Origin: a virus
Lineage: Duplodnaviria > Heunggongvirae > Uroviricota > Caudoviricetes
Length of the DNA stretch: 64,000 nt
Direction: 5' to 3' (one strand)
Virus record (IMG/VR): IMGVR_UViG_3300029156_000001
Span: 1-64,000 of that record
The translations under genes were made by a program, and so were the position numbers. The notes under the pieces were generated by a model. That model was not told the origin of the DNA. It ran no database searches and worked only from the letters and a program-made list of their open reading frames with translations. Of the stretch, positions 1 to 64,000 are shown piece after piece. Every line of letters begins with the position of its first letter. Positions within the stretch are counted from its first letter, which is position 1.

Positions 1-882
1 TGCCCCTTGCATTTGTGGCACGCATAACATAGGGGCAACCCCATGAGTGCGTATTCAGGATCTCGGCAGATGTAACATCTGTCGCTATACACATCGGTAG
101 ACGTACACCATTTCTCTTCCGTCGTCTTTTTCTCTGTCGAATATGGATCGTGATACTGTGCTTCCGTCTTTTCCCTGGCACGCTCCGCTAGACCTTTTTC
201 TAGCATCCAATATGCCGGATCATCTTTTTTCATTTTAGCCATGTCAAACGCCTCGGCTCGGTCCTGGTGCAAAGCCCGTGAACCTTGTTCCGTCGTGGCA
301 AAGCTCGTCCATTTCGTTCATAGTATCAATATAGAAAACCTGTTTGCCACGATGGATGAGTCCATTAGTAAATAGATCTTCAATGACATCTTCTGCCGCA
401 TTTGTGATCGATATACACTGATGCTGTTCACACCGATCACGAATCACGATGCTCTCCACCCCGTTCGAGATAATGTCGTATGCAAATTTCATTTCTTTTT
501 TCGAACTGGCTTTTTCGGTTCTTCTACTTCTTCGGTAGGATCAGGGTCGATCCATTCTACAGTGCCTCGTCCCTCATGGCCATGAATTGTCATGAGTGTT
601 TTGATGTTGTCGTAGATAGCTACTGACCCCAGGTTTGATAGCCATGAAAAGACAATCTTACCATTAGTGAGTTCGCAACCTTCACCCACTACGCCCGTGC
701 CACTGACGCCTGAAACGTCTTCGGCACGGACGAAGTGGAAACGTCTGATACCCGGTTTGTTAGCATTCATAGTAAAGCTTTAGCAAGAGCAAATCCTCCT
801 GCGATGAGAACAGCAGAATAAAATACTACCTCTTGCCATGATGGCACGAGCTTAGTGAGATTACTACCCCAATCGCCAAGCA

Positions 883-2148
883 TTAGAAACCTGCTTTCTT
901 GAGGGCACGCATACGTGCCTGCTCCATTTTCTGTGCAATTTTAGCACCGTCCTTGAGGGCAGCAAACTCGTGGCCTCGGACCTGTCGCATAACTGCGGCA
1001 GCTTCAAGGAGACGATCACCCTGCGGATACTCAGCCCCAGCGTGTGTGGGACCTCGGCCACGGGCGTCGGCCTTCGAGGCCATGACTACCCTACGAGCAA
1101 GTAGGTCACCCTGTACGACTCCAAGTCGCATGAGTAAACGAACCTTTTTGGCGGGCTTCAAATCAATAAATCTATGTACATTCAGATGGTCCTTTGCCGT
1201 GACCGCTCCCACCTTGCGGTGGGTGTTCGGCACCCGCAAACGCTCACACATTGCATGCACCAGCGGTACACCCAAACGTTCGTGATCGTAGTGGTGTGGC
1301 AAATTGTCGTCCGGAGTGACGGCTTTACCCAAATCGTGAACTAGGGCCGCGAACATGGTTTCGTCGTCGGCCCCAAGCTCCACGGCTCGGTCGAGCACTT
1401 CTAGCGTGTGAACGTAGGCATCGCCCTCAGGATGATACTTCTCGGGCTGGATACGCCCCTGTAGTGCTGCGATTTCTGGAAAAGCAATCTCCAGGGCATT
1501 CATCTTTTCCAGGGCACAGAAGAACCGAGAGGGTTGCGGCGTACGTAGTGCCTTCTCAAGCTCTCCCCACAAACGCTCGCCCGGAAGGTCGAGAATTTCA
1601 GGCAGGGCTTCCTGAGCAGCAAGCACAAGACCAGCACTAATTTTCATTTCAAGCTGTGCCGCAAAACGAGCGGCACGCAGAACACGCAGGGGATCTTCTG
1701 CAAAATGATAACCCACGGGGGTAAGTGCCTTGTATTCAAGGTCTTCAACGCCACCGTAAGGATCGATGATGTTGCCCGTAAAAGGGTCCATTGCCATTGC
1801 GTTGATCGTAAGATCACGACGCCTGAGGTCTTCCTCAAGGGTCACGTCTTCGGTCTGACACTCGAAGCCTGTGTAGCCGGTGCCAGTCTTGCGTTCAAGG
1901 CGGGCCATAGCTACTTCGGCACCATCTACGGTCCATACTGGAAAGCTATCGCCAACCAGCTTACCGCCTTCGTCAGTCAGTAGAACTGCAATTCGGTGGG
2001 AGGTCATGCCGACCACCACGATATCCACATCCTTGGGTCTACGACCCAAGAGCATGTCTCGTACGTATCCGCCGACGATGTACGGCTGGCCGCCAGCGTC
2101 TCGGATCCGCTCACAAAGCGGTAGATACTTTTCGTGTCTCATGACCAC
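883..2148 (-). CDS. cca: CCA-adding tRNA nucleotidyltransferase with C-terminal HD domain (bifunctional Cca-like)
   Basis: N-terminal GGxVRDxLLG...DxD polymerase-beta head motif; RxxDxTINA motif; HD phosphohydrolase motif (HDLGK) in C-terminal half; 421 aa matches bacterial Cca length. Confidence 0.85.
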   Translation of the reverse strand: MVMRHEKYLPLCERIRDAGGQPYIVGGYVRDMLLGRRPKDVDIVVVGMTSHRIAVLLTDEGGKLVGDSFPVWTVDGAEVAMARLERKTGTGYTGFECQTEDVTLEEDLRRRDLTINAMAMDPFTGNIIDPYGGVEDLEYKALTPVGYHFAEDPLRVLRAARFAAQLEMKISAGLVLAAQEALPEILDLPGERLWGELEKALRTPQPSRFFCALEKMNALEIAFPEIAALQGRIQPEKYHPEGDAYVHTLEVLDRAVELGADDETMFAALVHDLGKAVTPDDNLPHHYDHERLGVPLVHAMCERLRVPNTHRKVGAVTAKDHLNVHRFIDLKPAKKVRLLMRLGVVQGDLLARRVVMASKADARGRGPTHAGAEYPQGDRLLEAAAVMRQVRGHEFAALKDGAKIAQKMEQARMRALKKAGF

Positions 2149-2521
2149 CTATTATAGCACCCAATGGTGCTAGTGTCAAGGTTTCTTTTCTTCGAATCTA
2201 CTACAATCCTTAACGTTGGCTACCACAATCGGGGGAGCTTCGATACCCGCTGGTCTCCAAAAACAGATTGTCTTGATTCGTTCGTGTTCGATGGTGTGTT
2301 CGATCAACTCACCTTCGCCCTCTGGGGGTGAAGGTGGGGCGTCCTGATATGGGGTGCCGTCGAAGATATCAAAATCATTGCTCGGAGGTTGGGGCAAACC
2401 CATTCCGCTCATGCCAGCATGATAAACTCGCTCTAATTCGCTTTCATGCACCGTCATGCCAAATCTACATTGCCAGCACTTACTACGTTTGGGATCTACT
2501 TGCGGCTCTTGTTCGTTCATA

Positions 2522-3004
2522 CTAAAAGATGGACATATCTGTCCACTCCACTTCGTCAGGATGGGGAGCGTAGCGTGCAATCTGCTTACGCAAGGTGTCC
2601 AACGGGACACTGTGCGTATTCCGTTGATGAAGCAACTCGGGATCCCAGGGGCCGGGAGAACGGATAATCTGTACCTCGTAACCATACTGGTCAGCAAGAT
2701 CCAAATACGGTTGCATTTCTTTAATGCGAGTGCTCGTGTTCGAGACAACTACGCACGGCACGTCATGAAACATAAGGTGTTCCACCTTAAGTTGACACAA
2801 ATGATGAGCCTGAGAAAGTTTACTGCTATCAAATTTGTATTTCGAACCCGATGATCTAATAAAGAATTCATCGGCTTCAAACCATGGCAACCCGTGACGA
2901 CCAGTTTCCCAAAAACTTTGAGATTCACTAGCAAGATGTCTAGCAATTGTGCTTTTGCCAGATCCGCTTATGCCACGAACAATGATTAGTTTACGTGTTT
3001 CCAT
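2522..3004 (-). CDS. P-loop kinase, polynucleotide kinase-like (candidate RNA 5'-kinase)
   Basis: Walker A GISGSGKST at the N-terminus; ~160 aa size typical of Pnk kinase domain/AAA_33; located in the tRNA-repair neighbourhood. Confidence 0.5.
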   Translation of the reverse strand: METRKLIIVRGISGSGKSTIARHLASESQSFWETGRHGLPWFEADEFFIRSSGSKYKFDSSKLSQAHHLCQLKVEHLMFHDVPCVVVSNTSTRIKEMQPYLDLADQYGYEVQIIRSPGPWDPELLHQRNTHSVPLDTLRKQIARYAPHPDEVEWTDMSIF

Positions 3005-3477
3005 TTTCTTTTATGTACAATATGTCCAACTGTTCTAGTGCAGACGTGATATTTCTGAGCTAGTAATCTGTAAGAACTACCGTTACGATGTTCGTTACGT
3101 ATTTGCTTGACTTGTTTTTCATTAAGCTTGGCGTTATGTCTATTAATGCCTCTAGTCATACAGGTTGCTGGCACACGGAATAGTCGTTGTTTTTGTGCTG
3201 CATCAATTGCATTATCTTTTTTGGTACCTAAAAACAAGTGATCTGGATTAACACATGGAGGATTGTCGCAACTATGACAAACACATAGGTCTTTAGGAAT
3301 GTCACCGTGATGTATGATCCACGAAACTATATGAGCTTTTCGCACCCGTCCTTGAAAACCAAACGTACCGTAATCATGTCTTTTAACACCGTTTCTAAAC
3401 AACCAGCAAGAGTTGGTCTTATCAACCTTGTCCCAAAAGCGGTCAAGGATTTGCTGATCGATCAGTTTTTTCTGCAT
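2986..3477 (-). CDS. HNH homing endonuclease (HNH_3 family with C-terminal HTH)
   Basis: CWxxxG...HIVSWxxxHG...CHxCDNPxCVNPDHLFLGTxxDN motif; C-terminal helix-turn-helix. Confidence 0.8.
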   Translation of the reverse strand: MQKKLIDQQILDRFWDKVDKTNSCWLFRNGVKRHDYGTFGFQGRVRKAHIVSWIIHHGDIPKDLCVCHSCDNPPCVNPDHLFLGTKKDNAIDAAQKQRLFRVPATCMTRGINRHNAKLNEKQVKQIRNEHRNGSSYRLLAQKYHVCTRTVGHIVHKRKWKHVN

Positions 3478-3714
3478 GCGAAAGACACCAATTACGAAAT
3501 GTTTTACGGGTCAAAAGCCAACAGACGCCGTTAGCTAGTCCAGTGGCGAGCAGATACAAGCAAAGTGCGATTACTATGACAAACTCTACCGTAAAATAGA
3601 AGAGAAAGCCCAAGAGTACCAGTAGCAGGATAATTTCTAACATACCACATTATATCTCAGGGCGGGCACTCTGTCAAGTGGCCCGCCCTGAAATGTTTTG
3701 TCAGGATTGAGGGA

Positions 3715-4119
3715 CTAGAAAAGCTTTTCGCCTTCGCCGCCACCCTCAGTTGCAGCAGCCACCGGCTCACCCTCAGCACCACCGTCTTCGCCACGTTGGG
3801 CATTCCCCGTGAAGAAGAAGCCGTTGACGTTTTCGAGCCGAACTTCAAGCTTGGAACGCTTTTGGCCGGTTTCCTTGTCTTCCCACTGGTTTTGCATAAG
3901 CTGACCACGAACGATCACTTGCTTACCCTTAACCAAATGCTGACCAATGACCTCGGCCTGTTTGCCGAAGCCAACACAATCTACAAACGTAGTAGTGCGG
4001 TACTCACCGAAGCCGTTGTTGACGGCGATAGAAAAGCGGGCGACGTTACTTTCGTCACCCATGACACGGGGGTTGTCAACTAGATTCCCCTGTAGAATTA
4101 CTTGGTTTAGATTACTCAT
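3715..4119 (-). CDS. ssb: single-stranded DNA-binding protein
   Basis: OB-fold SSB signature (VILxGNLxxDPxxR...G...ARFSIAVN...TxFxxCxxFGKxAE) with Gly-rich acidic tail. Confidence 0.8.
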   Translation of the reverse strand: MSNLNQVILQGNLVDNPRVMGDESNVARFSIAVNNGFGEYRTTTFVDCVGFGKQAEVIGQHLVKGKQVIVRGQLMQNQWEDKETGQKRSKLEVRLENVNGFFFTGNAQRGEDGGAEGEPVAAATEGGGEGEKLF

Positions 4120-4126
4120 AGTTTCC

Positions 4127-4507
4127 TCAGACAGTAGTTTGATTACGTTTTTTCGCCACGATTTCAGCTAGGGCACCCTCACGAGTAAGGGTTCCTGCGT
4201 CGATGCGGGCTTTTTGTTCACGAGATACACGGAACCGACACGGCACACCAATGGCCGCTTCGGTTTTTGCAGAGAAGTTATCGGGCGTTAGATCGGGATC
4301 GAAATAGACGCTATCGGGAACTGCGGGACGACGACTTTGTAGTTTTTGAAGACCACCACCCGCCAACCACTCTTGGAACGCCTGTTCACGATTAAGGGCT
4401 CCAGACGCAATACGCTCTTTCATTTCACGCGACACACGGAATCGTAGTCCAGTCTGTGCCGTGAAGTTATCAGCAGTAAGATCACTCATAGTATATTTTA
4501 CCTCCAT
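4127..4507 (-). CDS. hypothetical protein with internal tandem duplication
   Basis: two copies of a ~45 aa unit (F-R-V-S-R-E-x-K-x-R-I-x-x-G-x-L-x-R-E); sits immediately downstream of ssb. Confidence 0.4.
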   Translation of the reverse strand: MEVKYTMSDLTADNFTAQTGLRFRVSREMKERIASGALNREQAFQEWLAGGGLQKLQSRRPAVPDSVYFDPDLTPDNFSAKTEAAIGVPCRFRVSREQKARIDAGTLTREGALAEIVAKKRNQTTV

Positions 4508-4750
4508 TGATCAGGTACACTTACATTATGACACGATAGAGGCAAACTGTAAGGTAGATTCTAGGGTTTTCTTGGGACGTAAGTTGTTGTGTGCCATGAC
4601 GTTAGACCGGGGGTCATCTGGATATGTTGGGAACCCAATGGATCCTTGAACATCGGAGGAGTAGGGTTTTGGAGATCTTCCCTACTCACGACATTCGGTG
4701 TCTCATCCCCAGAATTGCTAGAAGTGTCCAATTAGGCCATAAGGGGATTT

Positions 4751-5899
4751 TTAGTGAAACTCACTTCCTCCCTTTCGGAGCAAATAAGCATCAGACACAA
4801 TTTTGAAGATCATGCGTTTGGGATTCGGGTCTTTTGACCCCTTGCCCCAAGTGCGTTCAATGTGCCAGGGTCGCACCACGACTCCTTCGCGAATATGGCT
4901 ATCTTCGAAGGTGGTGTCGCCCTGGGCTTCTTCTACCAATTGCTCGAAATCGAACACGCCTCGTGTGAGCACGGGCACCAGAGGTAGGCCATATTCCTTT
5001 TCTAGATACTCAAGCGTTGACCACGGCAAGTATTGACCGTTTAGGGAAATGTCGAATACACGATATCCCTTCTCGCTCTTGGCTCCATAGTGAAGATCCT
5101 GTACTCCCGCACCATAGATTTCACCAAAGATAAGGACGGAGTTGAGTTCGCCGTCCATGTCACGGCCCCATGCATGCACGGCCCACTCGAAGATACGTCC
5201 GAGTAGATCGTAGTGCAATTCTGCCGGTAGCCCATAGACGCCGCAGTCTCCGGGGTCACGCTGAGTACGATGCGTTCCGGTTACGAATTCGAAGTTCGTA
5301 TCACGCCAACCCCGGAAATGGATGCCGTGACAGCTATCGCGGCCTTCGTCCGTGGCATCGATGCCGATACGACGAACCCACCCAATACGGCTGTTGGTGC
5401 CATGAATCTTCTCTGTTACGACGATGGGTTCGCCGTAACAGAATTTATCTCTATGATTACGGAGATTTTGGATATCCGTGTAACGGTGGAAAAGCGGGTG
5501 TTCGTACCGCATCTGTCCCGCCGACATACCAGCAGGAGGAGCGGGCGGCTCATATTTCGTGATACCGTAATGTTCGCTCAAATCGGCACCGATTTCGGCA
5601 CCGCTTTCGTTGGGAACAAGAAATCCGAAGCTCACGACTTGTCGGAGTCGGGCAGCCCTAACGCGGCCAGAGTCCGCGTTCTTTTTGAAGGCAAGATACT
5701 GAGCTACGCCCCACTCCTCGGCCTGAGGCCGGGGAACCATACTATCAGGCTGTACGTGTACTAGAACGTCCCCAACGCTATGGGTATCCTTGCCTACGAT
5801 CACATCCCAGCCGCCGACCGTGGCCACTTCCAGCCGGTCAGCGTTCGGGTGCGGCTTGATCGCTTCGATGGCGACCGGCTGTACTACTAGTTCACTCAC
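4751..5899 (-). CDS. RNA ligase (Rnl2-like nucleotidyltransferase) fused to N-terminal tRNA-binding (CsaA/Trbp111/Myf-type) domain
   Basis: N-terminal ~110 aa with HPNADRLxV...G...VIVG...GDxV OB-fold tRNA_bind signature. Then motif I EKIHGTN (identical to T4 Rnl2), FGEIYGxGxQ motif, EGVVVRP motif IV and C-terminal K-x-K motif V. Confidence 0.75.
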   Translation of the reverse strand: MSELVVQPVAIEAIKPHPNADRLEVATVGGWDVIVGKDTHSVGDVLVHVQPDSMVPRPQAEEWGVAQYLAFKKNADSGRVRAARLRQVVSFGFLVPNESGAEIGADLSEHYGITKYEPPAPPAGMSAGQMRYEHPLFHRYTDIQNLRNHRDKFCYGEPIVVTEKIHGTNSRIGWVRRIGIDATDEGRDSCHGIHFRGWRDTNFEFVTGTHRTQRDPGDCGVYGLPAELHYDLLGRIFEWAVHAWGRDMDGELNSVLIFGEIYGAGVQDLHYGAKSEKGYRVFDISLNGQYLPWSTLEYLEKEYGLPLVPVLTRGVFDFEQLVEEAQGDTTFEDSHIREGVVVRPWHIERTWGKGSKDPNPKRMIFKIVSDAYLLRKGGSEFH

Positions 5900-6215
5900 T
5901 CTGGAAACGCTTTCTGATATCGCCGCCGATACCCCTTAATCCTTTTTCAAGATCATCTGCAAGCTGATCCTTGTCCACACGATCGAGAACGTCTCTTGCT
6001 TCCTCCCCAACAGATTGACGAACCTTGTCTACCATTTCAACGGCTTGTTCTGCCGTATCATTAGCTTTTTCAAGGTTATCATTGAGGCGTTTTACTTGAA
6101 AACACGCGAGCAGTAGCACGGCTACGGCAGCGACAATTAGAATAACTCGGGATCTTTTCATTCGCTTTCGCTCATAGTATTTTGGTGAGGGCGGCGAGAC
6201 TCGAACTCGCAACAT
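5892..6215 (-). CDS. small signal-anchored membrane protein
   Basis: N-terminal basic stretch followed by single hydrophobic helix (VILIVAAVAVLLLACF). Confidence 0.35.
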   Translation of the reverse strand: MLRVRVSPPSPKYYERKRMKRSRVILIVAAVAVLLLACFQVKRLNDNLEKANDTAEQAVEMVDKVRQSVGEEARDVLDRVDKDQLADDLEKGLRGIGGDIRKRFQSE

Positions 6216-6259
6216 CTAGCTTCTAAGGCTAGCGACTCTTCCAATTGGCCTACGCCCCC
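6183..6259 (-). tRNA. tRNA, short variable arm, apparent anticodon UAG (Leu-type) with A73 and encoded CCA
   Basis: hand fold: acceptor GGGGGCG/CGCCCTC, T-arm GCGAG-TTCGAGT-CTCGC, anticodon arm CTAGC-CTTAGAA-GCTAG; body resembles Trp-type tRNA. Confidence 0.55.
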
Positions 6260-6272
6260 GTATTTTGTGTTT

Positions 6273-6350
6273 TGGTGAGGTAGGTGGGAGTCGAACCCAC
6301 AAACTTCTAGTTTTTGAGACTAGTGACTCTGCCAATTGGCCTACTACCTC
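6273..6350 (-). tRNA. tRNA, short variable arm, apparent anticodon CAA (Leu-type) with A73 and encoded CCA
   Basis: paralog of the 6183-6259 tRNA (same D-arm TAGGCCAATTGG); anticodon arm CTAGT-CTCAAAA-ACTAG; T-arm GTGGG-TTCGACT-CCCAC. Confidence 0.55.
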
Positions 6351-6360
6351 ATTTGGGAGT

Positions 6361-6912
6361 TTACTCCCAGATGTATCTTTCTCCGTTCCAGCGACGACGC
6401 TTGGATTGTTCTTCTGGAAATCTAAAAGTGCCGATCACTCCTGGGGTCATGAGATCGGGTTGAAAGTTTTTACCGTATTGTTCTCGAAGCTCGGCGGTGT
6501 CTACGAGTTTCAGTTGTGGTTCCTGCGTCTCGACACAGGGGTTCCCATCTAGATCGAGGGCCTTTCCCCAATCTTTTAGAGTTGGCTTTGGCCATTCCAT
6601 TTTGCCTGCCGGTGCGTTATAGATACGATGGATACTGGCATCGAACTTGAGTTCGGTCACGGGGATCGGATCGTCCTTTCGAAGAACCGTATCAGGAGCA
6701 ACGATTAGCCATACGCTAACCAAACCCATGTTAATTAGTTGTTCTTGGGTGTAGGTGTCCGAGGCTTGTGGCGGCCCCAGAAGCTTGCCGTCGAGCCATT
6801 GATACACATAGGCTTCGTCTTCGCCGGGTTGACTATGCCAGCTACGAACAATCGTCATTTCGAAACGCTCGCCATCAGGGTCATAACTATTACCACAGTA
6901 TCTAACTTGCAT
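6361..6912 (-). CDS. hypothetical protein
   Basis: 183 aa ORF, tightly packed with neighbours on same strand. Confidence 0.4.
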   Translation of the reverse strand: MQVRYCGNSYDPDGERFEMTIVRSWHSQPGEDEAYVYQWLDGKLLGPPQASDTYTQEQLINMGLVSVWLIVAPDTVLRKDDPIPVTELKFDASIHRIYNAPAGKMEWPKPTLKDWGKALDLDGNPCVETQEPQLKLVDTAELREQYGKNFQPDLMTPGVIGTFRFPEEQSKRRRWNGERYIWE

Positions 6913-7441
6913 CGTTCAAAATCCTAATTGCCTTCGCGGCGTGCCGCTCAGTTAAACCGTCTTTGAAACTTGTGTGAACAAAGTTTTGTCTCTGTGAAGG
7001 TAACATGTCCGAATCATCATCAAGGATAACGAATTCACGTTCGAGACGAGGAAACTCTGCTTCGTGTTCTTTTAGCCAAAGTGCAATCTCGTCTCCACGC
7101 TCAGGACGATGTGGCTTACCCCACGTATCGTTGACCTGTCCCTGGAAGCTTTCATGTAGGGTGCCTTGTTCGGCTTGCCACACTATACTCAAATCTTTGG
7201 TTTGAGAATGGATTGTAATGTCTCGCTCAGCGAGCCATTTTGTGAGTTTTTTGCGGCCACGACCATTGAACATTCGCCACGTTGACGATAACACCACGAT
7301 TGCATTAGTTTCTTGTACGATCCGTTGAAGACGGTCGCACATATCGGGACACAATGTTGCAACGCTGTCAGCGTGTGGACCCGTCCAGGTCTTCTGACAG
7401 TTGAGAACTCCGTCCACATCTAGGAAGATGATTTTGTGCAT
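6902..7441 (-). CDS. HAD-superfamily phosphatase (polynucleotide 3'-phosphatase-like)
   Basis: N-terminal motif I FLDVDGVL (DxDGT-type), later SSTW and DDD motifs typical of HAD/PNK phosphatase domain. Confidence 0.55.
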   Translation of the reverse strand: MHKIIFLDVDGVLNCQKTWTGPHADSVATLCPDMCDRLQRIVQETNAIVVLSSTWRMFNGRGRKKLTKWLAERDITIHSQTKDLSIVWQAEQGTLHESFQGQVNDTWGKPHRPERGDEIALWLKEHEAEFPRLEREFVILDDDSDMLPSQRQNFVHTSFKDGLTERHAAKAIRILNDAS

Positions 7442-7531
7442 TACCAGAGGAGATCTTCGGTCTGTTGCTCTGTAATCTTCATGGTGTCATTATACGCCCT
7501 AACGAGCGTAAGTCAAGCTCTTTTTAGTGAA

Positions 7532-7608
7532 TGGTCCGACTAGCAGGATTCGAACCTGCACTCGATGGGCTCTCGACCCACCTCCTCTGCCAATTGGGAT
7601 ATAGTCGG
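7532..7608 (-). tRNA. tRNA, C1-G72 acceptor, apparent anticodon GAG with C33 (identity uncertain)
   Basis: perfect 7-bp acceptor CCGACTA/TAGTCGG, T-arm GCAGG-TTCGAAT-CCTGC, encoded CCA; anticodon loop TCGAGAG is atypical. Confidence 0.5.
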
Positions 7609-7691
7609 ATGGTGGGCCTCCGAGGTAATGCTCCCCGTTCTTCTGGTTAAAAGCCAGTTGCTTCACTTTAAAAGCTTGAAGCCCTTTTGTT

Positions 7692-7768
7692 TGGTACGGG
7701 CAGAAGGATTTGAACCCTCGTAAATCGGTTTAGAAGACCGATGCATTAGTCCACTATGCTATGCCCGC
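7692..7768 (-). tRNA. tRNA-Arg (anticodon UCU)
   Basis: acceptor GCGGGCA/TGCCCGT, D-stem GCAT/ATGC, anticodon arm TCGGT-CTTCTAA-ACCGA, T-arm GAGGG-TTCAAAT-CCTTC, encoded CCA. Confidence 0.7.
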
Positions 7769-7795
7769 ATTCTTCGTTCTAACGAACGAAGTGAG

Positions 7796-7871
7796 TGGTC
7801 GGTCCCCTGGGGTACGATCCCAGATCTGACAGATTAAGAGTCTGCTATGTTGCCAATTACACCAAGGACCG
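7796..7871 (-). tRNA. tRNA, apparent anticodon CUU (Lys-type), atypical T-loop
   Basis: acceptor CGGTCCT/GGGACCG, D-stem GTGT/ACAT, anticodon arm GCAGA-CTCTTAA-TCTGT, T-arm CTGGG-ATCGTAC-CCCAG (non-canonical T-loop). Confidence 0.4.
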
Positions 7872-8251
7872 TTTTCTAGAAGTAGTCGTCGTAATCGATT
7901 GGCTCTTTTCGTTTCTCGGGGTGCTCGTCATAATACTTACCTAGATCGCGAGCCCATTCCTGATAAAATGAAAGAGGTAATTGTTTCTGTTCTTTGACAG
8001 GGCGTTCTTTACTTGTTTCAATGGCAACTGCGGCCCCCAGAAACGCTGCTATAAAAGTACCAATCATCTGGAATTTTTTGCTGATCTCTTGGAGATCGCA
8101 GAGCATTGCTGATCACAAAAATGTAGTTCGTCTTCGCAGTTGCAATGATAGGCCCATCCGAAGATGCCATCCCACCAAAATGGTTGACATCCATTCGCTT
8201 CTGCTAGTTTTTTGATTTCCCTATCGATTTCTTCGGGCATTTTGATTATGG

Positions 8252-8674
8252 TCATCTGATCGCCTCTGCAAATGCATTCAGGCCCTCTTGTGTGTCGATG
8301 TGGTAGCAATTAGGCGTACCGCCTTCGGGCCACCATTCATCCGGTGCGGGACAACCACAGTGACCCGCTACGCGAACTACTGTACCGTGCGTTTCATGAA
8401 GCTTAATGGCTTGTTCCATCGTAAGCGAAACACGGGCCGGTGCTTTCCAGGTGGCCACCCAATAGTACCACGCTCGCGTGAGCGTCCAGCCGCCCTGACA
8501 CTCTTTGGTTCCGTCAGGACCGGAACCAAGATAGCCCACAATGTTGGATCGCACCTCACCTTTGCTTCGTAAGCACTCGGGCCAAGGATCTCGGATAGGA
8601 ATACCGGCTTCAATCAATTCGTTGGTGCATTCAACATCAACGATTTCAGGTTCTTCACCAGCTAAATTCTTCAT
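8252..8674 (-). CDS. hypothetical protein (Cys/Trp-rich)
   Basis: 140 aa ORF upstream of tRNA-Ile; no recognisable motif. Confidence 0.35.
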   Translation of the reverse strand: MKNLAGEEPEIVDVECTNELIEAGIPIRDPWPECLRSKGEVRSNIVGYLGSGPDGTKECQGGWTLTRAWYYWVATWKAPARVSLTMEQAIKLHETHGTVVRVAGHCGCPAPDEWWPEGGTPNCYHIDTQEGLNAFAEAIR

Positions 8675-8682
8675 GGTGTATT

Positions 8683-8760
8683 TGGTCCGAGAGGGAGGAT
8701 TTGAACCTCCGCATCACGACTTATCAGGCCGTTGCCTTGACCAGACTTGGCTACTCTCGG
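8683..8760 (-). tRNA. tRNA-Ile (anticodon GAU)
   Basis: acceptor CCGAGAG/CTCTCGG, anticodon arm ACGGC-CTGATAA-GTCGT, T-arm GGAGG-TTCAAAT-CCTCC, encoded CCA. Confidence 0.6.
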
Positions 8761-8761
8761 T

Positions 8762-9034
8762 TTATAGCAGTCCACTAATGCGTGCTGCTTGTGCGGGCGT
8801 AAAAGGCCGCATGTTTTCGTAGTTGGAATTACCCGCGAGACGCTCGACCACTTCGACGCCATCGTACAGAGTGGCAAACCACAAGATATATCCCATAGGA
8901 GCAAATTGCTCTTGAAGTTTACGAACTTCTTGACGGGCCTCGTCAATGTTATTGACTTCAATATGAATATCTGAATCGCGGCTCGTAAAGGTGCCGTTGT
9001 GGATGCCCCACGCAAGTCTTAGTGTCTTATTCAT
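8762..9034 (-). CDS. hypothetical protein
   Basis: 90 aa ORF between tRNA genes. Confidence 0.3.
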   Translation of the reverse strand: MNKTLRLAWGIHNGTFTSRDSDIHIEVNNIDEARQEVRKLQEQFAPMGYILWFATLYDGVEVVERLAGNSNYENMRPFTPAQAARISGLL

Positions 9035-9375
9035 TTTACTACCAGTCCATAGCGTGATTTAATAGTAGCAGATTCTAGAACTACAACACGATCTTCTGGT
9101 TCAATGTAGACGCACAATAGGTCGCAAGTTGTATTATCGAAAGGAATTCGTTTTGTTCCTGATCTGTTCGGACGATGAGACTTAAGGGTAACAATCCATC
9201 CTGTGTCTTCTGGAGTTTTTGTTCTAGTTGACTTAACTTGAACTCGTTGCAGTCTATCTTTGTAGACAACTAAGTCAAAAGGAGCTTTGCCAGATGTGTC
9301 CATAAAGACAAAGTATCCCTGAGCGGCGAAATGTGCCGCACTTTTAAGCTCACCAATAGTTCCTAAATCAGACAT
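9031..9375 (-). CDS. hypothetical protein
   Basis: 114 aa ORF; start overlaps stop of upstream gene (coupled). Confidence 0.35.
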   Translation of the reverse strand: MSDLGTIGELKSAAHFAAQGYFVFMDTSGKAPFDLVVYKDRLQRVQVKSTRTKTPEDTGWIVTLKSHRPNRSGTKRIPFDNTTCDLLCVYIEPEDRVVVLESATIKSRYGLVVK

Positions 9376-9382
9376 ATATTTT

Positions 9383-9469
9383 TGGCGGAAGGTAGAGAGA
9401 ATCGAACCCCGGGCCTTTTACAACCCCCCTGGTATTCAACACCAGTTTGTCACCTTGACGGTACCTTCC
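9383..9469 (-). tRNA. tRNA-Ser (anticodon UGA), type II
   Basis: 87 nt, acceptor GGAAGGT/ACCTTCC, anticodon arm CTGGT-GTTGAAT-ACCAG, long variable arm, T-arm GGGG-TTCGATT-CTCT, encoded CCA. Confidence 0.6.
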
Positions 9470-9944
9470 ATTTTTATTCGTGACTCAATCGACGCACGTT
9501 ACCTAGTGCCTGATGCATGGCACGAGTATAACCTTCCCAAAAGCGATAATCACTCAGGCGAGCACGAAAAGCGTCACAGTCCTTATCGCCAATTTCAGTG
9601 AGTTCCTTTTCAGCGGAAGCGGCACGCTCTTGGGCCGACTTGAGTTCTTCCTCAAGCTCCGCAACGATGCCCTTGTACTCGAACTTACTGAGCACGACGC
9701 TTTAGTCCCCGCTTTGACCAAGGGGCTCGTTGACTCTTACGTTGCTCACGCCGACGGGCTTTGATAAAGCTCTCTTCGTTGGCCTCTTGGGTCGGACGCG
9801 GCATATAGCCACGGAGCCAACGAAGGATGGTTTCGTTCACAAGCTCACCATTACGTCGAGCTTCCATCAGAGACGCGATGGCGTCCTTGGGCGTCACTTT
9901 GCCCTTTTTGACCCGTTCGCGTAGCGAACCTTCTTTCAACAGAC

Positions 9945-10421
9945 TCATTCTAAGTCCTCCGGAAAATGTTTTTTGGTTATAACCTCCCCGATACCGAGAT
10001 CGAGGATGTCTCGCAGTAGTCGTTGTACGTCACCATCATACGGTGCTTTGAGCCGTACGTCAAGCCAAGAGTAGAATTTTTCGTCTTCGACTATCTCGAT
10101 CTCGGTATCGGGGAGATCTTCAAAGTAATCTGCGTCCGTTCCGGCCGCAGGCCGGATCCGAATGATGATGTCACTCTTGCGAGAAGTAGAAGGGCGTGGG
10201 CCTTTTGTTGTTTTGGTCTCACGGATATTCGCCTTAGGCGAAGTTCCGTCATTTTGGAAATTTTGCGGCCCACCCCTTAGTCTACTCTGCAACGCCTCCT
10301 CAGGCGACAGCCCGAGGCTGATCTCTTCTTTTGTACGTCGGAAACGCTTTTCACCAGTCACAGCCTTGTACGACTCAATGTCGTGGATCTGGGCCGCGTG
10401 TTCGGGAGTGATTTCATTCAT
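9945..10421 (-). CDS. hypothetical protein
   Basis: 158 aa ORF. Confidence 0.35.
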   Translation of the reverse strand: MNEITPEHAAQIHDIESYKAVTGEKRFRRTKEEISLGLSPEEALQSRLRGGPQNFQNDGTSPKANIRETKTTKGPRPSTSRKSDIIIRIRPAAGTDADYFEDLPDTEIEIVEDEKFYSWLDVRLKAPYDGDVQRLLRDILDLGIGEVITKKHFPEDLE

Positions 10422-10464
10422 GACACCCTAGTATAGCACGCAAAGCGTGCTGGTCAAGTTATTT

Positions 10465-10552
10465 TGGAAGTAAGTGTGGGATTCGAACCCACGGGGCTGT
10501 TACACCCGGCAGCTTAGCAAGCTGCTACAATAAGCCACTCTGTCAACTTACC
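10465..10552 (-). tRNA. tRNA-Ser (anticodon GCU), type II
   Basis: 88 nt, anticodon arm GCAGC-TTGCTAA-GCTGC, long variable arm, T-arm GTGGG-TTCGAAT-CCCAC, encoded CCA. Confidence 0.6.
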
Positions 10553-10559
10553 ATTATTT

Positions 10560-10634
10560 TGGAGACCGGGGTGCGAATCGAACGCACGTATGAAGGGTTG
10601 CAGCCAACAGCCTAAGCCACTCAGCCACCCGGCC
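10560..10634 (-). tRNA. tRNA, possibly Cys (anticodon GCA?) with U73; anticodon stem poorly paired
   Basis: acceptor GGCCGGG/CCCGGTC (G2-U71), T-arm GTGCG-TTCGATT-CGCAC, U73 discriminator, candidate loop CTGCAAC. Confidence 0.35.
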
Positions 10635-10910
10635 TAATTTACGGCATTGAAATGTGTTCTGTTGATAGATAGATGGTTCCGTCACGACTCCATGTACAAT
10701 ACCACCCTAAAGCAGCAAGGTGTTCTTCGATCAACTCTTTTCTGGTATTGCCATATATGTTTACGTGTGCATATAATTTACCTTGACGTAAACGTTTGGC
10801 AATAGTACGCAAAGCACGTCGAACTTCCTTTTGGAGTGTTTTTTGCTTGCGTTTTTCATACATGGGCAGATACTTGTCGGTAAACTGTCGTGTTGTCGGA
10901 ATTTTTACCA

Positions 10911-11477
10911 TCATCCAATCTCCAAATCTAATTTTTCGAAACCACGATCTTCTACCAACTCCAAGTCCGTTCCGGACTTGAGCATACGATCATACAATAC
11001 AATCGAGACAGCTACGGCGAGATTGGTGCAATGTCGCGACGGGATTTGAATAAAGTGATGACAGTGTTGAAGCGTCACACGCTCTAGGCCACCGTCTTCG
11101 GGACCGAAGACGTAGATGGCATTTTTAGGATGTTCAAACGTCGTCAAGGGCTGGGTGCCCGGCGTGATCTCTACGGCTACCGGAACGGCGTCTTGAAATT
11201 GATCAAAGGGTCTGTCATACTGCCTAAGCTCAACGTCCGCATAGCCCTTCATGCGTTCCTCGCGGGGCAGACGATGCTTGCGATTCATGGAGACGCGGTT
11301 GCCCGTGTACCACAGTTGCCCCATTCCGAAGCACGAACAAGACCGTAGGACAGCACCGACATTACGAGCGTGCTTCGGATTAGTTAGGACGACGGCAGGA
11401 GGTACGCCGAACTTCTTTTTGCCCGGCTCAAAGGACTCCATGTCGCGAGTGAGTTTATCACGTAGTTTGTTGGTCAT
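10911..11477 (-). CDS. SpoU/TrmH-family RNA 2'-O-methyltransferase
   Basis: NVGAVLRSCSCFG motif (SPOUT class N-x-GA-x-x-R-x-x-x-x-FG), 188 aa. Confidence 0.65.
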   Translation of the reverse strand: MTNKLRDKLTRDMESFEPGKKKFGVPPAVVLTNPKHARNVGAVLRSCSCFGMGQLWYTGNRVSMNRKHRLPREERMKGYADVELRQYDRPFDQFQDAVPVAVEITPGTQPLTTFEHPKNAIYVFGPEDGGLERVTLQHCHHFIQIPSRHCTNLAVAVSIVLYDRMLKSGTDLELVEDRGFEKLDLEIG

Positions 11478-11759
11478 CCCACAACTCTTTCAGAAATCTG
11501 GGTGGAAAAGCTTTCTTTTTACGTCTACACCAGTCAAATACAAAATCCCATTGACGTTGCGAAGGAAATGCTGGTTTGCTCGCCAAGTAAAACCAATTGA
11601 ACTTATCGATGCCTGGATCACCCTTCAAAGTCATGAAACCTCGACGCTCTACCTCTGCCTCGCCCTTTTGGCCAACGAGATCAAAGGCTAGATCACAGTG
11701 GCCCCAGGCATGACAAGCGTGAAACGTGCCATCGCGGGCAAGGTATCCGAGTTCAGGTT

Positions 11760-12182
11760 TCATGACACATCCTTTATTCGTCGTTGTTTGTCACAATGTT
11801 TACACTCATCATTAAGACCAAAGGGTTTACTGGCGTTTTTAGAAAAGGTATTGTGAGGTAGGTAAATACGACATCTGTAGCATCGAATATTACCATCTAT
11901 GTCAGTAATTCTCCGTCCTCGCCTACCGGCTTCACTATTGCATGTCTTGTGTGAAAGTGCAACGTTATTTACATCAAAGAAAAGCACCTGAGGGTTGTTA
12001 CTGTCCAGCCAACTAACCTTGTGGTCAATTGACATATCTTGTGGCCTTTCGATAATTTGACCACATCTATAGCATGTTGTCAATCTTAATCGCTGAGCAA
12101 AACTATACAGTAAAGCTTTTACTAGCCTGTTGGTAGCGGTACCTATAGGCATGCCCAACTGCTGTCTTTTCTTTTTGCTCAT
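11760..12182 (-). CDS. HNH endonuclease (start trimmed to internal Met to avoid overlap)
   Basis: CYRCG...IDHKVSWLDSNN...N...HKTCN HNH motif; ORF track extends to 12437 but overlaps the next gene. Confidence 0.55.
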   Translation of the reverse strand: MSKKKRQQLGMPIGTATNRLVKALLYSFAQRLRLTTCYRCGQIIERPQDMSIDHKVSWLDSNNPQVLFFDVNNVALSHKTCNSEAGRRGRRITDIDGNIRCYRCRIYLPHNTFSKNASKPFGLNDECKHCDKQRRIKDVS

Positions 12183-12262
12183 GTTGGTTACGGGGCTGAG
12201 AATTGCACTCAGTTCCCTTGATTCAAAGTCAAGGATGTTTCTGTTACACCACCCCGTAGTGA

Positions 12263-12595
12263 TTACTTTTTGCGGCGGGCCGCAGATTCGCGACGACGAC
12301 GACGCTCTCTCTTTTTCTTCGCGGAGTATTTGGCCAAGCCACCAATTACACCAACGAAAACGCATGCCGCCAGGAATAGTACCATGATGGCGGCGACAAA
12401 GGCGAGCGGTCCCCAAAAGGGACAAGTCACCCACCACCAGGACCAGCCAGCGACGACGCCGACTTCCCCAAGTTTGAGTCCGACGAACAGCAGGCCAAGC
12501 AGGCCAAGAATAGGAAATGCGGGGCGAGCGGTTTCGGTAGACATGATTTTCTTCCGTTTGTTCGGCTTAGGAGCCGAGGTCATAGTAAGTTTCAT
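12263..12595 (-). CDS. small membrane protein (two TM helices, basic C-terminus)
   Basis: hydrophobic segments GLLGLLFVGL and FVAAIMVLFLAACVFVGVIGGL followed by KKKRERRRRRE. Confidence 0.4.
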   Translation of the reverse strand: MKLTMTSAPKPNKRKKIMSTETARPAFPILGLLGLLFVGLKLGEVGVVAGWSWWWVTCPFWGPLAFVAAIMVLFLAACVFVGVIGGLAKYSAKKKRERRRRRESAARRKK

Positions 12596-12648
12596 GCCCT
12601 ATTATACTCGCTCTGCTCGTGAAGTCAAACTTTAACTTCGAAATGTTC

Positions 12649-12722
12649 TGGCGACCCCAGGGAGTATCGATCTCCCGCTACCACCGTGACAGGGTGGCGT
12701 TCTACCATTAAACTATGGAGTC
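12649..12722 (-). tRNA. tRNA-Asp (anticodon GUC)
   Basis: acceptor GACTCCA/TGGGGTC, D-stem GTTT/GAAC, anticodon arm CCACC-CTGTCAC-GGTGG, T-arm GGGAG-ATCGATA-CTCCC, encoded CCA; 5' 15 nt overlap the last codons of pyrB. Confidence 0.65.
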
Positions 12723-13523
12723 AAGTGATGTTGCTAGTAAGGTTTTGCGTATTTGAAGACCGTATGCGACTTGCTTAAAATACACAGCCCTTTTGTCTTG
12801 TTCAATTGCGTTCGGCAATTCTTGTGTGCGTGGTAGTGGATGCATGATGATGGCATCTTCCTTAATATCAGGAAGCATTTTCTCCTCCATCCCATACAAG
12901 ACACCTTCTCTTTTGAGAGAGCGTTCCGTTTGTGGTCGTGTCATGTAAATGACATCGGCTTTGCCAATTTCATTGATATCTGGAAAATCAAAGATGTCCT
13001 GCTTGACAACCTCGACATCAAATTGATTTAGAACAGCAATGAATGAATTGATTGTACGGGCGTTTTCCAGGTCTCCCCAGATCAGAACCCTGTTGCCGTC
13101 GATCCTGCCCTTTTCTCGCCAGATAGTATAGGCGTCCGTTAGAGCCTGCGTTGGGTGACTACCGATGCCATCACCGGCATTGATGATAGGAACGGCTGCT
13201 ACTTCGGCAGCTTTTTGTGCGGCCCCCATTTCTGGATGCCTTAGCACAATAATATCGGCGTAGTTGCCCACGACCTTAATAGTATCTTCTAAAGATTCGC
13301 CTTTGGTAGTCGAGCTAGACGCAGTAGCATTCTCTACGGTAATGACGCCCCCGCCTAACCTAAGTGCGGCCGACTCAAACGACAATCGTGTTCTGGTGGA
13401 TGGCTCGTAAAAGAGAGTGGCTAAAACAAACGGATCACACTCGGCCACTTCGGCAGCAGACGTATGGAAGATCCTTTCTAGCGTATCTCTAGAAAACTGA
13501 TCGGCTTTTAGAATGTGCTTCAT
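12708..13523 (-). CDS. pyrB: aspartate carbamoyltransferase catalytic chain
   Basis: STRTR carbamoyl-phosphate binding motif, HPTQALTD, C-terminal HPLPR (ATCase rather than OTCase); ATG at 13521-13523 preferred over the TTG listed at 13541. Confidence 0.75.
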   Translation of the reverse strand: MKHILKADQFSRDTLERIFHTSAAEVAECDPFVLATLFYEPSTRTRLSFESAALRLGGGVITVENATASSSTTKGESLEDTIKVVGNYADIIVLRHPEMGAAQKAAEVAAVPIINAGDGIGSHPTQALTDAYTIWREKGRIDGNRVLIWGDLENARTINSFIAVLNQFDVEVVKQDIFDFPDINEIGKADVIYMTRPQTERSLKREGVLYGMEEKMLPDIKEDAIIMHPLPRTQELPNAIEQDKRAVYFKQVAYGLQIRKTLLATSLDSIV

Positions 13524-13527
13524 GTTT

Positions 13528-13601
13528 TGGCAGGGGATCAACGAATCGAACGCTGGTCTTCGGGTTTGGAATCCGATATGTTACCACTACACCAATCCCC
13601 T
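13528..13601 (-). tRNA. tRNA-Trp (anticodon CCA)
   Basis: A1-U72 and G73 as in E. coli tRNA-Trp, acceptor AGGGGAT/ATCCCCT, anticodon loop TTCCAAA, T-arm CAGCG-TTCGATT-CGTTG, encoded CCA. Confidence 0.65.
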
Positions 13602-13735
13602 ATATTTCATAATGACACTTAAGATACCAAAGTGTAGTTTATCTGGCACTATGATTGGTGCCGCCCCCAGGTAACGCTCCTGGTCCCCCTGGGTTTCAAC
13701 CAGATGTGCAAGACTTCTACACCAAGGCGGCGATT

Positions 13736-14869
13736 TTACGGCAGGTCGATAGGATCTCGAAAGACGATACCACCTACGAAAATTCGTGGAATCTGATCGT
13801 CCGTCCGATCAAAGAATCGAACGGTCAATATTTTTCCAATGTACTGTTGTCGTTCTTCGTACTGCCGACGACGTTCCGGCATGGAACCCTTCCAAAGACA
13901 CTCAAAGGTTGCATCCGTCACGTCATTGCGACAGACAAAGACGGCATGACCCTTCATTTTACCTATACCATCGATCACGTCTACCACTTCGAACTCGGCA
14001 TCTTGAAACTCTTTCACTTTCAAGAGTTCAGCAGAACGATATCCCCAAATGTATGTGCCGTTATGACTTCGTAGAATAGCACCCTCATATCCCCGCGTTA
14101 CAAACGTGCCATATGCTGACCACATATCAGTTTCGTTTGCAACCAGGACGGTTGGCACCCTTTCCACATTCTTACTTGGCTGGAAATGAGGTTTGAGATA
14201 AAGAGCGTCGGAGCGAGCCTTCCATGAGAGAGTGTCGTCCCCTAGTACCACCGGCATATCGTAAACATGAAAGATGAGTCGGGCACTTTCGGGCTTATAC
14301 GATTTAGTGCCGGGGACCGCCGATTTTGCCCAAGACGTAATTCGCTGACATGATTCTCCGTGAGTGTATAGTTCGCCATCTAGAGTGATACCTTCGGGCA
14401 GCCAGTTGGCAAGCTGTTCTTGTACCAGGGGGATCGTCCACGGCTTCCCTTGGCGGGAGGTCAGGGCGATACTACCATCGGCGGCCCTCTGAGCAAGGCA
14501 ACGTACCCCATCTAGCTTAGGCTGAATGTCTACGCCGCCTTCATAACTAAGATTTTTCCTTTTCGAGCCCTTGAAAGAATGGGCCAACATAGGCAAGGGT
14601 AGTTGCTCTTGAGCATCCTCTGGAGTAAGCGAGTATTTCCGCTCTAGTTTATATGTGTGTAGCGACTGTGCCTCCAGTACGGCTTGCTCGTCGGGAGTAG
14701 TAGCATTCTTACGTCCCGCGTTCTTTGCCTCGGCTGTCTTACGACTGATTTGAAGCTTACCCCCGACGGTGCCATATTCCGTCAGGATATCTGCACCGTC
14801 GGTGAAGACTCGCCACTGACGGAGATCGCCGCCTTTAGCTTTGTGAAACAGTGTAGGTAGTTTTTGCAT
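13736..14869 (-). CDS. ATP-dependent DNA ligase (T7-type)
   Basis: motif I KLDGVRCLA (K-x-D-G-x-R), motif IV EGAILR, motif V LLKVKEF; 377 aa. Confidence 0.8.
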   Translation of the reverse strand: MQKLPTLFHKAKGGDLRQWRVFTDGADILTEYGTVGGKLQISRKTAEAKNAGRKNATTPDEQAVLEAQSLHTYKLERKYSLTPEDAQEQLPLPMLAHSFKGSKRKNLSYEGGVDIQPKLDGVRCLAQRAADGSIALTSRQGKPWTIPLVQEQLANWLPEGITLDGELYTHGESCQRITSWAKSAVPGTKSYKPESARLIFHVYDMPVVLGDDTLSWKARSDALYLKPHFQPSKNVERVPTVLVANETDMWSAYGTFVTRGYEGAILRSHNGTYIWGYRSAELLKVKEFQDAEFEVVDVIDGIGKMKGHAVFVCRNDVTDATFECLWKGSMPERRRQYEERQQYIGKILTVRFFDRTDDQIPRIFVGGIVFRDPIDLP

Positions 14870-15134
14870 TGGTGATTTTCAGCCAGCGGATCAAATGTTT
14901 GACAGTTGTGGGACCAATGAAACAGTGTCCTTCGCCAAAGGTGTCATGCACAAGCCTGTGACATGGTTTACAAAGGCCAATTGTGATGGCACCCTTACGT
15001 CTGGAAAGAAGGTGCTCGTTGAACCTAGGATCCTTACGTGGCACCATATGATGCCGCGTAAAATCGTCCTTTTTGCACGGTCCACAAGCTCGACAAGTGG
15101 GAGGATAGAGCCATTTGCGTTTTTTAGCCATCAA
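14835..15134 (-). CDS. small HNH endonuclease
   Basis: CxxCxxC ... HHMVPR ... CKPCHRLVH zinc-ribbon HNH signature. Confidence 0.6.
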   Translation of the reverse strand: MMAKKRKWLYPPTCRACGPCKKDDFTRHHMVPRKDPRFNEHLLSRRKGAITIGLCKPCHRLVHDTFGEGHCFIGPTTVKHLIRWLKITNAKTTYTVSQS

Positions 15135-15382
15135 TCAACCCTACTGAGAATGTAGTCTTCTTCGAGAGCGTCCCATAGCCATTGTACTGCTAGTGACTTA
15201 GATGAAAAACCAGGACTGAGTTCTTCATAAAAGCGTTTATACTGGACGTTTTTGATGCCGGTCCACCACAATCCCTTATGTTTAAAAACGGCGTACTGGC
15301 CATTGTCAAAGGTTGATATCTTCATAGTGTTTGGTAGGCCCGGAAGGAATTGCACCCTCATCTGATGGTTCGTAGCCACCAA
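15131..15382 (-). CDS. hypothetical protein
   Basis: 83 aa ORF translationally coupled to downstream HNH gene. Confidence 0.3.
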   Translation of the reverse strand: MVATNHQMRVQFLPGLPNTMKISTFDNGQYAVFKHKGLWWTGIKNVQYKRFYEELSPGFSSKSLAVQWLWDALEEDYILSRVD

Positions 15383-15696
15383 TGCTGTCTGTTACACCAC
15401 AGGCCCATTTGTTTCTGTTATTCTACACGCCGCAGGCGTGTTGGGGTGAAAGTTCGGTTCTGCCCCGAATCCTCTCGGGTCACAGCCGAGTAGGCTACTA
15501 TTACAACACAATCACCGTTCGCTCCGCTCACGGATTTAGATGTACCGCGAGCAGTCTTTCGAGCACCACAGACAAAACCTCTTCTGCAAGTAGATTCGTG
15601 TTGTCATGGTGTTCGTCTTACTAATCACCTTCCAGGCGGTCATATCATGAATGCCGAAGAAGCATATCACTTGACGCCACCACGGGCCGGTAAACA

Positions 15697-16365
15697 TCAG
15701 AATGAGTAGCCCAGAAGGACGAAGAGTGTACCGCCATTGAGGCTGGGGCTGTTCACGAAGATATCAGAGTCACTGGCTCCGAAGTGCTGCCGGTACAGAC
15801 CCGCGAGGCTCCAGTTGTCGGACATGAACCATCTGCTGCCGACTTGAGCGTACGGAGCATAGCCGGTGTCACGGTCACTGATAACAGACGTGTACGTGGG
15901 GTCGATGTCGGTATCGATACTGAAAGCCGAGACGCCACCACTAGCAAAAACTTGCCAACGATCAGTCAGCATCCAGTTTTTACGAAGGCCAAAGTAGAGT
16001 TCACGGACCGTCGAGGTTGTGTCACTCACGGGGCGGTTTTCGTAAAAGCCGTCGCTGGAAATGTTCTGGCCCAGCGAAAAGCCAACTTCCGGACCGAAGC
16101 CGTCCTTGCCGCAGAAATCGGCCTGGACGGTAAAAAGCTGTTGCTCGTCGGTTTGCTCCCAATCATTCTGGGCATCGTAGTTTCGCCAACCGTATCCGAT
16201 ATCGACGGTCGGGGCGAGTTGTCCTTGCGGGCCTTGACAGGCGGCGAGGAGGACTAGGGTTGCCGTAGCAAGTAGTAGATTCTTCATGCGTGCATTATAC
16301 TGCACGCATGGAGGGTTGTCAACCTTCTTCTGCTTCAATTTGTTGCAGGGCGTGTGCTTTGGCAA
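15697..16365 (-). CDS. outer-membrane beta-barrel protein with lipoprotein-type signal (Lom/Ail/OmpX-like)
   Basis: signal peptide with LAAC lipobox, alternating amphipathic beta-strand pattern, aromatic-rich, C-terminal ...GYSF (terminal Phe typical of OM beta-barrels). Confidence 0.5.
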   Translation of the reverse strand: MPKHTPCNKLKQKKVDNPPCVQYNARMKNLLLATATLVLLAACQGPQGQLAPTVDIGYGWRNYDAQNDWEQTDEQQLFTVQADFCGKDGFGPEVGFSLGQNISSDGFYENRPVSDTTSTVRELYFGLRKNWMLTDRWQVFASGGVSAFSIDTDIDPTYTSVISDRDTGYAPYAQVGSRWFMSDNWSLAGLYRQHFGASDSDIFVNSPSLNGGTLFVLLGYSF

Positions 16366-16497
16366 TGCCTACCTCAGAGGCAAACTTGAAAGCGAAAATT
16401 AGGACTGTGCCTGTAATTACCGCAATTAGGACTTTTGAAGTGTTTTCGTTGATTTCGATTTTCATTAATCTCGTGCCTCGACTAGAGTGGTCGGGAA

Positions 16498-16570
16498 CCC
16501 GAGAATCGCACTCGGAGCTTCGGCTTATGAGGCCGACGTGTTACTGTTACACCAATTCCCACTCGTTTTA
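16498..16570 (-). tRNA. tRNA-Met (anticodon CAU), elongator or Ile2-type
   Basis: D-stem GTGT/ACAC, anticodon arm TCGGC-CTCATAA-GCCGA, T-arm CCGAG-TGCGATT-CTCGG, encoded CCA. Confidence 0.55.
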
Positions 16571-16786
16571 CTCATGATAGTAAAATTGTGCATTACGACT
16601 AAGATCCTGCATCGCCTGTCTTAGAACGAGAGTGTGTTCATCAGGACCGCGATCCCAAATAAAACATTCCATCGCGGCGTGCCGACAGGCATTAGGCATG
16701 TAGATGCTACCATTCCGAAGAGGGGTTTCAAAATCAGGAATGATAGCTACAACAGCATTAAAGAGATCTTCTTTAGAATATTGCAT
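16568..16786 (-). CDS. hypothetical protein (start trimmed to internal Met)
   Basis: ORF track start 16822 would overlap the upstream tRNA; internal Met at MQYSKEDLF avoids the overlap. Confidence 0.3.
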   Translation of the reverse strand: MQYSKEDLFNAVVAIIPDFETPLRNGSIYMPNACRHAAMECFIWDRGPDEHTLVLRQAMQDLSRNAQFYYHE

Positions 16787-16802
16787 AGTGTTTGGTAGGG
16801 TA

Positions 16803-16881
16803 GGTGGGAGTCGAACCCACAAACGACGCAGATTTTAAGTCTACCGGCGATGCCAATTAGCCTACTACCCCGCTTGTTTCT
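16803..16881 (-). tRNA. tRNA, short variable arm, apparent anticodon UAA (Leu-type) with A73 and encoded CCA
   Basis: paralog of the 6183/6273 tRNAs: acceptor GGGGTAG/CTACCCT, D-arm TAGGCTAATTGG, anticodon arm GTAGA-CTTAAAA-TCTGC, T-arm GTGGG-TTCGACT-CCCAC. Confidence 0.5.
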
Positions 16882-17326
16882 TTTTCAAGGCAATTGTGCC
16901 TTCGCGTACCCTAACACGATACCCATTATCGGTCCAGAAAGCACATTCGTCAACAGCGTCTTGGCGTCTGCCAATTGTGACCTGTAAGGCTTGCCAAGGC
17001 TCGTTGTCGGCATTGCGGCCCAGAATGATCCAGACGGGTTCGCTAGTCTCCACGGACTTCCCCTTCTATACGATCAAAGTCTTGCATGGCCGCATGAGCT
17101 TCGTAGTAGCCGTTATTGGTGCCGGGGCTGGTACTGGACTTTTTGATGGCCAATACAAGGTTGCTTAGGCCACGAAATACCCGAATCCATTGATCTCGTG
17201 AGAGCGAGAAGGGCTGTTCGGGTGTACTCGCAGGACCAGATTTGATCAGCCAGTCTTGGTTTTCGTCAGTCATACCCTACTATACCCCAGGAAGTGATGA
17301 TTGTCAAGCACTTCCTGGGGGTTGTT

Positions 17327-17404
17327 TGGTCGGAGCGGCTGGATTCGAACCAGCGTTCTGTAGCTTCCAAGGCCACCGAGGACTCCAGACTCCTCCACGC
17401 TCCG
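17327..17404 (-). tRNA. tRNA-Pro (anticodon UGG)
   Basis: C1-G72 as in bacterial tRNA-Pro, D-stem GAGG/CCTC, anticodon arm GTGGC-CTTGGAA-GCTAC, T-arm GCTGG-TTCGAAT-CCAGC, encoded CCA. Confidence 0.7.
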
Positions 17405-17412
17405 ATTGTGAT

Positions 17413-17501
17413 TGGCTCATGGACTAGGGTTTGCACCTAGGGTGGGGATTACTCCCGCGAGCTTAACAGGCTCGTGCCTTCGACTACTCGGCCATCCATG
17501 A
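17413..17501 (-). tRNA. type II tRNA with Tyr-like body but anticodon GUU
   Basis: 89 nt, acceptor TCATGGA/TCCATGA, D-arm GCC-GAGTAGTCGAA-GGC, anticodon arm CGAGC-CTGTTAA-GCTCG (E. coli tRNA-Tyr has CUGUAAA), long variable arm, T-arm CTAGG-TGCAAAC-CCTAG, encoded CCA. Confidence 0.5.
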
Positions 17502-17504
17502 ATA

Positions 17505-17579
17505 TGGCTGGGATACTACGACTCGAACGTAGAATACAAGAGTAACAATCTTGCGTGTTACCAATTACACCATATCCCA
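17505..17579 (-). tRNA. tRNA-Asn (anticodon GUU)
   Basis: U1-A72 as in E. coli tRNA-Asn, D-stem GTGT/ACAC, anticodon arm CAAGA-TTGTTAC-TCTTG, T-arm CTACG-TTCGAGT-CGTAG, encoded CCA. Confidence 0.65.
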
Positions 17580-17585
17580 ATGTTC

Positions 17586-17661
17586 TGGTTGCGGGACTGA
17601 GATTCGAACTCAGGTTGCCGGATTCAGAGTCCGGAGTATTGGGCCTCTATACTATCCCGCG
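17586..17661 (-). tRNA. tRNA-Gln (anticodon CUG) with unpaired C1xA72
   Basis: acceptor CGCGGGA/TCCCGCA, D-stem GTAT/ATAC, anticodon arm CCGGA-CTCTGAA-TCCGG, T-arm CTGAG-TTCGAAT-CTCAG, encoded CCA. Confidence 0.6.
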
Positions 17662-17750
17662 TTTCAAAAGACGCGACCACTCGCCACCCACCCCGGATTA
17701 CCTCCTACGGAGGAGAGCCGGGCCTAAGCCTTGTCCGTCGCGTCTTTGTT

Positions 17751-18011
17751 TTATCTATTTGCCTCGCGAAGAATGGCGTCTACTTCATCCATGTCTGGAC
17801 TACTTGTGTTATGCCAATAGAAGCACGTTCTACAACAGTAGGGACGAATACCCTCTCGACTATCGGCTTCTCGTGCCGCTTTGGCAGATTTATAAGCCCT
17901 CTTGCTGTAGCAACGTTTTTCAAGCCGTTCTTTTTTGAGTTGTCTTTTAGATTTCATTGTTTTGGTAGGCAATGAGGGTAACGATCCCCCGTCTTTGGTA
18001 TGTAACACCAA
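17751..18011 (-). CDS. hypothetical zinc-finger protein
   Basis: 86 aa, CC...C...H cluster near C-terminus (YCCRTCFYWH). Confidence 0.3.
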   Translation of the reverse strand: MVLHTKDGGSLPSLPTKTMKSKRQLKKERLEKRCYSKRAYKSAKAAREADSREGIRPYCCRTCFYWHNTSSPDMDEVDAILREANR

Positions 18012-18026
18012 TGTTCTTCCATTGAA

Positions 18027-18419
18027 CTAATCGCCCTCTTGTTCCGTCTTCGGAACATTGTCTGAATGCGGTGCTACCGCTTGCCACTGTACATCGTTAT
18101 AAGGATCTGACAAATCGTCACAGTAATGGGTTTGCTTGGAACGATTGAACGTTAAGCGTCCCTCTCGATGCAGTTTGCCTTTGTCAAATTTGAAACGCAG
18201 GCACGATTTGTAGCCCGCTTGAGTATTTGGCTCGAAAAAGATACGGACCGCTTCATATAGGTGGACCGGCGGAAAAACTAGGCCATCTTCCTCAAACGAA
18301 GGAATGGTAAATTTGATCCACCAATAACCTTCGCTGCCGGCACTGATCCACTGTTCATAAGTGGGAGGGTTGTTTTGCCACGTCATGCCACAGTATAGCA
18401 CTCGATGGTGGCATGTCAA
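18027..18419 (-). CDS. hypothetical protein
   Basis: 130 aa ORF in co-directional gene string. Confidence 0.35.
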   Translation of the reverse strand: MTCHHRVLYCGMTWQNNPPTYEQWISAGSEGYWWIKFTIPSFEEDGLVFPPVHLYEAVRIFFEPNTQAGYKSCLRFKFDKGKLHREGRLTFNRSKQTHYCDDLSDPYNDVQWQAVAPHSDNVPKTEQEGD

Positions 18420-18685
18420 GCTATGACTTCAAATTCTTCTAGAAGCCATACCTCATCATCAACCCATTCGGACCAACCATCGAAGAGAATCTCAATAGAC
18501 CAACGTTCTGGTCCGTTTTCCTTAATTCTCACTTGACAACCCTCATGTTGTCCTTGTGTCCTAAGGTCAGCCTGTAAATCTTGCTGGATAAATGCGATTG
18601 CTTTTTGCTTATCTAGATAGATATCAATATTTTGTGGTGAACAATCGACCGAATCCCACCCTCGTCTAACAAGATATACTTTCAT
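18416..18685 (-). CDS. hypothetical protein
   Basis: 89 aa ORF, start/stop coupled with neighbours. Confidence 0.3.
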   Translation of the reverse strand: MKVYLVRRGWDSVDCSPQNIDIYLDKQKAIAFIQQDLQADLRTQGQHEGCQVRIKENGPERWSIEILFDGWSEWVDDEVWLLEEFEVIA

Positions 18686-18945
18686 GAGATTCTAATCTTA
18701 ATTTTGCGATAAACACCACTTTTTGCTGTTAGGTGATGCAAATGCACAAGATTCAAATACTCAAGAAACTCCTGTTTGTTACGATAAACAATATGGGGAC
18801 ATTTTCCGCTTTTGTTTTTTAGTATCCATTGATCATTTTCTACGCAGACAATGTACTTCTCTTGAATTTCATCTTTGAGCACCCATGCGACATGATCACC
18901 TGGGTCTACATCGTAAATGAGTGGGCTGTTATCTAGTATTAGCAT
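18682..18945 (-). CDS. hypothetical protein
   Basis: 87 aa ORF, coupled. Confidence 0.3.
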   Translation of the reverse strand: MLILDNSPLIYDVDPGDHVAWVLKDEIQEKYIVCVENDQWILKNKSGKCPHIVYRNKQEFLEYLNLVHLHHLTAKSGVYRKIKIRIS

Positions 18946-19019
18946 ATTAATGTTTTGGAGCCGGTTCCCGGTACCGCCCCGGGGGCTAAAGCTTACAAGG
19001 CAATTGTTTTACTATTAAA

Positions 19020-19391
19020 CTAAACCGGCTTACGCCTAATGCGTTTGGCGTTTTTGTGTGATTTGAAAGCACGGCAAATACTGCATCTACAGCCACCATC
19101 ATACTTTCTATTTGTACCATGTTTTGCTGGTGGAATCTGACTAATGGTTTTAGCAAGATGACATGGGTGGCATAAAACTTGACACTTCGCAAGTTCTTTT
19201 TGTAGTCTCTTTTCGGACCAAGACCAAACTCTATGTTCTATTTTTTGACTAGGATCAATATGATCAACCTCTAGTCTTTTACTGGAGCCACACTTTACAC
19301 AAGGACCATTTTTCTCTAGCCAATCAGCACGTCGTCGAGCCACCATGAGACGCTGATATTCTCGTTGTTTATTTGGATCCTTGTATGGCAT
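19020..19391 (-). CDS. HNH endonuclease
   Basis: CVKCGS...EVDHIDPS...CHPCH motif. Confidence 0.7.
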   Translation of the reverse strand: MPYKDPNKQREYQRLMVARRRADWLEKNGPCVKCGSSKRLEVDHIDPSQKIEHRVWSWSEKRLQKELAKCQVLCHPCHLAKTISQIPPAKHGTNRKYDGGCRCSICRAFKSHKNAKRIRRKPV

Positions 19392-19623
19392 ATGGACTAA
19401 AAGACATCAGGCACTTTCCATGTATCTTTCCAAATTGGTGCTCGAAAAACACGATCTTCTTTTGTGTTGTGCCATGCTCCGCATGAACATGGGCCATCAT
19501 CAAGATCGCATTCTGATCCGTTACGTCTTTTCCATCCTGTGCGTTCGTCCGTTTCCCAATCGGTATCGAAGACCGCTTCTAGGTAACCATCTTCGCGATA
19601 TACACATCTGGTGATAGCCATAA

Positions 19624-19929
19624 CTATTTGTACAGCTTAAAGCTTTCGAAAAGTTCAGGCCACTCTTTACGGGGACAGAATGCGACCGCAACAGTTTCGT
19701 GACCAATGACGGATTCCGTGATGACAACGTGATTGTCCGCGTTAGACATAGCTTGTGCTAATTCTGCATCGTTTACGATACAGGTGACCTTCCTAAAGGA
19801 GTCCGCAAGCCATCGTTGCATATCTCGATGGCCCGCATACTTGAGAAAGCAAGCCACCGAGGCGTGAGCGACACCATTTATTGCATACCCAAGGGGTACG
19901 TCTTCTCGCACCAGAATATACATTTTCAT
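19624..19929 (-). CDS. peptidyl-tRNA hydrolase, PTH2 family
   Basis: KMYILVREDVxLGxxxxGVAHASVA aligns with PTH2 MxLVVRxDLxMGKGKxAAQCSHA; C-terminal ...FKLYK matches PTH2 C-terminus (...LKLY); ~100 aa size. Confidence 0.7.
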   Translation of the reverse strand: MKMYILVREDVPLGYAINGVAHASVACFLKYAGHRDMQRWLADSFRKVTCIVNDAELAQAMSNADNHVVITESVIGHETVAVAFCPRKEWPELFESFKLYK

Positions 19930-19941
19930 GTCGCTACTCTC

Positions 19942-20286
19942 CTAATTATTGTAAGCCTTACGGCCAAAAAGTCGTACTGCACGGTACATCATATGACGTT
20001 TAATTAAACCTACCCCCGACTCTTTCATGACACGTAAAAAGATGCCGTCTGCATCCTTGCGTGATACCTCATGTGAGGAATAGAGCCAATCATGTAGGAC
20101 TGCCGCCTTGGTATACTTGCCTGTGGGCGGCACAATGTTCCAGAATGCACGGGGCACACTGGCAAAGTCTGTTGTAAATGAAGCGGGAACAACAAAAGTA
20201 TCTCTAGCACCCTCGTACACGAGATCTTGCAGTAGTTCCCATCTGTCGTTTTTACCCTCTTTAACGTGAAGCTCTGTTACGAACAT
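19942..20286 (-). CDS. DUF1353-family phage protein
   Basis: TDFASVPR...W...P..G.Y..AAVLHDWLY pattern characteristic of DUF1353. Confidence 0.45.
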   Translation of the reverse strand: MFVTELHVKEGKNDRWELLQDLVYEGARDTFVVPASFTTDFASVPRAFWNIVPPTGKYTKAAVLHDWLYSSHEVSRKDADGIFLRVMKESGVGLIKRHMMYRAVRLFGRKAYNN

Positions 20287-20333
20287 ATTATCCCCCCTTT
20301 TTTATTAGGACCCATAAGATAATACGCTAAGAG

Positions 20334-20408
20334 TGGTACTCCGAGAGGGTATCGATCCCTCTTCTCCACCTTGAAAGGGTGGTATCCTAGCCAGTAGACG
20401 ACCGGAGC
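20334..20408 (-). tRNA. tRNA-Glu (anticodon UUC)
   Basis: acceptor GCTCCGG/TCGGAGT, anticodon arm CCACC-CTTTCAA-GGTGG, T-arm GAGGG-ATCGATA-CCCTC, encoded CCA. Confidence 0.6.
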
Positions 20409-20439
20409 TATCGGGCGGCGATGCCGCCCTCAAAGTTAT

Positions 20440-20517
20440 TGGTCTGCGGTGTGAGAATCGAACTCACCCGGAGAGATCAGGCCCCGACTCTCCCCTTAGG
20501 GAGTTCCCTGACCGCAG
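20440..20517 (-). tRNA. tRNA-like element with canonical acceptor/T-arm but unresolvable D/anticodon arms (possible pseudo-tRNA)
   Basis: acceptor CTGCGGT/ACCGCAG, T-arm GTGAG-TTCGATT-CTCAC, encoded CCA; interior contains GGAGAG...CTCTCC stem enclosing a 12-nt loop instead of a 7-nt anticodon loop. Confidence 0.35.
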
Positions 20518-20840
20518 TATTCTTCACGAAGCTCGCGAAGGGCAATTTTGTAGAGACGATAGTATTCGCTATCATCAGGTAGGCCGTGACGGTAATCCGA
20601 ACCACGAAGTTCGTGATATAGATTTAGGGCGGCGGTGATCTTGGGCTTCCTTCTTTGTGCCATGTTGGCCGCCCTAAAGGATTCCTTAAGCTTCACTCGT
20701 TGAGCAGTAGGAATGTCGCTCCAGCTAACGTCGCCCCAACTGGTGCGGGGGAACTTAGGAAGCGGACCAGTCTTACGTTCAGACTTTAGTTGTACTTGCT
20801 CGACTGCCAGATCTTTGATTAGTTGTTTCAATTCTCTCAT
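20496..20840 (-). CDS. hypothetical protein
   Basis: 114 aa ORF; 3' end overlaps the tRNA-like element. Confidence 0.3.
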   Translation of the reverse strand: MRELKQLIKDLAVEQVQLKSERKTGPLPKFPRTSWGDVSWSDIPTAQRVKLKESFRAANMAQRRKPKITAALNLYHELRGSDYRHGLPDDSEYYRLYKIALRELREEYCGQGTP

Positions 20841-20944
20841 ATCTATTCTCCATTTAAAGCGTTTACTTGAAATACAAAAACAGATATGGTGTCACGGTGG
20901 TCTATGTGTCTACGACATGATTTGCCTTTCGGGCAAAGAGTTGA

Positions 20945-21020
20945 TGGAGGGCACGGTGAGGTTCGAACTCACATCTTCCCGGTTTAGAGCCGGGTGCATT
21001 TCCACTAATGCTACGTGCCC
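20945..21020 (-). tRNA. amber suppressor tRNA (anticodon CUA), U73
   Basis: fully canonical 76-nt fold: acceptor GGGCACG/CGTGCCC, D-arm GCAT-TAGTGGAA-ATGC, anticodon arm CCCGG-CTCTAAA-CCGGG (U33, anticodon C-U-A, A37), T-arm GTGAG-TTCGAAC-CTCAC, encoded CCA. Confidence 0.65.
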
Positions 21021-21147
21021 CTACTCCCCGCTAACGGGGGAATTGTAAATGGCTGCCCTGGTTATGTTGCTTCCTTAGGAATTCAGATATCATGCAAGAA
21101 AACTGGCTACAGCCGCATTTGTTTCTGCCGCTTTTGCGGCAGTTGAG

Positions 21148-21223
21148 TGGTGGAAAGCTGGGGAATCGAACCCCACACACGGAGCTTGCAAAGCTCTGTC
21201 GCCTCCTTGGTACATGGCCCCCC
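21148..21223 (-). tRNA. tRNA-Ala (anticodon UGC), G3-U70
   Basis: acceptor GGGGGGC/GCTTTCC with G3-U70, anticodon arm (A)GAGC-TTTGCAA-GCTC(C), T-arm TGGGG-TTCGATT-CCCCA, ends CCACCA; D-arm poorly defined. Confidence 0.45.
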
Positions 21224-21234
21224 CATTATAAGCG

Positions 21235-21312
21235 AGTGACTAGGATTCGAACCTAGATCGTGAGCGTCAATAAGACTGGCCAGTCTGGGTGCTCATGTGT
21301 TACCGTTACACT
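21235..21312 (-). tRNA. tRNA-like element with expanded (~25 nt) anticodon-region loop; possible pseudogene
   Basis: T-arm CTAGG-TTCGAAT-CCTAG, D-arm GTGT-AACGGTA-ACAC, acceptor AGAGTGA/TCACTCG, no encoded CCA; TGAGC...GCTCA stem encloses 25 nt including palindrome AGACTGGCCAGTCT. Confidence 0.3.
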
Positions 21313-22664
21313 ATCACTCTATTCTCATATGTCTTTTACAGCATCTTCCGGAAGCTTCGTCTGTTTCTGTTACACTGACGTTGACATAATCGAAGTTCTA
21401 AAACTCGAAAAAGGTAGGACTTGCACCCACCAGCGGTTGTACGACCTATTTAGCTGCCTAATATTTTACGAGGACTCGAACCTCTTACCCTCCAAGGGAA
21501 TGCCGAATCGAACGGCTAACTGCTATTTTCATTTTCGAGCGTTTTGAAACGCAGGCACGACTGGAATCGAACCAGTATTTCCCTGCCGGGCGTACTATCC
21601 ATATTATACTACGTCTTAGTCCTGCGTTGAAAGATAGAGCATCTTGCGATCCCCTTCGTTTGTTTCGCTAGGATTCGCTGTAAATTCTTTCAAGGGCTTC
21701 CACACCCTCACCGGATCGTACGAACCCCGGCGGCTTCTACAACTATTACTATCCACAAACAAACTGAGGCTACGTCACACCTGTCGCAAGTTCACGTAGT
21801 CAGGTTCAGAAGGCATCGGCAATGTACTAGTCATTGCTTACTGAATTCATTTCCTTCGTCTGCCATACTCTATTGTACTATTGTAGGGGTTAAGGACTCC
21901 CTACGAGCCCCAATTTTGGTAACCACTGAAATTGGAAACGGGGCCGATTCACCTTTTTGGATCCACACTTTTATCTTGTCGGCAAAACCATTAGTGTTCT
22001 TAAATCTCGCACCGATCTAGTATAGGCAGCATTCCCGTGGTGACACACGGTCTCTTGCCACAACCTTAATCGTACGCTTCGGATGCGTCACCATCCATCC
22101 CTGTACTCGCTCATCCAGCTTCCGCAACGCTAGTGGATACCAGCCTTGCCGAAGGCAAGCTTTTCTCTATCCTGCGGCACACCCGAAGGCGACCGACTAA
22201 CAGCCTCAGCCCGGCCAAGAGCATAAGGTTTAATGTCCGGAGAACTCGGACAATACGTTCGCTTCGCTCACGAAGCGTTGATTTTGCGGGTTATGGGCCT
22301 CCCGCCAGCCACCTAAGAGTAACCGTCCGCTTTGACGTAACGAGACAGCAAGCGTAGCCGTCTCCCTCTTTCGGTCGTTCGATTTTGGAGCAAAAGCTCC
22401 AAGGAATATATCGTGCCGGTAGCTAAGCGGCAGCCGGTGATCGCTAATACAGGCCAAGTTTCCATCGATGTTTCCATCGTGTACTGACAAGCTGGTGGCT
22501 GGACGATACGTCCCTTACAGCAGCGGACGCTGAGCGTCTCCGCTGCCGTAGAGGTGATCCCGAGTTGTCGGATGGCATCGCTGCCAGAGCCCGAGGTATT
22601 GCCGCCTCACGATCCCCTGCGAAAAGCAGGCTAGACCCGGCTCGTCACGTCACCGCGACAGGAC

Positions 22665-22692
22665 ATTATACACCGACCAAGGCCAATGTCAA
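22665..22692 (-). promoter_or_regulatory. strong sigma70-type promoter (TTGACA-17-TATAAT) firing into the ORF-free region 22660-21330
   Basis: minus-strand sequence TTGACATTGGCCTTGGTCGGTGTATAAT (plus-strand reverse complement at 22665-22692). Confidence 0.6.
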
Positions 22693-22703
22693 GCTGTCCC
22701 TAG

Positions 22704-22728
22704 AAAAAATCAACCCGGCACTTCCGGG
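22704..22728 (-). terminator. intrinsic terminator downstream of HNH gene
   Basis: hairpin CCCGGAAGTGCCGGG followed by TTGATTTTTT on the minus strand. Confidence 0.6.
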
Positions 22729-22770
22729 TCTGAGATAAATATACACTACACGAGACGGTTTGTCAAACAC

Positions 22771-23250
22771 CTAATCTATATCTTTCCACCTTCGTCTGTG
22801 GATGATATGGGCTACCATTGTCTTAGAAATGCCAAACAGTACAGCAATCTTCATCTGGGACATACCATCGGAGGCAGATTGTCGGATTGCGATAACGTCC
22901 TTAATCGTCAGTTTTGCCCTCATTTGTGGGGCACGTCCTTTATCCATCATATCACGGATATTGGTCTTTTGGGTGCCCTGAAACAAATGATCTGGTCGTA
23001 CGCACCTTCGATTATCGCACTCGTGTAAAATATATTGATCGTCTAAGGTGCCATACGTAAGTCGCCAGGACATACGATGGGCACCGATTGTGCCTTCTGA
23101 TCTGCGACCAAGTGCAAACCACCCATAGCCATTTGGATAAAGTGCTCCGGTCCACTCCCAACATTGAGTAGACATATTGCTATCTACACCAAATATACCA
23201 GAGTGTTTATTGACCTTGGCCCAAAAACGATCTTCGATTGATTTTTTCAT
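22771..23250 (-). CDS. HNH homing endonuclease (HNH_3 family with C-terminal HTH)
   Basis: CWEWTG...AHRMSW...HxCDNRRCVRPDHLFQGTQKTN motif; paralog of the 2986-3477 endonuclease. Confidence 0.8.
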   Translation of the reverse strand: MKKSIEDRFWAKVNKHSGIFGVDSNMSTQCWEWTGALYPNGYGWFALGRRSEGTIGAHRMSWRLTYGTLDDQYILHECDNRRCVRPDHLFQGTQKTNIRDMMDKGRAPQMRAKLTIKDVIAIRQSASDGMSQMKIAVLFGISKTMVAHIIHRRRWKDID

Positions 23251-23314
23251 ATACGGATTTAGGGGTGGACAGTCCGAAGACTGGCCACCCCTAGCAACAA
23301 GGAAAGGTTATTTC

Positions 23315-24163
23315 TTATAGACGAATGATGAAGCCCCCGGCTCCAGCGGCGGGATCCGTGTCGTCGTCGTAGTCGTCTTCATCGAAAACGTAACAGGTCT
23401 CTTCCTCTTCCTCAACCTCCGTCTCGTCGTAGAGCGGACTTTGGAGGATGGTCGCGTGATCGACCTCGCGGAGCACTTCGTATTTGCAGACCCGGAGCTT
23501 CTGAGCGGAAGCGTAGGGCACGCTCACGCAGTCAGCGGGATCGACAGCAACCAGGACGACGCGACCGCCACTGGTAGCCCAGGACGACGCATAGCTCTGC
23601 GAGCCTACGTGATATCCGTACGAGCACGACTGACGGGCATCGTCGTCCACCTGATTACGCGGCATGGAAATCACTTTGCCCGGCGAGTTGTCAACCGTGC
23701 CAGTGTATCGATCAGTGAAATCACCGCTGATACCTTTGTAGCCAACGAAGCGTCCATCTTCCATGAGGGCCATGCCCTCATTTTCAAGGAAGCCATAAAG
23801 CTCCTCGACCGAACGACGCGACGGGTTGGACATGAGCCGCTCAAGGAACCGCACAAGCGGCTGGAACGGCAGACCTTGATTGAAGAATTGCGTAATGCGA
23901 GTGGCAACGGTGCCATGCACCGGCTCGCCATCGAAGGACACTTCACCGTATTGGTTAACGGTAACGTTGCCATCGGTATAGGTACTCATGGCTTGCGGAA
24001 TATCCACCAGCGTCGGGAGCACGTCCCAGGTCTTGTCACGAATCGCATCAAGAATGGCTTGATGGTTCGGGTGACTTTGACCAATCGAATGAGTTTGACC
24101 TTCGAGAATCAGGGTGACGTTGAGATCGCCCGTGATCAGGTACTTCGGTTGTTCAGTATTCAT
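23315..24163 (-). CDS. hypothetical protein with acidic C-terminal tail
   Basis: 282 aa; C-terminus EVEEEEETCYVFDEDDYDDDTD; coupled to downstream rIIA-like gene. Confidence 0.4.
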   Translation of the reverse strand: MNTEQPKYLITGDLNVTLILEGQTHSIGQSHPNHQAILDAIRDKTWDVLPTLVDIPQAMSTYTDGNVTVNQYGEVSFDGEPVHGTVATRITQFFNQGLPFQPLVRFLERLMSNPSRRSVEELYGFLENEGMALMEDGRFVGYKGISGDFTDRYTGTVDNSPGKVISMPRNQVDDDARQSCSYGYHVGSQSYASSWATSGGRVVLVAVDPADCVSVPYASAQKLRVCKYEVLREVDHATILQSPLYDETEVEEEEETCYVFDEDDYDDDTDPAAGAGGFIIRL

Positions 24164-24165
24164 GG

Positions 24166-26115
24166 TTAGGATCCCAATTCGTTTTTCATTTTGATGTATT
24201 CAAGTACATCTTTAAGGTCTGCGTATCGTAGGTTGATGTTACTGATCAGCGGATACCGCTGTCGGAAAAGGTCAAGGTAGTCCGGAGCTTCCGGAAGTGT
24301 CAGATCGAATCGTTGCAGTAACGTACGCCACTCATGCGGCGGCTGCTCCGTCCGTAGGAAGGCCACGACGTTCGTGCATGTTTCTGACAGACCGTCGATT
24401 CCATTAAGAAAACTACTCTCGTAAGGATTATAACTATCGTGATGCCATACGGCCCGGGTCATGTCGTTAGCTGTGGTGACGAAGGTTTCCATCGCTTTAC
24501 GGGCCAGCACTTCAAGGTCTTTCAGACCAAGGCCGTCTCGTAGTTTTTCATAGCGATTCATCGGCAGTCCGTACACCGTCTCGATACCAATGCTGGCAGC
24601 GATACGCTGAGCTTCGGAGGGATCCATATGAACCCCCATGAAAACAACATGGTATCCTCTACGTTGGACGCATGCTGCCTTGGTAGTGGTCACGTTGGCT
24701 TCGTCAACGTTTGTCCACTTCTCAGACATGCGACGAGCCCAGCCGTCACCAATTTGCTTAATGTAGGTACGGTTGCCACCGTTAGAGCCGCCGCCTCCGT
24801 TATTGCGGGGTGCTTGAGGAATTTCCGTTAGCTTGATCGCGGGCTCGCCCAGCATTTTAGCAAAGCGTGCTGCGTTTTCGATGGTGGCAAGATAGACAAT
24901 CGTGCCTCGCTCTTGGTTACGGATCCAGTGTCGCAGGTTGTTCTTAAGTCCTTGCCTAATGCTGCCGGGTTCTTCCACGTCGCATTCAACGAATGCATAT
25001 TGCGAACCCGAGTAAGGACGCAGATGACTCTCGAAACGGTCCTGCCCAACAAAAAGCTTATCTCCGCGAAGCTCCGCTTTACGAAGAGTGTAGACGCCTT
25101 CGCGTGCAGTCGGTAGCGAATTGACCGTAGCAGAAAAGTTAAGTAGGTTGCCAAATTGCTTAAGGGCAATCAAACGCTCCAGTAGGCTATTGCAATGTCC
25201 AAGCGAAGATTGAATTTTCTTGTTGACAATCTCCTGAGCTTCATTAATACGTTTTTGAATAGCGGCCACAGTGGCCTTATCGTATTGGAGTTCTTCTCGG
25301 CTCACGGCAGGCTGACACTCACCCACGGGCACGTACAGCACAAGCTCCGCAGATCGACCAAGCTTGTGTTCAATTTTGTTTTCTGAAACAGCGTAACACA
25401 CCTTGCCCATGACGACGCTGATTTTTCCAGCGGCATTCGCATCGCCATCGTAGATGGCCCAACCGTCACCCTCGTAGACCGGCTCTGCCTCTTCTTCGAA
25501 TTCAACACGGGCACCCGTGAAATTCGGCTTGACAGGGAAAAACCGGAAAACACTTTCGGCGTTACGTTGGAATTCGTATTGATCCCCAGGTCGCGTATCG
25601 AGACGAACCTCAAGGCCATCGGGCTCGTCAGTGGATTGCGTATTGACCAAAGCAATGGTCGGCTCACCCGTTTCGGCTTTAAATGCTGAATATGTACGAG
25701 CTTCGCCATTCAGATAAGCGACAACCGTAAACATATCGGTATAGGCAAAGGGCGATTTCGAGCCCAGGCCAAAGCCACCAGTCGCTTCTTCGGATTCACG
25801 ATTGATAGATTCGAAGTAAACGGTGTAAACATTGAGGATGGCGTCGTGATCGAGGCTCGGTCCGAAGTCGCGGATCGCGAACCAGGGCTCCATCGAGTTC
25901 GGAAGATGAACGTCGAAAGGCACGTCGGCCTTGCCGACCGCGATGTGGGCGTCTGCCGCGTTGGTGGAAAGTTCGCGGACGATGGCAAGCCTGGGATCCG
26001 TATAGAGCCCGTCGGACAGGATTTGGAACGCCTGGACGTTCGCTGCGATCCGGAAGGTTTGCTCCGGAAAGTCGCCTGAACGCTTAATGTCGCGTTTCTG
26101 AGAGGTGAGTTTCAT
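24166..26115 (-). CDS. rIIA: rIIA-like protein (HATPase_c N-terminal domain)
   Basis: N-terminus FRIAANVQAFQILSDGLYTDPRLAIVRELSTNAADAH aligns with T4 rIIA [37 protein letters not shown]; 649 aa. Confidence 0.6.
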   Translation of the reverse strand: MKLTSQKRDIKRSGDFPEQTFRIAANVQAFQILSDGLYTDPRLAIVRELSTNAADAHIAVGKADVPFDVHLPNSMEPWFAIRDFGPSLDHDAILNVYTVYFESINRESEEATGGFGLGSKSPFAYTDMFTVVAYLNGEARTYSAFKAETGEPTIALVNTQSTDEPDGLEVRLDTRPGDQYEFQRNAESVFRFFPVKPNFTGARVEFEEEAEPVYEGDGWAIYDGDANAAGKISVVMGKVCYAVSENKIEHKLGRSAELVLYVPVGECQPAVSREELQYDKATVAAIQKRINEAQEIVNKKIQSSLGHCNSLLERLIALKQFGNLLNFSATVNSLPTAREGVYTLRKAELRGDKLFVGQDRFESHLRPYSGSQYAFVECDVEEPGSIRQGLKNNLRHWIRNQERGTIVYLATIENAARFAKMLGEPAIKLTEIPQAPRNNGGGGSNGGNRTYIKQIGDGWARRMSEKWTNVDEANVTTTKAACVQRRGYHVVFMGVHMDPSEAQRIAASIGIETVYGLPMNRYEKLRDGLGLKDLEVLARKAMETFVTTANDMTRAVWHHDSYNPYESSFLNGIDGLSETCTNVVAFLRTEQPPHEWRTLLQRFDLTLPEAPDYLDLFRQRYPLISNINLRYADLKDVLEYIKMKNELGS

Positions 26116-26220
26116 GGTTTCCTTGTTGTTGTGCCCCCTTCATCGAGGACACCACATTATACGCCCTATCGGACATATGTCAAGCCGGGGCAAGTAAAAA
26201 CTCACCCCGGCTTGGATTGA

Positions 26221-27228
26221 TCAGTCTCGCTCAGGCGTGGGCATTTGCATAAGCAGCCCACCATTGAGCCCTTCGGAGCCACCCATAAACCATTGCGGGT
26301 ATTCTCCGTTCCACTGGTCCGCAAGTCGCATCTGGAGTTCGATCCTTTTCATTTCCAGAAACACGGGGTTGCTTTGAGCTTCCGCAGTAGCTTCGTTGAT
26401 GGACCGCAGGCCGTCCGCTTCACCTTGAGCGATCGTGCGTGCTTTTTCAGCAAAGGCCAAAGCTTCTTGTTCGATCTGAGCGTTCTTGTCGGTCTGTGCC
26501 TCTAGCAGAGCGGCGGCAACCACCTTCTCTTGCTGAGCCACGAACGTTGCGTTGATCGACTCTTGGATCTGAGGGTCTTCGTAGGTGAAGCCACCGAACA
26601 TACCGACAGTCGTAATGGTGATGCCGTACTGCTCAAAGAACGGAATGGTATCTGCCCTAATAGCCTCGATGATCTCGGTCTTTTCGGTACGCAAAAGATC
26701 CATGTTGGATCGTGCGGCCCTGTCGGCGGCAACCGCCTGGATGCGGGCACGAACCTCGGTATCCATAACGTCTGCCAGCGAACGGGCACGATACTGATAC
26801 AGGAATCTCGACGTATCTGCTTCCTCAACCTTGCCGGTTGCAGTAAACCCTACCGAGAAGCCGATGGAATCTTTGGACTCAATCCAGATAGCTTCATCCC
26901 TATCTGCGTTGGTGCCACCTTCGGCAACCCATTCACGAGTCACGGGGGTACGGTCAACAGTGATTACGCGAATCTGAGGCATGTACTCGCCAGTCAGATA
27001 AACGTAACCAGTTTTCACCCAGCGGTGCGGCACCTGGATCCGCTTGGTCGCAACCTTGCGGGTCTCAAGATACTCTTCCGAATCGAAGGAAACTTGATCA
27101 GCGTTATTGCTATCTAGCGGAATAACGTAAGCAGTCTCGGAGTTTTCGATAGTCTCGAACACCTGAGGCATGTACGGACGACAACTAGTAAGGCCAATAA
27201 TGACCAAGAGCGGCAGTAGGAATTTCAT
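26221..27228 (-). CDS. SPFH/band-7 domain lipoprotein
   Basis: signal peptide with LTSC lipobox; central SPFH-like region and Ala/Glu-rich coiled coil (EQEALAFAEKARTIAQGEADGLRSINEATAEAQ). Confidence 0.55.
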   Translation of the reverse strand: MKFLLPLLVIIGLTSCRPYMPQVFETIENSETAYVIPLDSNNADQVSFDSEEYLETRKVATKRIQVPHRWVKTGYVYLTGEYMPQIRVITVDRTPVTREWVAEGGTNADRDEAIWIESKDSIGFSVGFTATGKVEEADTSRFLYQYRARSLADVMDTEVRARIQAVAADRAARSNMDLLRTEKTEIIEAIRADTIPFFEQYGITITTVGMFGGFTYEDPQIQESINATFVAQQEKVVAAALLEAQTDKNAQIEQEALAFAEKARTIAQGEADGLRSINEATAEAQSNPVFLEMKRIELQMRLADQWNGEYPQWFMGGSEGLNGGLLMQMPTPERD

Positions 27229-27473
27229 GATGTGGTAATGGCCCTTTTGATAGCTCGGCCATAAAAAGCGAAAGTAGTGAGTAGAACGGCCACGGCACTA
27301 TAGATAGGCGTATTGGACCGAAGGGTCTGATTCAGGAACATGGAAGTGGACTCTTGAGAGCCGCCATTGACTTGTCGCATCGCGGCGTCGATCGCTTGGC
27401 TGGGATCAGCCTGCACGAAGAATGCCACGGCAATGATCGCCAGGACGACCAAGGTAAATAGAAAGTGTTTCAT
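27225..27473 (-). CDS. small two-TM membrane protein
   Basis: 82 aa, two hydrophobic helices; coupled between SPFH gene and Thg1-like gene. Confidence 0.4.
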   Translation of the reverse strand: MKHFLFTLVVLAIIAVAFFVQADPSQAIDAAMRQVNGGSQESTSMFLNQTLRSNTPIYSAVAVLLTTFAFYGRAIKRAITTS

Positions 27474-28147
27474 TGAGTGAATGTCTCGATGTAATCTCGT
27501 TGTTGGGTGAAGATGGGAATGTTCCTATCTACCCTTTTCCCTTTTTCAAGCACACAAAAACCACGCTTAAAATGCGTGGGTGTATCATTCCAGTTGGTAC
27601 CTTCTGCCATTAGCATATCTTGTAGATCGCTACAGGACTTATCCTGGCACTCTCGATGGCTGAAATTGGCACGGGCTACCATCTGAACAGAATTGCGAGT
27701 AGCATCCTGCTGTCTCCAAATGAAGTAGTTGGCCACCTCCTCACGAGGGAGGTTAAAGATACGGGCGTCGAATTGTGCCAATGGTTTCACCATTGGATTG
27801 CCTGCTCTCTTGTCTGCCGTTAGCATATACCTATTAAATGCGTTGGTTGACACCGATGCAGCAATTGATACCATTTTCTGAATATTGCCACCGAACCACG
27901 CCTGGGTATCAAGTGTATCATAATCAGTAATTAGAATAGAGATCTCGTCACTTTGACCATAGGCCAGTTTCGCACCTTGAATCTCTTGCATCAAAGAGGT
28001 TGCCGTCGCGACCATTGTATTGTGTAATGTCTGATCGAATGGCGTATCAAACCCACGAGTGTACGAGTGGAACGCTCGCCCATCGACACGTAGAATCGCA
28101 GGCATCCTACGTACGAGGGAGTGCTTCCACACGCCCTCGTACGTTTT
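27470..28147 (-). CDS. Thg1-like protein (tRNA-His guanylyltransferase family 3'-5' nucleotidyltransferase)
   Basis: ILRVDGRAFHxYTRGF...PFDxxLHNTM...LAYGQSDEISIL closely matches Thg1 VVVRLDGRNFHRF...AYGQSDEYSFVF; start placed at MKTYEG (28147) to abut the upstream gene stop. Confidence 0.75.
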   Translation of the reverse strand, partial: KTYEGVWKHSLVRRMPAILRVDGRAFHSYTRGFDTPFDQTLHNTMVATATSLMQEIQGAKLAYGQSDEISILITDYDTLDTQAWFGGNIQKMVSIAASVSTNAFNRYMLTADKRAGNPMVKPLAQFDARIFNLPREEVANYFIWRQQDATRNSVQMVARANFSHRECQDKSCSDLQDMLMAEGTNWNDTPTHFKRGFCVLEKGKRVDRNIPIFTQQRDYIETFTQ

Positions 28148-28158
28148 CATTCTGTCAC

Positions 28159-28869
28159 CTAAGCTTGTTCGGTCCATGCTTTGTCTCCAGTCCAGATGAT
28201 GTAGGTATAACTCTCGACAATCGGGCAGCAGTACCACTTGGTTCTACCCACAGTCCCCTGGTCGAAAGCATGATGGTGTCCGAAGAACCAATGCTTTGGT
28301 CTAAAGTGTTCACGGAGAGCTTCGAGCGATCGTTTGTCTCCTATGCCGAAGATTTCGTCACCATGACGTTCATCAGAATAGGGCACAGTATAAGGATGCT
28401 CGTGACTAAAGATTGCGTGAATGTCACCCTCGGTTTCGAGAGCGGCCATCACTTCACCATATTTAATGGTTTCTTGTGGCCACCAGCTTTTACCCTCGAT
28501 CCTATATGCCTTATCAATAGAGGAGGCACCACCGAAGAACATCATGCGGTATCCGTCCACTTCGAGGACGGAACCGCGTGGCATGTACGTCCAGCCGGGT
28601 TGCCACGCTCCACCGTCTTTTTCAAGCTGATCGAAATTCTCGTGGTTACCATCAAGCCAAAGCTTTTCGACCGCATGGTAGCGGTCGAGGAGATCGCCAG
28701 TGAAGAAGCCGCGACTGGCCTTGAAGGGTTTAGTGCCGGGCCAACCATACGAAAAGTCTCCCACCTGGACAATATGCGTAATGTCCGAGTGTTGACGCAT
28801 GGCTTTTGCAATCATGCGATTCAACGCATGCCACGATCCATGCACATCACCAATAATGAGAAACTTCAT
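28159..28869 (-). CDS. metallophosphoesterase (calcineurin-like phosphoesterase)
   Basis: GDVHG...VGDFxxxG...GNHE motifs in order. Confidence 0.7.
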   Translation of the reverse strand: MKFLIIGDVHGSWHALNRMIAKAMRQHSDITHIVQVGDFSYGWPGTKPFKASRGFFTGDLLDRYHAVEKLWLDGNHENFDQLEKDGGAWQPGWTYMPRGSVLEVDGYRMMFFGGASSIDKAYRIEGKSWWPQETIKYGEVMAALETEGDIHAIFSHEHPYTVPYSDERHGDEIFGIGDKRSLEALREHFRPKHWFFGHHHAFDQGTVGRTKWYCCPIVESYTYIIWTGDKAWTEQA

Positions 28870-29262
28870 TTAGAAAACTTGATTCAGTGATTCGGGCAGG
28901 GTTTTGATAAGGGCAGGAAAGGGTACTCGGTAAACGAATCCGTAAGCTGTTTTCAGGTCTCTCTCCATAGCCTCGGCGGCTGGAGTGTTCATGGAGTGAA
29001 TAACGATATCGGGATCTTCAACGAACCCTACGTTTTTCAGCATCCATCGAACGACTCCACTTCCGGTATTCTCGTTCGAAGGGTCCACGTAAGTCTCGCC
29101 GCCAAGGTCGTGATCCAGAAACACAACATCGTATTTCTGCATAGTGAGACACTGAATCGCTAGGCGAGCAGTCTTCACGATTTCAACGATACACCTTTCG
29201 CCAATCTTTTCGTTAAAGGCATCGATGCGTCGTTGGTCGTCTTCTAGAATCAGGATTCTCAT
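28870..29262 (-). CDS. stand-alone response-regulator receiver (REC/CheY-like) domain protein
   Basis: MRILILEDD ... DVVFLDHDLGG ... receiver-domain acidic pocket and conserved positions; ORF track N-terminal extension (29502) is low-complexity and overlaps another ORF, so start set at internal Met. Confidence 0.5.
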   Translation of the reverse strand: MRILILEDDQRRIDAFNEKIGERCIVEIVKTARLAIQCLTMQKYDVVFLDHDLGGETYVDPSNENTGSGVVRWMLKNVGFVEDPDIVIHSMNTPAAEAMERDLKTAYGFVYRVPFPALIKTLPESLNQVF

Positions 29263-29528
29263 ATCGTGGCTATCGTCATAATTGCGACGATAAGTGTAAG
29301 GACCCGCCAGGACACTGTGACTGTATAGTCTTTTTTGAGAGGTTCGATTGGCCCCGGCGGGTTGTTTTCTTGCATTTGAAGAAAGGCACGAGCCTTCCTT
29401 AGAGCGACGATCTGTCCCTTGTGATGCTCCACCGTTGGCTGGTGTAGTTTCTGTGGTCCTTCGTCGGCTCGGACGACCGCCTCGGCACGGGCGACCTCGC
29501 AATCGATCCAGTTGAGTACCGTTTTCAA
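29259..29528 (-). CDS. small membrane protein
   Basis: 89 aa, C-terminal TM helix VLTLIVAIMTIATI; ATGA start/stop overlap with REC gene. Confidence 0.3.
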   Translation of the reverse strand: MKTVLNWIDCEVARAEAVVRADEGPQKLHQPTVEHHKGQIVALRKARAFLQMQENNPPGPIEPLKKDYTVTVSWRVLTLIVAIMTIATI

Positions 29529-29794
29529 GACTCTTCTACGATAATGTCAATCCACGTTACATTCTTGGGATTGATACCTTGGGGGCGACCATCAACGAAG
29601 AGGCTCATTGTTTCCAGTTTGCCTACGTCCGCGAAGACACTGATGGCTTGCTGTATGGCTTCCTCAAGTTGAGCCTGATCAATGCTCGGATCTTCCTTTT
29701 GGGCTTCCTCAAGCATTTTCTGGCGACTTTGCTTATCGGAAGTGAGCGACGTACCGCCCGCGAAGTGAACAACGAATTGTAGTGATTCGATCAT
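29525..29794 (-). CDS. hypothetical protein
   Basis: 89 aa acidic ORF, coupled. Confidence 0.3.
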   Translation of the reverse strand: MIESLQFVVHFAGGTSLTSDKQSRQKMLEEAQKEDPSIDQAQLEEAIQQAISVFADVGKLETMSLFVDGRPQGINPKNVTWIDIIVEES

Positions 29795-29826
29795 AGTGCC
29801 TTATTATACCTCCGTGACGGCGGAAG

Positions 29827-30018
29827 TCAAGTCTTCTTCGGGTAATCGTTGCAATGGAAGCCCTCGCCACGGAAGATAATGCCCCCAAGGCGACTAATTT
29901 GCTTTACAAGCTTGAGTGCTCCGCACTCAGGACACTTACGTTTAGCACCCTCGGTGATCTTTTGCACGAATTCGCATTTGTGATCGCATTTACTACAACG
30001 ATATTCGTAGGTGGGCAT
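29827..30018 (-). CDS. FmdB-family zinc-ribbon protein
   Basis: MPTYEYRCxxCxHxxE...CPECG pattern diagnostic of FmdB/putative regulatory zinc ribbon. Confidence 0.55.
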   Translation of the reverse strand: MPTYEYRCSKCDHKCEFVQKITEGAKRKCPECGALKLVKQISRLGGIIFRGEGFHCNDYPKKT

Positions 30019-30332
30019 TACTTTGCTTCTCGTAGAAGTCTCGTGACGCGACCATATTCAGCGATGGCAAAATCGACAGCCCCCTCTAGGCCACCGGCTC
30101 GTCCTTTTTCGGTGCGGTCTTTTCCGTTTGGGGTACCGAATGCCATATCAAGACGAGTACGCATCCCGCAATAGGTCTTAGTGATACTACTGCATCGTCT
30201 ATTCTCTTGATCGGCACGTTCCTCGGCTGCTTCCAGGTTCTCTTTCAGTTCCCGGTTTTCGTCTTGTAGTCGTTTCGTATAAGCTCTGAGAGCTTCAATT
30301 TCTACATTGAGATCTGTAATTTCATCACTCAT
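30018..30332 (-). CDS. hypothetical coiled-coil protein
   Basis: 104 aa, heptad-like LxxLxxE pattern. Confidence 0.3.
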   Translation of the reverse strand: MSDEITDLNVEIEALRAYTKRLQDENRELKENLEAAEERADQENRRCSSITKTYCGMRTRLDMAFGTPNGKDRTEKGRAGGLEGAVDFAIAEYGRVTRLLREAK

Positions 30333-30654
30333 TTTTATCCTCGATTGTAGCTACACCAGCTAGGAAGGTTCCGAATAGACTCATGAGAATCATTCCGAAG
30401 TGACCCTCTTTCACGATCATTGCCGTTGTGATGGTTCCCATCACAAGGCAGGGGATCATATTAATTAGACGATGTTTCACAGCCCAACCGAGAGCCATGA
30501 GCCGTTCCTTGTCAGCGGCGGGCATTCGCTCCCAATTGGAGTCATTGAGAGAGGGGCCAAAAATCTCGTCGTGTGCGGCACCGCCAACGTGATCGTCACC
30601 AAATCCGTTACGTACAAGAATTTCGCACGTTTCTTTTAGCTGTTCGTAAGTCAT
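30325..30654 (-). CDS. hypothetical membrane protein
   Basis: 109 aa, two C-terminal hydrophobic helices. Confidence 0.3.
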   Translation of the reverse strand: MTYEQLKETCEILVRNGFGDDHVGGAAHDEIFGPSLNDSNWERMPAADKERLMALGWAVKHRLINMIPCLVMGTITTAMIVKEGHFGMILMSLFGTFLAGVATIEDKNE

Positions 30655-31290
30655 TAGTGCCCAATTGCAAATCCAGTAGTAATTGTGACGTTCGGCTTAA
30701 ACTCTTCGCCAGGATCGGGCGTATGGAGCGAAACCTCGTTCTCCTCAGTCGTGAAGATGCAGCCCTGGCTACTGTCCACGTAGATCTGGACCGGCAGATC
30801 GCCAGAGGGGTCGCACTCTTGGAGCTTACGGATTAGGTCGCTGGTTTTCATTCTCTCATCCATCCCACGGTTTCCTTGAGCCCCATTTCAAGCCTCTGCA
30901 TCGTTTGACAAACGACGCCGACATGGATGCCAAGACGTTCACTCGCGGCCCCAGGAGGGTCCTCTTCGTGAGCACAACTCACGAAAGCGATAAGAATGCG
31001 AGCCTCATCGGGTGACAAAGTAATGTCCACGGCTGTCGGTTGAATCTTCATGACTCAGTATAGCACAGATAGACTCTAAGTCAAGGTGTTATCTCTGATA
31101 TGTGCGGTCCGTTCATGGCTCGTTCGTACATAGCGTTCCACGGGACCGAGATACTGGATATCGGACCATTCTGTGCCGCTGTCTTGATCGCTGTGACCAA
31201 CCGTGGTACAGACGACCTCTTGCCCCTGAGCGTCGGCATAGGTGACGGTTCCACACAATTTTGCCATTTTGGCTGAGTACCATGCGTGCA

Positions 31291-31710
31291 TCATTCTTCT
31301 CCACAGCTATAAACAGTAATTTCTTTGCCCTTATATTTCATGGGCAGTCTGTCAGAATCTTCCCCATAAAGCATAATACCTCTGCATTCAGACTCATCAT
31401 TATGCTTATACATTTCACGCAAAATACGTCGGATCGTACCACCGTATTCGATAAAGTCATCTACGATCACGTATTGATCAAATAGATAGCCCTCAACCGT
31501 AAAAGAGGAATGAGTATTGTCGCCGGGCTTACGCACAATTGCGAAAGGTCGCTTGGTCTTGTTGGCCAGGGCAACACCCACAAGAATGCCGCTCAGGCCA
31601 GTACACACAATCCCCACATCGGCGGGTAGCTGTGTTGCAATACGATTTACTGCCTTCTTACGTTTTACCGTATCGAAAGCAATATCGTGGTATCCTGTAA
31701 GTAGTGTCAT
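31291..31710 (-). CDS. type I phosphoribosyltransferase domain protein
   Basis: PRPP-binding motif YVIVDDFIEYGGT. Confidence 0.55.
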   Translation of the reverse strand: MTLLTGYHDIAFDTVKRKKAVNRIATQLPADVGIVCTGLSGILVGVALANKTKRPFAIVRKPGDNTHSSFTVEGYLFDQYVIVDDFIEYGGTIRRILREMYKHNDESECRGIMLYGEDSDRLPMKYKGKEITVYSCGEE

Positions 31711-33295
31711 GGGTACTATTCCCGGTATTTCTCGGTCATATTCGTGGTTGTTTTGTCATTCATCGTGTCACCTTAGGGGAGTCTTGTTTCTTACGGCGTG
31801 TATTTTCCGCTTTATTTTCAAGCTTGATTCTTACATACGCTCATGTGAGAAGTCAAGTGCTTATCGCAAGAGATTGCCACCAAAAATGTGGCTATCGGGA
31901 TGGCTTTCAGCAAAATCACAAGCGGACGGATAGCTTTGGAAGTTCTCAATACAGAGGGCACCACCAGCACCCAGATAGACGACCCAATACATTTTAAGCC
32001 TCACGATCTCCAATGATCATAGTAGAACAGTGTTCGCGTCCAAGGTTTCCGAGAGTGTCAACAGGATGCATATAGCATACGGCAGCCCACACTGGCTTAT
32101 CGTTTATCCACCAAGGGAAGATGTAAGTTTTACCGACCTTCATTTTGAAGCAGGAACCCACCAAGCAACCCCAAACCCAAAGCCAAGAATGATGATAGCA
32201 AACGAGCGATAGCGATAATCCTCGTGGACGTGATCGCTGCCGATCCTGAGGCAATTGTCAATGCTGACGAAGCAGCAGCGGCGATTAATCTTAATCTCAG
32301 GGGTGTAGACCTGGATCTGGCGGCCACGCTTTTGATCTTCTAGGATCCTGTGTAGTTGTTAACCACAAGCTAGAGAGTTGGGACGGTTTGCCGTATTCGA
32401 TACGGCCTGAGATTGTGTGATGGCGGCTAACGTGCTTCATGCATTTACGTTCGAAGAATGCTCTGAGGGCTTGTTTCATCTTAGGTTCTATCTTTTTCGA
32501 GCACTCTTAAGATCTTCACAACCCTCCAAGAAGGCATGATAGAAGAAAACCTATGACAAGCATGATCGGGGTCAGTGGCAGTAATTTGAAAGATTTGTGT
32601 GCGGCCTTCCATAAGATGTATTGTTTTGACTTTGTATTCAGTTTTGGTTATCATTTATTTTCAAGCTCCTCAATCTTATACACAAGAGAAGCCATAGTAG
32701 AAACATCATCTGGATAGAGATGATCGAAGGCGACAAGAGCCTCATAGAGAAGCTCTAGCTCTTGTTGTGTTAGACTGAGTGTTTTCATTGCTTCGATCTC
32801 TTGGGCTGTCAGAATGGCATACCGCCGCCCACACACTCACTATACCATACATAGCCTCTAAGTCAAGGACTATCTGCCCCCAGCAACAAACGCCAGGATC
32901 ACAAAGAGGCACGCTGTCCCAATAATGAGCACGTCGCCCACCCAGGAGCCTCTGGTGCGGCACCCACAATGGATCCACTGGACCTTATCAGGGGGCATTT
33001 GTCCACTTACTACTCTATTGCAGTTACTACAGATGAGGGTGGTCGTTCGATGGCTTGAAAATGATTGATTCATAGTGTCTCAGTATAGCCGCTAACTGTC
33101 ACACGTCAAGTGAAAAATAGACCTTGACAATCAGAAGATTGAGTGTATTATCTGTTCGCTGACACCCATAAAGTGTCAGATGGAGCCCGGGATGGGCGAG
33201 GATGGCCCTGGCAAGGCTTGAAAAAGACAAATGTGGGGTTTGCAGCCGTCAAACCGGCCCAGAATGGGCTCATATGCGTTTTTCCTCGTATTTGC

Positions 33296-33324
33296 TTGAC
33301 TTGACCCGTATTAGAGTGTATAAT
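33296..33324 (+). promoter_or_regulatory. sigma70-type promoter (TTGACT-17-TATAAT)
   Basis: ttgacttgacccgtattagagtgtataat; first of the plus-strand early promoters. Confidence 0.5.
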
Positions 33325-33329
33325 CGCGT

Positions 33330-33509
33330 ATGCAAACATTCATCGTATATCAAGGCGAAGACGAACAACTCATCACGACCCCTGAAGCAGAGGCCGCGAT
33401 GCTACCGATTTACTTTATCGAAGGCGGGCGTAAGCTCGAAGACTACGATCGAGAAGAGTACACTTCTGAGGCTATCCAGGTGACTGTGAGTATGAGGTCG
33501 CGAGGATAA
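33330..33509 (+). CDS. hypothetical small protein (59 aa, below ORF-track cutoff)
   Basis: ATG 6 nt after -10 region; MQTFIVYQGEDEQL...; leaderless-type arrangement. Confidence 0.25.
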   Translation: MQTFIVYQGEDEQLITTPEAEAAMLPIYFIEGGRKLEDYDREEYTSEAIQVTVSMRSRG

Positions 33510-33523
33510 TCTTGAAAAGGAAT

Positions 33524-33551
33524 TGACAATCTGATCTGGTAGCGTATAATG
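33524..33551 (+). promoter_or_regulatory. sigma70-type promoter (TTGACA-16-TATAAT) for tRNA-fMet
   Basis: ttgacaatctgatctggtagcgtataat ~90 nt upstream of the plus-strand tRNA. Confidence 0.55.
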
Positions 33552-33639
33552 CTATGTCGCGTGATGGTCACTTTAAGCCGGGCCACCCCAAACGGATAAA
33601 AAAGCAGGGGAGACGCGACACAAGACAGAAACAATGGAT

Positions 33640-33716
33640 CGCGGAGTGGAGCAGCCCGGCAGCTCGCCAGCTTCATAAGCTGGAGGTCGTAGGTTCGAAT
33701 CCTACCTCCGCTACCA
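33640..33716 (+). tRNA. initiator-type tRNA-fMet (anticodon CAU), C1 unpaired with U72
   Basis: CGCGGAGTGGAGCAGCCCGGCAGCTCG... nearly identical in D-arm to E. coli tRNA-fMet (CGCGGGGTGGAGCAGCCTGGTAGCTCG), anticodon loop TTCATAA, T-arm GTAGG-TTCGAAT-CCTAC, 3' CTCCGCTACCA. Confidence 0.65.
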
Positions 33717-33881
33717 ACAATCGGTAGACACCCTTGAGCCCGACTCTACCGATTGCTGAAAAAGGGGCAAGAAAGAAGTGGACAAACCAATCGGGACCGT
33801 CGATTTTCCGCCGATTGTTACAAAACCACAGCCGTAGACGGACGGAAGCGGTGAACCTTGCGAGGTGACATCGCCCCCTTG

Positions 33882-33905
33882 GAGCCCCGTAAGGGGCTTC
33901 TTTTT
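33882..33905 (+). terminator. intrinsic terminator
   Basis: hairpin GAGCCCC-GTAA-GGGGCTT followed by CTTTTT. Confidence 0.55.
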
Positions 33906-33908
33906 ATT

Positions 33909-34442
33909 ATGCAGAGATTTTGGAACAAAGTACATAAACTACCGGGTGATGATGCTTGTTGGATATGGCAGGCCAGCCTCAATAGTGGTGGTTATGGACA
34001 GTTTAGATTTGATGGCAAGGTTCGCCGTGCTCATCAAGTTAGCTGGAAATTGGAGAAGGGCCAGTGGGCCCCTTACTTATGCCATACGTGTGATACACCC
34101 GCATGTGTCAATCCTGCTCACTTATATGAAGGTGACAATCAGGGCAATATGGACGATAAATATAAACGTGGTAGGTCCAATCATCGTACCAAATATAGTA
34201 ACCATCTTGTACGTCGTATTCGCCGTATGTATGCTGTCGGATTTTCCAGCACATATATCATAGAGCAATTACAATTACCTAATAGCACCGTACATAACAT
34301 TTTGAACGGTAATACTCGTAGGAGTGCCGGGGGTCCAATTAGACAACCTGGACAACGTTATTATGGTAATCGCTTCAAAAAGACAGATTCACAGAATCGT
34401 AGAAGTGTCAATCGGCCTCTTACTATGTCCCAAAAATCGTAG
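33909..34442 (+). CDS. HNH homing endonuclease (HNH_3 family)
   Basis: CWIWQASLNSGGYGQF...AHQVSW...CHTCDTPACVNPAHLYEGDNQGN; start set at MQRFWNKV right after the terminator. Confidence 0.75.
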   Translation: MQRFWNKVHKLPGDDACWIWQASLNSGGYGQFRFDGKVRRAHQVSWKLEKGQWAPYLCHTCDTPACVNPAHLYEGDNQGNMDDKYKRGRSNHRTKYSNHLVRRIRRMYAVGFSSTYIIEQLQLPNSTVHNILNGNTRRSAGGPIRQPGQRYYGNRFKKTDSQNRRSVNRPLTMSQKS

Positions 34443-35030
34443 GAGGCCCACATCAACCCTTACTGGGGGACCGGGGCTTTCCCGCTTGCACGGGCAGGGC
34501 TCCCGGCCCCGAAGGGCCGACTTCCGATACTCGGGATTGGGCGAAGTCACTACTCCCAATCGCGGAACCCCGTAGTGGCGAACAAGTCAGCGTGCGGGGT
34601 CTTCGTCCCTCAGGACGCATACAGTATAGCTCGAAAACGAGCGATGTCTACTCTTTTCGCTCAAAAATGTGAGCGAAGCTTTTGAGCATATCTGCCAATC
34701 GACTCAGATCCACGTCCCCACCGTTTCCAGCGTTGCGGATCTTCATGACGGCTTCGTGCCACTCTCTACAGAGTGTTGCTACGCTTTTCTGTTCCATGAC
34801 GACAGTATACCCGGGACTAAGCATCAGGCAAGTGCCAAGTATATACTTTTTTCTTTTTCCAGCTCGGTCGAAGACCGTCCTACCTATATGATAGTACAAC
34901 AGAGCATCGTTTTTCACGATAATCTCGAAAAAGATTTGACCCCTGGTCTACTTACGCTATACTCCTAGCGTCATCGCAATGGAGCGATGCAAAACAAAAC
35001 CAGCCCGCGTAGGGCGGAAAGAGACCAATC

Positions 35031-35249
35031 ATGGCCAAGTCCAAAAAGACCGAAGAGAAACGCGGCCGGGGCCGCCCCGCCAGCTTCCCGAACACCGATA
35101 CCGTCGCCCTCCTGGCTCGGATCCCTGTCGCGACCCGCGAGCAGCTCCGTCAGGTCGCAGAACGTCGCGAGGAGCCCATCAACGTCACGCTCAACCGTTT
35201 CATCGAGCAGGGTTTCAAGAACGCCACTCGCAGCCGCAAGAGTAGCTGA
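35031..35249 (+). CDS. small basic DNA-binding protein (AT-hook GRGRP plus RHH/Arc-like C-terminus)
   Basis: KRGRGRPAS AT-hook; C-terminal REQLRQVAERREEPINVTLNRFIEQG resembles ribbon-helix-helix. Confidence 0.35.
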   Translation: MAKSKKTEEKRGRGRPASFPNTDTVALLARIPVATREQLRQVAERREEPINVTLNRFIEQGFKNATRSRKSS

Positions 35250-35267
35250 GTCACTCCTACGCGGGAC

Positions 35268-35305
35268 TAAGGGTCACCCCTAAATGGGGGTGGCCCTTCT
35301 TTTTT
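35268..35305 (+). terminator. intrinsic terminator
   Basis: GGGTCACCCC-TAAAT-GGGGGTGGCCC hairpin followed by TTCTTTTTT. Confidence 0.65.
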
Positions 35306-35391
35306 CAGAATCCGCTTGCTTTCTCGCAAGCGGGAGGTATACTCTGGGGAATCGAGGGAAACGACCCTCACAACCCACTTAGGAGAACGAC

Positions 35392-36480
35392 ATGATCAAG
35401 GGATTTTTCAACCCCCGCACCGAAGGCGACACGTTCAAGGGTCTCGGTCTTGCGATGGGCATGGATGGCACCGTCGCGGACGCCATTCACCGTGACCTCT
35501 ACGGTTTCCTCAAGGCCGCAGGCCGAGACTACCACATCAAGAAAGTTCCGGCTTTCGACTGGTCCCCTGTCGGAGCGATGGATGCCGAGTCGGGCGAGAT
35601 GGTCCCCGGGGCCATCGAGGTCGAGAACCAGTATCACCTTCGCCGGTCGCACGATCACCGGATCGTGAGCCCCGGCACCGTCACCGATTCCTACGCTCCG
35701 CTGTCCCTCATGGACGTGGCCGAGGAGATCGCCCCCTGGGTCCAGGCCGGATGGGCTACCCCGGATGCCGTGTTCGAAGCCCGCAACGGCTCGCTCGAAG
35801 TCCTGGTCCTGCGTCTCGATGCGGGTATGGACGCGAACGAACTCCGCGATGGTGACTTCTATGTTCACTACATCGTGATTCAGAACCCGCACGGTCGGGG
35901 TGGCAAGGCCCGGGGCAAGATCATCAGCTTCCGGATCGTCTGTGCCAACACGTTCGCCGCCGCCGTTTCGGCCGCGAGTGACTTCACGATCACGCACCGG
36001 GTTGCGAAGGGCGATCCGGAGGAGCAAGCCGCGATCATGCAGGAGCGGACGAAGGAAGCGGTCGCTGCGTGGGAAAAGGTCCAGGCTCACATCGCTGACC
36101 TTGCCAAGCGGATCAACGTTTGGGCCGATGCCACGATCACTTTCGCGGACGCGGAGCACCTCACCGATCAACTTCTTGGCCTTGCCGACGGTGGGACGAA
36201 AACTCTCGCGGGCAAGGATGCCAGCGGACAAGCGAAGAACGATCGCGAGGCCGTCCTCGCCGCCTACGCCATGCCGCAGTACGGCACCAACGGGGCCACC
36301 GTTTACGATTGGATCAACGGTGTCACCTTCGTCAATTCCAGCCCGAACTCGGATCGGGTCAAGGGGTCCAAGGTCTCGATGATCGACCGGGTGGTCCGTA
36401 ACGTGGACCCGAACGGTACCGGCCTCAAGGTCGAGGTCAAGGCCCAGAAGGTTGTCGATGCCTTCCTCGGGGCCAAGTGA
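35392..36480 (+). CDS. hypothetical protein, possibly DUF932/TIGR03299 phage-plasmid-like family, in GC-rich island
   Basis: AGGAG RBS 8 nt upstream; 362 aa; ~65% GC versus ~50% elsewhere; family assignment from memory only. Confidence 0.4.
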   Translation: MIKGFFNPRTEGDTFKGLGLAMGMDGTVADAIHRDLYGFLKAAGRDYHIKKVPAFDWSPVGAMDAESGEMVPGAIEVENQYHLRRSHDHRIVSPGTVTDSYAPLSLMDVAEEIAPWVQAGWATPDAVFEARNGSLEVLVLRLDAGMDANELRDGDFYVHYIVIQNPHGRGGKARGKIISFRIVCANTFAAAVSAASDFTITHRVAKGDPEEQAAIMQERTKEAVAAWEKVQAHIADLAKRINVWADATITFADAEHLTDQLLGLADGGTKTLAGKDASGQAKNDREAVLAAYAMPQYGTNGATVYDWINGVTFVNSSPNSDRVKGSKVSMIDRVVRNVDPNGTGLKVEVKAQKVVDAFLGAK

Positions 36481-36501
36481 TAACACTCTCCGGGGTCGAG
36501 G

Positions 36502-36530
36502 TTGACAAACCTCGGCCCTGGAGGTATGTT
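36502..36530 (+). promoter_or_regulatory. sigma70-type promoter (TTGACA-17-TATGTT)
   Basis: gttgacaaacctcggccctggaggtatgtt immediately upstream of 36536 ORF. Confidence 0.45.
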
Positions 36531-36535
36531 ACATC

Positions 36536-36769
36536 ATGGCTCGCCATACTATCGGTAATCGGCGGGGTTCCGTTCGCGGTGCTCCCCCCGATGTCTACAT
36601 GGGCTTCATGGATGCGTCCGCTGGAGCCGAGGACGAGAAAGCTATCTGGGAGCCCGTGTTTCGCCTCCTCCGAAGTTGGGGAGGGTTCGCGGTCGCCTGG
36701 GTCCTGTTCTACTTTTTCATGGCAATTTTGTGGGCAATCGGTCTACTACCGGACGAGTTCGCAGGTTGA
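36536..36769 (+). CDS. small membrane protein
   Basis: 77 aa, C-terminal TM helix FAVAWVLFYFFMAILWAIGLL. Confidence 0.4.
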   Translation: MARHTIGNRRGSVRGAPPDVYMGFMDASAGAEDEKAIWEPVFRLLRSWGGFAVAWVLFYFFMAILWAIGLLPDEFAG

Positions 36770-36787
36770 GATAACCCGAGGGGCCGC

Positions 36788-36816
36788 TTGACAAAGGCGG
36801 CCCCTCGGTGTATACT
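36788..36816 (+). promoter_or_regulatory. sigma70-type promoter (TTGACA-17-TATACT) embedded in hairpin GAGGGGCCGC...GCGGCCCCTC
   Basis: cttgacaaaggcggcccctcggtgtatact; the -35 lies in the loop of a GC hairpin (terminator/promoter overlap). Confidence 0.45.
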
Positions 36817-36825
36817 AGAAGCGTT

Positions 36826-37047
36826 ATGAAGCTCGTCCCGAAAACCCGCAAGGGTAAGAACAAGATCGCTGAGGCGGGCACCGACCGCTGGCACGTCGTC
36901 GGCACGGCCGATAGCGTACAATGCCTTGGGAATCGTCCCGGCCTTTTGATCCGTCCGACGTTAGAACATCAGCCGCAACCCGATAAGCGGCGTTGGATTC
37001 TGGCCCAAAATGATCCTGATTTTGAGCTTGTCTGGGGAGAGGATTGA
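36826..37047 (+). CDS. hypothetical protein
   Basis: MKLVPKTRKGKNK... ATG 10 nt after -10; ORF track lists longer 36808 start. Confidence 0.35.
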   Translation: MKLVPKTRKGKNKIAEAGTDRWHVVGTADSVQCLGNRPGLLIRPTLEHQPQPDKRRWILAQNDPDFELVWGED

Positions 37048-37061
37048 GGGTATACTAAGCC

Positions 37062-37433
37062 ATGACCACTTATCGAATCAACTGGACGGATCGCACCGGC
37101 TACTACACCGAGATCGACGCCGATTCTCCCGAGGAGGCCCTGGAGTATTTCAACGATGGTCTCGACGGCGATGGCATCGAGCCCGACGGCTTCGCGGAAA
37201 GCGAGCCAGGCAGCATCGAGATCGCTCCGCTAGATAGTAACGGGGAGCCGATGGATCCGATCCCGCAGCCCCGTACCTTCGCGGCTCTCTTGTCGCTGCT
37301 TTGCTTGCATTGTCCCGAGGGGACGATGGGGGAGGACCTCGACGGGCAACTGGTATTCTATACCGGTCTAAAAGAAACGACCGACAGAAACGTCGAGGCT
37401 TTCAAACCTGAGGACGAGGACGAGAATCCCTAA
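37062..37433 (+). CDS. hypothetical acidic protein
   Basis: 123 aa, Asp/Glu-rich; preceded by GGTATACT -10. Confidence 0.4.
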   Translation: MTTYRINWTDRTGYYTEIDADSPEEALEYFNDGLDGDGIEPDGFAESEPGSIEIAPLDSNGEPMDPIPQPRTFAALLSLLCLHCPEGTMGEDLDGQLVFYTGLKETTDRNVEAFKPEDEDENP

Positions 37434-37636
37434 AAAAGTAGGAGTCTCAGAATAAGTAGTTACAGGGAGAGAGGGCGACCCTCTCCCCCTGGGGGCGGAA
37501 AACAATTCCCCTGCCATAATGGCATACGAAAATTCTTCCGGCTGCCAATTTGGCGTCCCGCCGGAAGGTACTCTCCAACGGTAACAGTATAGCTCCCTTT
37601 GGCCACTTGTCAAGCTGAAAAACATTTGGATTTTTC

Positions 37637-37665
37637 GTTTGCATTTCTCGCTCCGCGTGGTATAA
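37637..37665 (+). promoter_or_regulatory. early-promoter module TTGCATTTCT-N-TGGTATAAT
   Basis: tttgcatttctcgctccgcgtggtataat; member of reiterated promoter family. Confidence 0.5.
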
Positions 37666-37671
37666 TCTGGC

Positions 37672-38322
37672 ATGAAACGAACGATCAAAGCACTCACGGA
37701 AGCGGTCGGGGGGCTCTCGAATCCCTCGAAAATGCCCGGCCTTTCCTACGGTATCCCTGCCGCCGCCTGCCCCGTGGGGGCGATCTTGCGACGGAACCCG
37801 GATAGCGTATGCGGATCCTGCTACGCTCACGGGGGCATGTACAATTTTCCGGTCGTGAAAGCGGCCCTTGCTCGCCGCCTGGAAATTCTTTCCGCCGACC
37901 TCGACCAATGGCGTCGGGATATGACGGAACTTCTTTCCCGGAAGTACGCCCGCAAGGCTGGCGATGCGAAAGTTTTTCGCTGGCACGATAGCGGTGACCT
38001 CCAGGGTGCGGAACATCTTTCGGTCATCGTCCAGATCGCGAAAGATCTTCCCGATGTCCGGTTCTGGCTCCCCACGAAGGAATATCGTACCGTGCGGGAA
38101 TGGGTGCGGACGAATGGGGAATTTCCTTCCAACCTCACGGTACGGATTTCGGCCCCGATGATCGGAGCGGAAAGCATTTCCAGTATTCCGGGAACGGTCG
38201 GGTCTACCGTGAACACCGGAACGGGTTTCCAATGCCCCGCCTACTCCCAAGGGGGAGAGTGCAAAAATTGCCGAGCGTGCTGGAGTCAGGAAAACGTTTC
38301 AGTAAACTACCCCTTGCATTAG
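37672..38322 (+). CDS. hypothetical Cys-rich protein (KMPGLSYG...CPVG...CGSCYAHGG)
   Basis: 216 aa; conserved-looking Cys cluster; no confident family assignment. Confidence 0.45.
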   Translation: MKRTIKALTEAVGGLSNPSKMPGLSYGIPAAACPVGAILRRNPDSVCGSCYAHGGMYNFPVVKAALARRLEILSADLDQWRRDMTELLSRKYARKAGDAKVFRWHDSGDLQGAEHLSVIVQIAKDLPDVRFWLPTKEYRTVREWVRTNGEFPSNLTVRISAPMIGAESISSIPGTVGSTVNTGTGFQCPAYSQGGECKNCRACWSQENVSVNYPLH

Positions 38323-38542
38323 CGGCGGGACAGGGTATACTATCACGGTCGAAGGGCCACGAGGACCCGAGACCGTAGAATCGAGACCCGCTAGCGTCGA
38401 AACGCGGGGGACACCGATAGGCTCCAATCGTCCGAAACAAGGGGTGGCCGTGCGGGGTCTATATATGGCAAGCCGGAACCGCATTTTTCGGCTGCCGTTT
38501 CTCTGACGCCCTGAGAGACCGCAGGACGAGGGTGGCCCAAAC

Positions 38543-38601
38543 GTGCGTGGCTTAGCTACGCGGGCTGGCGGTGCTGCCGCGAGAGCGGCCCACAGGCCGC
38601 C
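38543..38601. repeat. GC-rich palindromic repeat element, copy A
   Basis: GTGCGTGGCTTAGCTACGCGGGCTGGCGGTGCTGCCGCGAGAGCGGCCCACAGGCCGCC; copies at 39851-39905 and 43001-43059. Confidence 0.55.
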
Positions 38602-38633
38602 ATATGACAAATGCAATTTCAAGCATTCTCCGC

Positions 38634-38661
38634 TTGACGTTTGGGTAAGCGGAGGTATAAT
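38634..38661 (+). promoter_or_regulatory. sigma70-type promoter (TTGACG-16-TATAAT)
   Basis: cgcttgacgtttgggtaagcggaggtataat upstream of 38670 ORF. Confidence 0.5.
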
Positions 38662-38669
38662 GTAGTGCA

Positions 38670-38993
38670 ATGACATACCGAGAAACAATCGCCTGGATTT
38701 GGGAACGACCCGCGAGGGCTCTCAAAATTTACTTCGGCGGAAGCCGTACCGCTGCCATTCAAGAAATGTGCATCGGTTGCGTGGGTACCGCTCAAGAGGC
38801 CAAGAAATGCGTTTGCATCGATTGCCCTCTCTGGCCCTTCCGTCCCGGTGCGACCCGTGGCGAGGTGCCCGACTTCGTGCCGACTGAGGCCGAGCTACGT
38901 GCCCTGGCCGATGCCAAGGTGCCCGATGCCGTGCGGGCCAATGCGGCCCGAATGGGGAAGGCACGAGCCAAGGGCCGCGAAGAAACTTCTTGA
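38670..38993 (+). CDS. hypothetical Cys-rich protein
   Basis: 107 aa; CIGCVG...CVCIDCPLW. Confidence 0.4.
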   Translation: MTYRETIAWIWERPARALKIYFGGSRTAAIQEMCIGCVGTAQEAKKCVCIDCPLWPFRPGATRGEVPDFVPTEAELRALADAKVPDAVRANAARMGKARAKGREETS

Positions 38994-39016
38994 CTTCCCT
39001 CGTCAATAGTGTATAC
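38989..39016 (+). promoter_or_regulatory. sigma70-type promoter (TTGACT-16-TATACT)
   Basis: cttgacttccctcgtcaatagtgtatact. Confidence 0.5.
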
Positions 39017-39168
39017 TATTGACGTGGGAAAGAAAAAGAAAGAACGACTCCCGGCTGAGGTCGAGGAACTCAAAGCACGGGCGGCGGGAATGGCATTCGC
39101 CACCCGTGGGCGTGCTCGCCGTTTCAAGGATCGTAAGAAAGACGCCGACCGTAAGGCGTGCCGAGGAA

Positions 39169-39357
39169 ATGAAGCAAAAAACCACGATAACGATTAGTCG
39201 CCACGAGCTACTGGGCATCATTCGGGCTCATATCAATCTCTCGCAAAAGACCGTGGCTATCATTCCGAATGATGCGACGATTTCCGTAGAAACGGGCGAG
39301 TGCTACAATGCGACCGTGGAGGATCATAATCCTCTGGAAATTTCCTGGGAATCCTAG
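39169..39357 (+). CDS. hypothetical protein
   Basis: 62 aa from ATG with GAGGAAATG RBS; preceded by a ~58 aa Lys/Arg-rich ORF starting GTG 39024. Confidence 0.3.
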   Translation: MKQKTTITISRHELLGIIRAHINLSQKTVAIIPNDATISVETGECYNATVEDHNPLEISWES

Positions 39358-39438
39358 TTGCCCCGTTGTCGTTTCGGTGGTATACTGTAGTGTCGTTCAA
39401 TGAGGGACGACAACGAGATAACACCGAAAAGGATTCTC

Positions 39439-39783
39439 ATGCAAACGATCACTCAAGAACAAGCCGCCGCACGCATCCGTCAGTCCCGGGGCCGTTTGTT
39501 CGGCGTCACGTTCGTCAAGCGTTCCGACGGCTCGCTTCGCAACCTCACCGGCCGCCGTGGTGTCACCGCTGGCGTCAAGGGTGGCGGTAGCGGCTCCAAG
39601 TTCAACGCTGCGGCCCACAACCTCCTGACCGTGGCCGAGTTCGTCACGGACGAGGACACCCCCAGGGATGCCAAGGGGCGTTTCAACGGGGCGGGTAGCC
39701 TGGGCTACCAGTACCGCCATATCCCGATCGAGGGGATCCGGTCGCTTCGGATCGGTGGCGAAACCTTCGCAGTCGAAGCCTAG
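39439..39783 (+). CDS. hypothetical protein (Gly-rich central loop)
   Basis: MQTITQEQ... with AAGGA RBS; promoter GGTGGTATACT at 39378-39386. Confidence 0.4.
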   Translation: MQTITQEQAAARIRQSRGRLFGVTFVKRSDGSLRNLTGRRGVTAGVKGGGSGSKFNAAAHNLLTVAEFVTDEDTPRDAKGRFNGAGSLGYQYRHIPIEGIRSLRIGGETFAVEA

Positions 39784-39850
39784 TCCAAAGAACGGCATCT
39801 GTAGCCACCCAGGCGGCCCGAAAGGGCCGCCCACTAGTAGCCACAAAAAT

Positions 39851-39905
39851 GTGCGTGGCTTAGCTACGCGGGCAGAGCCCGCGTGGGGGAGAGGGCCGCA
39901 CAAGC
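39851..39905. repeat. GC-rich palindromic repeat element, copy B (partial)
   Basis: GTGCGTGGCTTAGCTACGCGGGCAGAGCCCGCGTGGGGGAGAGGGCCGCACAAGC. Confidence 0.5.
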
Positions 39906-39931
39906 GGCTTGCTTGAAATCGAAAAATCTAT

Positions 39932-39960
39932 TTGCATTTCTAGCTTCGCTAAGGTATACT
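39932..39960 (+). promoter_or_regulatory. early-promoter module TTGCATTTCT-N-GGTATACT
   Basis: tttgcatttctagcttcgctaaggtatact. Confidence 0.5.
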
Positions 39961-39965
39961 GTGGC

Positions 39966-40169
39966 ATGAAGTACGTGATCAACAGAGGCCCCTTCGATGC
40001 CACCGTCGATGAGGCCCGTGAGAGTGGGCAGCGACTCGGCCAGTGGTTCGTAAACAACCTCCTGACTGATACGCTTGTCGAGGGCCGTGAGGATACGCCC
40101 CGCCTGTTCTACTGTGAGGATTGTGATTTTCCCACAGTAGTTCTTGACTTCGTGACGATTCTGGAGTAG
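39966..40169 (+). CDS. hypothetical protein
   Basis: MKYVINRGPFDATVDEARESGQRLGQWF...; 67 aa. Confidence 0.35.
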   Translation: MKYVINRGPFDATVDEARESGQRLGQWFVNNLLTDTLVEGREDTPRLFYCEDCDFPTVVLDFVTILE

Positions 40170-40178
40170 AATATAGTC

Positions 40179-40679
40179 ATGAAGCTGACAAAAGGAGCAA
40201 TTCTTGTGCGTGCTCGCCGCATCATCGATGAGACCATCGAGCGATGCCCGCAGTATGCGGACAAACTTCGGAGCATTCGTTTTGAGGTCTCGGGTCGCAT
40301 GACGGCCTGTGCTGGAAAAGCGTTCTACGCTCGCAACCTCGTCAAGCTCTCGCTGCCGTATTTCGCGGACGAGGGTAACGCCGACTCTCACCTGTTCGAG
40401 ACCGTTACACACGAGGCCGCTCACCTCGTCATGGGGCCGGGTTACGGTCATGGTGGCCTGTGGAAACGATGTCACCGGGAGATGGGTGGCAAGGGCGAAC
40501 GGTGTCATAGCCTGGAGCTTGCTAGTGGCTACACTCGCCGCAAGAGTCAAGCCCGGGTAGAGTCTCAATGTTCGCGGTGCGATCAGCCCATCACGCTCGG
40601 CCCACGCCAAGCCAAAAAGCATGAGGCCCTGAGAGCGGCGGGACGAGAGGGCTACCGTCACCGTCAGTGTCCGCGATAA
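40179..40679 (+). CDS. SprT-like zinc metalloprotease-domain protein
   Basis: HEAAHLV (HExxH) in SprT-like context, C-terminal Cys-rich zinc ribbon. Confidence 0.5.
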   Translation: MKLTKGAILVRARRIIDETIERCPQYADKLRSIRFEVSGRMTACAGKAFYARNLVKLSLPYFADEGNADSHLFETVTHEAAHLVMGPGYGHGGLWKRCHREMGGKGERCHSLELASGYTRRKSQARVESQCSRCDQPITLGPRQAKKHEALRAAGREGYRHRQCPR

Positions 40680-40699
40680 ACAAAATTCCCAGGGGTCGC

Positions 40700-40727
40700 T
40701 TGACTTTGCGACCCCTGGGAGTATAAT
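40700..40727 (+). promoter_or_regulatory. sigma70-type promoter (TTGACT-16-TATAAT)
   Basis: cgcttgactttgcgacccctgggagtataat. Confidence 0.5.
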
Positions 40728-40732
40728 GGGAC

Positions 40733-40942
40733 ATGAACTTCAACGGAGCAATGCGAAAAGATGCCGTGACCGTCAACGCCGACGGCACCTATACCGTCAA
40801 AGGTGGCGGGTGGTTCTGGGTACGCATCCAGCGGACGGATAGCGGCCTCTCCGTGATCGAGACTCCCCAGGGCATGATGGCTAAGCCAGCGGCCCGCCTG
40901 TTCGTGACACGGGCCAAGAGAACGGTCGAGAGACACTTTTGA
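40733..40942 (+). CDS. hypothetical protein
   Basis: 69 aa ORF 5 nt after -10. Confidence 0.35.
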   Translation: MNFNGAMRKDAVTVNADGTYTVKGGGWFWVRIQRTDSGLSVIETPQGMMAKPAARLFVTRAKRTVERHF

Positions 40943-41034
40943 CAATCTCACAATTCTATTTGCTTTTTCGAGCCCTGTGGGTATACTGTATTCATGTAAG
41001 CGAAATGGTACAAAGCAGATGGGGAAACCTGCGT

Positions 41035-41217
41035 GGCACTGATCCCCGAGACGCCCGAGGAACTCCGAGGGCTGCTCGCTGTCTATGGTGGCGAAGCCTA
41101 TTGCCCTGATTGTGAGGCTGCCCTAGACGACGTTCTAGCACCGGTCTGCCCCACCTGTGGGGAGGGTGTTGGTTGTGCCCCTGAGTATACGCCCGTGAGG
41201 GATAAACAATGAGTGCG
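41035..41217 (+). CDS. small zinc-ribbon protein with GTG start (not in ORF track)
   Basis: hand translation VALIPETPEELRGLLAVYGGEAYCPDCEAALDDVLAPVCPTCGEGVGCAPEYTPVRDKQ; two CxxC pairs; downstream of TGTGGGTATACT promoter. Confidence 0.3.
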
Positions 41218-41393
41218 GTCGAGAGATATCGGCACGCCGTTGCTGAGAAATCCAGAGCGGAAGAGTATCGTCGTACTGCTGTCCAGCATTGTGATACCTA
41301 CCGTGCAATACATCGGCTGCGATACTGGACAAATGAGGTCCGCGAAGCACTCGAAGCCCTTGACAAATCGTTATTGCGTGGTACAATAGAAGC

Positions 41394-41651
41394 ATGAAGC
41401 AACTAACACGAGATGAGGCCGAAGCACAGGCCACTCAGATTTTCTACAGAATCAACCTCCTGGCTGCCATGATGCAGCGAGTCTTGGTTGCTGCTGTTGC
41501 CAAGCCGCACGAAGCCCATTCATGGACCGTGGTTGGTAAGACCATCGAGGCCAGAGTGGCAAAGATGAAAGATACCTTCAAGCTGTTTGCCATGTGGGCT
41601 CTCCCGGAGTATACTGGCGACGATGCCCTCGATAACCAACAATCGTCTTAG
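41394..41651 (+). CDS. hypothetical protein
   Basis: 85 aa; overlaps stop of upstream 62 aa ORF (ATGA). Confidence 0.35.
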   Translation: MKQLTRDEAEAQATQIFYRINLLAAMMQRVLVAAVAKPHEAHSWTVVGKTIEARVAKMKDTFKLFAMWALPEYTGDDALDNQQSS

Positions 41652-41819
41652 GCGGTACGCCGCAAGGCACGAGCCTACGCCCGATGGTGACGCCTTAGAT
41701 GTGGGTGTGCAAATGGGCAAGGCTTGTGGCCTATTCGTGCTCCTGCTGCCCGTCTCAGTTTTCATAGCAATACTCTGGGTAGAACTTGCACAACGACTAG
41801 GGTAGAGTATACTAAAGAC

Positions 41820-41993
41820 ATGAAGCAACAAGCAGCAAGGTTTTGGGTGTGGAACGTGTATCGGTTGAGCGGTCGCCTCATTGATACCGTGTTCACGGTT
41901 CCCGACATGACCAACGAAGAAGTAACACGCGGCCTCATTGACCACGACGGCTACCCCGCCGATATCATCGTGAGACGTGAGGTGAAGCAGTAG
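41820..41993 (+). CDS. hypothetical protein
   Basis: MKQQAARFWVWNVYRL...; promoter TTGCAC-17-TATACT at 41785-41813. Confidence 0.35.
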   Translation: MKQQAARFWVWNVYRLSGRLIDTVFTVPDMTNEEVTRGLIDHDGYPADIIVRREVKQ

Positions 41994-41998
41994 AAACA

Positions 41999-42032
41999 CC
42001 GGGGGTTCAATTTCCCCCGATTCTTTGTCGTT
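41999..42032 (+). terminator. intrinsic terminator
   Basis: CCGGGGGTTCAATTTCCCCCG hairpin then ATTCTTTGTCGTT; second hairpin CCGGGGCGGCAGG...CTGTCGCCCCGG + TTATTT at 42041-42080. Confidence 0.5.
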
Positions 42033-42511
42033 GCTTCATACCGGGGCGGCAGGTTTGACGGCCTGTCGCCCCGGTTATTTGTGCCCCTAGGAACGTAGTT
42101 CCAGAAATCGTACGAGTGTCGAAATGTGCCTTTTAATGGGCTCATGCACCCTACCCCCGTACGCACTACTGCGTATGAAATTCTTTCCTAGGTACTAACC
42201 CCTAAGAAGAACTTTCCCTGTCATATTGACAGTGCGTCTGCCAGATTGGCAGGAAAATGTTTCAGGGTAGATTTGGCCGTTTCCTATCAGGTTTCCTAGC
42301 TCACACGTCGATAAGAGGGGTAGGCAAGGAGGACATAGAAAATGATTATCGCACTCGTTAGCATCGTGGCCCTTGAGGTACTCTACTGGATGGAGATGGC
42401 CGAGGTCCGCAAAATCTTGCGGCAATAATTTCCAGCAATCAATAATCAAGAATCACTGGCCAACAACCGATAAGGGGGTATACTGTGGCAACGGTAACGC
42501 AAGGAAACGGC

Positions 42512-42703
42512 ATGGATACATTCAAGGGACTGCTCCCCTCAGGGGATTGCATCGAGGCAACCCGCAAGCTCAAGGCCCTAGAGGCCGCCGCCAGCGATGG
42601 CCAGCCCGTCTATGCGGAGATGGCCGCCCGGATCGAGGCTCGCCGGATCGAGCGAGCACAAGCCCTCCTGAGAGCCGCTCTCAAGAAGGGGGCTCAGGGG
42701 TGA
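42512..42703 (+). CDS. hypothetical protein
   Basis: MDTFKGLLPSGDCIEATRKLKALEAAAS...; GGGGGTATACT -10 at 42478. Confidence 0.35.
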   Translation: MDTFKGLLPSGDCIEATRKLKALEAAASDGQPVYAEMAARIEARRIERAQALLRAALKKGAQG

Positions 42704-43000
42704 GGGGCTGGCGTAGGCGGTGGGTACGCTTGTGCCGATGGGTGACCCGGGCACCGGATAGGAGAAAATCCAGATAGCCCACAAGTATACCCCCGTGCCT
42801 ACCGATAAGGTAGGTATGGAAACGATCAAAGCAAACGGGAATATCATCCTCCTCCTGTCCTTCGTCTGCACTGTGGGGTACGGCCTTGTTCGCCTGGCCT
42901 CCATGCTGCAAACGCTCCAGCAAGGTTGATTTTTCAGAAACGGGCCTAGCCCACGCTATGATACGCCCCAATTGCCGTAGGTGAGAGGCCGCCTAAATCA

Positions 43001-43059
43001 GCGTAGCTTAGCCACGCGGGCGGGCGGTGCTGCTAGCACGGGCCACTAGAGGCCGCCTC
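43001..43059. repeat. GC-rich palindromic repeat element, copy C (core in inverted orientation)
   Basis: GCGTAGCTTAGCCACGCGGGCGGGCGGTGCTGCTAGCACGGGCCACTAGAGGCCGCC. Confidence 0.55.
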
Positions 43060-43099
43060 AGGGTAGATTAGATTTTTGCTATTTTCAGCTTGCATTTCT

Positions 43100-43127
43100 C
43101 CCCCTGTGGGGTATAATAGAATATGGA
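43100..43127 (+). promoter_or_regulatory. early-promoter module TTGCATTTCT-N-GGGTATAAT
   Basis: cttgcatttctccccctgtggggtataat. Confidence 0.5.
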
Positions 43128-43326
43128 AACAGAAACGCTCTACATCGTGGAACACGACGACTCCGACGACGACTGCAAGCGTAGTAGCTACTACCTCGCA
43201 CGCACACCCCACGCATGGCAGGATTCGGATTTCCTCGCCTGCCTCTCCATGTGTGCCCTCAGTTCGCGAGGGGTGGAGGAGAGGGCTCGCAAGCTGTACC
43301 CCACGGCCGATATCAGGTGGGCATAG
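43123..43326 (+). CDS. hypothetical acidic protein
   Basis: 67 aa, leaderless-like (ATG overlapping -10). Confidence 0.3.
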   Translation: METETLYIVEHDDSDDDCKRSSYYLARTPHAWQDSDFLACLSMCALSSRGVEERARKLYPTADIRWA

Positions 43327-43344
43327 GAATATTCGATTTCTAGC

Positions 43345-43372
43345 TTGCATTATCCCCCCACTGTGGTATACT
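43345..43372 (+). promoter_or_regulatory. early-promoter module TTGCAT-16-TATACT
   Basis: cttgcattatccccccactgtggtatact. Confidence 0.5.
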
Positions 43373-43416
43373 GTCAGCGAGTCAAGAGAACAACACCCCA
43401 CACAAGGAAACGAACC

Positions 43417-43650
43417 ATGCAACACGCGATCAACACGAAGGAAAACGGCGGCCGATTCCATGACAAGCACACCCTGGCCAACGCCCGGGAGTTCATGGCC
43501 CGCCGCAAGAGGGGTAATCAGGAAAAGGCTCCCCTTAGGCTCGTGGGCACCAATCAAGGTGGACGAGTCGAGGGGGGCCGCCTGTGCCTCACCCTGGAGG
43601 CCGCATTGACCGACATGGCCAAGATCATGGGCCGTGCCCCGAGCAAGTAG
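43417..43650 (+). CDS. hypothetical protein
   Basis: MQHAINTKENGGRFHDKHT...; AAGGAAAC RBS. Confidence 0.35.
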   Translation: MQHAINTKENGGRFHDKHTLANAREFMARRKRGNQEKAPLRLVGTNQGGRVEGGRLCLTLEAALTDMAKIMGRAPSK

Positions 43651-43749
43651 ACAGCACACGAGAGCCGTAAGTACGAATGGGTGAGGCCCACCAAAGCCTG
43701 TAAATCCTGAATCGCAGTAAGACTCTCTCGCACACGTTTCGTTTCCGTG

Positions 43750-43793
43750 GACCCCATCCTTTCCGGCCCGATCCGGAGGGTGTGGGGTTTTTT
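43750..43793 (+). terminator. intrinsic terminator closing the plus-strand early block
   Basis: CCCCATCC...CCGGCCCGATCCGG...GGGTGTGGGG hairpin followed by TTTTTT. Confidence 0.55.
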
Positions 43794-43871
43794 CGTTTAT
43801 GGGAAATTCTTTCCGCTCGGAGGGGCCCAGGGTACCTTATACACAGGGCGACACAGTTTTCCAGTTAGTAC

Positions 43872-44417
43872 CTACTCAGCTATTTCGGTGTGCGAACGGA
43901 CACCCAACACCTCAAGTGTTCGCAACTGCTCTACAGAATAGAATTCATGAGGCGGCTGTATACCTTTGGTGCCATTACAAATATCACAAAGAATTACGGC
44001 ATTACTATGAGTAAGCGGCATTCCTAGATGTTGTGGTACGTGATGATCAACCTGTAGGTCTCGATCTACCGTACCACAATTGAAGCATTTGTTTTCAAAG
44101 CGAGTGAAGACTTGTTCAAAATCCATGACCGCAAACGTTTCAATGACACCGTGCTTTTTACCGCGTCGTTTTACGCGACTAACACGGCTGACCATTTGGC
44201 GACGGCGAGCGTTTTGACGGTATAGAATAGCGTACTTTTCTTTGCCACCACCCTCATGATACTCTATGTGTTTCTGATGGCGATTTTTCTCATATGCACG
44301 ACTATTCTGTTCACTCAGGCATACACGACATAAGCGATGTTGACCGTCCTTCTGATATTTATCTTTACAGAAGTCTGTCGTAGGTTTCAAAGTCTTACAA
44401 CGCGAACACACTTTCAT
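43872..44417 (-). CDS. HNH endonuclease
   Basis: CFNCG...QVDHHVPQ...HSNAVILCDICN. Confidence 0.7.
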   Translation of the reverse strand: MKVCSRCKTLKPTTDFCKDKYQKDGQHRLCRVCLSEQNSRAYEKNRHQKHIEYHEGGGKEKYAILYRQNARRRQMVSRVSRVKRRGKKHGVIETFAVMDFEQVFTRFENKCFNCGTVDRDLQVDHHVPQHLGMPLTHSNAVILCDICNGTKGIQPPHEFYSVEQLRTLEVLGVRSHTEIAE

Positions 44418-44435
44418 TGATGAATCGTGTGCTTC

Positions 44436-46604
44436 TCAGGAACCATTATGTAGCCCCCAATACTGCAACATACCAATCAAGCCAATGGCCTGGGGTAGAT
44501 GGTCATTCCAACTTTGTTCAGACCACGAGAACAACCTAGACACTTTATCGCTATGTGTCTCGCGATAGTGCTTGGCGTGATTCAGCCAACGAACCATCCT
44601 ACGGCCACGACCAAGACCAATTTCGGCTTGGGCCGCTAGGCTCAAGACGAACCACCCTTGGAAGATTTCATTGCCACCCGTTGTCAGAGCACGAGAAAGT
44701 TCATCTTGACCCAACGGCGAGCCGTGATGGCGAGCCGTTGCTACAAACCACCTATAATTGTTGCCGTCGTAAATATCGCTCTCGAACAGTGACTCGGCGG
44801 CAACAAGAACACTACGAAGCAAAGCGTTCCCATAGCGACTATCTCTGCCCCTAAAAGCTACAGCGTACAGACACATCTTGGCATGCTGTTCAAAAGCAAG
44901 CTCAAACGCCTGGGCCGCATCATAGTCGGGCATGTCTGCCGTATCATAGACCTGACCCGCGTTCACGCGACTCAAGAAGCCGGTATCCATACTCGATTTC
45001 AAGATCGTCTCAGTCATCAACTTCATCCATGCATATAGATGACTGCGTGTCTCAATGTCCGCAATAGCATAATAGGAACAGATCGAATCAATCTGCCACA
45101 TTTGGTCACGACGCCAGTTCGTATGACCCTGAGCAGGATTCTCTGTCACAACGGCGGCAATCTCCGCAAGGGTCGAAAAACTACTCCAACCCTGTGGATT
45201 CGGGTAATTATGCAAGCAGAGCAAATTCACCTCTGCCGCCATCCTTAGTTCGTCCCTTGCGAGCGGATCGTTCGTCAGATACACCAACGCCTGCCACGGC
45301 TTATTATTCCTACACTGATGAGCACGGTCAATCGGGCGGTAGTCGGTGATACCATCATCTGCATCCCCTTCATTCCAATTTCCAGCCTCGCGGAACGCGG
45401 GGATAGCATTGACATGGAAGTCCATAGGAATAAAGTCGAACGGGACAAACCCATTATTTTCATGGGCCCAATCGTCTACTGTTTTAATAGTGCCATCGGC
45501 ACGATACATATTCCAAGCTTGACGCTCAGAATACATATGTGCTCGGAGTCTCTCTACAAGGATCGATTCCGAGCAGAGTTCATATCCAGAGTAGTGCCTG
45601 ATTTCAAAGCCACCGGGACCGCCTTGATTTTCTCTATGAATAGGATGGAACGGACCAAAGTTTATAGAGTAGATGCCGTGACCACCGTTCGTGCCCCCAC
45701 TCTCAAGTGCGGCACTTACATCCAGTGCCTTATCCAACAACTTTTCACGGATCGCTTCGCGTCCCGTGAAGTTTTGGTATTCGAAAGCGTTTGTGTAGCG
45801 ACCGATCCGAGTTTTTGTTACGCCGAAGGTCTCTTTCTGATGCCACGCATTAGAGAAACCAACTCCCCCATGCATCTTCTCCCAAGCAAGAGTATCAGGA
45901 GAGATTTCGCGGTTGACAATTAGGAGCCGTCGATGGAACGATGCTTGCTTGGGAAAGTAATGATGATATCCTGCATCTTCGCAAATCCAGAACACGTTGC
46001 CATTTCTCACACTGTCAATACGATTAGAACCCATACGGGGCACGATAGAAGCACGAGATTCAGTAGTGACTCTGAGATCGGTGAAGTAGACGCCGCCCAA
46101 TACACTTTCGACGTTCGCGTTAGAAACTCTCACGTCGAAAGAGAGGTTAGGGTCACCCTCCACAAACGTAAGGTAAATATGAACACCAAATAGCTTCCCA
46201 CCACGGCCATTATCAAGTTCTTTGAAACCACGAACGGTGGTGAGGAAGCGGCCTTCCTTCACTACGTCATAATCATCAGATTCCGTGAAGGTAGCCTGCC
46301 ACACTTGTCCATCGGTTGTTGTTGCGTCAACCGTAATCGGTGCGAAGTTACGCATCGGCGGTACGCCGACCTCGTAAGGGAATCGGGACTCTGTTACTTC
46401 GTAGGTAGACAGACCGCCGGGGTTTTTACTCGGGACGCGAGCAATAAGCTCTACCGAGTCTGATGCACCGTGGGCGTCCCTAGTGACAACCTGCTGTTGA
46501 CACGGGATGCCATCGATCAAATGCTGGCCCGCGTACTTCGTTGGTACAACGGCACGCAGGATGAAAGATTCCTCTGGCGAAGCCAGAACTTCAATCGTAC
46601 TCAT
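44436..46604 (-). CDS. large hypothetical protein (722 aa), possibly a carbohydrate-active or virion-associated protein
   Basis: long uninterrupted ORF; aromatic/Gly-rich with many W/Y/H; no motif I can name. Confidence 0.45.
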   Translation of the reverse strand: MSTIEVLASPEESFILRAVVPTKYAGQHLIDGIPCQQQVVTRDAHGASDSVELIARVPSKNPGGLSTYEVTESRFPYEVGVPPMRNFAPITVDATTTDGQVWQATFTESDDYDVVKEGRFLTTVRGFKELDNGRGGKLFGVHIYLTFVEGDPNLSFDVRVSNANVESVLGGVYFTDLRVTTESRASIVPRMGSNRIDSVRNGNVFWICEDAGYHHYFPKQASFHRRLLIVNREISPDTLAWEKMHGGVGFSNAWHQKETFGVTKTRIGRYTNAFEYQNFTGREAIREKLLDKALDVSAALESGGTNGGHGIYSINFGPFHPIHRENQGGPGGFEIRHYSGYELCSESILVERLRAHMYSERQAWNMYRADGTIKTVDDWAHENNGFVPFDFIPMDFHVNAIPAFREAGNWNEGDADDGITDYRPIDRAHQCRNNKPWQALVYLTNDPLARDELRMAAEVNLLCLHNYPNPQGWSSFSTLAEIAAVVTENPAQGHTNWRRDQMWQIDSICSYYAIADIETRSHLYAWMKLMTETILKSSMDTGFLSRVNAGQVYDTADMPDYDAAQAFELAFEQHAKMCLYAVAFRGRDSRYGNALLRSVLVAAESLFESDIYDGNNYRWFVATARHHGSPLGQDELSRALTTGGNEIFQGWFVLSLAAQAEIGLGRGRRMVRWLNHAKHYRETHSDKVSRLFSWSEQSWNDHLPQAIGLIGMLQYWGLHNGS

Positions 46605-46942
46605 CGTACTCCTCTTCCTCGGACGACAATAGTATTTCTAGTTCGGTATACACGTAGATCGCTGCCACGACGGCGTAGGTTCCAAGCATTCAAGGCGTCT
46701 CCGTAGGCGTAGTTTGAACGTTGTACAACAAAACGAGTCTGATCTCGTCTACGGAGATCGTGACGAATGTCGCGTCGGGCCTTACGGCGTTGAATTCGTT
46801 TGTCATGAGCAAGCTTTGCTTGCACGTTTCGGTAAACCGTCAGTTGTGCCGAGTACGAGCCATACTGGCTGTACTCGGGGATCGGCGGCTGTTGAGCAGT
46901 AGCGATACCGCATAGGAGTAGAATAGCAAGTAAGAATTTCAT
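46601..46942 (-). CDS. secreted basic protein
   Basis: cleavable signal peptide MKFLLAILLLCGIATAQQ; Arg-rich mature region. Confidence 0.4.
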   Translation of the reverse strand: MKFLLAILLLCGIATAQQPPIPEYSQYGSYSAQLTVYRNVQAKLAHDKRIQRRKARRDIRHDLRRRDQTRFVVQRSNYAYGDALNAWNLRRRGSDLRVYRTRNTIVVRGRGVR

Positions 46943-47216
46943 AGATTGCTCCAGTATCCCGTGCTAAGGTATTGGCTTTTCTGTTCAGAGGTAACTCTTT
47001 GATGAAGAGGAGAATGCTCGCCATCAAATTGGTATTCAGATTGTCCCGTCAGCGGGTCTCTCCAGATGGTATAGCCATCTGATTCACAGCGATAAATCTC
47101 AGTCATCGCTTCTCGGGCTCTCGATAGAGAGTCCGTAAGATCGTCTTTTTTCACCGCGAATTCGTCTCCTTTGACAACGCTGGTTGCCAAGCGGTTAATT
47201 AAGTCGTCCATCTCGC

Positions 47217-47918
47217 TCATTTTACATCCATTCTCCAGCGATCTCCGCTGGCATGGATTGTCCAGCCGGTGAACCGGCCTTTCAAATACTCCTCAACACT
47301 TGGTTGTGGGCATTCAGGTAACACTACATGATACTCAGTTGTGTCGGGATCGTAAAGGTCATCTAGCTGTTCTTCAATCCACTCCTCAAGCTTATTAGCT
47401 TGAGCCTGCTCTGTCGGCGTTAGCCGACAGGTTTCCTTCAAGACCTCTGCTGTTTCAACTACGGCCTGAGAGGCCATGATAGCGGCTTCGTTTGTTTTTT
47501 CTACCGCTTCGCGAACTTGATCAATGCCTTTGGATAGCCTCTGCCAATTTGGCGTAACCTCTTCGGAAGCCGGCATCTGTTTTGCCATAATCTCCTCGAT
47601 AGGAGTTTTGGGCACAGGCACTCGGTTCATCAGGTCACGCAATTCTTCAATTGTTGTCGGATTAGGGTCTCGCATGTCCACGACCTGTGTGATCATCTTG
47701 TCACTCTTAGGAAAATTCAAGGTCCATGATTTGTCACACTCTATTGCTTTATGTATCTCTTGTCCTTTGGAGATATTTTTAGTAGCTCGACCAAAAATCC
47801 AATCATTTGCAATATCGTAATGATTCTCGCAGTATTCGACCCATATTTGACCACTACGACTTACGCTTCCGGACGCCTCATGGTCGCAGAAGCGACACTT
47901 TACGAAGTGTTCTTTCAC
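47217..47918 (-). CDS. hypothetical protein with N-terminal zinc-binding motif
   Basis: CRFCDHEASG...YCENHYD; 233 aa. Confidence 0.4.
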   Translation of the reverse strand: MKEHFVKCRFCDHEASGSVSRSGQIWVEYCENHYDIANDWIFGRATKNISKGQEIHKAIECDKSWTLNFPKSDKMITQVVDMRDPNPTTIEELRDLMNRVPVPKTPIEEIMAKQMPASEEVTPNWQRLSKGIDQVREAVEKTNEAAIMASQAVVETAEVLKETCRLTPTEQAQANKLEEWIEEQLDDLYDPDTTEYHVVLPECPQPSVEEYLKGRFTGWTIHASGDRWRMDVK

Positions 47919-48053
47919 GCAATTTCCTCAGCAGATACTTCAATGACCTCGGTGTCATCTGTGATCACGGGGGACACACCGATGTCTTTAGCAATTTCCA
48001 TTGCTACAGATTCATTGTCAGCTTCAACAAGATACGTCTCACGTACCAGTTTT

Positions 48054-48506
48054 TCAATCACCACTCGATAGTTCGTCATACTCTTCTCCAAGGGCATCAG
48101 AGCCGCCTTTTATATTAGATGTGGGGTTCATTTGGCCACAAGTTGTACAGAATATAGCTGGCTGGACACAGGCCACAATTGAGAATCCTTCAATAAGCTC
48201 GGGATGAGGACATGATGCCTGTGCCATAATGAGTTCGAGTTCAACATCTTTTTGACGTTCTCGAATATCGGCTATCTTTTCTTTAAGCTTTTCCAGATCA
48301 AACTTGGACAATTGTAAAGGTTCCATTTCTGTTTTCTCGCAGCGTATACGAGTGTCTTTGTGATACAATGCCAAGGAAGCAACTTCGACAGGGATAGCTA
48401 TAATACGAACCATATTCGTCCGTGCCACTCTCTGACTTTCCAGATCCGTCACAAACGGCACACCTATGGGTATCAGTGACAGTGAGTTCCATACGGCGTT
48501 TATCAC
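48054..48506 (-). CDS. hypothetical zinc-ribbon protein
   Basis: 150 aa; CPHPELIEG...CTTCGQMNP. Confidence 0.35.
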   Translation of the reverse strand: MINAVWNSLSLIPIGVPFVTDLESQRVARTNMVRIIAIPVEVASLALYHKDTRIRCEKTEMEPLQLSKFDLEKLKEKIADIRERQKDVELELIMAQASCPHPELIEGFSIVACVQPAIFCTTCGQMNPTSNIKGGSDALGEEYDELSSGD

Positions 48507-48526
48507 CGTCTGCCTTTTCGGGGAGC

Positions 48527-49102
48527 TTACTCACGATACACCTCGTAACCAACGGTTTCGCGGGTTTGATCACCAACCATTTCGATCATATAGAATCGCG
48601 GAACATAAGTTGTAGCTTGAACCCCGTGCTCGTTGTCACGTAGCGACAACGTGTACGGAGCATTTCTCATGCCGGTTAGACCCGAGACAACAAAATAGTA
48701 GCCATACCCTGCATGCGGCAGAGAATAATCGTCTACGGTCAGTAAACCATCCACCCCTTCAAACCGACGGACAAAGACAACTGTTTTTGTATGATGTAGG
48801 TCACTTCGATAGACTTCGATTACCGGAATAACGGATTGATCTGTTTGAAGGGTGAAAGATACTACCGCATTCTGGTCTGGTAGCATGTGGAACCAGTCAA
48901 CGTCCATCCGGCCGCAAATGTCGGGCGGACTAAAGCTATTGACAACCGTAACAAAGTCTGCTTCGCGGGCACCATCATTGGGCTCGGTTTCAAACACACA
49001 AACAACATCATCCTCTCCCGGTGTCAACGTGGTTGACGCTCGCGAGGAGTCGTGACTACAGCCAACCAACAAAACACTGAACAAAATTGCAATAAGCTTC
49101 AT
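48527..49102 (-). CDS. lipoprotein
   Basis: MKLIAILFSVLLVGCS lipobox. Confidence 0.5.
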   Translation of the reverse strand: MKLIAILFSVLLVGCSHDSSRASTTLTPGEDDVVCVFETEPNDGAREADFVTVVNSFSPPDICGRMDVDWFHMLPDQNAVVSFTLQTDQSVIPVIEVYRSDLHHTKTVVFVRRFEGVDGLLTVDDYSLPHAGYGYYFVVSGLTGMRNAPYTLSLRDNEHGVQATTYVPRFYMIEMVGDQTRETVGYEVYRE

Positions 49103-49680
49103 ACTTTCCAGCCCTTCGGATCATTCAAAAATCTCAGGTCACCAGTAATTTCTACGGGGCCACCATACATATCGACCCCGACATCGTAACGCTTTTTGCC
49201 CTTCATTTCGCGGGCATGGCTAGCGGAATATCCATTGTGCTGATGACCATGTAGATGGACGGCCCCGTGAAACTTACCATTCCAGTCATTCATGGGATAG
49301 TGGCACATCACGAAATGCGTACCGTCGATTTCGACCTCATGGATATCATCTAGAATTTCAACTTCTAGTGAGTAATCCTCTACAATCTTTTTCAAGCCAC
49401 TCGTGCCGAATTTCGGCACGGGCCTATCGTGGTTCCCCAGGACAACACGCTTTTTGCCATGTAGCATGCTCATCTTGTCAGCGATAAACCCATCCGTGGC
49501 CGGAGGGCCCATTCCAAAATCGCCAAGAAAGTAGATGATGTCGTCGTCGGCCACTAGAGCGTTCCAACGATTGATCATGTACGTGTCCATCTCGGGTTGG
49601 CTCGCGAACGGTCGCGAGACAAACCGAATGATGTTTTTATGTCCAAAGTGCGTGTCGGACGTTACAAAGATGCGGCTCAT
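49099..49680 (-). CDS. metallophosphoesterase (Ser/Thr phosphatase-like)
   Basis: TSDTHFGH...LGDFG...GNHD...HGHQH motifs. Confidence 0.7.
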   Translation of the reverse strand: MSRIFVTSDTHFGHKNIIRFVSRPFASQPEMDTYMINRWNALVADDDIIYFLGDFGMGPPATDGFIADKMSMLHGKKRVVLGNHDRPVPKFGTSGLKKIVEDYSLEVEILDDIHEVEIDGTHFVMCHYPMNDWNGKFHGAVHLHGHQHNGYSASHAREMKGKKRYDVGVDMYGGPVEITGDLRFLNDPKGWKV

Positions 49681-49686
49681 ACTAGT

Positions 49687-50022
49687 TCACTTTTTATCAA
49701 ACACGGTTTCGAAATCAATCCAAGTGAGCGGATTCCACCATCTAAACGATGACATTTTGCGGGTGACCAGTTTTCCAACAAACAGCGACCAATCATCACT
49801 GGCTTTGTAATTTCTTTCTGGCACAGGTTCACCACACACGGGACAAACCATTTCATGTACATGAAACAGGCTTCCATGTGGCACGTACGTATACCAACCA
49901 CACGTATTATGCTGTAGGTAATGTCTATAAACTTCCGAAGGAGAGACTCGCACTATATTAACCCCACTTGGGAAAGATGTCCCCATCATATAGCCCCAGC
50001 ACTTCGCCGTCGTAGATAACAC
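49687..50022 (-). CDS. hypothetical zinc-ribbon protein
   Basis: CPVCGEPVPERN; 111 aa. Confidence 0.3.
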   Translation of the reverse strand: MLSTTAKCWGYMMGTSFPSGVNIVRVSPSEVYRHYLQHNTCGWYTYVPHGSLFHVHEMVCPVCGEPVPERNYKASDDWSLFVGKLVTRKMSSFRWWNPLTWIDFETVFDKK

Positions 50023-50430
50023 CTACCGCCTCACAGATGGCCTTGGCTTCTGATTCATTTACGGCATCAAACGACTCTAGAAATCGCCTACAGGGTCCTT
50101 CGTAACCATACTCCAGGCCGTTGCAGCCCATAGTTTCGTCCACGACGAGCATAATACTTGAATACGTCTTCATGCCACTAGACTAGTTTTCATTTTGGTA
50201 GGTTCATCACCCGTTGGGTGTTTAATTGTGTTTCAAGATCAAGAGAAAGGTTATACACTTCATCTACACGTTGCATAGATGCACTACAGACTTCGTTATA
50301 CTTACGGCGACACTCCTCATCGCCGCGACAGTAAATTGGATAGTTGTCATAGTCAAAGGTGTCTACAGCGACGATGAGGTAGTCTGCTTCTACTGTTTTG
50401 GCGTCAGTCAGCCAGCGTTCAATATCTGTT

Positions 50431-51060
50431 CTACTTGCTGTCATGGCTTATCTGGATTACGGCGTCAATAGTTTTTAGTCGTTGTAACAGGTCAGGCGAC
50501 TGTAGTCGTACGTACGGAATGTCATTCCATTCAAGTAACATGGCAATTCCATGAGTAATTGTCTGTAGAGTTTGCATATCGAGCGATTTGCGTACGCCAT
50601 CACTCTCAATGAGGTCTTCGTGAGGATCAATAAGAAAAACAAGGGCTCCTGGTTCCTGTAGGGAGTCCAGGTATTCCTTAGAGCGTCGATACTCTGCTCC
50701 TGCGTTAGTGGCAAACAACGCCGCATAGACCAGATTGTCCGGACCTCTGTCAAAAACAATGCCAGGGGCATGCAGATCGGCTGCATTCTTGAGGGCACAC
50801 TCATGATTCTCACGATGGCGTTTCGCCACCGTGGCTTGAAATGCATCAGCACTCAGGGCGTTAGCACTAAATGAACTCAGTTCTACGTTACCTTCTTCAA
50901 TGATCTCGCGAGCGGCCTCTTCCACGGTCAGGAAACCATGTCGTAGCGAGAGTTCTTTGAGCAAGGTTGATTTGCCGCAACTGTGGGCCCCGCAGAGATA
51001 GATACGTGTGAGCATCATCCCTGCCCCGTCACAGGGCAGAGTCGCCCTTCCTGCATGCAT
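50431..51060 (-). CDS. P-loop NTPase/kinase (AAA-like nucleoside or nucleotide kinase)
   Basis: Walker A GAHSCGKST; probable true start at MMLTRIYLCG. Confidence 0.45.
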   Translation of the reverse strand: MHAGRATLPCDGAGMMLTRIYLCGAHSCGKSTLLKELSLRHGFLTVEEAAREIIEEGNVELSSFSANALSADAFQATVAKRHRENHECALKNAADLHAPGIVFDRGPDNLVYAALFATNAGAEYRRSKEYLDSLQEPGALVFLIDPHEDLIESDGVRKSLDMQTLQTITHGIAMLLEWNDIPYVRLQSPDLLQRLKTIDAVIQISHDSK

Positions 51061-51356
51061 TTACGATTGAATCGCCGTATACGCCACTTTTGATACCAGG
51101 ACACTCTGCGGTCGCATGGCACCAATACAACATCGCGAGCCGCTGCGGCGTCGAGCGTGTTCATCATACGCTGCTCTGTATCTTCGATGGATCCGCCAGC
51201 AGCAACAAGGTGCCCATCTAGGAGACACATTTCGAAGATCGGGCCCGCCGCTCGGTTTTCCTCGGCTGAGTTGTCAAGCACAAACCAATTACGGAGAGTG
51301 ATCTCATACCACACTTCGCCATAGTGCTCGTGATCTAAGTAGTTTCTATACGCCAT
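51015..51356 (-). CDS. hypothetical protein
   Basis: 113 aa ORF. Confidence 0.3.
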   Translation of the reverse strand: MAYRNYLDHEHYGEVWYEITLRNWFVLDNSAEENRAAGPIFEMCLLDGHLVAAGGSIEDTEQRMMNTLDAAAARDVVLVPCDRRVSWYQKWRIRRFNRKCMQEGRLCPVTGQG

Positions 51357-51717
51357 AAAAGTGTCCCGCTGTCAAAACAAGGCACGCAGTATGTGCCAAT
51401 TGGTCAAGTCCGATTACTTTCCAGAATGCGTACAATCGTTGTTCGCGATGATATGTTCCGGCCAACCGACTAGAGAGCCAATCTGTAGGCCAGTGAAGCA
51501 TACCATTAAAACACGCGAATGCAAGTCCAAAGGTAGAAGAATCCGCTATTTCTGTGGGCAAGAGCATTGCCCACAGAACTAGGATATATATACAAACGTG
51601 AGTAGTCAGCGTATTGTTACATTTACTTTTTGTGAGCCCCGTCTTCGTGCTCTGAAAAACAAAGTCCGCAACGAAGTGGGCGAACAAAAGCCAAATGACA
51701 AGATATACGTCAATCAT
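51346..51717 (-). CDS. DUF3307-like membrane protein
   Basis: HFVADFVFQ motif (HxxxDFxxQ) in N-terminal TM helix, three further TM segments. Confidence 0.4.
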   Translation of the reverse strand: MIDVYLVIWLLFAHFVADFVFQSTKTGLTKSKCNNTLTTHVCIYILVLWAMLLPTEIADSSTFGLAFACFNGMLHWPTDWLSSRLAGTYHREQRLYAFWKVIGLDQLAHTACLVLTAGHFYGV

Positions 51718-52885
51718 TGAGTGCCTTCACTAGTTCGTTCGAGATATGCTCACACATGATATCCACAAGAAACTGATCCCACCACTTAGCGTCTACCCTA
51801 TCGGGTAGAGTAGATTGTTGAGCTTGTAGCTCAACGAAGGCCAAATCGGTATCGAGAATCCCCTGTACTGTTTCAAGCGGCACGCGACCTTGTTTGATAT
51901 CTAGCAACAAGGGGGCGTCCGCGAGAGGGAAATTCACGCGACCAAAGGACAAGAGTTCAATCAACTCCTTAGACACGCGAACCGCGTGACTAAGGGCTTT
52001 CCAGTCCACGCCTTCGCTGTCCGCTGCGGCGTGAGCACGTTTACCGTAACGATCGATCGCCTTCTGGATTGATTCGCGTACCAGTTCAATCCTAGTTGTA
52101 TCACCAAACCACTTGCCACCAATTTGCACTTCTAGAACCTTTTGGGGATTCGTACGACAGTCCTGGATGGCGTTTTGTAGATAAGGATTGAGTGCCTCAA
52201 GACGCAATGCTTGCTCTAGAGGTTCGTCGTCTGAATACGCATGCAGAATAGCTACAGCATTTTGTAGTTGATTCAGTCTGTCGCCTTTCATACTGTACTT
52301 CGCGGCTTGACCGCGAGCATACCCAATAAAAGCATTCATCTGTTTAGAGAGTAGTCTATCGCGATCAGCGATAATACGATCCCACACCCATCCGTTTTTA
52401 GGATCCTTATAGACGCAATTCTCAGGTGCGAAAAGCATATCGACTGCTACAGTCTGCCCTTGCGTTGCCAAACGCAAGAAGTGATGTAAACTGTAATACT
52501 CGCAGTCGAGTTCGCCAGCTTCGTTTTTGCGGGTATCATCGCTGGGAGACGATGAGGCAGTTTTGGGGATTCGCCCCAATAGAACCTCCTCTATCGTAGG
52601 CAGGAAGATACCCTTATAGTCTAAATCCGAAGAGGGGGTCGAAGTTCCGTACAGATGGCTGCCGAACTTGATCTCGCAAATCAGATTCATCGGTCTTAAT
52701 GTGTTCATCGTACCATGCCTTGAAAAGATGTAGGGCGTCTTCCTCGGAGTACGACGTAAAGCTGCCATACTCAGTAAACGTAATTCGGACGGATGTACCA
52801 GCAGACGATTCAGCTTCCGAGCCGCGATAGGAATGAGTTTTCTTATCGGAAGTGTCACAGGTCTCTGACCACCACGAGACTTCAT
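51710..52885 (-). CDS. Pol-beta-superfamily nucleotidyltransferase domain protein
   Basis: FGSHLYGTSTPSSDLDY (GS-x9-13-D-x-D) minimal NTase motif near N-terminus; 391 aa with uncharacterised C-terminal region. Confidence 0.45.
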   Translation of the reverse strand: MKSRGGQRPVTLPIRKLIPIAARKLNRLLVHPSELRLLSMAALRRTPRKTPYIFSRHGTMNTLRPMNLICEIKFGSHLYGTSTPSSDLDYKGIFLPTIEEVLLGRIPKTASSSPSDDTRKNEAGELDCEYYSLHHFLRLATQGQTVAVDMLFAPENCVYKDPKNGWVWDRIIADRDRLLSKQMNAFIGYARGQAAKYSMKGDRLNQLQNAVAILHAYSDDEPLEQALRLEALNPYLQNAIQDCRTNPQKVLEVQIGGKWFGDTTRIELVRESIQKAIDRYGKRAHAAADSEGVDWKALSHAVRVSKELIELLSFGRVNFPLADAPLLLDIKQGRVPLETVQGILDTDLAFVELQAQQSTLPDRVDAKWWDQFLVDIMCEHISNELVKALND

Positions 52886-53163
52886 ACTGGTACATGATGG
52901 CCAAGGTCCATCTCTTTTAGCGTAAAGAAGAGTTCACCAAATACATAAAGGATTTGTTCTCCGCACTCCTCTTCGGCCGCCTGATGAATCCAGTAACAAG
53001 ACTGACACATCGCGTAGTGACTCCATCTACCGTCCCAGAGTCCAGTATGTTTCTTGTATTGTTCACCAACACCCATTGTCCGTCTACACTCGACACACTG
53101 ACGGGGTTTGCGAGCCTTGACGACCTTGGTCTCGTATACGTCAGGAAGATCAACGTCCATCAT
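52882..53163 (-). CDS. hypothetical zinc-binding protein
   Basis: CVECRR...CQSCYWIH; 93 aa. Confidence 0.3.
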   Translation of the reverse strand: MMDVDLPDVYETKVVKARKPRQCVECRRTMGVGEQYKKHTGLWDGRWSHYAMCQSCYWIHQAAEEECGEQILYVFGELFFTLKEMDLGHHVPV

Positions 53164-53542
53164 CTACCTGCTCAAATGTAAAGCCGTAGATACGCTCAAG
53201 TTCTTTCACAATTGCAATGAAGTGTGGCATTGCCGAATCTTTGCCCGCCTTCACGAGATTCGATTGAGCAACCGCTAACTGAGCCAACATAAGTGCATAT
53301 GACTCATCAGTTACACAACAAGGACCTGAATACCGTTCGTCGTGCCGAATGCGTAGTGGCTTATTATCGGGATTTTTTCTTGTCATTGACAATATTTTGT
53401 AGAAGAAGCGTTAGAGATACTGCCATCATGGCCACATCTTTGGGATGGCCAATCCGCCAAGTGTCTCCAGTGCTCCTATTTCTGAGAAACATACCTTGCG
53501 GCATTTCCTCAATTTCGTATTCTTCACCAGTTTTCAAGAGGG

Positions 53543-54058
53543 TCACGCTAAAATCTCTCTCAGGTCAAACTCTTGCATAGAGCAATCTTGTTCTTTTGCG
53601 TAGTCGATGCAGTTTTTTGTTCCGCCCGGCAGACCAGGAAAGCAATAGGCTGCCAACTTGTCACAGTGTTGTACCATCCACTCATTGCGTTTCTGCAACT
53701 TCGCAGCGGAGTACCCAGGCTCACAAACATACCGCACGCAAGAGCACTTGTCAAGAAGATCCCGATATTTCTGCCGCGAAGCGGCAGGCCACTTTGAATC
53801 ATATCCCTCAAACGGCAGAGCAACCGTAATTGGCAAATTCAGATGGAGGCCCACCTGGATCCAGAATTGGTCAATCCCAAGTGCTCCACCTGAGATAAGG
53901 GAAAGTTCAGGATCTCCACTTTTCTCATTTTCGAGAAATGCGAGCATGTTGCGACGGATTGCCCTGAAGTTATCTAGGGCGTCATAGCCGCCCAGCTTAT
54001 CTGGCCTAGGGCCCGTTACTGCTATCTTCATGTAGTTGAATACCGTAGTTTTGACCAC
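53543..54058 (-). CDS. SLOG/YpsA-like (DUF1273) Rossmann-fold protein
   Basis: GGALGIDQ motif in Rossmann-like context; family assignment tentative. Confidence 0.35.
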   Translation of the reverse strand: MVKTTVFNYMKIAVTGPRPDKLGGYDALDNFRAIRRNMLAFLENEKSGDPELSLISGGALGIDQFWIQVGLHLNLPITVALPFEGYDSKWPAASRQKYRDLLDKCSCVRYVCEPGYSAAKLQKRNEWMVQHCDKLAAYCFPGLPGGTKNCIDYAKEQDCSMQEFDLREILA

Positions 54059-54428
54059 GCTTACAGAACACCCATGTAAGTCGCTGGGTCTTGCCGTTTG
54101 TGATCGTAGTCGTTTGAAAAAGCTTCAAGAGGTCCGTCATGAACATTGTGTATTCGGTGCCGCGATCATCTTGAAAGTCAAAGTTTGCTGCGGACCGACC
54201 ACGGGAGAATCCGGTGATCGTCAGAACGGCATCAAATGGCTCGTTCGCACGCCAGTCGGGTGACACATCGATTCGTGTTGCTGCCTTGCCAGCGGCGTTA
54301 CCAAACTTGCGTTCAACCGCCAACCAAGACTCGTATGTATTACCCTTGTATGTCCACGCATACATACGCTCTGGGTAATACATGGGTTGACCCGTTCTAG
54401 GATTGAACGGAATATCCCCCTTATACAT
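54006..54428 (-). CDS. hypothetical protein
   Basis: 140 aa ORF. Confidence 0.3.
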   Translation of the reverse strand: MYKGDIPFNPRTGQPMYYPERMYAWTYKGNTYESWLAVERKFGNAAGKAATRIDVSPDWRANEPFDAVLTITGFSRGRSAANFDFQDDRGTEYTMFMTDLLKLFQTTTITNGKTQRLTWVFCKRGQNYGIQLHEDSSNGP

Positions 54429-55048
54429 CAGGCAAACCTCGTCGGCGGCCCCACGGGCGGTCCATCATATTCCTTCTTTTTGACTTCTGCCACGGCGTCA
54501 ACACTAAACGCACGCCGCTCCTCTTTTCGCGACTGTACCTCAGCGGCCTTCCACCCACGGTTGCGGTAGAATCCCCATTGCCTTCTTTTTAAGCCAAATC
54601 GAATAAACAAACTCCACGCACCGGCTTCGCCCTCCGGGATTGTGATACGGTGAGCATCATGCTTCGTACGTAGTTTGCAAATGGGATGTAACGGACGGCG
54701 TAGATAAGTCACCGAAGGTCCATACGGAACAGATCTCCGCTCGGGCTGTTCTTCAAGGTACGATCCATTGAGTAGAATACTCAAGCTATTCCACGGATGA
54801 TCATGTAGGCCGTCATCGTCACCGGCCCAGAACCGATGGAGATAGATACCAAGCCAAGGCGTCGATAGGACATAGAATCGTTCTAGATAGTCTTCTTGTT
54901 TTCCGTCGCGTTCGCGACGAATCATACGTCTACAGCTTCGACGTTTTCCATTAGAATCTACTCTTTCCTTAGACTCAAGATATGCCGCTAGTCGTTCGTA
55001 CCATTTACGTGGTGTGGTGTCGTGGGTCATTATCGAGCCTCCCTTCAT
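54428..55048 (-). CDS. hypothetical protein
   Basis: 206 aa ORF. Confidence 0.35.
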   Translation of the reverse strand: MKGGSIMTHDTTPRKWYERLAAYLESKERVDSNGKRRSCRRMIRRERDGKQEDYLERFYVLSTPWLGIYLHRFWAGDDDGLHDHPWNSLSILLNGSYLEEQPERRSVPYGPSVTYLRRPLHPICKLRTKHDAHRITIPEGEAGAWSLFIRFGLKRRQWGFYRNRGWKAAEVQSRKEERRAFSVDAVAEVKKKEYDGPPVGPPTRFA

Positions 55049-55568
55049 CTTGAAGTTCTATCTCATCTGCCGTGGTGGTGTGCCACGGCAGATAATCTAC
55101 TTGAACGCCTGCCTGTTCCAGAAGTTCTAGACCTAGTGCCCGAGAGGGACCACTGTGCCCTGGATATGGATATAGTTCTGCATACACGACACGAACGATT
55201 TTTGCCTGAATGATGAGTTTGGCACATTCAAGACAGGGTGTGAGTGTCGTATAGATGGTTCCACTAATAGAACTCGTTGTCGAACGAGCGACCTTCATAA
55301 TGGCATTGGCCTCGGCATGCAGACATTCTGGCTTCGTAACAAGTCTTGTACATGTTCGCGTGACGCCAAGCTCTACAAACTCCTCGTACTCTTCCATCGT
55401 CTCAGGACTATTATCAAATCCCTCGGGCATACCGTTTACGCCCTCGAACCGACCCCCTTCGGGAACGACAAGTAGGGCACCCACCTTTTTACGTGTTGCG
55501 TGCGATAGCTCAGCAAACGCAAAAGCACTTTTCATGTAGGCGTTATCTAGATCTGATTGTTTTGCCAT
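55005..55568 (-). CDS. deoxycytidylate (dCMP) deaminase
   Basis: HAEANAI...PCLECAKLI zinc-binding deaminase motifs. Confidence 0.8.
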   Translation of the reverse strand: MAKQSDLDNAYMKSAFAFAELSHATRKKVGALLVVPEGGRFEGVNGMPEGFDNSPETMEEYEEFVELGVTRTCTRLVTKPECLHAEANAIMKVARSTTSSISGTIYTTLTPCLECAKLIIQAKIVRVVYAELYPYPGHSGPSRALGLELLEQAGVQVDYLPWHTTTADEIELQDEGRLDNDPRHHTT

Positions 55569-55762
55569 GTGATTTCTTAAAAGGGTCTAGCATATTTGCG
55601 GCCTTAGTTGGGCCGAACAAGGAACTCATTTCTTTCTTGATGCCATCAAGAAAGGCTCTTGCAATAGCATCGAAGAAAACCTCTTCATCGATTTCAGGAC
55701 AATGATGGGCGGCCTTCGAAGCAAAGCTTCGAAATGCTCCAAGTTCCTGTTGCATGATCCGC

Positions 55763-56284
55763 CTAGCTCGGAGTCGGGCTACCGTCGTCGGGTCCGGGGT
55801 TTGCCCTGTATTCGAATTGTTTGATTTGTTCAATGTACTTTTCTTTGAGTTTGTCGTAAATTTCCTCGACGGCCATTTCGGGATTGTCTTGTGTGACACT
55901 TCTCACTAAGCGTGCCATCAAGGAAAACTGCTTGTTGATACTGATGAAATCTGCGGCCAATCGTTTTGTTAGCTGTCCGATAGCAAGCTGGAGACCAAGA
56001 TGTTGTGACTTGTCTAAGCTAGATTTCACAATGTCAAACTGCCTACGCTTTAGGGCCGTCTCAGTGGGCTCATCAGTCCAAAAGATTTCGCCTTCTTCTT
56101 CAAGCGATTGATAGATCTTGTGTGCGTGTGGCCTATCATCGGCCTCAACCATTACACCACTATATTGCATCTGAGCGGGGCGAAAGTGTCTGCGAACAAA
56201 CTCCTCCATATTAGTTTCATCCACATATAGATTGAACTTGGTATTGGAGGGGTCTCTCATCACGTACACATAAAACTTTGTCAT
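55763..56284 (-). CDS. hypothetical protein
   Basis: 173 aa ORF. Confidence 0.35.
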   Translation of the reverse strand: MTKFYVYVMRDPSNTKFNLYVDETNMEEFVRRHFRPAQMQYSGVMVEADDRPHAHKIYQSLEEEGEIFWTDEPTETALKRRQFDIVKSSLDKSQHLGLQLAIGQLTKRLAADFISINKQFSLMARLVRSVTQDNPEMAVEEIYDKLKEKYIEQIKQFEYRANPGPDDGSPTPS

Positions 56285-56724
56285 TTTTGTACCAGTACAA
56301 ATCGATCGCCTTCTAAGATCGAATCAACTACGGGGCGTATCTGACGTTCCCAATTGAGACCACCAAGACCGCAGCCTAGTTGCGGCAGGAAGATGGAACG
56401 ATGGTCACCAACATCTCCTAAGATTCTAGCGAGATCCACAAGTTCATGACAGCCTTGTTCAACCCATCGCATCTGAGACGGTCTACGCCAATTGTGTTTT
56501 GTTGGCAAACAGATGATCGGGTTGTCCACATATAGGCGACTATCAAATTGACGAATGTGGTTACCGAGACGCTTTGGCAATTCTGGAAAACGCTCGGCAG
56601 CATCTTTCGCTAGACCGGCCCCCATGACCGCCGTTTCATCATGACGAACGCATGTGTTCGTGGGAATGACTACCCAGCCATCTTCGGCGGCCTCTTGCCA
56701 AATGTCACCTTGTATATATCGCAT
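56281..56724 (-). CDS. macro-domain protein (ADP-ribose binding/hydrolase)
   Basis: IQGDIWQ...VVIPTNT...GAGLAKD pattern of macro domains. Confidence 0.6.
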   Translation of the reverse strand: MRYIQGDIWQEAAEDGWVVIPTNTCVRHDETAVMGAGLAKDAAERFPELPKRLGNHIRQFDSRLYVDNPIICLPTKHNWRRPSQMRWVEQGCHELVDLARILGDVGDHRSIFLPQLGCGLGGLNWERQIRPVVDSILEGDRFVLVQK

Positions 56725-56766
56725 CGTACGTATTATACACTGATCTGGCAGAAAGTCAAGAAGATT

Positions 56767-57408
56767 TTAGCGGACATTGCTCAGGCCAAGGGTCTTCAAG
56801 TCCTTTTTGCCTAGCTGACGTTGACGAACCTTGGTCTCGCCATCCACGGTACGATACTCGTGACGGCCCGTCAAGAAGCTCCAATACTTCTCACGTTCCT
56901 CAGTTTTCTTGTACCACACCTCGAACCAGCAATCATTGATGCGTTCAAACCTACGACCGTCGCACTCACACTTATCCTTATCGACCTTCGGACGATAGCG
57001 ATAACGGTCGTAAGCGTGCTCACGAAGAAGACCATGTTCGTCTTCGTAGAACGGACCAGGAAGACGCCAACGACTATTCAGAGACGCGATGTACTCCGAG
57101 TATCTCTGAACTTCCATCCAGAAGTGGTCGCGGGCGTGCCAGCCACGCAGGGAGCGAGCGTCGGCATGCTCGCAGAATTCGCTGTAAATCTTGTCCAGCG
57201 GTCGGCCCACTTGCTTGCGGAGCCACTTGGTTAGCGGCTGGATACGGTCACCAAAGCTCAGGCCCCAACCATCCCACCGTCTCTTCATGCCTTCCTTCTC
57301 AGGAAGGTCCTCCAGGCGACTGTCAGTCGCCTGGGTTTTCTTCTTCCGACTGTATCCCCGGCCCCGTCGGCCGGTGTCGATGATCACATCCTTCATGTCC
57401 GAACGCAT
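56767..57408 (-). CDS. hypothetical protein
   Basis: 213 aa ORF. Confidence 0.35.
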   Translation of the reverse strand: MRSDMKDVIIDTGRRGRGYSRKKKTQATDSRLEDLPEKEGMKRRWDGWGLSFGDRIQPLTKWLRKQVGRPLDKIYSEFCEHADARSLRGWHARDHFWMEVQRYSEYIASLNSRWRLPGPFYEDEHGLLREHAYDRYRYRPKVDKDKCECDGRRFERINDCWFEVWYKKTEEREKYWSFLTGRHEYRTVDGETKVRQRQLGKKDLKTLGLSNVR

Positions 57409-57821
57409 GATACGATTCCTTTTTTACTGCCTCAAGAATTACAGATAATTCGGCAGCCCTCGTATCTAGGTGCAAGTGCTCGGCTTCGTGCTGTCGTTTC
57501 CGATAGGACGCAAGGCGATGACTTAGCCAGCTAACTAGAGCTTCTTTATCCAACAGTGGACGCAGATTGGAGCTTAAACTCGACCGTCAAACCGTCTGTA
57601 GTTTCTAAACATTTGACTCTTACTAAGACTTCGGCACTTTCGTCGCCCGTAATCTTAGGTCGTAGCCAAGCATTCATTAGAGGTTTAACAAGGTCAATGT
57701 GCCGACGCTGTTGGTCGTTGGCAAACTCAATTCCATTTGCGACAGAACGGCGAATTTTGCCATTCTGGATAAGTACGGTGCTACTGTATTTGGTTTTCAG
57801 CATACAAGCATGATACAGCAG

Positions 57822-58538
57822 TTAGTCAATGTTGTCAAGTTCACATGCCTGAATCTTAGACGTTAAGTGACTCTTTGTCCAATAGGTAAGCAGATGATGT
57901 TTCGCAATCATGACCTCTATGGGGGACAACGTTTTTTGAGGGTTCTTACTGATAGATTTGGGATACATGACAAATTTCTGAGCGTTAATCCCTACATCCA
58001 ATACAAGATATCCAGTAAGTCCCTGTTCATCGAAACCAACGACATGAGGCACACCTAACATATGTCCTAATTCGTGCAGGCTGACAGCATAAGCTTTAGC
58101 GGGGTTAGTTTCTAACCTATCAGCATCAAGAACAATCCGTTCATATTTTGGATACCAAACACCAATGAGATCGGGCCTAGATGATCCATAAGTGAAGGAC
58201 TGTAGGTCTGCCAAATGGATCTCAATAACGTGTTTTCGATACGAGAGTGTCCTAAAGATAGCGTTAGTGTCTTTGTATAGGGTCCACCGTATAGGCAAGT
58301 GCCTAGCCCACTCTTCTAAAGCTTTTTCTAGATTGGCCCAGGTTACAGGATATGTAGCGATCTGATCCTCAAAAACCGCGATCTCCATGTTGATATAAAA
58401 CATATCGCTCACTGGAGATACAATTTGGGGCTCAACCAAATACTCACGAGTTACGTTTGTCATCGCGGACGGGGCAAAGCAGCTACCCACGATTGTCAAT
58501 AGTATGCCTAGGGCGGCCTGTCGTACTTTCATGAGCAT
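57822..58538 (-). CDS. secreted metzincin-type zinc metalloprotease
   Basis: signal peptide; HELGHMLGVPH (HExxHxxGxxH). Confidence 0.6.
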   Translation of the reverse strand: MLMKVRQAALGILLTIVGSCFAPSAMTNVTREYLVEPQIVSPVSDMFYINMEIAVFEDQIATYPVTWANLEKALEEWARHLPIRWTLYKDTNAIFRTLSYRKHVIEIHLADLQSFTYGSSRPDLIGVWYPKYERIVLDADRLETNPAKAYAVSLHELGHMLGVPHVVGFDEQGLTGYLVLDVGINAQKFVMYPKSISKNPQKTLSPIEVMIAKHHLLTYWTKSHLTSKIQACELDNID

Positions 58539-59032
58539 ATCTCCGTTAGCCTATAGCAATCGCCGCTCTCCAGAGCGGCTATCTCATCACTACCGTTAAA
58601 GAATACTCTAACGACAAAACCAGAAAAAGCTTGAAAAAACAAGTTTGTGTGTACTATGTGTTTATGGCCGCCTTCTTAACGGCCATATCTCTTCGAAGCA
58701 CAGGCTTCGCTTCGCATGACCCTGCCACAGCCTACTGGGGCTATGGTATCAAGAAATGGACACTTTGTCAAGCACTTTCGCATGGAAACATCGATTCACG
58801 CAGAGCAGGATTTTGAGAGTTTTCCGGACAAGCTTCCGGAGGATGTCATCATGGTTCATTTCAAGATGGTGGGAGTTGGACCGAATACTTTAAAGAGAGC
58901 CGAGCACCTTGGGCCTAAGATTTGTCAGATTGTTCGCGAACAGCCCGGGTTTTTTGTTATGAGCCGAGGAGGCTCCGGTTTACGAGAGGCCATGCATGAC
59001 CTCGTGGACCGTTTTTGTGATGCACAAGAAGG

Positions 59033-59434
59033 ATGCGAATGAAACAGTGTGCTAAATGTGATGACACGAAGCCCCTCAACGAGTTTTATGTAAACGTTAA
59101 GATGTGTAGCGGCAGGCATAGTTATTGCAAGTCATGCTGTAGAAAAGACAAACAACGTAAAAGAGACGTTACAAAAGATGCAGTTTTTAACTCTTATGGC
59201 GGCTATGTTTGTGCGTGCTGTGGTGAAACAGAACCTAACTTTTTAACAATAGATCATATGAATAATGATGGAGCGGCTCATCGCAAGAGTATCAATGGTG
59301 GCGGCACTCGGTTGTACGATTGGTTGAAGGCCCGCGATTTCCCTGATGGTTACCAAGTGTTATGTCTAAATTGTAACATGGGTAAATATCGAAATGGTGG
59401 CGTTTGTCCACATCAAAGTGCCGCAACCGTGTAA
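59033..59434 (+). CDS. HNH endonuclease
   Basis: CAKCD...CKSCC...CACCG...IDHMNNDG...CLNCN. Confidence 0.7.
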   Translation: MRMKQCAKCDDTKPLNEFYVNVKMCSGRHSYCKSCCRKDKQRKRDVTKDAVFNSYGGYVCACCGETEPNFLTIDHMNNDGAAHRKSINGGGTRLYDWLKARDFPDGYQVLCLNCNMGKYRNGGVCPHQSAATV

Positions 59435-59443
59435 GGAGACAGA

Positions 59444-59794
59444 ATGAATCAGAAAAATAAGAGATCGAGAGATCGTAAACGTGTACAGAACCTTGATGGT
59501 TCTGTTATGAATACTGGCGGCCACGTAGTTTCACATAGCCGTGACGCCGCACCTGTTGTCCGTACGCCTCAGAAGGCGACTGGCGATGTGCCCGCTGAAA
59601 ACACTAAAGGGATCGCTAAGGCTTCTCCGTTTTTCAAGAAGGTAGCAGAGGTTGTAAAGCCTAAGTCCAAGGAAGAAGAAAAGAAGGCTATCGCTAAGGC
59701 AACTGAAAAGGTGATCGAAAAGAAGACCCCTGAGAAAAAGTCCGTTATCTCTCAAGACAGAACGCAAGACGTAGACGGAGACGAATCTAACTAA
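59444..59794 (+). CDS. Lys-rich basic protein (possible histone-like or nucleic-acid binding)
   Basis: KKAIAKATEKVIEKKTPEKK low-complexity basic tail. Confidence 0.35.
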   Translation: MNQKNKRSRDRKRVQNLDGSVMNTGGHVVSHSRDAAPVVRTPQKATGDVPAENTKGIAKASPFFKKVAEVVKPKSKEEEKKAIAKATEKVIEKKTPEKKSVISQDRTQDVDGDESN

Positions 59795-60387
59795 TGACAA
59801 TTAGTGGTGTAGCGGCCTCTGGCACCCCCTCCTATGCCGACGTACAGGATGTCATTGAGGCGATTGTCTATAAAGAAGGACGTAGACAGCCGATCCCTGG
59901 GATGGATTTTGAAGATACCGCCCAGGAAGTTCGGTTGGAATGTATCCGTGTGTTACAGTTCTATGACGCTTCACGTATTGGGCCATCGCCATACAAGTAT
60001 CTACAAACATGCGTACGAAACTTTCTGTTCAACAAGCGTCGTGGCATCTGGGTTCCAAACAACCCGCCATGTGTGCGATGTCCCCTGTGGGACAAGGTTC
60101 GAAAGACTTGTACCATTGATGAAGTAGGGTGCGACAAGATTGATCAGTATAGACAAAACATGGCAACAAAGGCGGACCTACGACGGCCCCGCTCTTTGCA
60201 ATTTGATGTCTCTGATAATCAACACGAGGAAGATGTGGATGCTATGGTGTTAGATCAAAGTATTCGCGATGCTCTGCCGTCGCACCTAATTGATGCCTAC
60301 AATAAGATGTTGGCGGGTGAAAAGATCCCTCAGCGTTTCAAGAAGCAGATTCGCGATATTGCCACAGGAGTCATTAACAATGCCTAA
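59794..60387 (+). CDS. possible sigma-factor-like protein (sigma70 region-2-like segment plus Cys4 cluster)
   Basis: EDTAQEVRLECIRVLQFYD...CVRNFLFNKRR resembles ECF region 2; weak. Confidence 0.3.
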   Translation: MTISGVAASGTPSYADVQDVIEAIVYKEGRRQPIPGMDFEDTAQEVRLECIRVLQFYDASRIGPSPYKYLQTCVRNFLFNKRRGIWVPNNPPCVRCPLWDKVRKTCTIDEVGCDKIDQYRQNMATKADLRRPRSLQFDVSDNQHEEDVDAMVLDQSIRDALPSHLIDAYNKMLAGEKIPQRFKKQIRDIATGVINNA

Positions 60388-61150
60388 GATCTTCCCTGAA
60401 GAAGAGAAGTCACGGGTGCGGTCTTTGGCCGACGAAGGGCACAGTCATGCCGAGATTGCTCGGAAGATGAAAGAGGAGTTCCCTGCCAACTGGAGTGCCA
60501 AGAACGCCAATCGCACGGTGGCCAGCGTACTCAAGAAGGCCGACGAGACTCTCAGTCGTACAGAGGACAAAACGCTTGACGAGATGACACGGGAGGAGCG
60601 ATTCCTCTTCATCGAACATAGACTACAGAACAGTCCTCGTTTCAGAATGACTTTCAAGAGCTTTGGCGGCGACGAGAAGGAACTCTTCATTTCAGAATAC
60701 CTCTCTGTGATCAAATCAACAGATACTCTAACGGAGGTTGAGGAACAGGCCGTGTTCGCGGCCATCCTAGAGTTAATTTTGGCTTTTCAAGCACTCAACA
60801 GAAAAGAACAAGAGGAAAAGTGGCGGGACGAATCATTGAATGGTGATATTCCTGAAGGCGATCCTAAGTATCGTCGTCATGTAGACAATAAATATCAACA
60901 GGAATATGATCAGCACATGAAGCTCTATCAAAAAGGCATGAGTGAGCTGAAGATGTCTCGTGCTCAACGACTCAAAGAGGTACGCTCTCAGAAGCAAACT
61001 CTTGTTGACTTGGCTGAAGCTTTGTCGCAAAAGAATGCTCAGGCCGAGGTGGCCGACGAGATTGAGCGTCTCTCGAAAGTTAAAGACGAAGAACTACAGA
61101 AACTATTGGAGGGTGGACATGTCCACGGGGTCTTTGAACAATACAACTAA
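60380..61150 (+). CDS. HTH plus coiled-coil protein (function unknown)
   Basis: N-terminal HSHAEIARKM helix-turn-helix; long coiled-coil C-terminus; start set at MPKIFPEE. Confidence 0.35.
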   Translation: MPKIFPEEEKSRVRSLADEGHSHAEIARKMKEEFPANWSAKNANRTVASVLKKADETLSRTEDKTLDEMTREERFLFIEHRLQNSPRFRMTFKSFGGDEKELFISEYLSVIKSTDTLTEVEEQAVFAAILELILAFQALNRKEQEEKWRDESLNGDIPEGDPKYRRHVDNKYQQEYDQHMKLYQKGMSELKMSRAQRLKEVRSQKQTLVDLAEALSQKNAQAEVADEIERLSKVKDEELQKLLEGGHVHGVFEQYN

Positions 61151-62087
61151 ACAACTCAAAATCGCAATGCTCTATGCTTCCTGGGAAAAGTTCGGGGAGA
61201 AGTGGTGTACGCCAGAATCGGTTCGTTCAGAACTGGCACATCGAGGCCATGACATTCGTACATACAATCTATACCACGACGAAGGACGCCTATTTCCTGA
61301 TAACGTTAGGCACTATTCCAATCAAGGCATGAACCAACTCATGCAAGATTTCCGTACTAATCAATTCACACCAGACCTCATCTTCGTGATGGATTATGGA
61401 CCGTGGGACGCTATCCAATTTGATAAGCGATACTTCCCCGGTGTTGTGTTGATTAAAGAAGCTGGAGATGAGCCTCAAAGTCATAGGCAACATTTTTCAG
61501 CGGCCCCGAGAGTGCATATGATGCTTTCGCCTGATAGAGAGTGTGTGAACCGCTACCATACATGCGGCTACGATGCACGCTATTGGACGCACTTTGCCGA
61601 CACTCGGATTTTCTATCCTCGTCCCGACGTTAAGGTCGATTTTGATTGTGTGACCACATGTGGTCCGCGTGGCGGCGGTTTGACGGAGGAGATTCAAAGT
61701 GCTCTTGGGGGCTCTTTCAATAACGAGAGATACTTCTATGATGTTGAGCATGCCAAAAGGCTATGCATGGGAAAGATGGTTTTCCAGTGTTCACAATACA
61801 AAGAAGTGACTCGTAGGATTTTTGAAGGTATGGCTTGTGGCAAGCTTGTCATCACTGACCGCTTGCCACAGGAAACCGGTCTGTCAGAGATGTTTGTCGA
61901 GGGCGAGGATATCATCTACTATGATGATGCTCAAGATGCCATCGAGAAGATTCGTTACTACGCCTCGCATGACGCGGAGCGAGAAGCTATTGCTCGGCGT
62001 GGCTATGAAAAAGTATTAGCTGAACATACTCAAGTTCAGCGTTGCGATGTCATTGAACAATGTGTTGAAGAAGTGGTGCTAGTGTGA
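61119..62087 (+). CDS. CgeB-like glycosyltransferase (GT1-fold C-terminal domain)
   Basis: GMACGKLVITD...EGEDIIYYDD...ARRGYEKVLAEHT typical of DUF3880/CgeB-type GT. Confidence 0.5.
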   Translation: MSTGSLNNTTKQLKIAMLYASWEKFGEKWCTPESVRSELAHRGHDIRTYNLYHDEGRLFPDNVRHYSNQGMNQLMQDFRTNQFTPDLIFVMDYGPWDAIQFDKRYFPGVVLIKEAGDEPQSHRQHFSAAPRVHMMLSPDRECVNRYHTCGYDARYWTHFADTRIFYPRPDVKVDFDCVTTCGPRGGGLTEEIQSALGGSFNNERYFYDVEHAKRLCMGKMVFQCSQYKEVTRRIFEGMACGKLVITDRLPQETGLSEMFVEGEDIIYYDDAQDAIEKIRYYASHDAEREAIARRGYEKVLAEHTQVQRCDVIEQCVEEVVLV

Positions 62088-62374
62088 AATATACCCCCAG
62101 ACTTGATTTTGTTCTAGTACGCATGGATGAGCCCAATGCAGAATCTAAGGGTGGCATTCTGCTGCCCGAGTCTGCTAGAGAGGACCGTGTGCCGGGTGAA
62201 GTCTTGGCTATTGGCCCTGGACGACCCACTGAGCATGGTGCAGTCATCAAGGTAGACGACATTGAGATTAGTGATCGTGTCATCTTCAATAAGTTTACCG
62301 CGTATGAACTAGACGAAGATGAGCGACTTTATATTGTGCGTGGACATGACATTACGTGCAAGGTGAGTGAATGA
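62084..62374 (+). CDS. groES: co-chaperonin GroES
   Basis: ILLPESA...GEVLAIGPG...VxxGDRVIFNK; 96 aa. Confidence 0.75.
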   Translation: MKYTPRLDFVLVRMDEPNAESKGGILLPESAREDRVPGEVLAIGPGRPTEHGAVIKVDDIEISDRVIFNKFTAYELDEDERLYIVRGHDITCKVSE

Positions 62375-63180
62375 CGAGCAGCGATAGACACCTTTCTTCT
62401 AACGTACAGCGTTGGCACTATGGCGTACAACGCTATAAAGAGAACAGAGACGTGTTCTGTGAACGCGGACTATTCTCTATTGTAGTGCTTGCTCATGGTA
62501 GACCAGAGGTTACACGAAGCACGGTACTTGGTACTCTGCAAAATGTAGCTATGTTTGCTGGCGAGGTTGAGTGGATCTTCATTGAGAATGGTGGCTGTGA
62601 TGCCAACTATGAGTTCTTTCAGGGTTTAAATCTTGATAGAAAAGTTGTGGTTCGACAAAGTAACTACGGCATCAATGAGGCACTCAACCAAGGCTGGGCT
62701 CTGTCGCGTGGCGAATATGTTATGATCCTTGAAAACGATTGGGAGACCCAGGTGTCAGAGAACTTCTTGAGCGTAGCTCAAGATATTTTCTGTGATCAGC
62801 CGCTCGTGGGTATGATTCAACTGCGGGATCCCCGTGACCCAAATGAAAATCATGGCTTAGGCAAGCCGCTGTATAATCCTTGGACGTGTGATCCCTCCCT
62901 TATTCATGACTTTGGTGTCACAATGAGTCGTCAACGGACTTCGAGTAACCATACCTATTTAGTGGCCAATCATCCTCACGGCTTCAATAATAACCCGATC
63001 ATTGTTCGTAAAGAGGTCTACCGTGAGTGTGGAGCATATCCTGAAGCTGAAGTTGGATGTGATCCTAGACATGGTGAGACAGAGTATTCTGAACGAGTTT
63101 CTAAAACTGGCTGGCTAACAGCCTATATTGGTTTGCCCCTGTATCATCACATGGGGCGAGTACAAACGGTGGCAACATGA
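62371..63180 (+). CDS. glycosyltransferase family 2
   Basis: FSIVVLAHGRPE...NGGCD...ILENDW motifs. Confidence 0.5.
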   Translation: MTSSDRHLSSNVQRWHYGVQRYKENRDVFCERGLFSIVVLAHGRPEVTRSTVLGTLQNVAMFAGEVEWIFIENGGCDANYEFFQGLNLDRKVVVRQSNYGINEALNQGWALSRGEYVMILENDWETQVSENFLSVAQDIFCDQPLVGMIQLRDPRDPNENHGLGKPLYNPWTCDPSLIHDFGVTMSRQRTSSNHTYLVANHPHGFNNNPIIVRKEVYRECGAYPEAEVGCDPRHGETEYSERVSKTGWLTAYIGLPLYHHMGRVQTVAT

Positions 63181-63467
63181 TTGAATTTAACGACGGCGTG
63201 TTCCGTGGAACGCCCTATCAGTTTGAAAACAGCAGTGGCGACAACAACAGTTACGTCTATACCGAACCGTGGCCGTGGGTCTGTCCAAAGCCACGCGTTG
63301 AACCCTTCACGATCACCACAAGCACAATTTGTGCTTGTGGGGGTAAGTCTGCACGCGAGAAGGTGCAAGAGGAAATTCTAAATAAGATGGCTGAGGCCGT
63401 CGAGAACGACGACCTCAAGAAAGCTCGTGAGCTGGCGAAGCTCGCGAAAGCATTGAAGGAGATGTAA
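63177..63467 (+). CDS. hypothetical protein
   Basis: 96 aa; coupled (ATGA). Confidence 0.3.
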   Translation: MIEFNDGVFRGTPYQFENSSGDNNSYVYTEPWPWVCPKPRVEPFTITTSTICACGGKSAREKVQEEILNKMAEAVENDDLKKARELAKLAKALKEM

Positions 63468-63715
63468 TGGTAAATCAAGGTGACAGAGTAAATTTGGGTG
63501 ACCGCGAAGCGGTCGTAACGAGTACGTGGGGCCAAGGTAAGCATCGTGCGTATGCTCTTGATGATGGTACTACTGTGCTTGATTTGACGGAAGATCAGGT
63601 TGTTAGTCGTGGTAATACCACGACTACAAGTACGCCACCTACTGTTTCTAGGTGGCCCATGACAACCAGAGAAGATTTTGATGAAGAAGAAGACGAAACC
63701 GATCTTAGTGATTGA
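63467..63715 (+). CDS. hypothetical protein
   Basis: 82 aa; coupled. Confidence 0.3.
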   Translation: MVNQGDRVNLGDREAVVTSTWGQGKHRAYALDDGTTVLDLTEDQVVSRGNTTTTSTPPTVSRWPMTTREDFDEEEDETDLSD

Positions 63716-64000
63716 TACCAGGGAGAAGACCCCCTGGGACTTTAGTTACGACGATGCGTTTGAGCGTGTTGTTTATCGTAAACTTGATTCTGGTGACTAC
63801 AGTATTGAGGGTATGGAGAACATCATTGTTGTTGAACGTAAAGCGTCTGTGGATGAACTCTATAACAACTTCTTGAAAGAGAAGAAGCGTCGTATCTATG
63901 CGGAGTTTGAAAGACTGGAGAACCACCCTTTCAAGTTCTTGGTTGTCGAAGCTACATGTGAAGACATCATGAATCCACATCAGTATTACGTTAATAAGAA
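63705..64000 (+). CDS. partial CDS (5' part), non-ATG start, continues beyond window
   Basis: open plus-strand frame ...DTREKTPWDFSYDDAFERVVYRKLDSGDYSIEGMENIIVVERK... runs to the window end; the listed minus-strand ORF here is probably its antisense shadow. Confidence 0.3.

Follow-up and report, generated by a model that had tools for sequence, protein, structure and literature searches.

A class II-bodied tRNA-Asn(GUU) of a large phage: conserved fold and probable asparagine identity

A long-armed tRNA-Asn(GUU) gene in a tight tRNA cluster

The window, which is the whole stretch of 64,000 nucleotides analysed here, carries on its minus strand a cluster of four tRNA genes, of which two have the anticodon GUU. 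One of these is canonical and the other has a long variable arm. The cluster and the parts of the long-armed gene are as follows.

17327–17661, minus strand: tight cluster of tRNA-Gln(CUG), tRNA-Asn, long-armed tRNA-Asn and tRNA-Pro(UGG), with spacers of 6, 3 and 8 nt (tRNA calls)
17505–17579, minus strand: canonical type I tRNA-Asn(GUU), transcribed before the long-armed gene, 3-nt spacer (ARAGORN; Rfam, 63.8 bits)
17413–17501, minus strand: class II-bodied tRNA-Asn(GUU), 89 nt, with its CCA encoded at 17413–17415 (ARAGORN, Rfam tRNA model, seven orthologues)
17476–17492, minus strand: class II-type D arm GCC-GAGUAGUCGAA-GGC, in which AG replaces the usual G18 G19 (sequence)
17465–17467, minus strand: anticodon GUU (tRNA positions 34–36) in the loop CUGUUAA (ARAGORN, Rfam, sequence; invariant in 7/7 orthologues)
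17441–17457, minus strand: variable region of 17 nt, namely C, a GGGA/UCCC stem with a GUAA (GNRA) loop, and CACC (sequence, folding, compensatory changes)
17424–17440, minus strand: T arm CUAGG-UGCAAAC-CCUAG, in which G replaces U55 (sequence)
17416–17423, minus strand: acceptor 3´ strand UCCAUGA and discriminator G73 (17416), which with 17495–17501 gives U1-A72 and C2-G71 (sequence, orthologue pairs)

ARAGORN calls an 89-nt tRNA at 17413–17501 on the minus strand with the anticodon GTT at position 35. The Rfam tRNA model applied to 17416–17501 returns 49.8 bits (gathering score 29; E = 6.9e-10 locally) and aligns C-U-G-U-U-A-A as the anticodon loop, with the variable region as a 13-nt insertion. 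Direct reading gives the acceptor stem UCAUGGA/UCCAUGA followed by U8 G9, a class II-like D arm with a 3-bp stem and an 11-nt loop that has extra bases after G19, and a variable arm with a 4-bp stem, a GNRA loop and four unpaired nucleotides on its 3´ side. The branch is 7/5 (acceptor/T-stem), and the 7-nt anticodon loop has U33 and A37. The class II body with a long variable arm that an earlier sequence-only reading had proposed is confirmed by the 3-bp D stem, the 17-nt variable region and the Rfam insertion, and the anticodon arm is exactly the CGAGC-CUGUUAA-GCUCG given there. Both a re-reading and the Rfam covariance fold return the anticodon GUU, not GUA. The same reading placed the canonical tRNA-Asn(GUU) 4 nt downstream, which holds in plus coordinates; the two are transcribed from the minus strand, so that the neighbour lies upstream in transcription. 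ViennaRNA alone did not recover the cloverleaf, so that a covariance model and comparative data are required for the fold.

The A18/G55 elbow is common to other intact tRNAs in the window. In a comparison of tRNAs, G55 in the T loop is associated with loss of the D-loop GG, and the orthologues have the T loop UUCGAAU together with the D-loop GG. The D arm of the window copy recurs unchanged in long-armed phage tRNA-Tyr, tRNA-Gln and tRNA-His. Around the cluster, a scan for promoters and terminators yielded no decisive signal for the tRNAs themselves.

Conservation and covariation in related phages

Seven distinct orthologues were found in a family of 105–185 kb phages. All of them have GUU, even though the DNA ligases of these phages share only 53–64% identity. 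In the alignment, 98.8% of cells pair and 14 of the 24 base pairs show double changes, a level reached by none of 500 shuffles. All five pairs of the anticodon stem covary around the constant GUU. U1-A72 and C2-G71 are constant in 7/7 orthologues while pairs 3-70, 4-69 and 7-66 covary, and the variable arm has a GNRA loop in every copy. G73 is found in six orthologues; the seventh, L254, has U73 and lacks G30-C40. This U73 form (L254/L255) is present in two independent assemblies, and U73 is the discriminator of the same phage family's tRNA-Ser. Selection in this large-phage family maintains both the fold and the GUU anticodon of the long-armed tRNA.

The slot before tRNA-Pro(UGG) is conserved in the relatives and is filled by the short form, the long form or both. 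Short and long forms stand there together in the window, L254 and L256; L257 and L259 have the long form only, and L258 has the short form only. The long form is the sole Asn gene in the stretches seen of L261 and L269, where tRNA-Pro is not adjacent, and in L260 the short form is alone in the stretch seen. The relatives carry a separate tRNA-Tyr(GUA). No tRNA-Tyr was found with Rfam and ARAGORN in about 80 kb of the window and its contig flanks (record 1657–81851); the same search turned up a tRNA-Thr(UGU) missed by ARAGORN and one truncated tRNA remnant. A near match of the region was not found in the phage collection, which marks the window as a new phage. Relatives in IMG/VR chosen by rIIA were too distant, with the tRNAs mostly absent, and among the listed matches of a metagenome scan with an 18-nt D-arm pattern most were chance hits in GC-rich coding DNA and few were tRNAs.

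The acceptor end carries the signature of tRNA-Asn

Bacterial asparagine identity consists of G73 and G34 U35 U36, with A37 in addition (PMC9976931), and the long-armed tRNA has this whole set. Of the published antideterminants, G73 acts against TyrRS and LeuRS and C2-G71 against E. coli SerRS (PMC9976931), and U1-A72 is a positive determinant for bacterial GatCAB (PMC9976931, PMC2330236); these rules come mostly from E. coli and may not be those of the window phage's host. Among 595 distinct phage tRNAs, U1-A72, C2-G71 and G73 occur together only with GUU, in eight short and seven long tRNAs, and the long ones include one independent lineage (L169). The combination is found in 0/40 Tyr, 0/48 Ser and 0/69 Leu phage tRNAs. 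E. coli tRNA-Asn shares this acceptor end and has exactly the loop CUGUUAA. The acceptor end of the long-armed tRNA is the bacterial tRNA-Asn signature and not that of Tyr, Ser or Leu.

Other long-armed phage tRNAs likewise carry the acceptor marks of their own anticodon's amino acid: G-1 and C73 for His, U73 for Cys, A73 for Lys, G1-C72/C2-G71/U73 for Thr, and U1.U72 with G73 for Gln. The first pair of the long-armed Asn form is U1-A72 in phages of Pseudomonas, which uses the indirect Asn pathway, and of Sinorhizobium, and G1-C72 in phages of Enterobacteria. In the DNA ligase alignment, AAC and AAU codons stand at invariant Asn columns and at none of the Ser- or Tyr-conserved columns.

The gene is probably a functional, conserved phage tRNA-Asn gene built on a class II, Tyr-like body with a long variable arm. 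Charging with asparagine would be direct, by AsnRS through the anticodon and G73, or else would proceed through a non-discriminating AspRS and GatCAB, which needs U1-A72. AAC and AAU would then be read as Asn, so that no miscoding is expected. Class IIb synthetases approach the tRNA from the variable-loop side; the extra arm might therefore clash with them, which counts against Asn charging. The mis-decoding or recoding role suggested by the sequence-only reading is disfavoured by the Asn acceptor signature, by the antideterminants against TyrRS, LeuRS and SerRS, and by the AAY codons at invariant Asn columns. As to the indirect route, a supernumerary D-loop base leads to rejection of a tRNA by bacterial GatCAB (PMC2330236). 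Class II D loops are enlarged (11 nt in the long-armed tRNA); the host of phage phiKZ uses the indirect pathway, and only the long form is present in the phiKZ stretch seen.

Serine, non-decoding and tyrosine alternatives

SerRS recognises its tRNA by the long arm and the discriminator, without regard to the anticodon. A serine-accepting tRNA, perhaps with a dual identity shared with AsnRS, would put Ser at Asn codons, which we regard as unlikely. Four of seven Ser elements are present in all, including the long arm, G73, C11-G24 and G30-C40 of the window copy, and in sequence profiles Ser_II scores best (26.2 bits, against 20.5 for Tyr_II and 1.1 for Asn_I). Isotype was scored here with sequence profiles and a region-by-region analysis, and from these scores a flag for isotype-anticodon mismatch would be expected. 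The U73 of the L254 orthologue matches its family's tRNA-Ser, the coliphage versions of the gene (4MG, Av-05 and GAP31) have G1-C72 and G2-C71 and are a better fit to SerRS, and mischarged long-armed tRNAs have precedents in nematode nev-tRNAs and bacterial allo-tRNAs. A Tyr-to-Ser conversion of tRNA was reportedly described by Himeno in 1990. However, the tRNA-Ser marks G2-C71 and C72 are replaced by C2-G71 and A72, both constant in the orthologues; C2-G71, the published SerRS antideterminant, occurs in 0/48 phage tRNA-Ser, and U4-A69 also falls outside the Ser set. The geometry of the arm differs as well. The variable arm of phage tRNA-Ser has 4–6 bp and a single unpaired 3´ nucleotide in 31 of 47 cases, in contrast to 4 bp and 3–4 unpaired nucleotides in the long-armed Asn tRNAs; phage Tyr has 3 and Leu has 2. 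Some relatives have the long form in place of the short Asn tRNA at the same slot, and AAY codons occupy invariant Asn columns.

The main role of the tRNA could instead lie outside decoding, as a decoy for a host tRNA nuclease or as a substrate of a phage repair, modification or aminoacyl-transfer enzyme. A conserved GNRA-capped arm is a typical docking element, charged irregular tRNAs unused in translation are on record (Mukai et al., 2017; PMC5389517), and the gene lies among genes for tRNA processing and repair. The window encodes RNA ligases, a CCA enzyme, a Thg1-like enzyme, a cyclic-phosphate processing protein and PTH2, located as follows.

883–5899, minus strand: CCA-adding enzyme (883–2148), AAA_33 kinase-like gene, SSB and RNA ligase (4751–5899), part of a tRNA repair kit
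19624–19929, minus strand: peptidyl-tRNA hydrolase PTH2 within the tRNA array (Pfam PF01981 on the called gene)
27470–29502, minus strand: Thg1-like 3´-5´ polymerase (27470–28237), metallophosphatase (28159–28869) and cyclic-phosphate processing receiver-domain protein (28870–29502)

Yet the 7/5 branch, the 7-nt loop with U33 and A37, and the invariant anticodon and acceptor identity pairs are all expected of a decoding tRNA, and the long form takes the place of the short form at the same slot. A role mainly outside decoding is improbable on this evidence.

The sequence-only reading likened the gene to tRNA-Tyr, and as far as the body is concerned the likeness is real. Within class II the gene is Tyr-like in its 3–4 unpaired nucleotides on the 3´ side of the variable arm, and positions 8–65 are 80–82% identical to a family of 83-nt phage tRNA-Tyr(GUA). 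The single A36-to-U difference from E. coli tRNA-Tyr is correct for the 7-nt loop and fails beyond it, and CUGUUAA is also the loop of E. coli tRNA-Asn. A tRNA-Tyr that acquired this change and still accepts tyrosine, placing Tyr at Asn codons, would account for the body and variable arm, nearest those of phage tRNA-Tyr, for the retained G34 and U35, which are bacterial TyrRS anticodon determinants, and for the failure to find a tRNA-Tyr in about 80 kb of the window phage's contig. This reading is very unlikely, however. The discriminator is G73, the TyrRS antideterminant, and not the A73 found in every long phage tRNA-Tyr (28/28 distinct in one set, 39/39 in another); A36 of the GUA anticodon is absent; the first pair is U1-A72 and not G1-C72; and the acceptor and anticodon stems are wholly unlike those of the Tyr relatives. 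A recent A36U change was rejected, as the orthologues hold GUU invariant across divergent phages beside a separate tRNA-Tyr(GUA), with G73 in place of A73.

A decaying, functionless duplicate, which is the pseudogene of the sequence-only reading, might be suspected from the adjoining canonical tRNA-Asn with the same anticodon, the unusual A18/G55 elbow and the tRNA remnant elsewhere in the array, but is scarcely credible against perfect stems, 14 covarying pairs in seven distinct orthologues, an encoded CCA, the same elbow in other intact window tRNAs, and the fact that several relatives, like the examined stretch of phiKZ, have no phage Asn tRNA other than the long form.

Comparison with known tRNAs

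Canonical tRNA-Asn(GUU), for example E. coli asnT-W, shares CUGUUAA, U1-A72, C2-G71, G73 and an encoded CCA with the long-armed tRNA. In the canonical form, however, the D stem has 4 bp and the variable loop 5 nt, whereas the long-armed form has a D stem of 3 bp closed by 11 nt and a variable region of 17 nt that contains 4 bp, and it reaches only 1.1 bits on a profile of short phage tRNA-Asn. Bacterial-type tRNA-Tyr(GUA), of which the 83-nt tRNA of Microcystis phage MaMV-DC and those of related viral contigs are examples, has a D arm, UGGCCGAGUAGUCGAAGGCA, identical to that of the long-armed tRNA, and also matches it in the UGCAAA T loop, the short variable stem, the 3–4 unpaired 3´ nucleotides, and G34 U35. 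The two differ in GUU, G73 and U1-A72 versus GUA, A73 and G1-C72; neither their acceptor stems nor their anticodon stems are related, and the Asn form has 4 nt more in its variable region.

Long-armed 'tRNA-Asn' genes are also present in the cultured phages phiKZ (PHIKZ_t02), PA1C, Phosso, 4MG, Av-05 and GAP31. They are 86–91 nt long with GUU, G73 and a class II D arm, and their bodies are 76–81% identical to that of the window tRNA. The variable arm consists of 1 nt, 3–4 bp, a 4-nt loop and 4 nt in all but Phosso, with a loop that is mostly GNRA and is GGAA in Av-05. These phages belong to other families, and their versions differ in G2-C71 (all) and G1-C72 (enterobacterial phages). The genes of phiKZ, 4MG, Av-05 and GAP31 are annotated simply as 'tRNA-Asn', and in the literature no paper was found that remarks on their architecture. 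The G1-C72, G2-C71, G73 tRNAs with GUU of 4MG, Av-05 and GAP31 could be dual Asn/Ser acceptors that blur AAY decoding. The long-armed design also occurs in XacN1 and in Caulobacter phages.

Nematode nev-tRNAs (Hamashima et al., 2012; PMC3333845) likewise combine a class II body with the anticodon of a class I amino acid and are conserved within their lineage. However, they retain leucine determinants, are charged with Leu only and miscode, whereas the acceptor end of the long-armed Asn tRNA fits its own anticodon and its G73 excludes Leu. The allo-tRNAs and irregular tRNA polycistrons (Mukai et al., 2017; PMC5389517), some of them in phages, also have a long variable arm and many non-serine anticodons; their branches, however, are 8/4 or 9/3, their D arms resemble that of tRNA-Sec, and they are believed to accept Ser or Ala, in contrast to the 7/5 branch and Asn-type acceptor end found here. 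The tRNAs of phage T5, which belong to the context of tRNA warfare, are likewise phage copies of isoacceptors that are found with an extra arm in the window's phage family. Whereas the T5 tRNAs retain a class I shape and owe their escape to point changes in the D loop and around the cut site at 40/41, nuclease resistance of the long-armed forms is hypothetical.

A possible link to tRNA-targeting defence

By the textbook account, the long variable arm of bacterial tRNAs is an identity mark confined to tRNA-Leu, tRNA-Ser, tRNA-Tyr and tRNA-Sec. In phages, a widespread and conserved set of genes puts it on Asn, Lys and Thr tRNAs, with acceptor ends that still fit the cognate amino acid. If these are charged correctly, AsnRS (or AspRS with GatCAB), LysRS and ThrRS would all tolerate a class II body, and the arm would then have another purpose. 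In annotation, isotype-model checks will flag such genes as mismatches or possible recoding tRNAs, though they are probably ordinary decoders.

Long-armed tRNAs in 16 related loci number seven Asn, six Lys, four Thr, one Cys and one Pro, with none among about 190 other distinct tRNAs. The PARIS nuclease AriB targets Asn, Lys and Thr tRNAs, Asn(GUU) included; assays of AriB cleavage and PARIS rescue are described in PMC12409363. Together with the dense repair kit that adjoins the array, this overlap with three PARIS-cut tRNAs suggests tRNA warfare. The overlap was spotted after the fact, and since the anticodons GUU, UUU and UGU are one mutation apart, descent from a single common scaffold is another possible explanation. 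The extra arm may protect against an AriB-type tRNA nuclease and so complement the phage tRNA repair enzymes, although we hold this to be possible rather than probable. Such a change of shape would keep the phage Asn, Lys and Thr tRNAs usable while the host nuclease cuts the host's own copies. In a wider form of this idea, of about the same likelihood, phages may switch tRNA shape class as a counter-defence, with the GNRA arm added to Asn, Lys and Thr tRNAs and the long arm removed from tRNA-Leu in the same genomes, such that the tRNAs would still be chargeable by their cognate synthetases and would misfit host tRNA nucleases. Two other candidates were rejected: bacterial Schlafen as a class II-specific nuclease, a specificity that the paper does not show, and tRNA-dependent DNA modification by Mom, which has no link to long arms.

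At the AriB recognition and cut site (positions 36–41), no consistent difference was seen between short and long forms. These positions read UAAGCU in the window, versus UAAUCC in E. coli tRNA-Asn, and they vary among the orthologues, with UAAUCA in L259.

A class II tRNA body with an Asn anticodon

Two adjoining tRNA genes of the window carry the Asn anticodon GUU:

17413-17501, minus strand: long GUU tRNA (ARAGORN: 89 nt, anticodon GTT at position 35)
17505-17579, minus strand: canonical type I tRNA-Asn(GUU), 63.8 bits

On the transcribed strand, the type I gene is followed by a 3-nt spacer and then by the long GUU tRNA, which reads directly as UCAUGGA-UG-GCC-GAGUAGUCGAA-GGC-A-CGAGC-CUGUUAA-GCUCG-C-GGGA-GUAA-UCCC-CACC-CUAGG-UGCAAAC-CCUAG-UCCAUGA-G-CCA. 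The Rfam tRNA covariance model spans the long gene from end to end with a score of 49.8 bits (gathering score 29), assigns CUGUUAA to the anticodon loop and treats 13 nt of the variable region as an insertion. The sequence-only reading had described a Tyr-shaped class II tRNA with an Asn anticodon beside a canonical tRNA-Asn(GUU). Direct reading and ARAGORN reproduce its length, long variable arm, class II D arm and anticodon arm, the covariance fold upholds GUU, the neighbor is real, and the shape description is correct.

The body belongs to class II and has a Tyr-like form. Its 20-nt D arm and its UGCAAA T loop recur in a family of 83-nt phage tRNA-Tyr genes, which includes an unannotated gene of Microcystis phage MaMV-DC, and positions 8-65 share 80-82% identity with these genes. 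The long GUU tRNA has 3-4 unpaired nucleotides 3´ of the variable arm, compared with 3 in phage tRNA-Tyr, 1 in tRNA-Ser and 2 in tRNA-Leu. Sequence profiles score the window gene at 26.2 (Ser_II), 20.5 (Tyr_II) and 1.1 bits (Asn_I), so the isotype-versus-anticodon flag that had been suggested as a check would fire.

The elbow pair of the long GUU tRNA is altered (17424-17440, 17476-17492), with AG in place of G18 G19 in the D loop and UGC in place of UUC (G55) in the T loop; the same change is present in the window tRNAs for Gln(UUG), Arg(ACG) and Met(CAU) (12185-12258, 15332-15406, 16488-16561). The orthologues have GG with UUC, which indicates that the two elbow changes go together. Among ~580 phage tRNAs, part of which were picked by search pattern, G55 accompanies GG loss in 50 versus 8 and U55 accompanies GG in 470 versus 18. 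A near-consensus promoter (17279-17307, minus strand; TTGACA, 17 nt, TATAGT), located inside an 11-bp inverted repeat, sits directly downstream of tRNA-Pro and upstream of a 76-aa ORF (17043-17273).

Conservation among related phages

The window DNA ligase (13736-14869) has many homologues with 53-69% identity on 105-185 kb contigs, and the DNA around them yielded seven distinct long GUU tRNAs, from the window and from loci L254, L256, L257, L259, L261 and L269 of related phages. All seven retain GUU and a variable arm of 3-4 bp capped by a GNRA tetraloop. Alignment to a class II cloverleaf leaves 98.8% of cells paired, and double-sided changes occur in 14 of the 24 pairs, among them three pairs of the variable arm and all five of the anticodon stem; none of 500 shuffles comes close, nor does any slid register. 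This conservation and covariation rule out both the pseudogene proposed earlier and a recent A36-to-U slip.

A separate tRNA-Tyr(GUA) is present in most relatives that carry the long GUU tRNA. The slot before tRNA-Pro(UGG) holds both a short and a long Asn gene in the window, L254 and L256, the long gene alone in L257 and L259, and the short gene alone in L258. Within the stretches seen, L261 and L269 have no Asn gene but the long form, which does not adjoin tRNA-Pro there, and L260 has the short form only. Such swapping is what functional equivalence of the two forms would predict.

An Asn-type acceptor end

U1-A72 and C2-G71 are invariant in the seven orthologues, pairs 3-70, 4-69 and 7-66 covary, and the discriminator is G73 in six. 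The remaining orthologue has U73 in two independent assemblies (L254:7590-7678 and L255:4969-5057); tRNA-Ser(GCU) of this phage family has the same discriminator. The combination of U1-A72, C2-G71 and G73, identical to the acceptor end of E. coli tRNA-Asn, was found in 15 of 595 distinct phage tRNAs, every one of them GUU (8 short and 7 long, including the independent lineage L169), and in none of the 40 Tyr, 48 Ser and 69 Leu phage tRNAs. Bacterial Asn identity resides in G73 and G34 U35 U36 (A37) and can be transplanted into tRNA-Lys, while the antideterminants include G73 against TyrRS and LeuRS and C2-G71 against SerRS (Giegé and Eriani, PMC9976931). U1-A72 is a GatCAB determinant (PMC9976931, PMC2330236). 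By these published rules, TyrRS, LeuRS and SerRS should reject the long GUU tRNA, and AsnRS or AspRS with GatCAB should accept it; mischarging with serine, whose profile scores above Tyr_II and Asn_I, is improbable.

In an alignment of 19 ligase homologues, Asn is found in 19/19, 19/19 and 17/19 sequences at the columns that match the window AAC/AAU codons 50, 55 and 315, and no AAY codon of this gene falls in a Ser- or Tyr-conserved column. As far as the ligase, one gene, can tell, wholesale reassignment of AAY is excluded and low-level miscoding stays compatible. Given the Asn-type acceptor end and these Asn columns, the mis-decoding or recoding tRNA first offered is not the best reading, and the long GUU tRNA is most likely a genuine tRNA-Asn with a class II body.

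Long-armed tRNAs in other phages

Scans of viral contigs and relatives revealed further long-armed tRNAs.

Long-armed phage tRNAs: anticodon, amino acid and acceptor end
GUG, His: G at -1, C73
GCA, Cys: U73
UUG, Gln: U1.U72, G73
CUU / UUU, Lys: A73
UGU, Thr: G1-C72, C2-G71, U73; same as short Thr genes

In every case tabulated, the acceptor end matches the anticodon's own amino acid and not Ser, Leu or Tyr. Among relatives, long and short forms interchange at the same array positions for Lys and likewise for Thr. L169 carries a second, independent long-armed tRNA-Asn, with a type I D arm, an inserted arm, U1-A72 and G73.

When the orthologues were searched against a phage collection, long GUU tRNAs annotated as plain tRNA-Asn were found in phiKZ and its relatives (PHIKZ_t02, 87-89 nt), PA1C, Sinorhizobium phage Phosso, and 4MG and GAP31 of the coliphages and their relatives; Av-05 has the same gene without annotation at the match. 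Long-armed tRNA-Lys is present in Caulobacter phages and Xanthomonas phage XacN1, and long-armed tRNA-Thr in Cronobacter phage GAP32 and Synechococcus phage BUCT-ZZ01. Most of these cultured-phage genes share one arm design (1 nt, 3-4 bp, a 4-nt loop that is usually GNRA, 3-4 nt), from which the Phosso arm departs. The long GUU tRNA most likely belongs to a widespread group of phage tRNAs for Asn, Lys and Thr that carry the long arm, and this group is apparently not yet described: we found no paper on this architecture in phages in the open-access literature.

The first pair of the long GUU tRNA is U1-A72 in Pseudomonas and Sinorhizobium phages, whereas enterobacterial phages have G1-C72 and G2-C71, which makes their versions look more Ser-like. 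Enterobacterial hosts possess AsnRS and are not known to possess GatCAB. Sinorhizobium is not known to produce Asn-tRNA by any route other than AspRS and GatCAB. In P. aeruginosa this route is the only one (PMC2330236). This match between first pair and host pathway fits charging with Asn.

The tRNA-Lys(UUU) genes of 4MG (L305:935-1021) and GAP31 (L310:336-425), annotated and missed by ARAGORN, are long by a 20-nt D loop, AAGCGGCGACGUAUGUCUAA, and not by the variable arm. In the published model of AriB, the tRNA nuclease of PARIS defence, the D loop is a second contact site.

A possible role of the arm

Across 16 related loci, the long-armed isotypes outside class II are Asn (7), Lys (6), Thr (4), Cys (1) and Pro (1), and none of the ~190 other distinct tRNAs there has a long arm. 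T5 copies of exactly the Asn, Lys and Thr tRNAs are needed to neutralise AriB (PMC12409363), and the variable arm exits the tRNA directly 3´ of the AriB-cut strand of the anticodon stem. For tRNA repair and maintenance, the phage has an unusually full gene set (27470-29502, 883-5899, 19624-19929; contig flank L135:14678-15742), which comprises a Thg1-like enzyme, a metallophosphatase, a cyclic-phosphate processing receiver-domain protein, PTH2, a SpoU methylase, a CCA-adding enzyme with an HD domain, an AAA_33 kinase-like protein and two RNA ligases, one of them T4 Rnl1-type and just outside the window. The long arm is lost from all four window tRNA-Leu genes. Together these features make it an attractive, if tentative, idea that the extra arm is a shape change by which phage tRNAs might evade a host nuclease. 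The match to the AriB targets was spotted after the fact, and a single scaffold spreading by anticodon shifts could also generate the set, because the three anticodons are single mutations apart. A role of the long GUU tRNA outside decoding is unlikely.

The tRNA-Leu genes (UAG, CAA, GAG, UAA; 6183-6259, 6273-6350, 7532-7608, 16793-16871, all minus strand) are class I-shaped, with a length of 77-79 nt and a variable loop of 5-6 nt, and retain A73 and a 3-bp D stem that resembles that of tRNA-Leu. tRNA-Leu is short (77-78 nt) or long (84-89 nt) in relatives, and a 77-nt tRNA-Leu(UAG) also occurs in coliphages 4MG and Av-05. Streptomyces coelicolor provides a precedent for short tRNA-Leu (PMC6614811).

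The source phage and its tRNA array

The window comes from a metagenomic contig of 105,365 bp (JGI 3300029169), of which an identical copy exists in the independent read set SRR4039783. Its source is a phage, which encodes rIIA/rIIB, a terminase and a DNA ligase besides the tRNA repair and maintenance set; the cultured-phage collection contains no close relative. ARAGORN detects 25 tRNA genes in the window, 24 of which form a minus-strand array from 6183 to 21320, and no tRNA-Tyr, tRNA-His or tRNA-Gly was found across ~80 kb of the contig.

Further features in or beside the array:

18959-19029, minus strand: tRNA-Thr(UGU), detected by Rfam only (43.9 bits; missed by ARAGORN), with 2 mismatched anticodon-stem pairs and an unusual T loop, GGCGGUA
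20945-21020, minus strand: amber-suppressor-type tRNA(CUA) with U73, kept in relatives
21232-21320, minus strand: tRNA-like gene ('Leu CAG' in ARAGORN) with normal acceptor stem, D arm and T arm, no CCA, and 25 nt in place of the 7-nt anticodon loop
21557-21614, minus strand: truncated tRNA-like remnant, 27.9 bits (just below the Rfam threshold), with 4 nt for the anticodon loop

The insert of the third gene, ACCCAGACUGGCCAGUCUUAUUGAC, contains a perfect inverted repeat and is kept in relatives (gene at L256:5134-5222, also in L269). The remnant lies in a 1.4-kb stretch without a called gene, where relatives have tRNA-Tyr and tRNA-Gly. In several relatives, a gene within the array beside PTH2 codes for a release-factor-like protein with PCRF/RF-1 domains (L254:6631-7306, L256:6510-7191, L258:3348-3635). 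An inserted element may account for window positions 36000-44000, where G+C is 55-58% compared with 47-51% elsewhere, the skew is reversed and genes of the DUF932 and GP88 families are present.

Follow-up and report, generated by a model that had tools for sequence, protein, structure and literature searches.

The ORF studied here, on the minus strand of a 64,000-nucleotide stretch of phage DNA that will be referred to as the window, encodes a short and divergent member of the Pth2 family of peptidyl-tRNA hydrolases. Homology to Pth2 and the Pth2 alpha/beta fold are not in doubt. The protein belongs to a widespread short subfamily which lacks the lysine and threonine motifs of canonical Pth2 and retains a near-invariant histidine, glutamate and lysine. 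We infer, with confidence and doubt about evenly balanced, that this shortened protein hydrolyses the esters of peptidyl- or N-acyl-aminoacyl-tRNAs by means of a variant active site and thereby recycles tRNAs.

The window was identified as phage DNA by its rIIA and rIIB genes, a tRNA array, RNA-repair genes and HNH endonucleases; no DNA nearly identical to it was found in the phage collection. The ORF starts with ATG and is translated into MKMYILVREDVPLGYAINGVAHASVACFLKYAGHRDMQRWLADSFRKVTCIVNDAELAQAMSNADNHVVITESVIGHETVAVAFCPRKEWPELFESFKLYK, with ILVREDVPLGYAINGVAHASVA as its N-terminal block and FKLYK as its C terminus. It was found in the following arrangement.

19624..19929 (including the stop codon), minus strand: short Pth2-fold protein ('mini-Pth2') of 101 aa, based on the ORF, PF01981, AlphaFold2/Foldseek and hhalign
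19939..19943, minus strand: Shine-Dalgarno sequence AGGAG, recognised in the sequence 9 nt upstream of the ATG of the ORF
19942..20286, minus strand: DUF1353 gene of 114 aa (PF07087, 6.5e-36), upstream of the Pth2-like ORF
19397..19621, minus strand: ORF of 74 aa without a family match, beginning 2 nt past the Pth2-like stop codon
19020..19391, minus strand: HNH-type endonuclease of 123 aa, based on the sequence and on homology to Bxz1 gp167

The coding strand reads ATAATTAGGAGAGTAGCGAC-ATG at the start of the Pth2-like gene, and the AGGAG overlaps the TAG stop codon of the DUF1353 gene, which ends 12 nt before that start. Since the Shine-Dalgarno sequence overlaps the preceding stop codon and the next ORF is only 2 nt away, the Pth2-like gene is part of a tightly packed minus-strand unit, and by their spacing the DUF1353 gene and the Pth2-like ORF lie in the same transcription unit. 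DUF1353 was considered as a conserved partner and dismissed, as it is not conserved beside family members elsewhere. The endonuclease is visibly homologous, as judged by eye, to Bxz1 gp167, which is located inside the tRNA array of mycobacteriophage Bxz1. A spurious ORF or a chance similarity, for which nothing but the small size of the gene speaks, is effectively excluded by hundreds of homologous clusters of constant length, the strong Shine-Dalgarno sequence and a confidently predicted fold.

The PF01981 (PTH2) search proposed with the original prediction yielded 32.1 bits for the ORF compared to a gathering score of 23 (E = 1.4e-7), and the PTH2-family protein in a phage that had been predicted is thus borne out. 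The match spans residues 1-75 only, corresponding to profile positions 1-80 of 115, and the scores remained far below the cut-offs of the NCBIfam Pth2 equivalogs (28.5 bits versus 126 for NF003314 and 28.4 versus 82 for TIGR00283). The best PHROG was phrog_1866 with 5.8e-9 over residues 1-76, whereas canonical Pth2 proteins matched the same profile over their full length with 1.4e-30 and 2.4e-26; judged by these profile scores, the ORF appears to be an outlier of phrog_1866 and no typical member.

A family alignment of 19 sequences (A1) was used as a profile against the PDB and as input for AlphaFold2. The profile retrieved all PDB chains of Pth2, namely 1rlk (2e-6), 1rzw (3e-5), 2zv3 (9e-5), 1xty, 1wn2 and 1q7s. 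The AlphaFold2 model of the ORF (pLDDT 94.8, pTM 0.86) shows the element order strand, helix, helix, strand, helix, strand, strand, helix, in agreement with the four-stranded sheet and flanking helices of Pth2. Foldseek searches with the model against the PDB returned Pth2 structures as the 13 best hits (E 3.5e-6 to 2.3e-4, TMq 0.71-0.78, 21-26% identity), with Atu0240 as the first hit after them, and the top hits among viral models were the Myrna and RaK2 proteins named 'peptidyl-tRNA hydrolase' and giant-virus Pth2. Profile-profile alignment by hhalign of 172 family domains with nine canonical Pth2 gave a probability of 98.7% (E = 3.7e-16). Alignment over the whole length, as it had been predicted, stands by structure but not by sequence models, in which the Pfam match ends at residue 75.

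Archaeal and eukaryotic Pth2 (S. solfataricus 1XTY, M. jannaschii MJ0051 2ZV3 and human PTRH2/Bit1 1Q7S) have the whole-length fold in common with the ORF by structure, and in addition share the VR.D start, the His of AHA, a Trp, the xK(V/I) strand, a Pro after beta4 and the C-terminal KL(Y). The ORF is, however, about 15 residues shorter, only 21-26% identical and carries Glu in place of Asp. The original prediction had assigned it to the archaeal/eukaryotic type and had read the N-terminal block as VVRxDLxMGxGKxAAQCSHA. In this block, VR.D, one Gly and AHA were found, whereas the GxGK lysines and AAQ are absent owing to a 2-aa deletion in the loop, and the missing half would be the part that looks catalytic. 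The predicted C-terminal KLY is present (FKLYK). With about 28 bits compared to thresholds of 82 and 126, the Lys and the Thr loop lost and Asp exchanged for Glu, the assignment to the archaeal/eukaryotic type could not be upheld. An orthodox Pth2 of this type with the full catalytic apparatus is consequently highly improbable: the PF01981 score above threshold, the VR.D...AHA block and the terminal KLY would be in line with it, but canonical phage and archaeal proteins keep [K/E]GK, AQ..H and D.G.T, which the alignments contradict for the ORF, and match phrog_1866 over their full length with 1e-26 to 1e-30, compared to 5.8e-9 over 76 residues for the ORF.

The active-site region was compared using the PDB Pth2 sequences and the phage proteins Myrna gp36, phiM12 gp226, K64-1 gp231 and phiCbK gp157 as canonical reference; a large MAFFT alignment comprised 177 sequences, and residues were counted over 172 family domains. 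All canonical Pth2 aligned, including those of phages, contain [K/E]GK...AQ..H in their N-terminal part, and D.G.T follows strand 3. The corresponding and the retained positions are encoded in the window as follows.

19870..19896, minus strand: codons 12-20 (PLGYAINGV), in the alignments the counterpart of the canonical GKGK..AAQ loop and helix N-terminus
19864..19866, minus strand: codon CAC of His22, equivalent to the invariant His of canonical AHA (S. solfataricus H25)
19789..19791, minus strand: codon AAG of Lys47, equivalent to the invariant Lys of canonical GQxKV
19714..19716, minus strand: codon GAA of Glu72, the last residue of strand beta3 (residues 67-72 in the model)

The GxGK loop is 2 aa shorter in the ORF and residues 12-20 contain neither Lys nor Gln. 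Depending on the alignment, S. solfataricus K18 pairs with Y15 or I17 of the ORF; in the 172 domains position 15 is occupied by H, F, L or Y and position 17 by I, M, V or P, and at the positions aligned with GxGK, Lys does not belong to the residues commonly found. The Gln of AAQ is gone from the ORF as well as from the family. Furthermore, helix 3 is shorter by about 5 residues than in canonical Pth2, and the loop after strand 3 (DAGxTQ..PGT) by 3-4 or more, with the Thr corresponding to T90 falling into this deletion in all family members. K18, D86 and T90 are reportedly the mutationally defined active-site residues of S. solfataricus Pth2, and the counterparts of K18 and T90 are thus absent from the ORF. 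Glu72 is aligned with the third residue, D86, in the 177-sequence MAFFT alignment and by hhalign, while HMMER against 1rlk and one MAFFT global run place it four residues before D86; Glu72 is therefore probably the counterpart of the catalytic Asp, as far as alignments and the model can tell. Taken together, hydrolase activity cannot be assumed, because the GxGK Lys and the Thr loop are gone, Asp is replaced by Glu and the equivalog cut-offs are missed.

Against these losses stand residues which are nearly invariant in the short subfamily. His22 is kept in 163/172 family domains, Glu72 in 165/172 and Lys47, which corresponds to the invariant canonical K56, in 168/172; Trp40, Pro86 and the C-terminal K-L-Y are also retained. 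The retention of H22, E72 and K47 argues for the persistence of a functional site. His22 and Glu72 are both present in 163 domains and both missing in seven, His alone is lacking in two and Glu alone in none, so that each of the seven sequences without E72 also lacks H22 (7/7), although the tandem proteins concerned may form a single clade and the joint loss may count as one evolutionary event. Each of the seven double-loss domains forms the C-terminal half of a tandem-duplicated protein or of a longer multi-domain one, and AHA...TES is kept in the N-terminal half of all five such proteins checked. Tandem duplications with one degenerate half were detected in at least six proteins (P0038, P0070, P0117, P0123, P0142 and P0183). 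Archaeal Pth2 is reported to be a homodimer, and the joint decay of H22 and E72 resembles the pattern expected when a fused homodimeric enzyme keeps one active site; the tandem duplications with a degenerate half may thus be an indirect hint that the short proteins are homodimeric as well. Two other potential clues to function were discarded. Domain fusions proved uninformative apart from the tandem duplications, since long family members carry an HNH domain, a CoaE-like kinase or nothing recognisable and are in part likely the result of gene-calling read-through. Net charge and pI were not useful as a proxy for tRNA binding: the median pI of the family is 7.1, but the canonical proteins Ta0108 and Myrna gp36 are also acidic.

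The same residues bear on the question whether the protein is an enzyme at all. As a pseudoenzyme, it would have the Pth2 fold without the hydrolase chemistry and only bind the tRNA acceptor end or the acylated CCA, and could, for example, serve as a shield or chaperone for phage tRNAs or as a decoy for host toxins that target tRNAs. The absence of the GxGK Lys, the Gln of AAQ and the Thr-bearing loop across the 172 family domains, the missed equivalog cut-offs and the close interleaving of the gene with phage tRNA genes would fit this explanation, to which we assign a minor though real probability. However, near-invariant His22 and Glu72 which are jointly lost in one tandem half resemble a catalytic dyad, even if a binding site could show the same pattern, and the stand-alone chromosomal homologues in many bacteria described below are hard to square with anti-toxin decoys.

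The ORF is surrounded by tRNA and RNA-repair genes. A tRNA scan of the window and the genes reported together with the array gave the following picture.

6183..21320, minus strand: array of 24 tRNA genes enclosing the ORF, all on the same strand as the ORF
20334-20408, minus strand: tRNA-Glu, the nearest tRNA gene upstream of the ORF
17963-18036, minus strand: tRNA-Val, the nearest tRNA gene downstream of the ORF
883-2148: CCA-adding enzyme
4751-5899: RNA ligase
6902-7441: protein with the RNA-repair domain HAD_SAK_2
10911-11477: SpoU-type methylase

A DNA ligase is likewise among the genes reported with the array. Placement within the array implies co-expression and probable co-transcription of the ORF with the tRNA genes. 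Neither a second Pth2-like gene nor an RF-1/GGQ gene was found in the window. An amber-suppressor tRNA(CTA) is present in the window and in many relatives; recoding of TAG was rejected, as removing TAG as a stop codon lengthens ORFs no more than removing TGA or TAA.

At related phage and metagenome loci, tRNA genes were found in the flanks in 14 of 18 non-redundant cases, and in 8 of those 14 a tRNA gene on the same strand is located less than 50 bp from the gene. At locus L005, tRNA genes lie 5 bp before and 2 bp after the Pth2-like gene, and in phage IrmaTschudi a distance of 17 bp separates bas28_0128 from the tRNA-Ser gene that precedes it in the T5-like tRNA region. Relatives also have tmRNA and a GGQ release-factor-like gene within their tRNA arrays. 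In contrast, no tRNA gene was present within 2.5 kb at four canonical phage Pth2 loci, and none within 5 kb at 38 of the 40 genome loci scanned. The array-bearing exception, L032, belongs to a Hydrogenophaga MAG; this 158-kb contig has the tRNA order of the window and 76% protein identity and is evidently a related phage. The phage members of PAK_P2, AAS21 and V45v66 do not adjoin tRNA genes, PAK_P2 gp064 having a PNK gene nearby, and the neighbours of bacterial members are unrelated housekeeping or mobile-element genes, with no translation gene among them. All-against-all clustering of the ORFs at 22 phage or metagenome loci and 49 genome loci yielded no conserved protein neighbour with the exception of a second Pth2-like paralogue, which is located near the gene in three lineages. 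The association with tRNA genes thus marks a strong tendency among phage members and is no rule for the whole family, because bacterial homologues stand alone and some phage members lie away from tRNA genes.

The subfamily as such is large. A scan of 1.84 billion representatives yielded 568 clusters at 50% identity with E <= 1e-3, of which 361 reached E <= 1e-10, and 37 close homologues with 44-100% identity have the same length as the ORF. When two family members were used as queries in tblastn searches, 58 and 197 records of cultured phages were obtained. Members are present in T5-like Epseptimavirus of Salmonella and E. coli, including gene bas28_0128 of the BASEL phage IrmaTschudi/Bas28, in the Pakpunavirus phages PAK_P2 (gp064), PAK_P4, JG004, PaoP5 and K8 of P. 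aeruginosa, and furthermore in the P. syringae phiPsa315 group, Pantoea phage AAS21 (gp166), Acinetobacter phage ME3 and Variovorax phage V45v66. Scanning one genome per species revealed 49 loci, the majority in Burkholderiales. In this order, the gene was found on complete chromosomes of Roseateles, Variovorax, Massilia, Undibacterium, Duganella and Pseudoduganella as well as on an Alicycliphilus plasmid; other loci belong to Lysobacter, Emticicia and assorted MAGs. The bacterial homologues are about 50% identical to the window protein. The His/Glu/Lys pattern of the ORF was found in IrmaTschudi bas28_0128, the Salmonella Epseptimavirus members, PAK_P2 gp064, AAS21 gp166, V45v66, WP_125948204.1 (Variovorax) and WP_404303322.1 (Comamonadaceae), which are 28-50% identical to it and belong to the same family by profile and by BLAST.

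The subfamily is thus already in databases, named by domain homology. RefSeq names its bacterial members either 'peptidyl-tRNA hydrolase' or 'hypothetical protein'. Most phage members are annotated as 'hypothetical protein' and an occasional one as '(putative) peptidyl-tRNA hydrolase'; 'putative endolysin', which appears in some records, is wrong. No experimental work on any member of the short subfamily was found in the literature searched. To our knowledge, phage Pth2 genes are routinely annotated or cited as translation-support or ribosome-rescue factors, none of them having been tested.

Canonical Pth2 proteins of phages (phrog_1866) comprise Myrna gp36, Sinorhizobium phage phiM12 gp226, ORF188 of RaK2 and gp231 of K64-1 (both Klebsiella), phiCbK gp157 and a protein of Atu_ph07. 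Their Lys, Gln, Asp and Thr motifs are intact, the Lys, Gln and Thr motifs being those lost from the short family, and none of these proteins was retrieved by tblastn with the window ORF as query. Nevertheless, the motif W-L-x-x-(S/P)-F-x-K is common to Myrna gp36, phiM12 and the short family, which suggests common descent within a bacterial and phage branch. Both Pth2 in phages and PTH2-like genes located in their tRNA arrays have been published before: ORF188 of RaK2 is described as a phage Pth2 (PMC3622015), the Pth2 of jumbo-phage groups 2 and 3 has been discussed with an explicit rationale of ribosome rescue (PMC7824862), and cluster C mycobacteriophages have been reported to carry a PTH2-like gene within their tRNA arrays, accompanied by RF-1-domain genes and tmRNA (Morgado & Vicente 2018, PMC5966550). 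An RF-1/GGQ gene and tmRNA were seen in the arrays of relatives as well. By profile matches, we take the array gene of the latter study to be Bxz1 gp154, which matches Pth2-like profiles; gp167, which was also considered, is an HNH endonuclease instead, and the same type of endonuclease accompanies the Bxz1 array gene and the window ORF. Like the ORF, gp154 is short, lies in or abuts a tRNA array, has no GxGK Lys and is shortened in the loop; it possesses a conserved Glu (NEPD) and the His of Q..HA. It belongs to a separate sister short family (YEPD/NEPD, phrog_34073), whose YEPD paralogue co-occurs with the short family at loci L003, L005 and L015-17 and is absent from the window. Pth1 and the GGQ rescue factors (ArfB/RF-1 domain) have the same proposed chemistry, that is, acyl or peptidyl release from tRNA, but their folds are unrelated.

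If the protein is indeed a hydrolase with a variant active site, the following course of events can be proposed. The gene would be expressed as part of the phage tRNA and RNA-repair region, and its product would bind the acylated 3′ end (CCA) of tRNAs and hydrolyse the ester that joins A76 to a peptidyl or N-acyl-aminoacyl group. As the base that activates water, Glu72 might take the role of Asp, assisted by His22, and the loss of the Lys and Thr loops might lead to a more open pocket with a shifted preference for the acyl group. The phage would benefit in that its 24 tRNAs and the tRNAs of the host are returned to the pool during infection. During a burst of translation, such tRNAs could become trapped through drop-off, stalled ribosomes or the blocking of aminoacyl-tRNAs by host toxins. 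Recycling of tRNAs from stalling or toxins, as put forward in the original prediction, fits the context and remains putative; the idea itself is not new (cf. PMC7824862, PMC5966550). A reading as a phage-specific counter-defence is weakened by the fact that the homologues of about 50% identity are stand-alone chromosomal genes of Burkholderiales.

A further explanation, which we consider unlikely, is that the protein is an active hydrolase with a substrate other than bulk peptidyl-tRNA. It might deacylate mis-acylated phage tRNAs or the N-acetyl-aminoacyl-tRNA formed by GNAT toxins, in counter-defence or quality control connected with the tRNA array, or else be an esterase unrelated to tRNA. 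Shorter, remodelled active-site loops in which acidic and His residues are kept would be compatible with such a substrate. RNA-repair neighbours typical of responses to tRNA-targeting defences, as found in the window and in the PNK gene by PAK_P2 gp064, point in the same direction, and the second Lys-less Pth2-like paralogue of several phages suggests a division of labour. On the other hand, no linkage to toxins or antitoxins was seen and the bacterial neighbours are unrelated. A still more specific and distinctly speculative proposal is that the short Lys-less clade represents no recycler of bulk peptidyl-tRNA but a distinct His/Glu enzyme which is co-expressed with phage tRNA arrays and removes a particular kind of blocked tRNA, such as the N-acetyl-aminoacyl-tRNA that host GNAT toxins produce or other 3′-end adducts arising from tRNA-targeting defences. 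If so, phages would possess a counter-defence factor of a new class, and its bacterial chromosomal relatives would act as housekeeping detoxifiers.

For the window itself, these results amount to a modest annotation point and no discovery: the ORF was rightly recognised at the level of fold and family and overstated at the level of motifs, and its enzyme activity, though plausible, remains putative. What we did not find stated in the literature is that the array-embedded and short forms are those without the Lys/Thr motifs, and that canonical phage Pth2 lie elsewhere in the genome. Annotation by PF01981 only thus covers at least two things, canonical Pth2 with the full set of motifs, usually away from tRNA genes, and a short form which is much more widespread, lacks the Lys/Thr motifs and, when carried by phages, is typically interspersed among tRNA genes. 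Tractable members of the short form are available in the E. coli K-12 phage IrmaTschudi/Bas28 and in the P. aeruginosa phages PAK_P2 and PaoP5. Should the short form turn out to be inactive, the names of hundreds of database entries would be incorrect; if it is active, the accepted picture of the Pth2 active site would need revision, and phage tRNA arrays would carry their own recycling enzyme.

Genes of tRNA maintenance and repair are interspersed with the tRNA genes of the window, which also include a carbamoyltransferase-like gene among their neighbours:

883-2148, minus strand, CCA-adding enzyme (PolyA_pol head and HD)
4751-5899, minus strand, RNA ligase (PHA02142 OB domain)
6902-7441, minus strand, HAD_SAK_2 'Swiss Army Knife' RNA-repair domain protein
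10911-11477, minus strand, SpoU-family methylase
12708-13541, minus strand, aspartate/ornithine carbamoyltransferase-like gene, 277 aa (OTCace_N and OTCace)

Flanked by tRNA-Asp and tRNA-Trp, the last of these is a metabolic gene, which is unusual in a tRNA region. Among the tRNAs themselves, an amber-suppressor tRNA with the anticodon CTA, labelled 'Pyl' by ARAGORN, was detected inside the array, and tRNAs with the same anticodon occur in several of the numbered loci of relatives:

Window, 20945-21020, minus strand, amber-suppressor tRNA
L001, 5491-5564, amber-suppressor tRNA
L003/L012, 12850-12925, amber-suppressor tRNA
L004, 5813-5888, amber-suppressor tRNA
L005, 6648-6724 and 7362-7439, two amber-suppressor tRNAs
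L015-L017, 10309-10384, amber-suppressor tRNA

In L015-L017 this tRNA is the sole one in 20 kb, and a gap of 9 bp separates it from the Pth2-like gene upstream. When ORF lengths in the window were compared in a simple test, no indication of TAG being recoded emerged.

Further genes were observed in tRNA arrays, or near Pth2-like or canonical Pth2 genes, at other loci:

L001, 11803-12363, release-factor-like protein, 186 aa (PCRF/RF-1 Pfam matches, GPGGQ motif)
L003/L012, 5296-5847, tmRNA in the tRNA array
L005, 1256-1649, tmRNA in the tRNA array
L023 (phiM12), 705-1457, RelA/SpoT-family gene near canonical Pth2
L025 (phiCbK), 180-791, RelA/SpoT-family gene near canonical Pth2

In L001, a 165-kb relative, the Pth2-like gene is followed at a distance of 1.5 kb by the release-factor-like gene; a gene of this type was not found in the window. 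In phiM12 and phiCbK, which are unrelated phages, the RelA/SpoT-family gene precedes the canonical Pth2 gene by approximately 1-1.5 kb.

A second family of short, Lys-less Pth2-like proteins (phrog_34073), characterized by the motifs Q..Q..HA and [Y/N]EPD, is encoded within a few kb of the present family in three phage lineages (L003, L005 and L015-L017) and also includes a protein of Bxz1:

L003, 13262-13555, phrog_34073-family Pth2-like gene
L005, 3067-3327, phrog_34073-family Pth2-like gene
L015-L017, 12923-13219, phrog_34073-family Pth2-like gene
L027 (mycobacteriophage Bxz1), 6757-7131, gp154, phrog_34073-family member by profile match

Bxz1 gp154 is taken, by our own identification from profile matches, to be the 'PTH2-like' gene of the mycobacteriophage tRNA array. 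The window contains no member of this second family. Members of the present family are named 'putative endolysin' in several phage GenBank records, including those of Salmonella phage fuchur, vaffelhjerte, Escherichia phage vB_Eco_mar003J3, Pseudomonas phage K8 and Pyxpy01/02. Given the Pth2 fold, this name appears to be an erroneous annotation that has spread from record to record.

The nearest cultured relative for the Pth2-like gene is Variovorax phage V45v66. A gene 76% identical to that of the window is present on a 157,945 bp contig from a Hydrogenophaga sp. MAG (L032, NZ_JAILWB010000012.1), which shares with the window the tRNA order Leu-cag, Ala-tgc, Glu-ttc, gene, ..., Val-tac, Gln-ctg, Asn, Asn, Pro, Leu-taa, Met. 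This contig is probably a related phage that was binned into the MAG, and its placement there hints at a host belonging to the Comamonadaceae. Two further genes of the window are consistent with a Gram-negative host, the first having a homologue in L001:

15697-16365, minus strand, outer-membrane beta-barrel protein (OMP_b-brl)
26221-27228, minus strand, lipoprotein-like protein (phrog_200)

Between about 34000 and 44000 the G+C content of the window rises to 0.55-0.58 compared to about 0.48 in the rest, and long ORFs overlap on opposite strands, e.g., 35368-36486 (minus) and 35392-36480 (plus), the latter matching phrog_1221 of unknown function. As a module, this segment may differ in origin from the rest.

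A family member was also found in a bacterial-sized contig of 644 kb (L002, ena:ERZ25039480 contig_20888), within a dense array of 37 tRNAs (6862-12772) that includes HNH and DDE transposase genes, adjoins ARPP-1 and protein-kinase genes and resembles the 'tRNA array units' known from bacterial genomes. The second gene downstream from the Pth2-like ORF in the window encodes an endonuclease which, compared by eye, is homologous to a protein of Bxz1 whose gene is positioned between two tRNA-Thr genes:

Window, 19020-19391, minus strand, HNH-type endonuclease, 123 aa
L026 (Bxz1), 2387-2755, gp167

Thus, phages that infect very different hosts carry the same type of small endonuclease in their tRNA arrays.

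Follow-up and report, generated by a model that had tools for sequence, protein, structure and literature searches.

A conserved CUA-anticodon tRNA and its small partner protein form a putative UAG read-through module in a standard-code phage

The window, that is, the whole 64,000-nucleotide (64-kb) stretch of DNA analyzed here, corresponds to positions 8672-72671 of the JGI record 3300029169|Ga0168037_100002 (105,365 bp), to which it is identical over an 11.6-kb overlap (0 mismatches). The view was extended to record positions 1657-91064 (L009, the window and L001/L017), giving 89 kb, and the same proteins occur on a 168,763-bp Logan contig, so that the genome is about 169 kb in size. A tRNA with the anticodon CUA, of the amber-suppressor type, lies in this window within a minus-strand tRNA array, and the following features were recorded for the array and for the genes around the tRNA:

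6183..21320, minus strand: tRNA array of 24 tRNAs called by ARAGORN and one tRNA found by Rfam only (18959-19029)
20945..21020, minus strand: CUA tRNA, 76 nt, with U73 and an encoded CCA, from ARAGORN, Rfam and the minimum free energy (MFE) cloverleaf
21026..21040, minus strand: G+C hairpin CCCCCGTTAGCGGGG, 5 nt upstream of the 5′ end of the CUA tRNA, from sequence and fold
20921..20937, minus strand: hairpin TTTGCC-CGAAA-GGCAAA, 7 nt downstream of the encoded CCA, from sequence and fold
20838..20851, minus strand: Shine-Dalgarno-like GGAGA and the ATG of ORF114, read from the sequence
20496..20840, minus strand: ORF114 (P0241), 114 aa, with its start 105 nt downstream of the CUA tRNA
19624..19929, minus strand: PTH2-type peptidyl-tRNA hydrolase (Pfam PF01981, E 1.4e-7)
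883..2148, minus strand: CCA-adding enzyme (tRNA nucleotidyltransferase; Pfam PolyA_pol and HD; PHROG 2244, E 5e-113)

ARAGORN called 25 tRNAs in the window as a whole, and the array amounts to 25-26 tRNAs, between which small ORFs and HNH endonuclease genes are scattered. The array is redundant, with two Gln, two Asn and five Leu tRNAs, and the CUA tRNA is placed between Ala-UGC and Glu-UUC; since it sits within an array on the same strand, its occurrence there is far beyond chance.

Genes of the window include rIIA, rIIB, the CCA-adding enzyme, an RNA ligase, an ATP-dependent DNA ligase and RlaP. To the left of it lie a T4 Rnl1-type ligase, an AAA_33 kinase-like protein and an SSB, and to the right the large terminase, the portal and a run of structural ORFs without an annotation match; a SpoU methylase also belongs to the genes of the tRNA repair or maintenance type in this phage. 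With rIIA, rIIB, the large terminase and the portal on the same genome, the tRNA is indeed phage-encoded, as the original prediction had it. Among 50,697 phage records, neither a nucleotide match of the locus and the CUA tRNA nor a tblastn match of the 623-aa structural protein was found, and the CUA tRNA had no match in a nucleotide search of E. coli genomes, nor did its exact anticodon-arm pattern in IMG/VR. The rIIA protein is just ~35% identical to those of roseophages, and it led to relatives that were either too remote or not numerous enough to use. Metagenomic relatives of 150-183 kb were obtained, whose DNA ligase is 53-69% identical and whose 623-aa structural protein is up to 77% identical; one of them was binned in a Hydrogenophaga MAG, which is a weak hint at the host.

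The call of the CUA tRNA itself rests on three concordant lines of evidence. ARAGORN, run on the 64-kb window, placed a 76-nt tRNA at 20945..21020 on the minus strand with the anticodon cta at position 34; Rfam gave a match to RF00005 at 20948..21020 on the same strand (61.6 bits, E 6e-11, versus a gathering score of 29), which is the fourth-best Rfam tRNA score of the window; and the MFE structure of the minus strand is a cloverleaf of -30.4 kcal/mol (z = -3.2), equaled by 1 of 200 shuffles. On the plus strand of the locus no tRNA was called, and thus neither another anticodon nor another strand emerged for the 76-nt cloverleaf that had been folded by hand from the sequence.

Read on the minus strand, the 5′ half of the molecule is GGGCACG-UA-GCAU-UAGUGGAA-AUGC-A-CCCGG-CUCUAAA-CCGGG, and the 3′ half is AAGAU-GUGAG-UUCGAAC-CUCAC-CGUGCCC-U-CCA. 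It has a type I body with an acceptor stem of 7 bp, a D stem of 4 bp, an anticodon stem of 5 bp and a T stem of 5 bp, and it carries G18G19, a UUCGA T-loop, a 5-nt variable loop, the discriminator U73 and an encoded CCA. The anticodon loop CUCUAAA holds U33, C34 U35 A36 and A37, exactly as it had been read before. The molecule agrees with a canonical elongator tRNA (RF00005) throughout, and its single oddity is U14, where A is usual. These results confirmed that 20945..21020 on the minus strand is a genuine canonical tRNA with a CUA anticodon.

ARAGORN labels this gene ‘Pyl’, which is a mere naming convention for CUA, and the label together with the anticodon is all that speaks for a pyrrolysine tRNA. 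The hallmarks of tRNA-Pyl, namely a 3-nt variable loop, a 6-bp anticodon stem and a one-nt linker between the acceptor and D stems, are missing, and the linker here consists of two nucleotides, U8 and A9. A tRNA-Pyl further needs a small D-loop without G18G19 and no T-psi-C, while the CUA tRNA shows both GG and UUCGA. PylS and PylBCD domains were not found in the Pfam annotations of the called genes at record positions 1657-91064 (89 kb). The architecture and the gene content thus leave a pyrrolysine identity with practically no chance of being correct.

The 3′ flank of the CUA tRNA was found to contain nothing but the 6-bp A/U-rich hairpin, and similar hairpins also trail the Ala, Lys-CUU and Ser-GCU tRNAs. 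Searches near the tRNA revealed neither a sigma-70 promoter nor an intrinsic terminator, so that it would probably be transcribed together with the minus-strand array and made from the array transcript. A search for a ribozyme beside the tRNA (Rfam 15, positions 20400-23400, E <= 1) returned tRNAs and noise, with the limit that Rfam 15 may not include theta ribozymes.

A CUA tRNA is a hallmark of the phages that use code 15 (preprint 10.1101/2021.08.26.457843), and one explanation advanced at the outset was that part of the genome is recoded; TAG would then be read as sense in a subset of genes, such as lysis or other late genes. The quantitative tests of the code were run on 73 kb (the window and L001). 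The greedy coverage by non-overlapping ORFs rose from 91.8% in code 11 to 94.0% once TAG was read as sense; the gain of ~2 points falls below the 5-10% gain in coding density by which recoded phages are called in the literature (PMC10879173), and thus the density test does not indicate code 15 for this stretch, which is about half of the genome. TAG terminated 30 of the 131 ORFs of at least 60 aa in the 73 kb, its share of ORF stops was 23-26% across counts, and TAG is also the stop of the 818-aa portal gene and of the terminase ORF. The large terminase, the portal and ~12 further structural ORFs are intact under code 11. The median in-frame run to the next stop was 13 codons after TAG, 9 after TGA and 7 after TAA (73 kb), and in 9 of 30 cases the next in-frame stop after TAG was again TAG. 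Over all tRNA-bearing loci of the family, an in-frame continuation of at least 50 codons followed TAG in 16% of cases, similar to TAA (14%) and TGA (12%).

No TAG-interrupted gene was found in the 89 kb read of the ~169-kb genome, and hence no structural gene that becomes full-length only when TAG is translated. An all-against-all search for homologs that span an in-frame TAG returned antisense or off-frame shadows and, after inspection, no case on a coding strand. Pairs of ORFs that share a frame and have just one TAG between them were rejected, as they represent either a noncoding frame or an ordinary junction of a Shine-Dalgarno sequence and an ATG, such as ...AAT TAG GAG AGT AGC GAC ATG between DUF1353 and PTH2 and ...AGG AGC TAG GTG ATG in the structural module. 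The pairs rejected were as follows:

2176-2946, 34669-35283 and 33858-34685, window: TAG-split pairs
19624-20286, window: TAG-split pair (DUF1353 / PTH2)
20364-21710, L017: TAG-split pair

The share of TAG among stops was also compared across the family. TAG ended 98 of 378 ORFs (26%) in the tRNA-bearing loci and 41 of 270 (15%) in the others, an excess (Fisher p = 0.001; per-locus Mann-Whitney p = 0.03) that rests on rough ORF calls without phylogenetic correction. Fragmentation of recoded genes could yield such a pattern, and the view covers 89 kb of ~169 kb. Taken crudely, however, the higher share in tRNA-bearing loci is the opposite of the TAG depletion that is thought to come before recoding, and the GC content of ~49% (0.44-0.58 across the window), with TAG not depleted, is unlike the low-GC, TAG-poor background of recoded lineages (both from preprint 10.1101/2021.08.26.457843). 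Thus, the phage uses the standard code in the 89 kb read of ~169 kb, in keeping with the earlier statement that all long ORFs of the window are intact in it, and the proposal of partial recoding is not supported, because late genes are intact, the gain is small and TAG is a common stop. Recoded genes confined to the ~80 kb beyond the part read are considered improbable.

CUA tRNAs recur in relatives of this phage (L019/L020, L024, L027, L032, L069, L070, L072 with two copies, L073, L076 and L079), and 12 distinct CUA tRNAs from 11 phage genomes, including that of the window, were aligned. Relatives had first been fetched around their DNA ligase, and the tRNA arrays of these are syntenic with that of the window. 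The cells of the cloverleaf were paired in 96.8% of cases in the 12 sequences, versus 65% after column shuffling and 35-48% with slid partners, and changes on both sides were seen at 17 of the 21 stem pairs; none of 500 shuffles equaled this. The positions C32 U33 C34 U35 A36 A37 were invariant in all 12 tRNAs; the four stems and the encoded CCA were kept throughout, and the T and D loops in most. The acceptor stem and the D arm are common to the tRNAs of L032 and the window, and the other homologs diverge widely in sequence with the same structure. The covariation and the invariant loop show that selection has acted to keep the tRNA working and to keep CUA as its anticodon.

The position of the gene within the arrays varies, since it follows Tyr in L019, L027 and L070, His in L032 and L073, and Glu in L024, and HNH homing endonucleases are scattered across the arrays of the relatives. 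The region is wholly covered in L018, which is without a CUA tRNA; no remnant of the gene was found in the Ala-to-Glu interval of the relatives that do not have it. The remnant of the gene in L071 has two deletions and reads CCA at the ‘anticodon’. A CUA tRNA-like gene of L007, with a weak anticodon stem, an unrelated sequence and no ORF114, was left out of the family.

A redundant tRNA that has drifted by one base to CUA (from CUG, CUU, CCA or the like), and that is neutral or decaying, might be expected in an array with two Gln, two Asn and five Leu tRNAs, and the decayed copy in L071 fits such a course. A covariance model built on the first five sequences, however, scored members of the family at 81-93 bits and sense tRNAs in 650 kb of related loci at no more than 65 bits, and hence no recent sense parent is apparent; the 12 intact copies, with their compensatory changes and invariant CUA loop, likewise stand against drift, which is therefore very improbable. 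These comparisons indicate that the CUA tRNA is an old gene under selection and not a stray anticodon mutant.

The attempt to assign a parent isotype failed. The best identity to the other tRNAs of the window was 54/76 (Arg-UCU, which has a similar D arm), that to the tRNAs of the relatives was 57/76 (Ser-GCU), and the runners-up of the covariance model, at 55-65 bits, were Lys-CUU, Lys-UUU, Thr and a short Leu tRNA. As for charging, the discriminator was U73 in 9 of the 12 family tRNAs, G73 in 2 (L069 and L079) and A73 in 1 (L070), and U73 together with G1-C72 held in 9 of 12 even with a wholly different acceptor stem (CCACGCG in L073). In the arrays of the family, U73 is the discriminator of the Cys, Gly, Thr and Ser-GCU tRNAs. 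Under the identity rules of E. coli, CUA suppressors tend toward GlnRS or LysRS via U35; GlnRS, however, favors G73 along with a weak pair at 1-72, and CysRS and GlyRS recognize their tRNAs chiefly by U73. Given this preference of GlnRS, set against U73 and G1-C72, a reading of TAG as Gln is not assumed, and because U73 is not universal in the family, no amino acid is assigned from it. The inserted amino acid may differ across the family, judging from the nonuniform discriminator.

Downstream of the tRNA lies ORF114, a member of a family of ~110-aa proteins with the motifs LIKxLAxEQxxLKxxRKTG and (K/R)ITAALNLYHELRGSDYRH. AlphaFold, supplied with a 21-sequence alignment, yielded a model with a pLDDT of 92 and helices at residues 2-22, 45-78 and 91-108, so that ORF114 is predicted to form a long helical hairpin with a third helix; in this model the RKTG motif closes helix 1 and (K/R)ITAALNLYHELRGSDYRH spans the loop between helices 2 and 3. 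The model resembles nothing but generic helical bundles. ORF114 had no match in Pfam, PHROGs, NCBIfam or BFVD, none in the PDB by sequence or by fold, and no homologs in cultured phages (tblastn, 50,697 phage records) or GTDB genomes. A profile search against 1.84 billion representatives revealed 159 ORF114 clusters, all of them small stand-alone proteins. That ORF114 might supply the missing domain 1 of an RF1-like factor found no support, with RF2 appearing just at a Foldseek E of 4.3.

The first comparison showed ORF114 homologs in all tRNA-bearing loci and in 0 of the 9 family loci without the tRNA. The linkage was also approached from the protein. When IMG/VR was scanned with an alignment of 6 sequences, the matches were three contigs already known and the new genomes L069, L070 and L071, and a search of 5.8 billion proteins returned 21 unnamed ORF114-like proteins, three of which, looked up on their contigs, led to L072, L073 and L076. 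A CUA tRNA lay upstream of the protein gene in five of these six genomes (L069, L070, L072, L073 and L076), and in L071 the remnant did. A divergent second subgroup of ORF114 (alignment A8) led to L079, which is likewise paired with the tRNA; in this 6.3-kb locus the CUA tRNA is the sole tRNA and is followed by an ORF that is a candidate for a PTH2-like protein, and then by the ORF114 homolog. Altogether, the tRNA is located 75 nt to 1.5 kb upstream of ORF114 on the same strand in 11 of 12 protein-bearing genomes, and in the twelfth (L071) the protein is found beside the decayed CUA tRNA. The window, with a distance of 105 nt, shows the same arrangement of a CUA tRNA followed by a same-strand ORF114 within ~1.5 kb. 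The linkage is strong, yet the genomes are related, and inheritance as a block could explain part of it. In relatives, the module has an RF1-like gene and PTH2 as neighbors at a distance of a few kb; no RF1-like gene is present in the 89 kb read of the genome of the window.

Based on these data, we propose that the CUA tRNA and ORF114 constitute a module dedicated to read-through of UAG in a phage that keeps the standard code and belongs to a clade of uncultured phages with genomes of ~150-183 kb, a reading to which we give a probability of roughly 0.55. The ends of the tRNA would be processed from the array transcript, and its encoded CCA could be maintained by the phage CCA-adding enzyme. 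A host synthetase would presumably charge it, with U73 and the strong G1-C72 pair conserved in the subclade, and the charged tRNA would compete with release factor 1 (RF1) at UAG. A fraction of ribosomes would then pass UAG and reach the next in-frame stop, at a median of 13 codons further on in this genome. Since TAG is a common true stop and the genome is not recoded, the effect would be partial read-through on phage messages, host messages or both. ORF114 may act in the same process, e.g., as a factor that tunes how the tRNA and RF1 compete at UAG or as one that handles the tRNA. With TAG stops so frequent and the next stop so often TAG again, efficient suppression would extend many phage proteins, and this argues for an activity that is low or timed. 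No gene that is a target of read-through was identified in the 89 kb.

The lack of a specific target, both here and in the phage XacN1, would also suit a weak suppressor that serves as general insurance, buffering amber mutations of the phage itself, with ORF114 a mere neighbor and no programmed target. Phage-borne suppressors can rescue amber mutants, as stated for T4 in a passage of PMC8386662 that cites McClain 1970. Such a role, however, leaves unexplained the tight and long-lived linkage to ORF114, which extends over two divergent subgroups and one locus outside tRNA arrays, and under weak selection one would hardly expect an unchanging anticodon loop next to stems that turn over. We regard it as unlikely.

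Of similarly low probability is a role that does not involve insertion at UAG at all, in which the CUA tRNA and ORF114 would form an antidefense or regulatory pair, the tRNA being a ligand of ORF114 or else engaging, as a decoy or as a substrate, a tRNA-targeting nuclease or modifying enzyme of the host. The CCA-adding enzyme, two RNA ligases, the AAA_33 kinase-like protein, RlaP, PTH2 and the SpoU methylase represent an investment in tRNA repair that fits the pressure of tRNA-targeting defense; the missing read-through target and the lack of avoidance of TAG stops are in line with it, and the variable discriminator fits a role independent of a single synthetase. On the other hand, the invariance of C32-A37 in the 12 tRNAs and the retention of the stems and the CCA correspond to what ribosomal decoding requires, and a nuclease decoy for a sense tRNA would be expected to mimic a sense anticodon.

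A bolder form of the read-through proposal, which we consider doubtful and rank slightly below these two alternatives, is that the CUA tRNA and ORF114 are the core of a phage system that controls termination at UAG specifically. Relatives would add to this core PTH2 and an RF1 homolog that is devoid of domain 1 and would itself need a +1 frameshift at CUU-UAG/UAA. ORF114 might redirect host RF1 or act as its antagonist, those host messages that end in UAG could then stall or be read through, leading to host shut-off or evasion of defense, and the UAG codons of the phage would be resolved by the suppressor tRNA and/or by its own RF1-like factor. If true, this would be stop-codon-specific translational control with an unchanged genetic code.

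The read-through module that we favor can be compared with several known systems. XacN1 is a standard-code jumbo phage that carries two CUA tRNAs in its array, without identified targets (PMC5852040). Both phages use the standard code and have a CUA tRNA among the many tRNAs of a large array, and no target of read-through was identified in either (here in the 89 kb read). XacN1 differs in being a 385-kb cultured Xanthomonas myovirus with no detectable sequence relation to the present phage, and neither a partner gene nor family-wide conservation was reported for it (PMC5852040). Code-15 crAss-like and Lak phages (preprint 10.1101/2021.08.26.457843; PMC9523058; PMC10879173) also encode a CUA tRNA, with charging by a host synthetase and competition with RF1 expected in the same way. 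They contain in-frame TAG in structural or lysis genes, have a low GC content and few TAG stops, and often carry theta ribozymes adjacent to the tRNA, whereas the present phage, with a GC of ~49%, has intact late genes and frequently uses TAG as a true stop. In Jade phages, a ‘code change module’ that combines a suppressor tRNA with a tRNA synthetase as well as a release factor lies upstream of the lysis cassette (10.1101/2021.08.26.457843). There, as here, a suppressor tRNA is tied to genes of the termination sphere, in our case the RF1-like gene and PTH2 near the module in relatives. The constant partner here, in contrast, is the ~110-aa ORF114 family, which is neither a synthetase nor a release factor; no recoded genes lie downstream, and the 89 kb read contain no RF1-like gene. 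With respect to the anticodon and to the expected competition with RF1 at UAG, the present tRNA is also like the classical amber suppressors. Those of E. coli (supE, supF and supD) and psu1+ of T4 are single-base anticodon mutants of identifiable sense tRNAs, in contrast to the present family, which has no identifiable sense parent and represents a long-conserved wild-type gene. What is new here is thus long-term conservation with covariation in a standard-code lineage, together with a dedicated partner protein.

Phage suppressor tRNAs are now explained almost wholly by stop-codon reassignment, and standard-code cases such as XacN1 stand as curiosities. The CUA tRNA described here belongs to a standard-code lineage and persists where TAG stops are frequent, and by a crude measure even more frequent than in the loci without it; moreover, it is tied genetically to a small protein family that, in the loci examined, is seen just beside such tRNAs. 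This concrete two-gene unit offers a route to ask what use a suppressor tRNA has in a phage with an unchanged code, and ORF114 may become a useful, naturally occurring modulator of amber suppression.

Inside the tRNA arrays of related phages lies a gene for a class-I release factor of ~205 to 225 aa that lacks domain 1, and it occurs in those phages' loci either frameshifted or in a single frame.

L018 6510-7191; L019 6631-7306; L020 4010-4685; L023 2954-3629: RF1-like gene, frameshifted
L024 15707-16372; L072 6886-7503; L076 4882-5496: RF1-like gene, single frame

The encoded protein has GGQ as well as an RF1-like PxT loop ('VQRCPPTENKGRRHTS'), and its NCBIfam scores were 230 bits for prfA, 154 for prfB, and 81 for prfH. 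In three lineages, a +1 frameshift is required after codon 29, at a site reading UAU CUU UAG C or UAU CUU UAA C, which is identical to the autoregulatory site of prfB (UAU CUU UGA C), except that the stop codons are those of RF1. The L024 gene encodes the same residues as the frameshifted versions, but in frame (…AYLKYAE…). The gene was found in relatives only, with no homolog within the 89 kb that can be read of the window's genome.

Stop codon usage was compared between family loci with and without the CUA tRNA. By crude calling of nonoverlapping ORFs, and with statistics that ignore the kinship of loci, TAG terminated 26% of the ORFs (98/378) in CUA-tRNA loci versus 15% (41/270) in the other family loci (Fisher p = 0.001; per-locus Mann-Whitney p = 0.03).

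The CUA tRNA itself has diverged or decayed in some relatives.

L072 3538-3611 and 5209-5282; L076 2391-2464: CUA tRNAs with aberrant loops
L071 3879-3953 (= L029 370-444): decayed CUA tRNA, compared with that of the close relative L070 (3851-3926)

The L072 and L076 tRNAs lack G18G19 and carry UGAAAAU or UGAAAGC instead of UUCGA in the T-loop, with the stems, U73, and CCA all retained; L072 carries the tRNA twice, with a tRNA-Phe(GAA) in front of each copy. Deletions relative to the L070 tRNA have removed part of the D arm and the 3′ acceptor strand from the L071 remnant, whose anticodon reads CCA; ARAGORN labels it tRNA-Trp. Downstream of this remnant, a homolog of the 114-aa partner protein gene (ORF114) is retained.

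Several sense tRNAs of the window, all on the minus strand, are also unusual.

6183-6259, 6273-6350, 7532-7608, 16793-16871, minus: four short tRNAs with Leu anticodons (UAG, CAA, GAG, UAA)
21232-21320, minus: Leu-CAG tRNA, 89 nt, without encoded CCA
17413-17501, minus: type II tRNA with Asn anticodon GUU, long variable arm, G73
17586-17661, minus: tRNA-Gln(CUG), C1·A72 mismatch atop the acceptor stem
18959-19029, minus: tRNA detected by Rfam only (43.9 bits), missed by ARAGORN

A long variable arm is the norm for bacterial tRNA-Leu. The four short Leu-anticodon tRNAs measure 77 to 79 nt with a short variable loop, and their Leu-like traits are a 3-bp D stem and A73; in relatives, the same Leu tRNAs occur in short and long forms (in L019, Leu-UAA is 88 nt and Leu-UAG 87 nt). 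The type II tRNA(GUU), of 88 to 90 nt, is kept across the family (L018 8782-8870, L019 7590-7678, L022 6048-6136, L024 8763-8852, L027 8920-9008, L032 7876-7963, L070 5419-5507, and L076 6305-6393) and is usually adjoined by a normal 75-nt tRNA-Asn(GUU). This Ser/Tyr-like body with an Asn anticodon could serve deliberate mistranslation or could be an unusual tRNA-Asn. The Rfam-only tRNA, in which the anticodon stem is imperfect and the discriminator is U73, resembles Thr-UGU, and the Thr-UGU of relatives occupies the same place. The mismatch in tRNA-Gln(CUG) recalls initiator tRNAs, in which the top acceptor pair is likewise mismatched.

The Ala, CUA, Lys-CUU, and Ser-GCU tRNAs are each followed, a few bases past the 3′ end, by a short, stable hairpin (minus strand; 21125-21142 and 20921-20937, with others after the tRNAs at 7796 and 10465). 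These hairpins may act as signals for processing or punctuation. Another hairpin, upstream of Leu-CAG (21413-21431, minus), resembles a T arm and may be a tRNA remnant.

From ~33600 to 44000, the window has a GC content of 55 to 58% versus ~48% elsewhere; the skews are reversed in this block, and most of its ORFs lie on the plus strand. At its start is the only tRNA on that strand, Met-CAU (33640-33716), with an HNH-like ORF next to follow, and the block contains genes for DUF932 (35392-36480), GP88 (37672-38322), and a SprT-like protein (40179-40679). Such a block could represent either a mobile element that has inserted here or a module of other origin.

Further genes concern endonucleases, antidefense, and tRNA upkeep; L009 extends the same genome to the left of the window.

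2986-3477, 19020-19391, 22771-23250 (minus); L009 14199-14681: HNH homing endonucleases
489-770, minus: Acb5 Pfam family (anti-CBASS), 93-aa product, in the source contig's precomputed annotation
883-2148, 2522-3004, 4751-5899, 10911-11477, 19624-19929, 51710-52885; L009 14678-15742: tRNA/RNA maintenance genes

The HNH genes are scattered among the tRNAs, and homing endonucleases of this type probably drove the differences in tRNA order between relatives. In the maintenance set, a CCA-adding enzyme and an AAA_33 kinase-like protein are joined by an RNA ligase bearing a PHA02142 OB domain, a SpoU 2′-O-methyltransferase within the tRNA array, PTH2, RlaP, and, immediately left of the window, a T4 Rnl1-type ligase. 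This set is unusually complete, which suggests that the phage is under pressure from tRNA-targeting host defenses.
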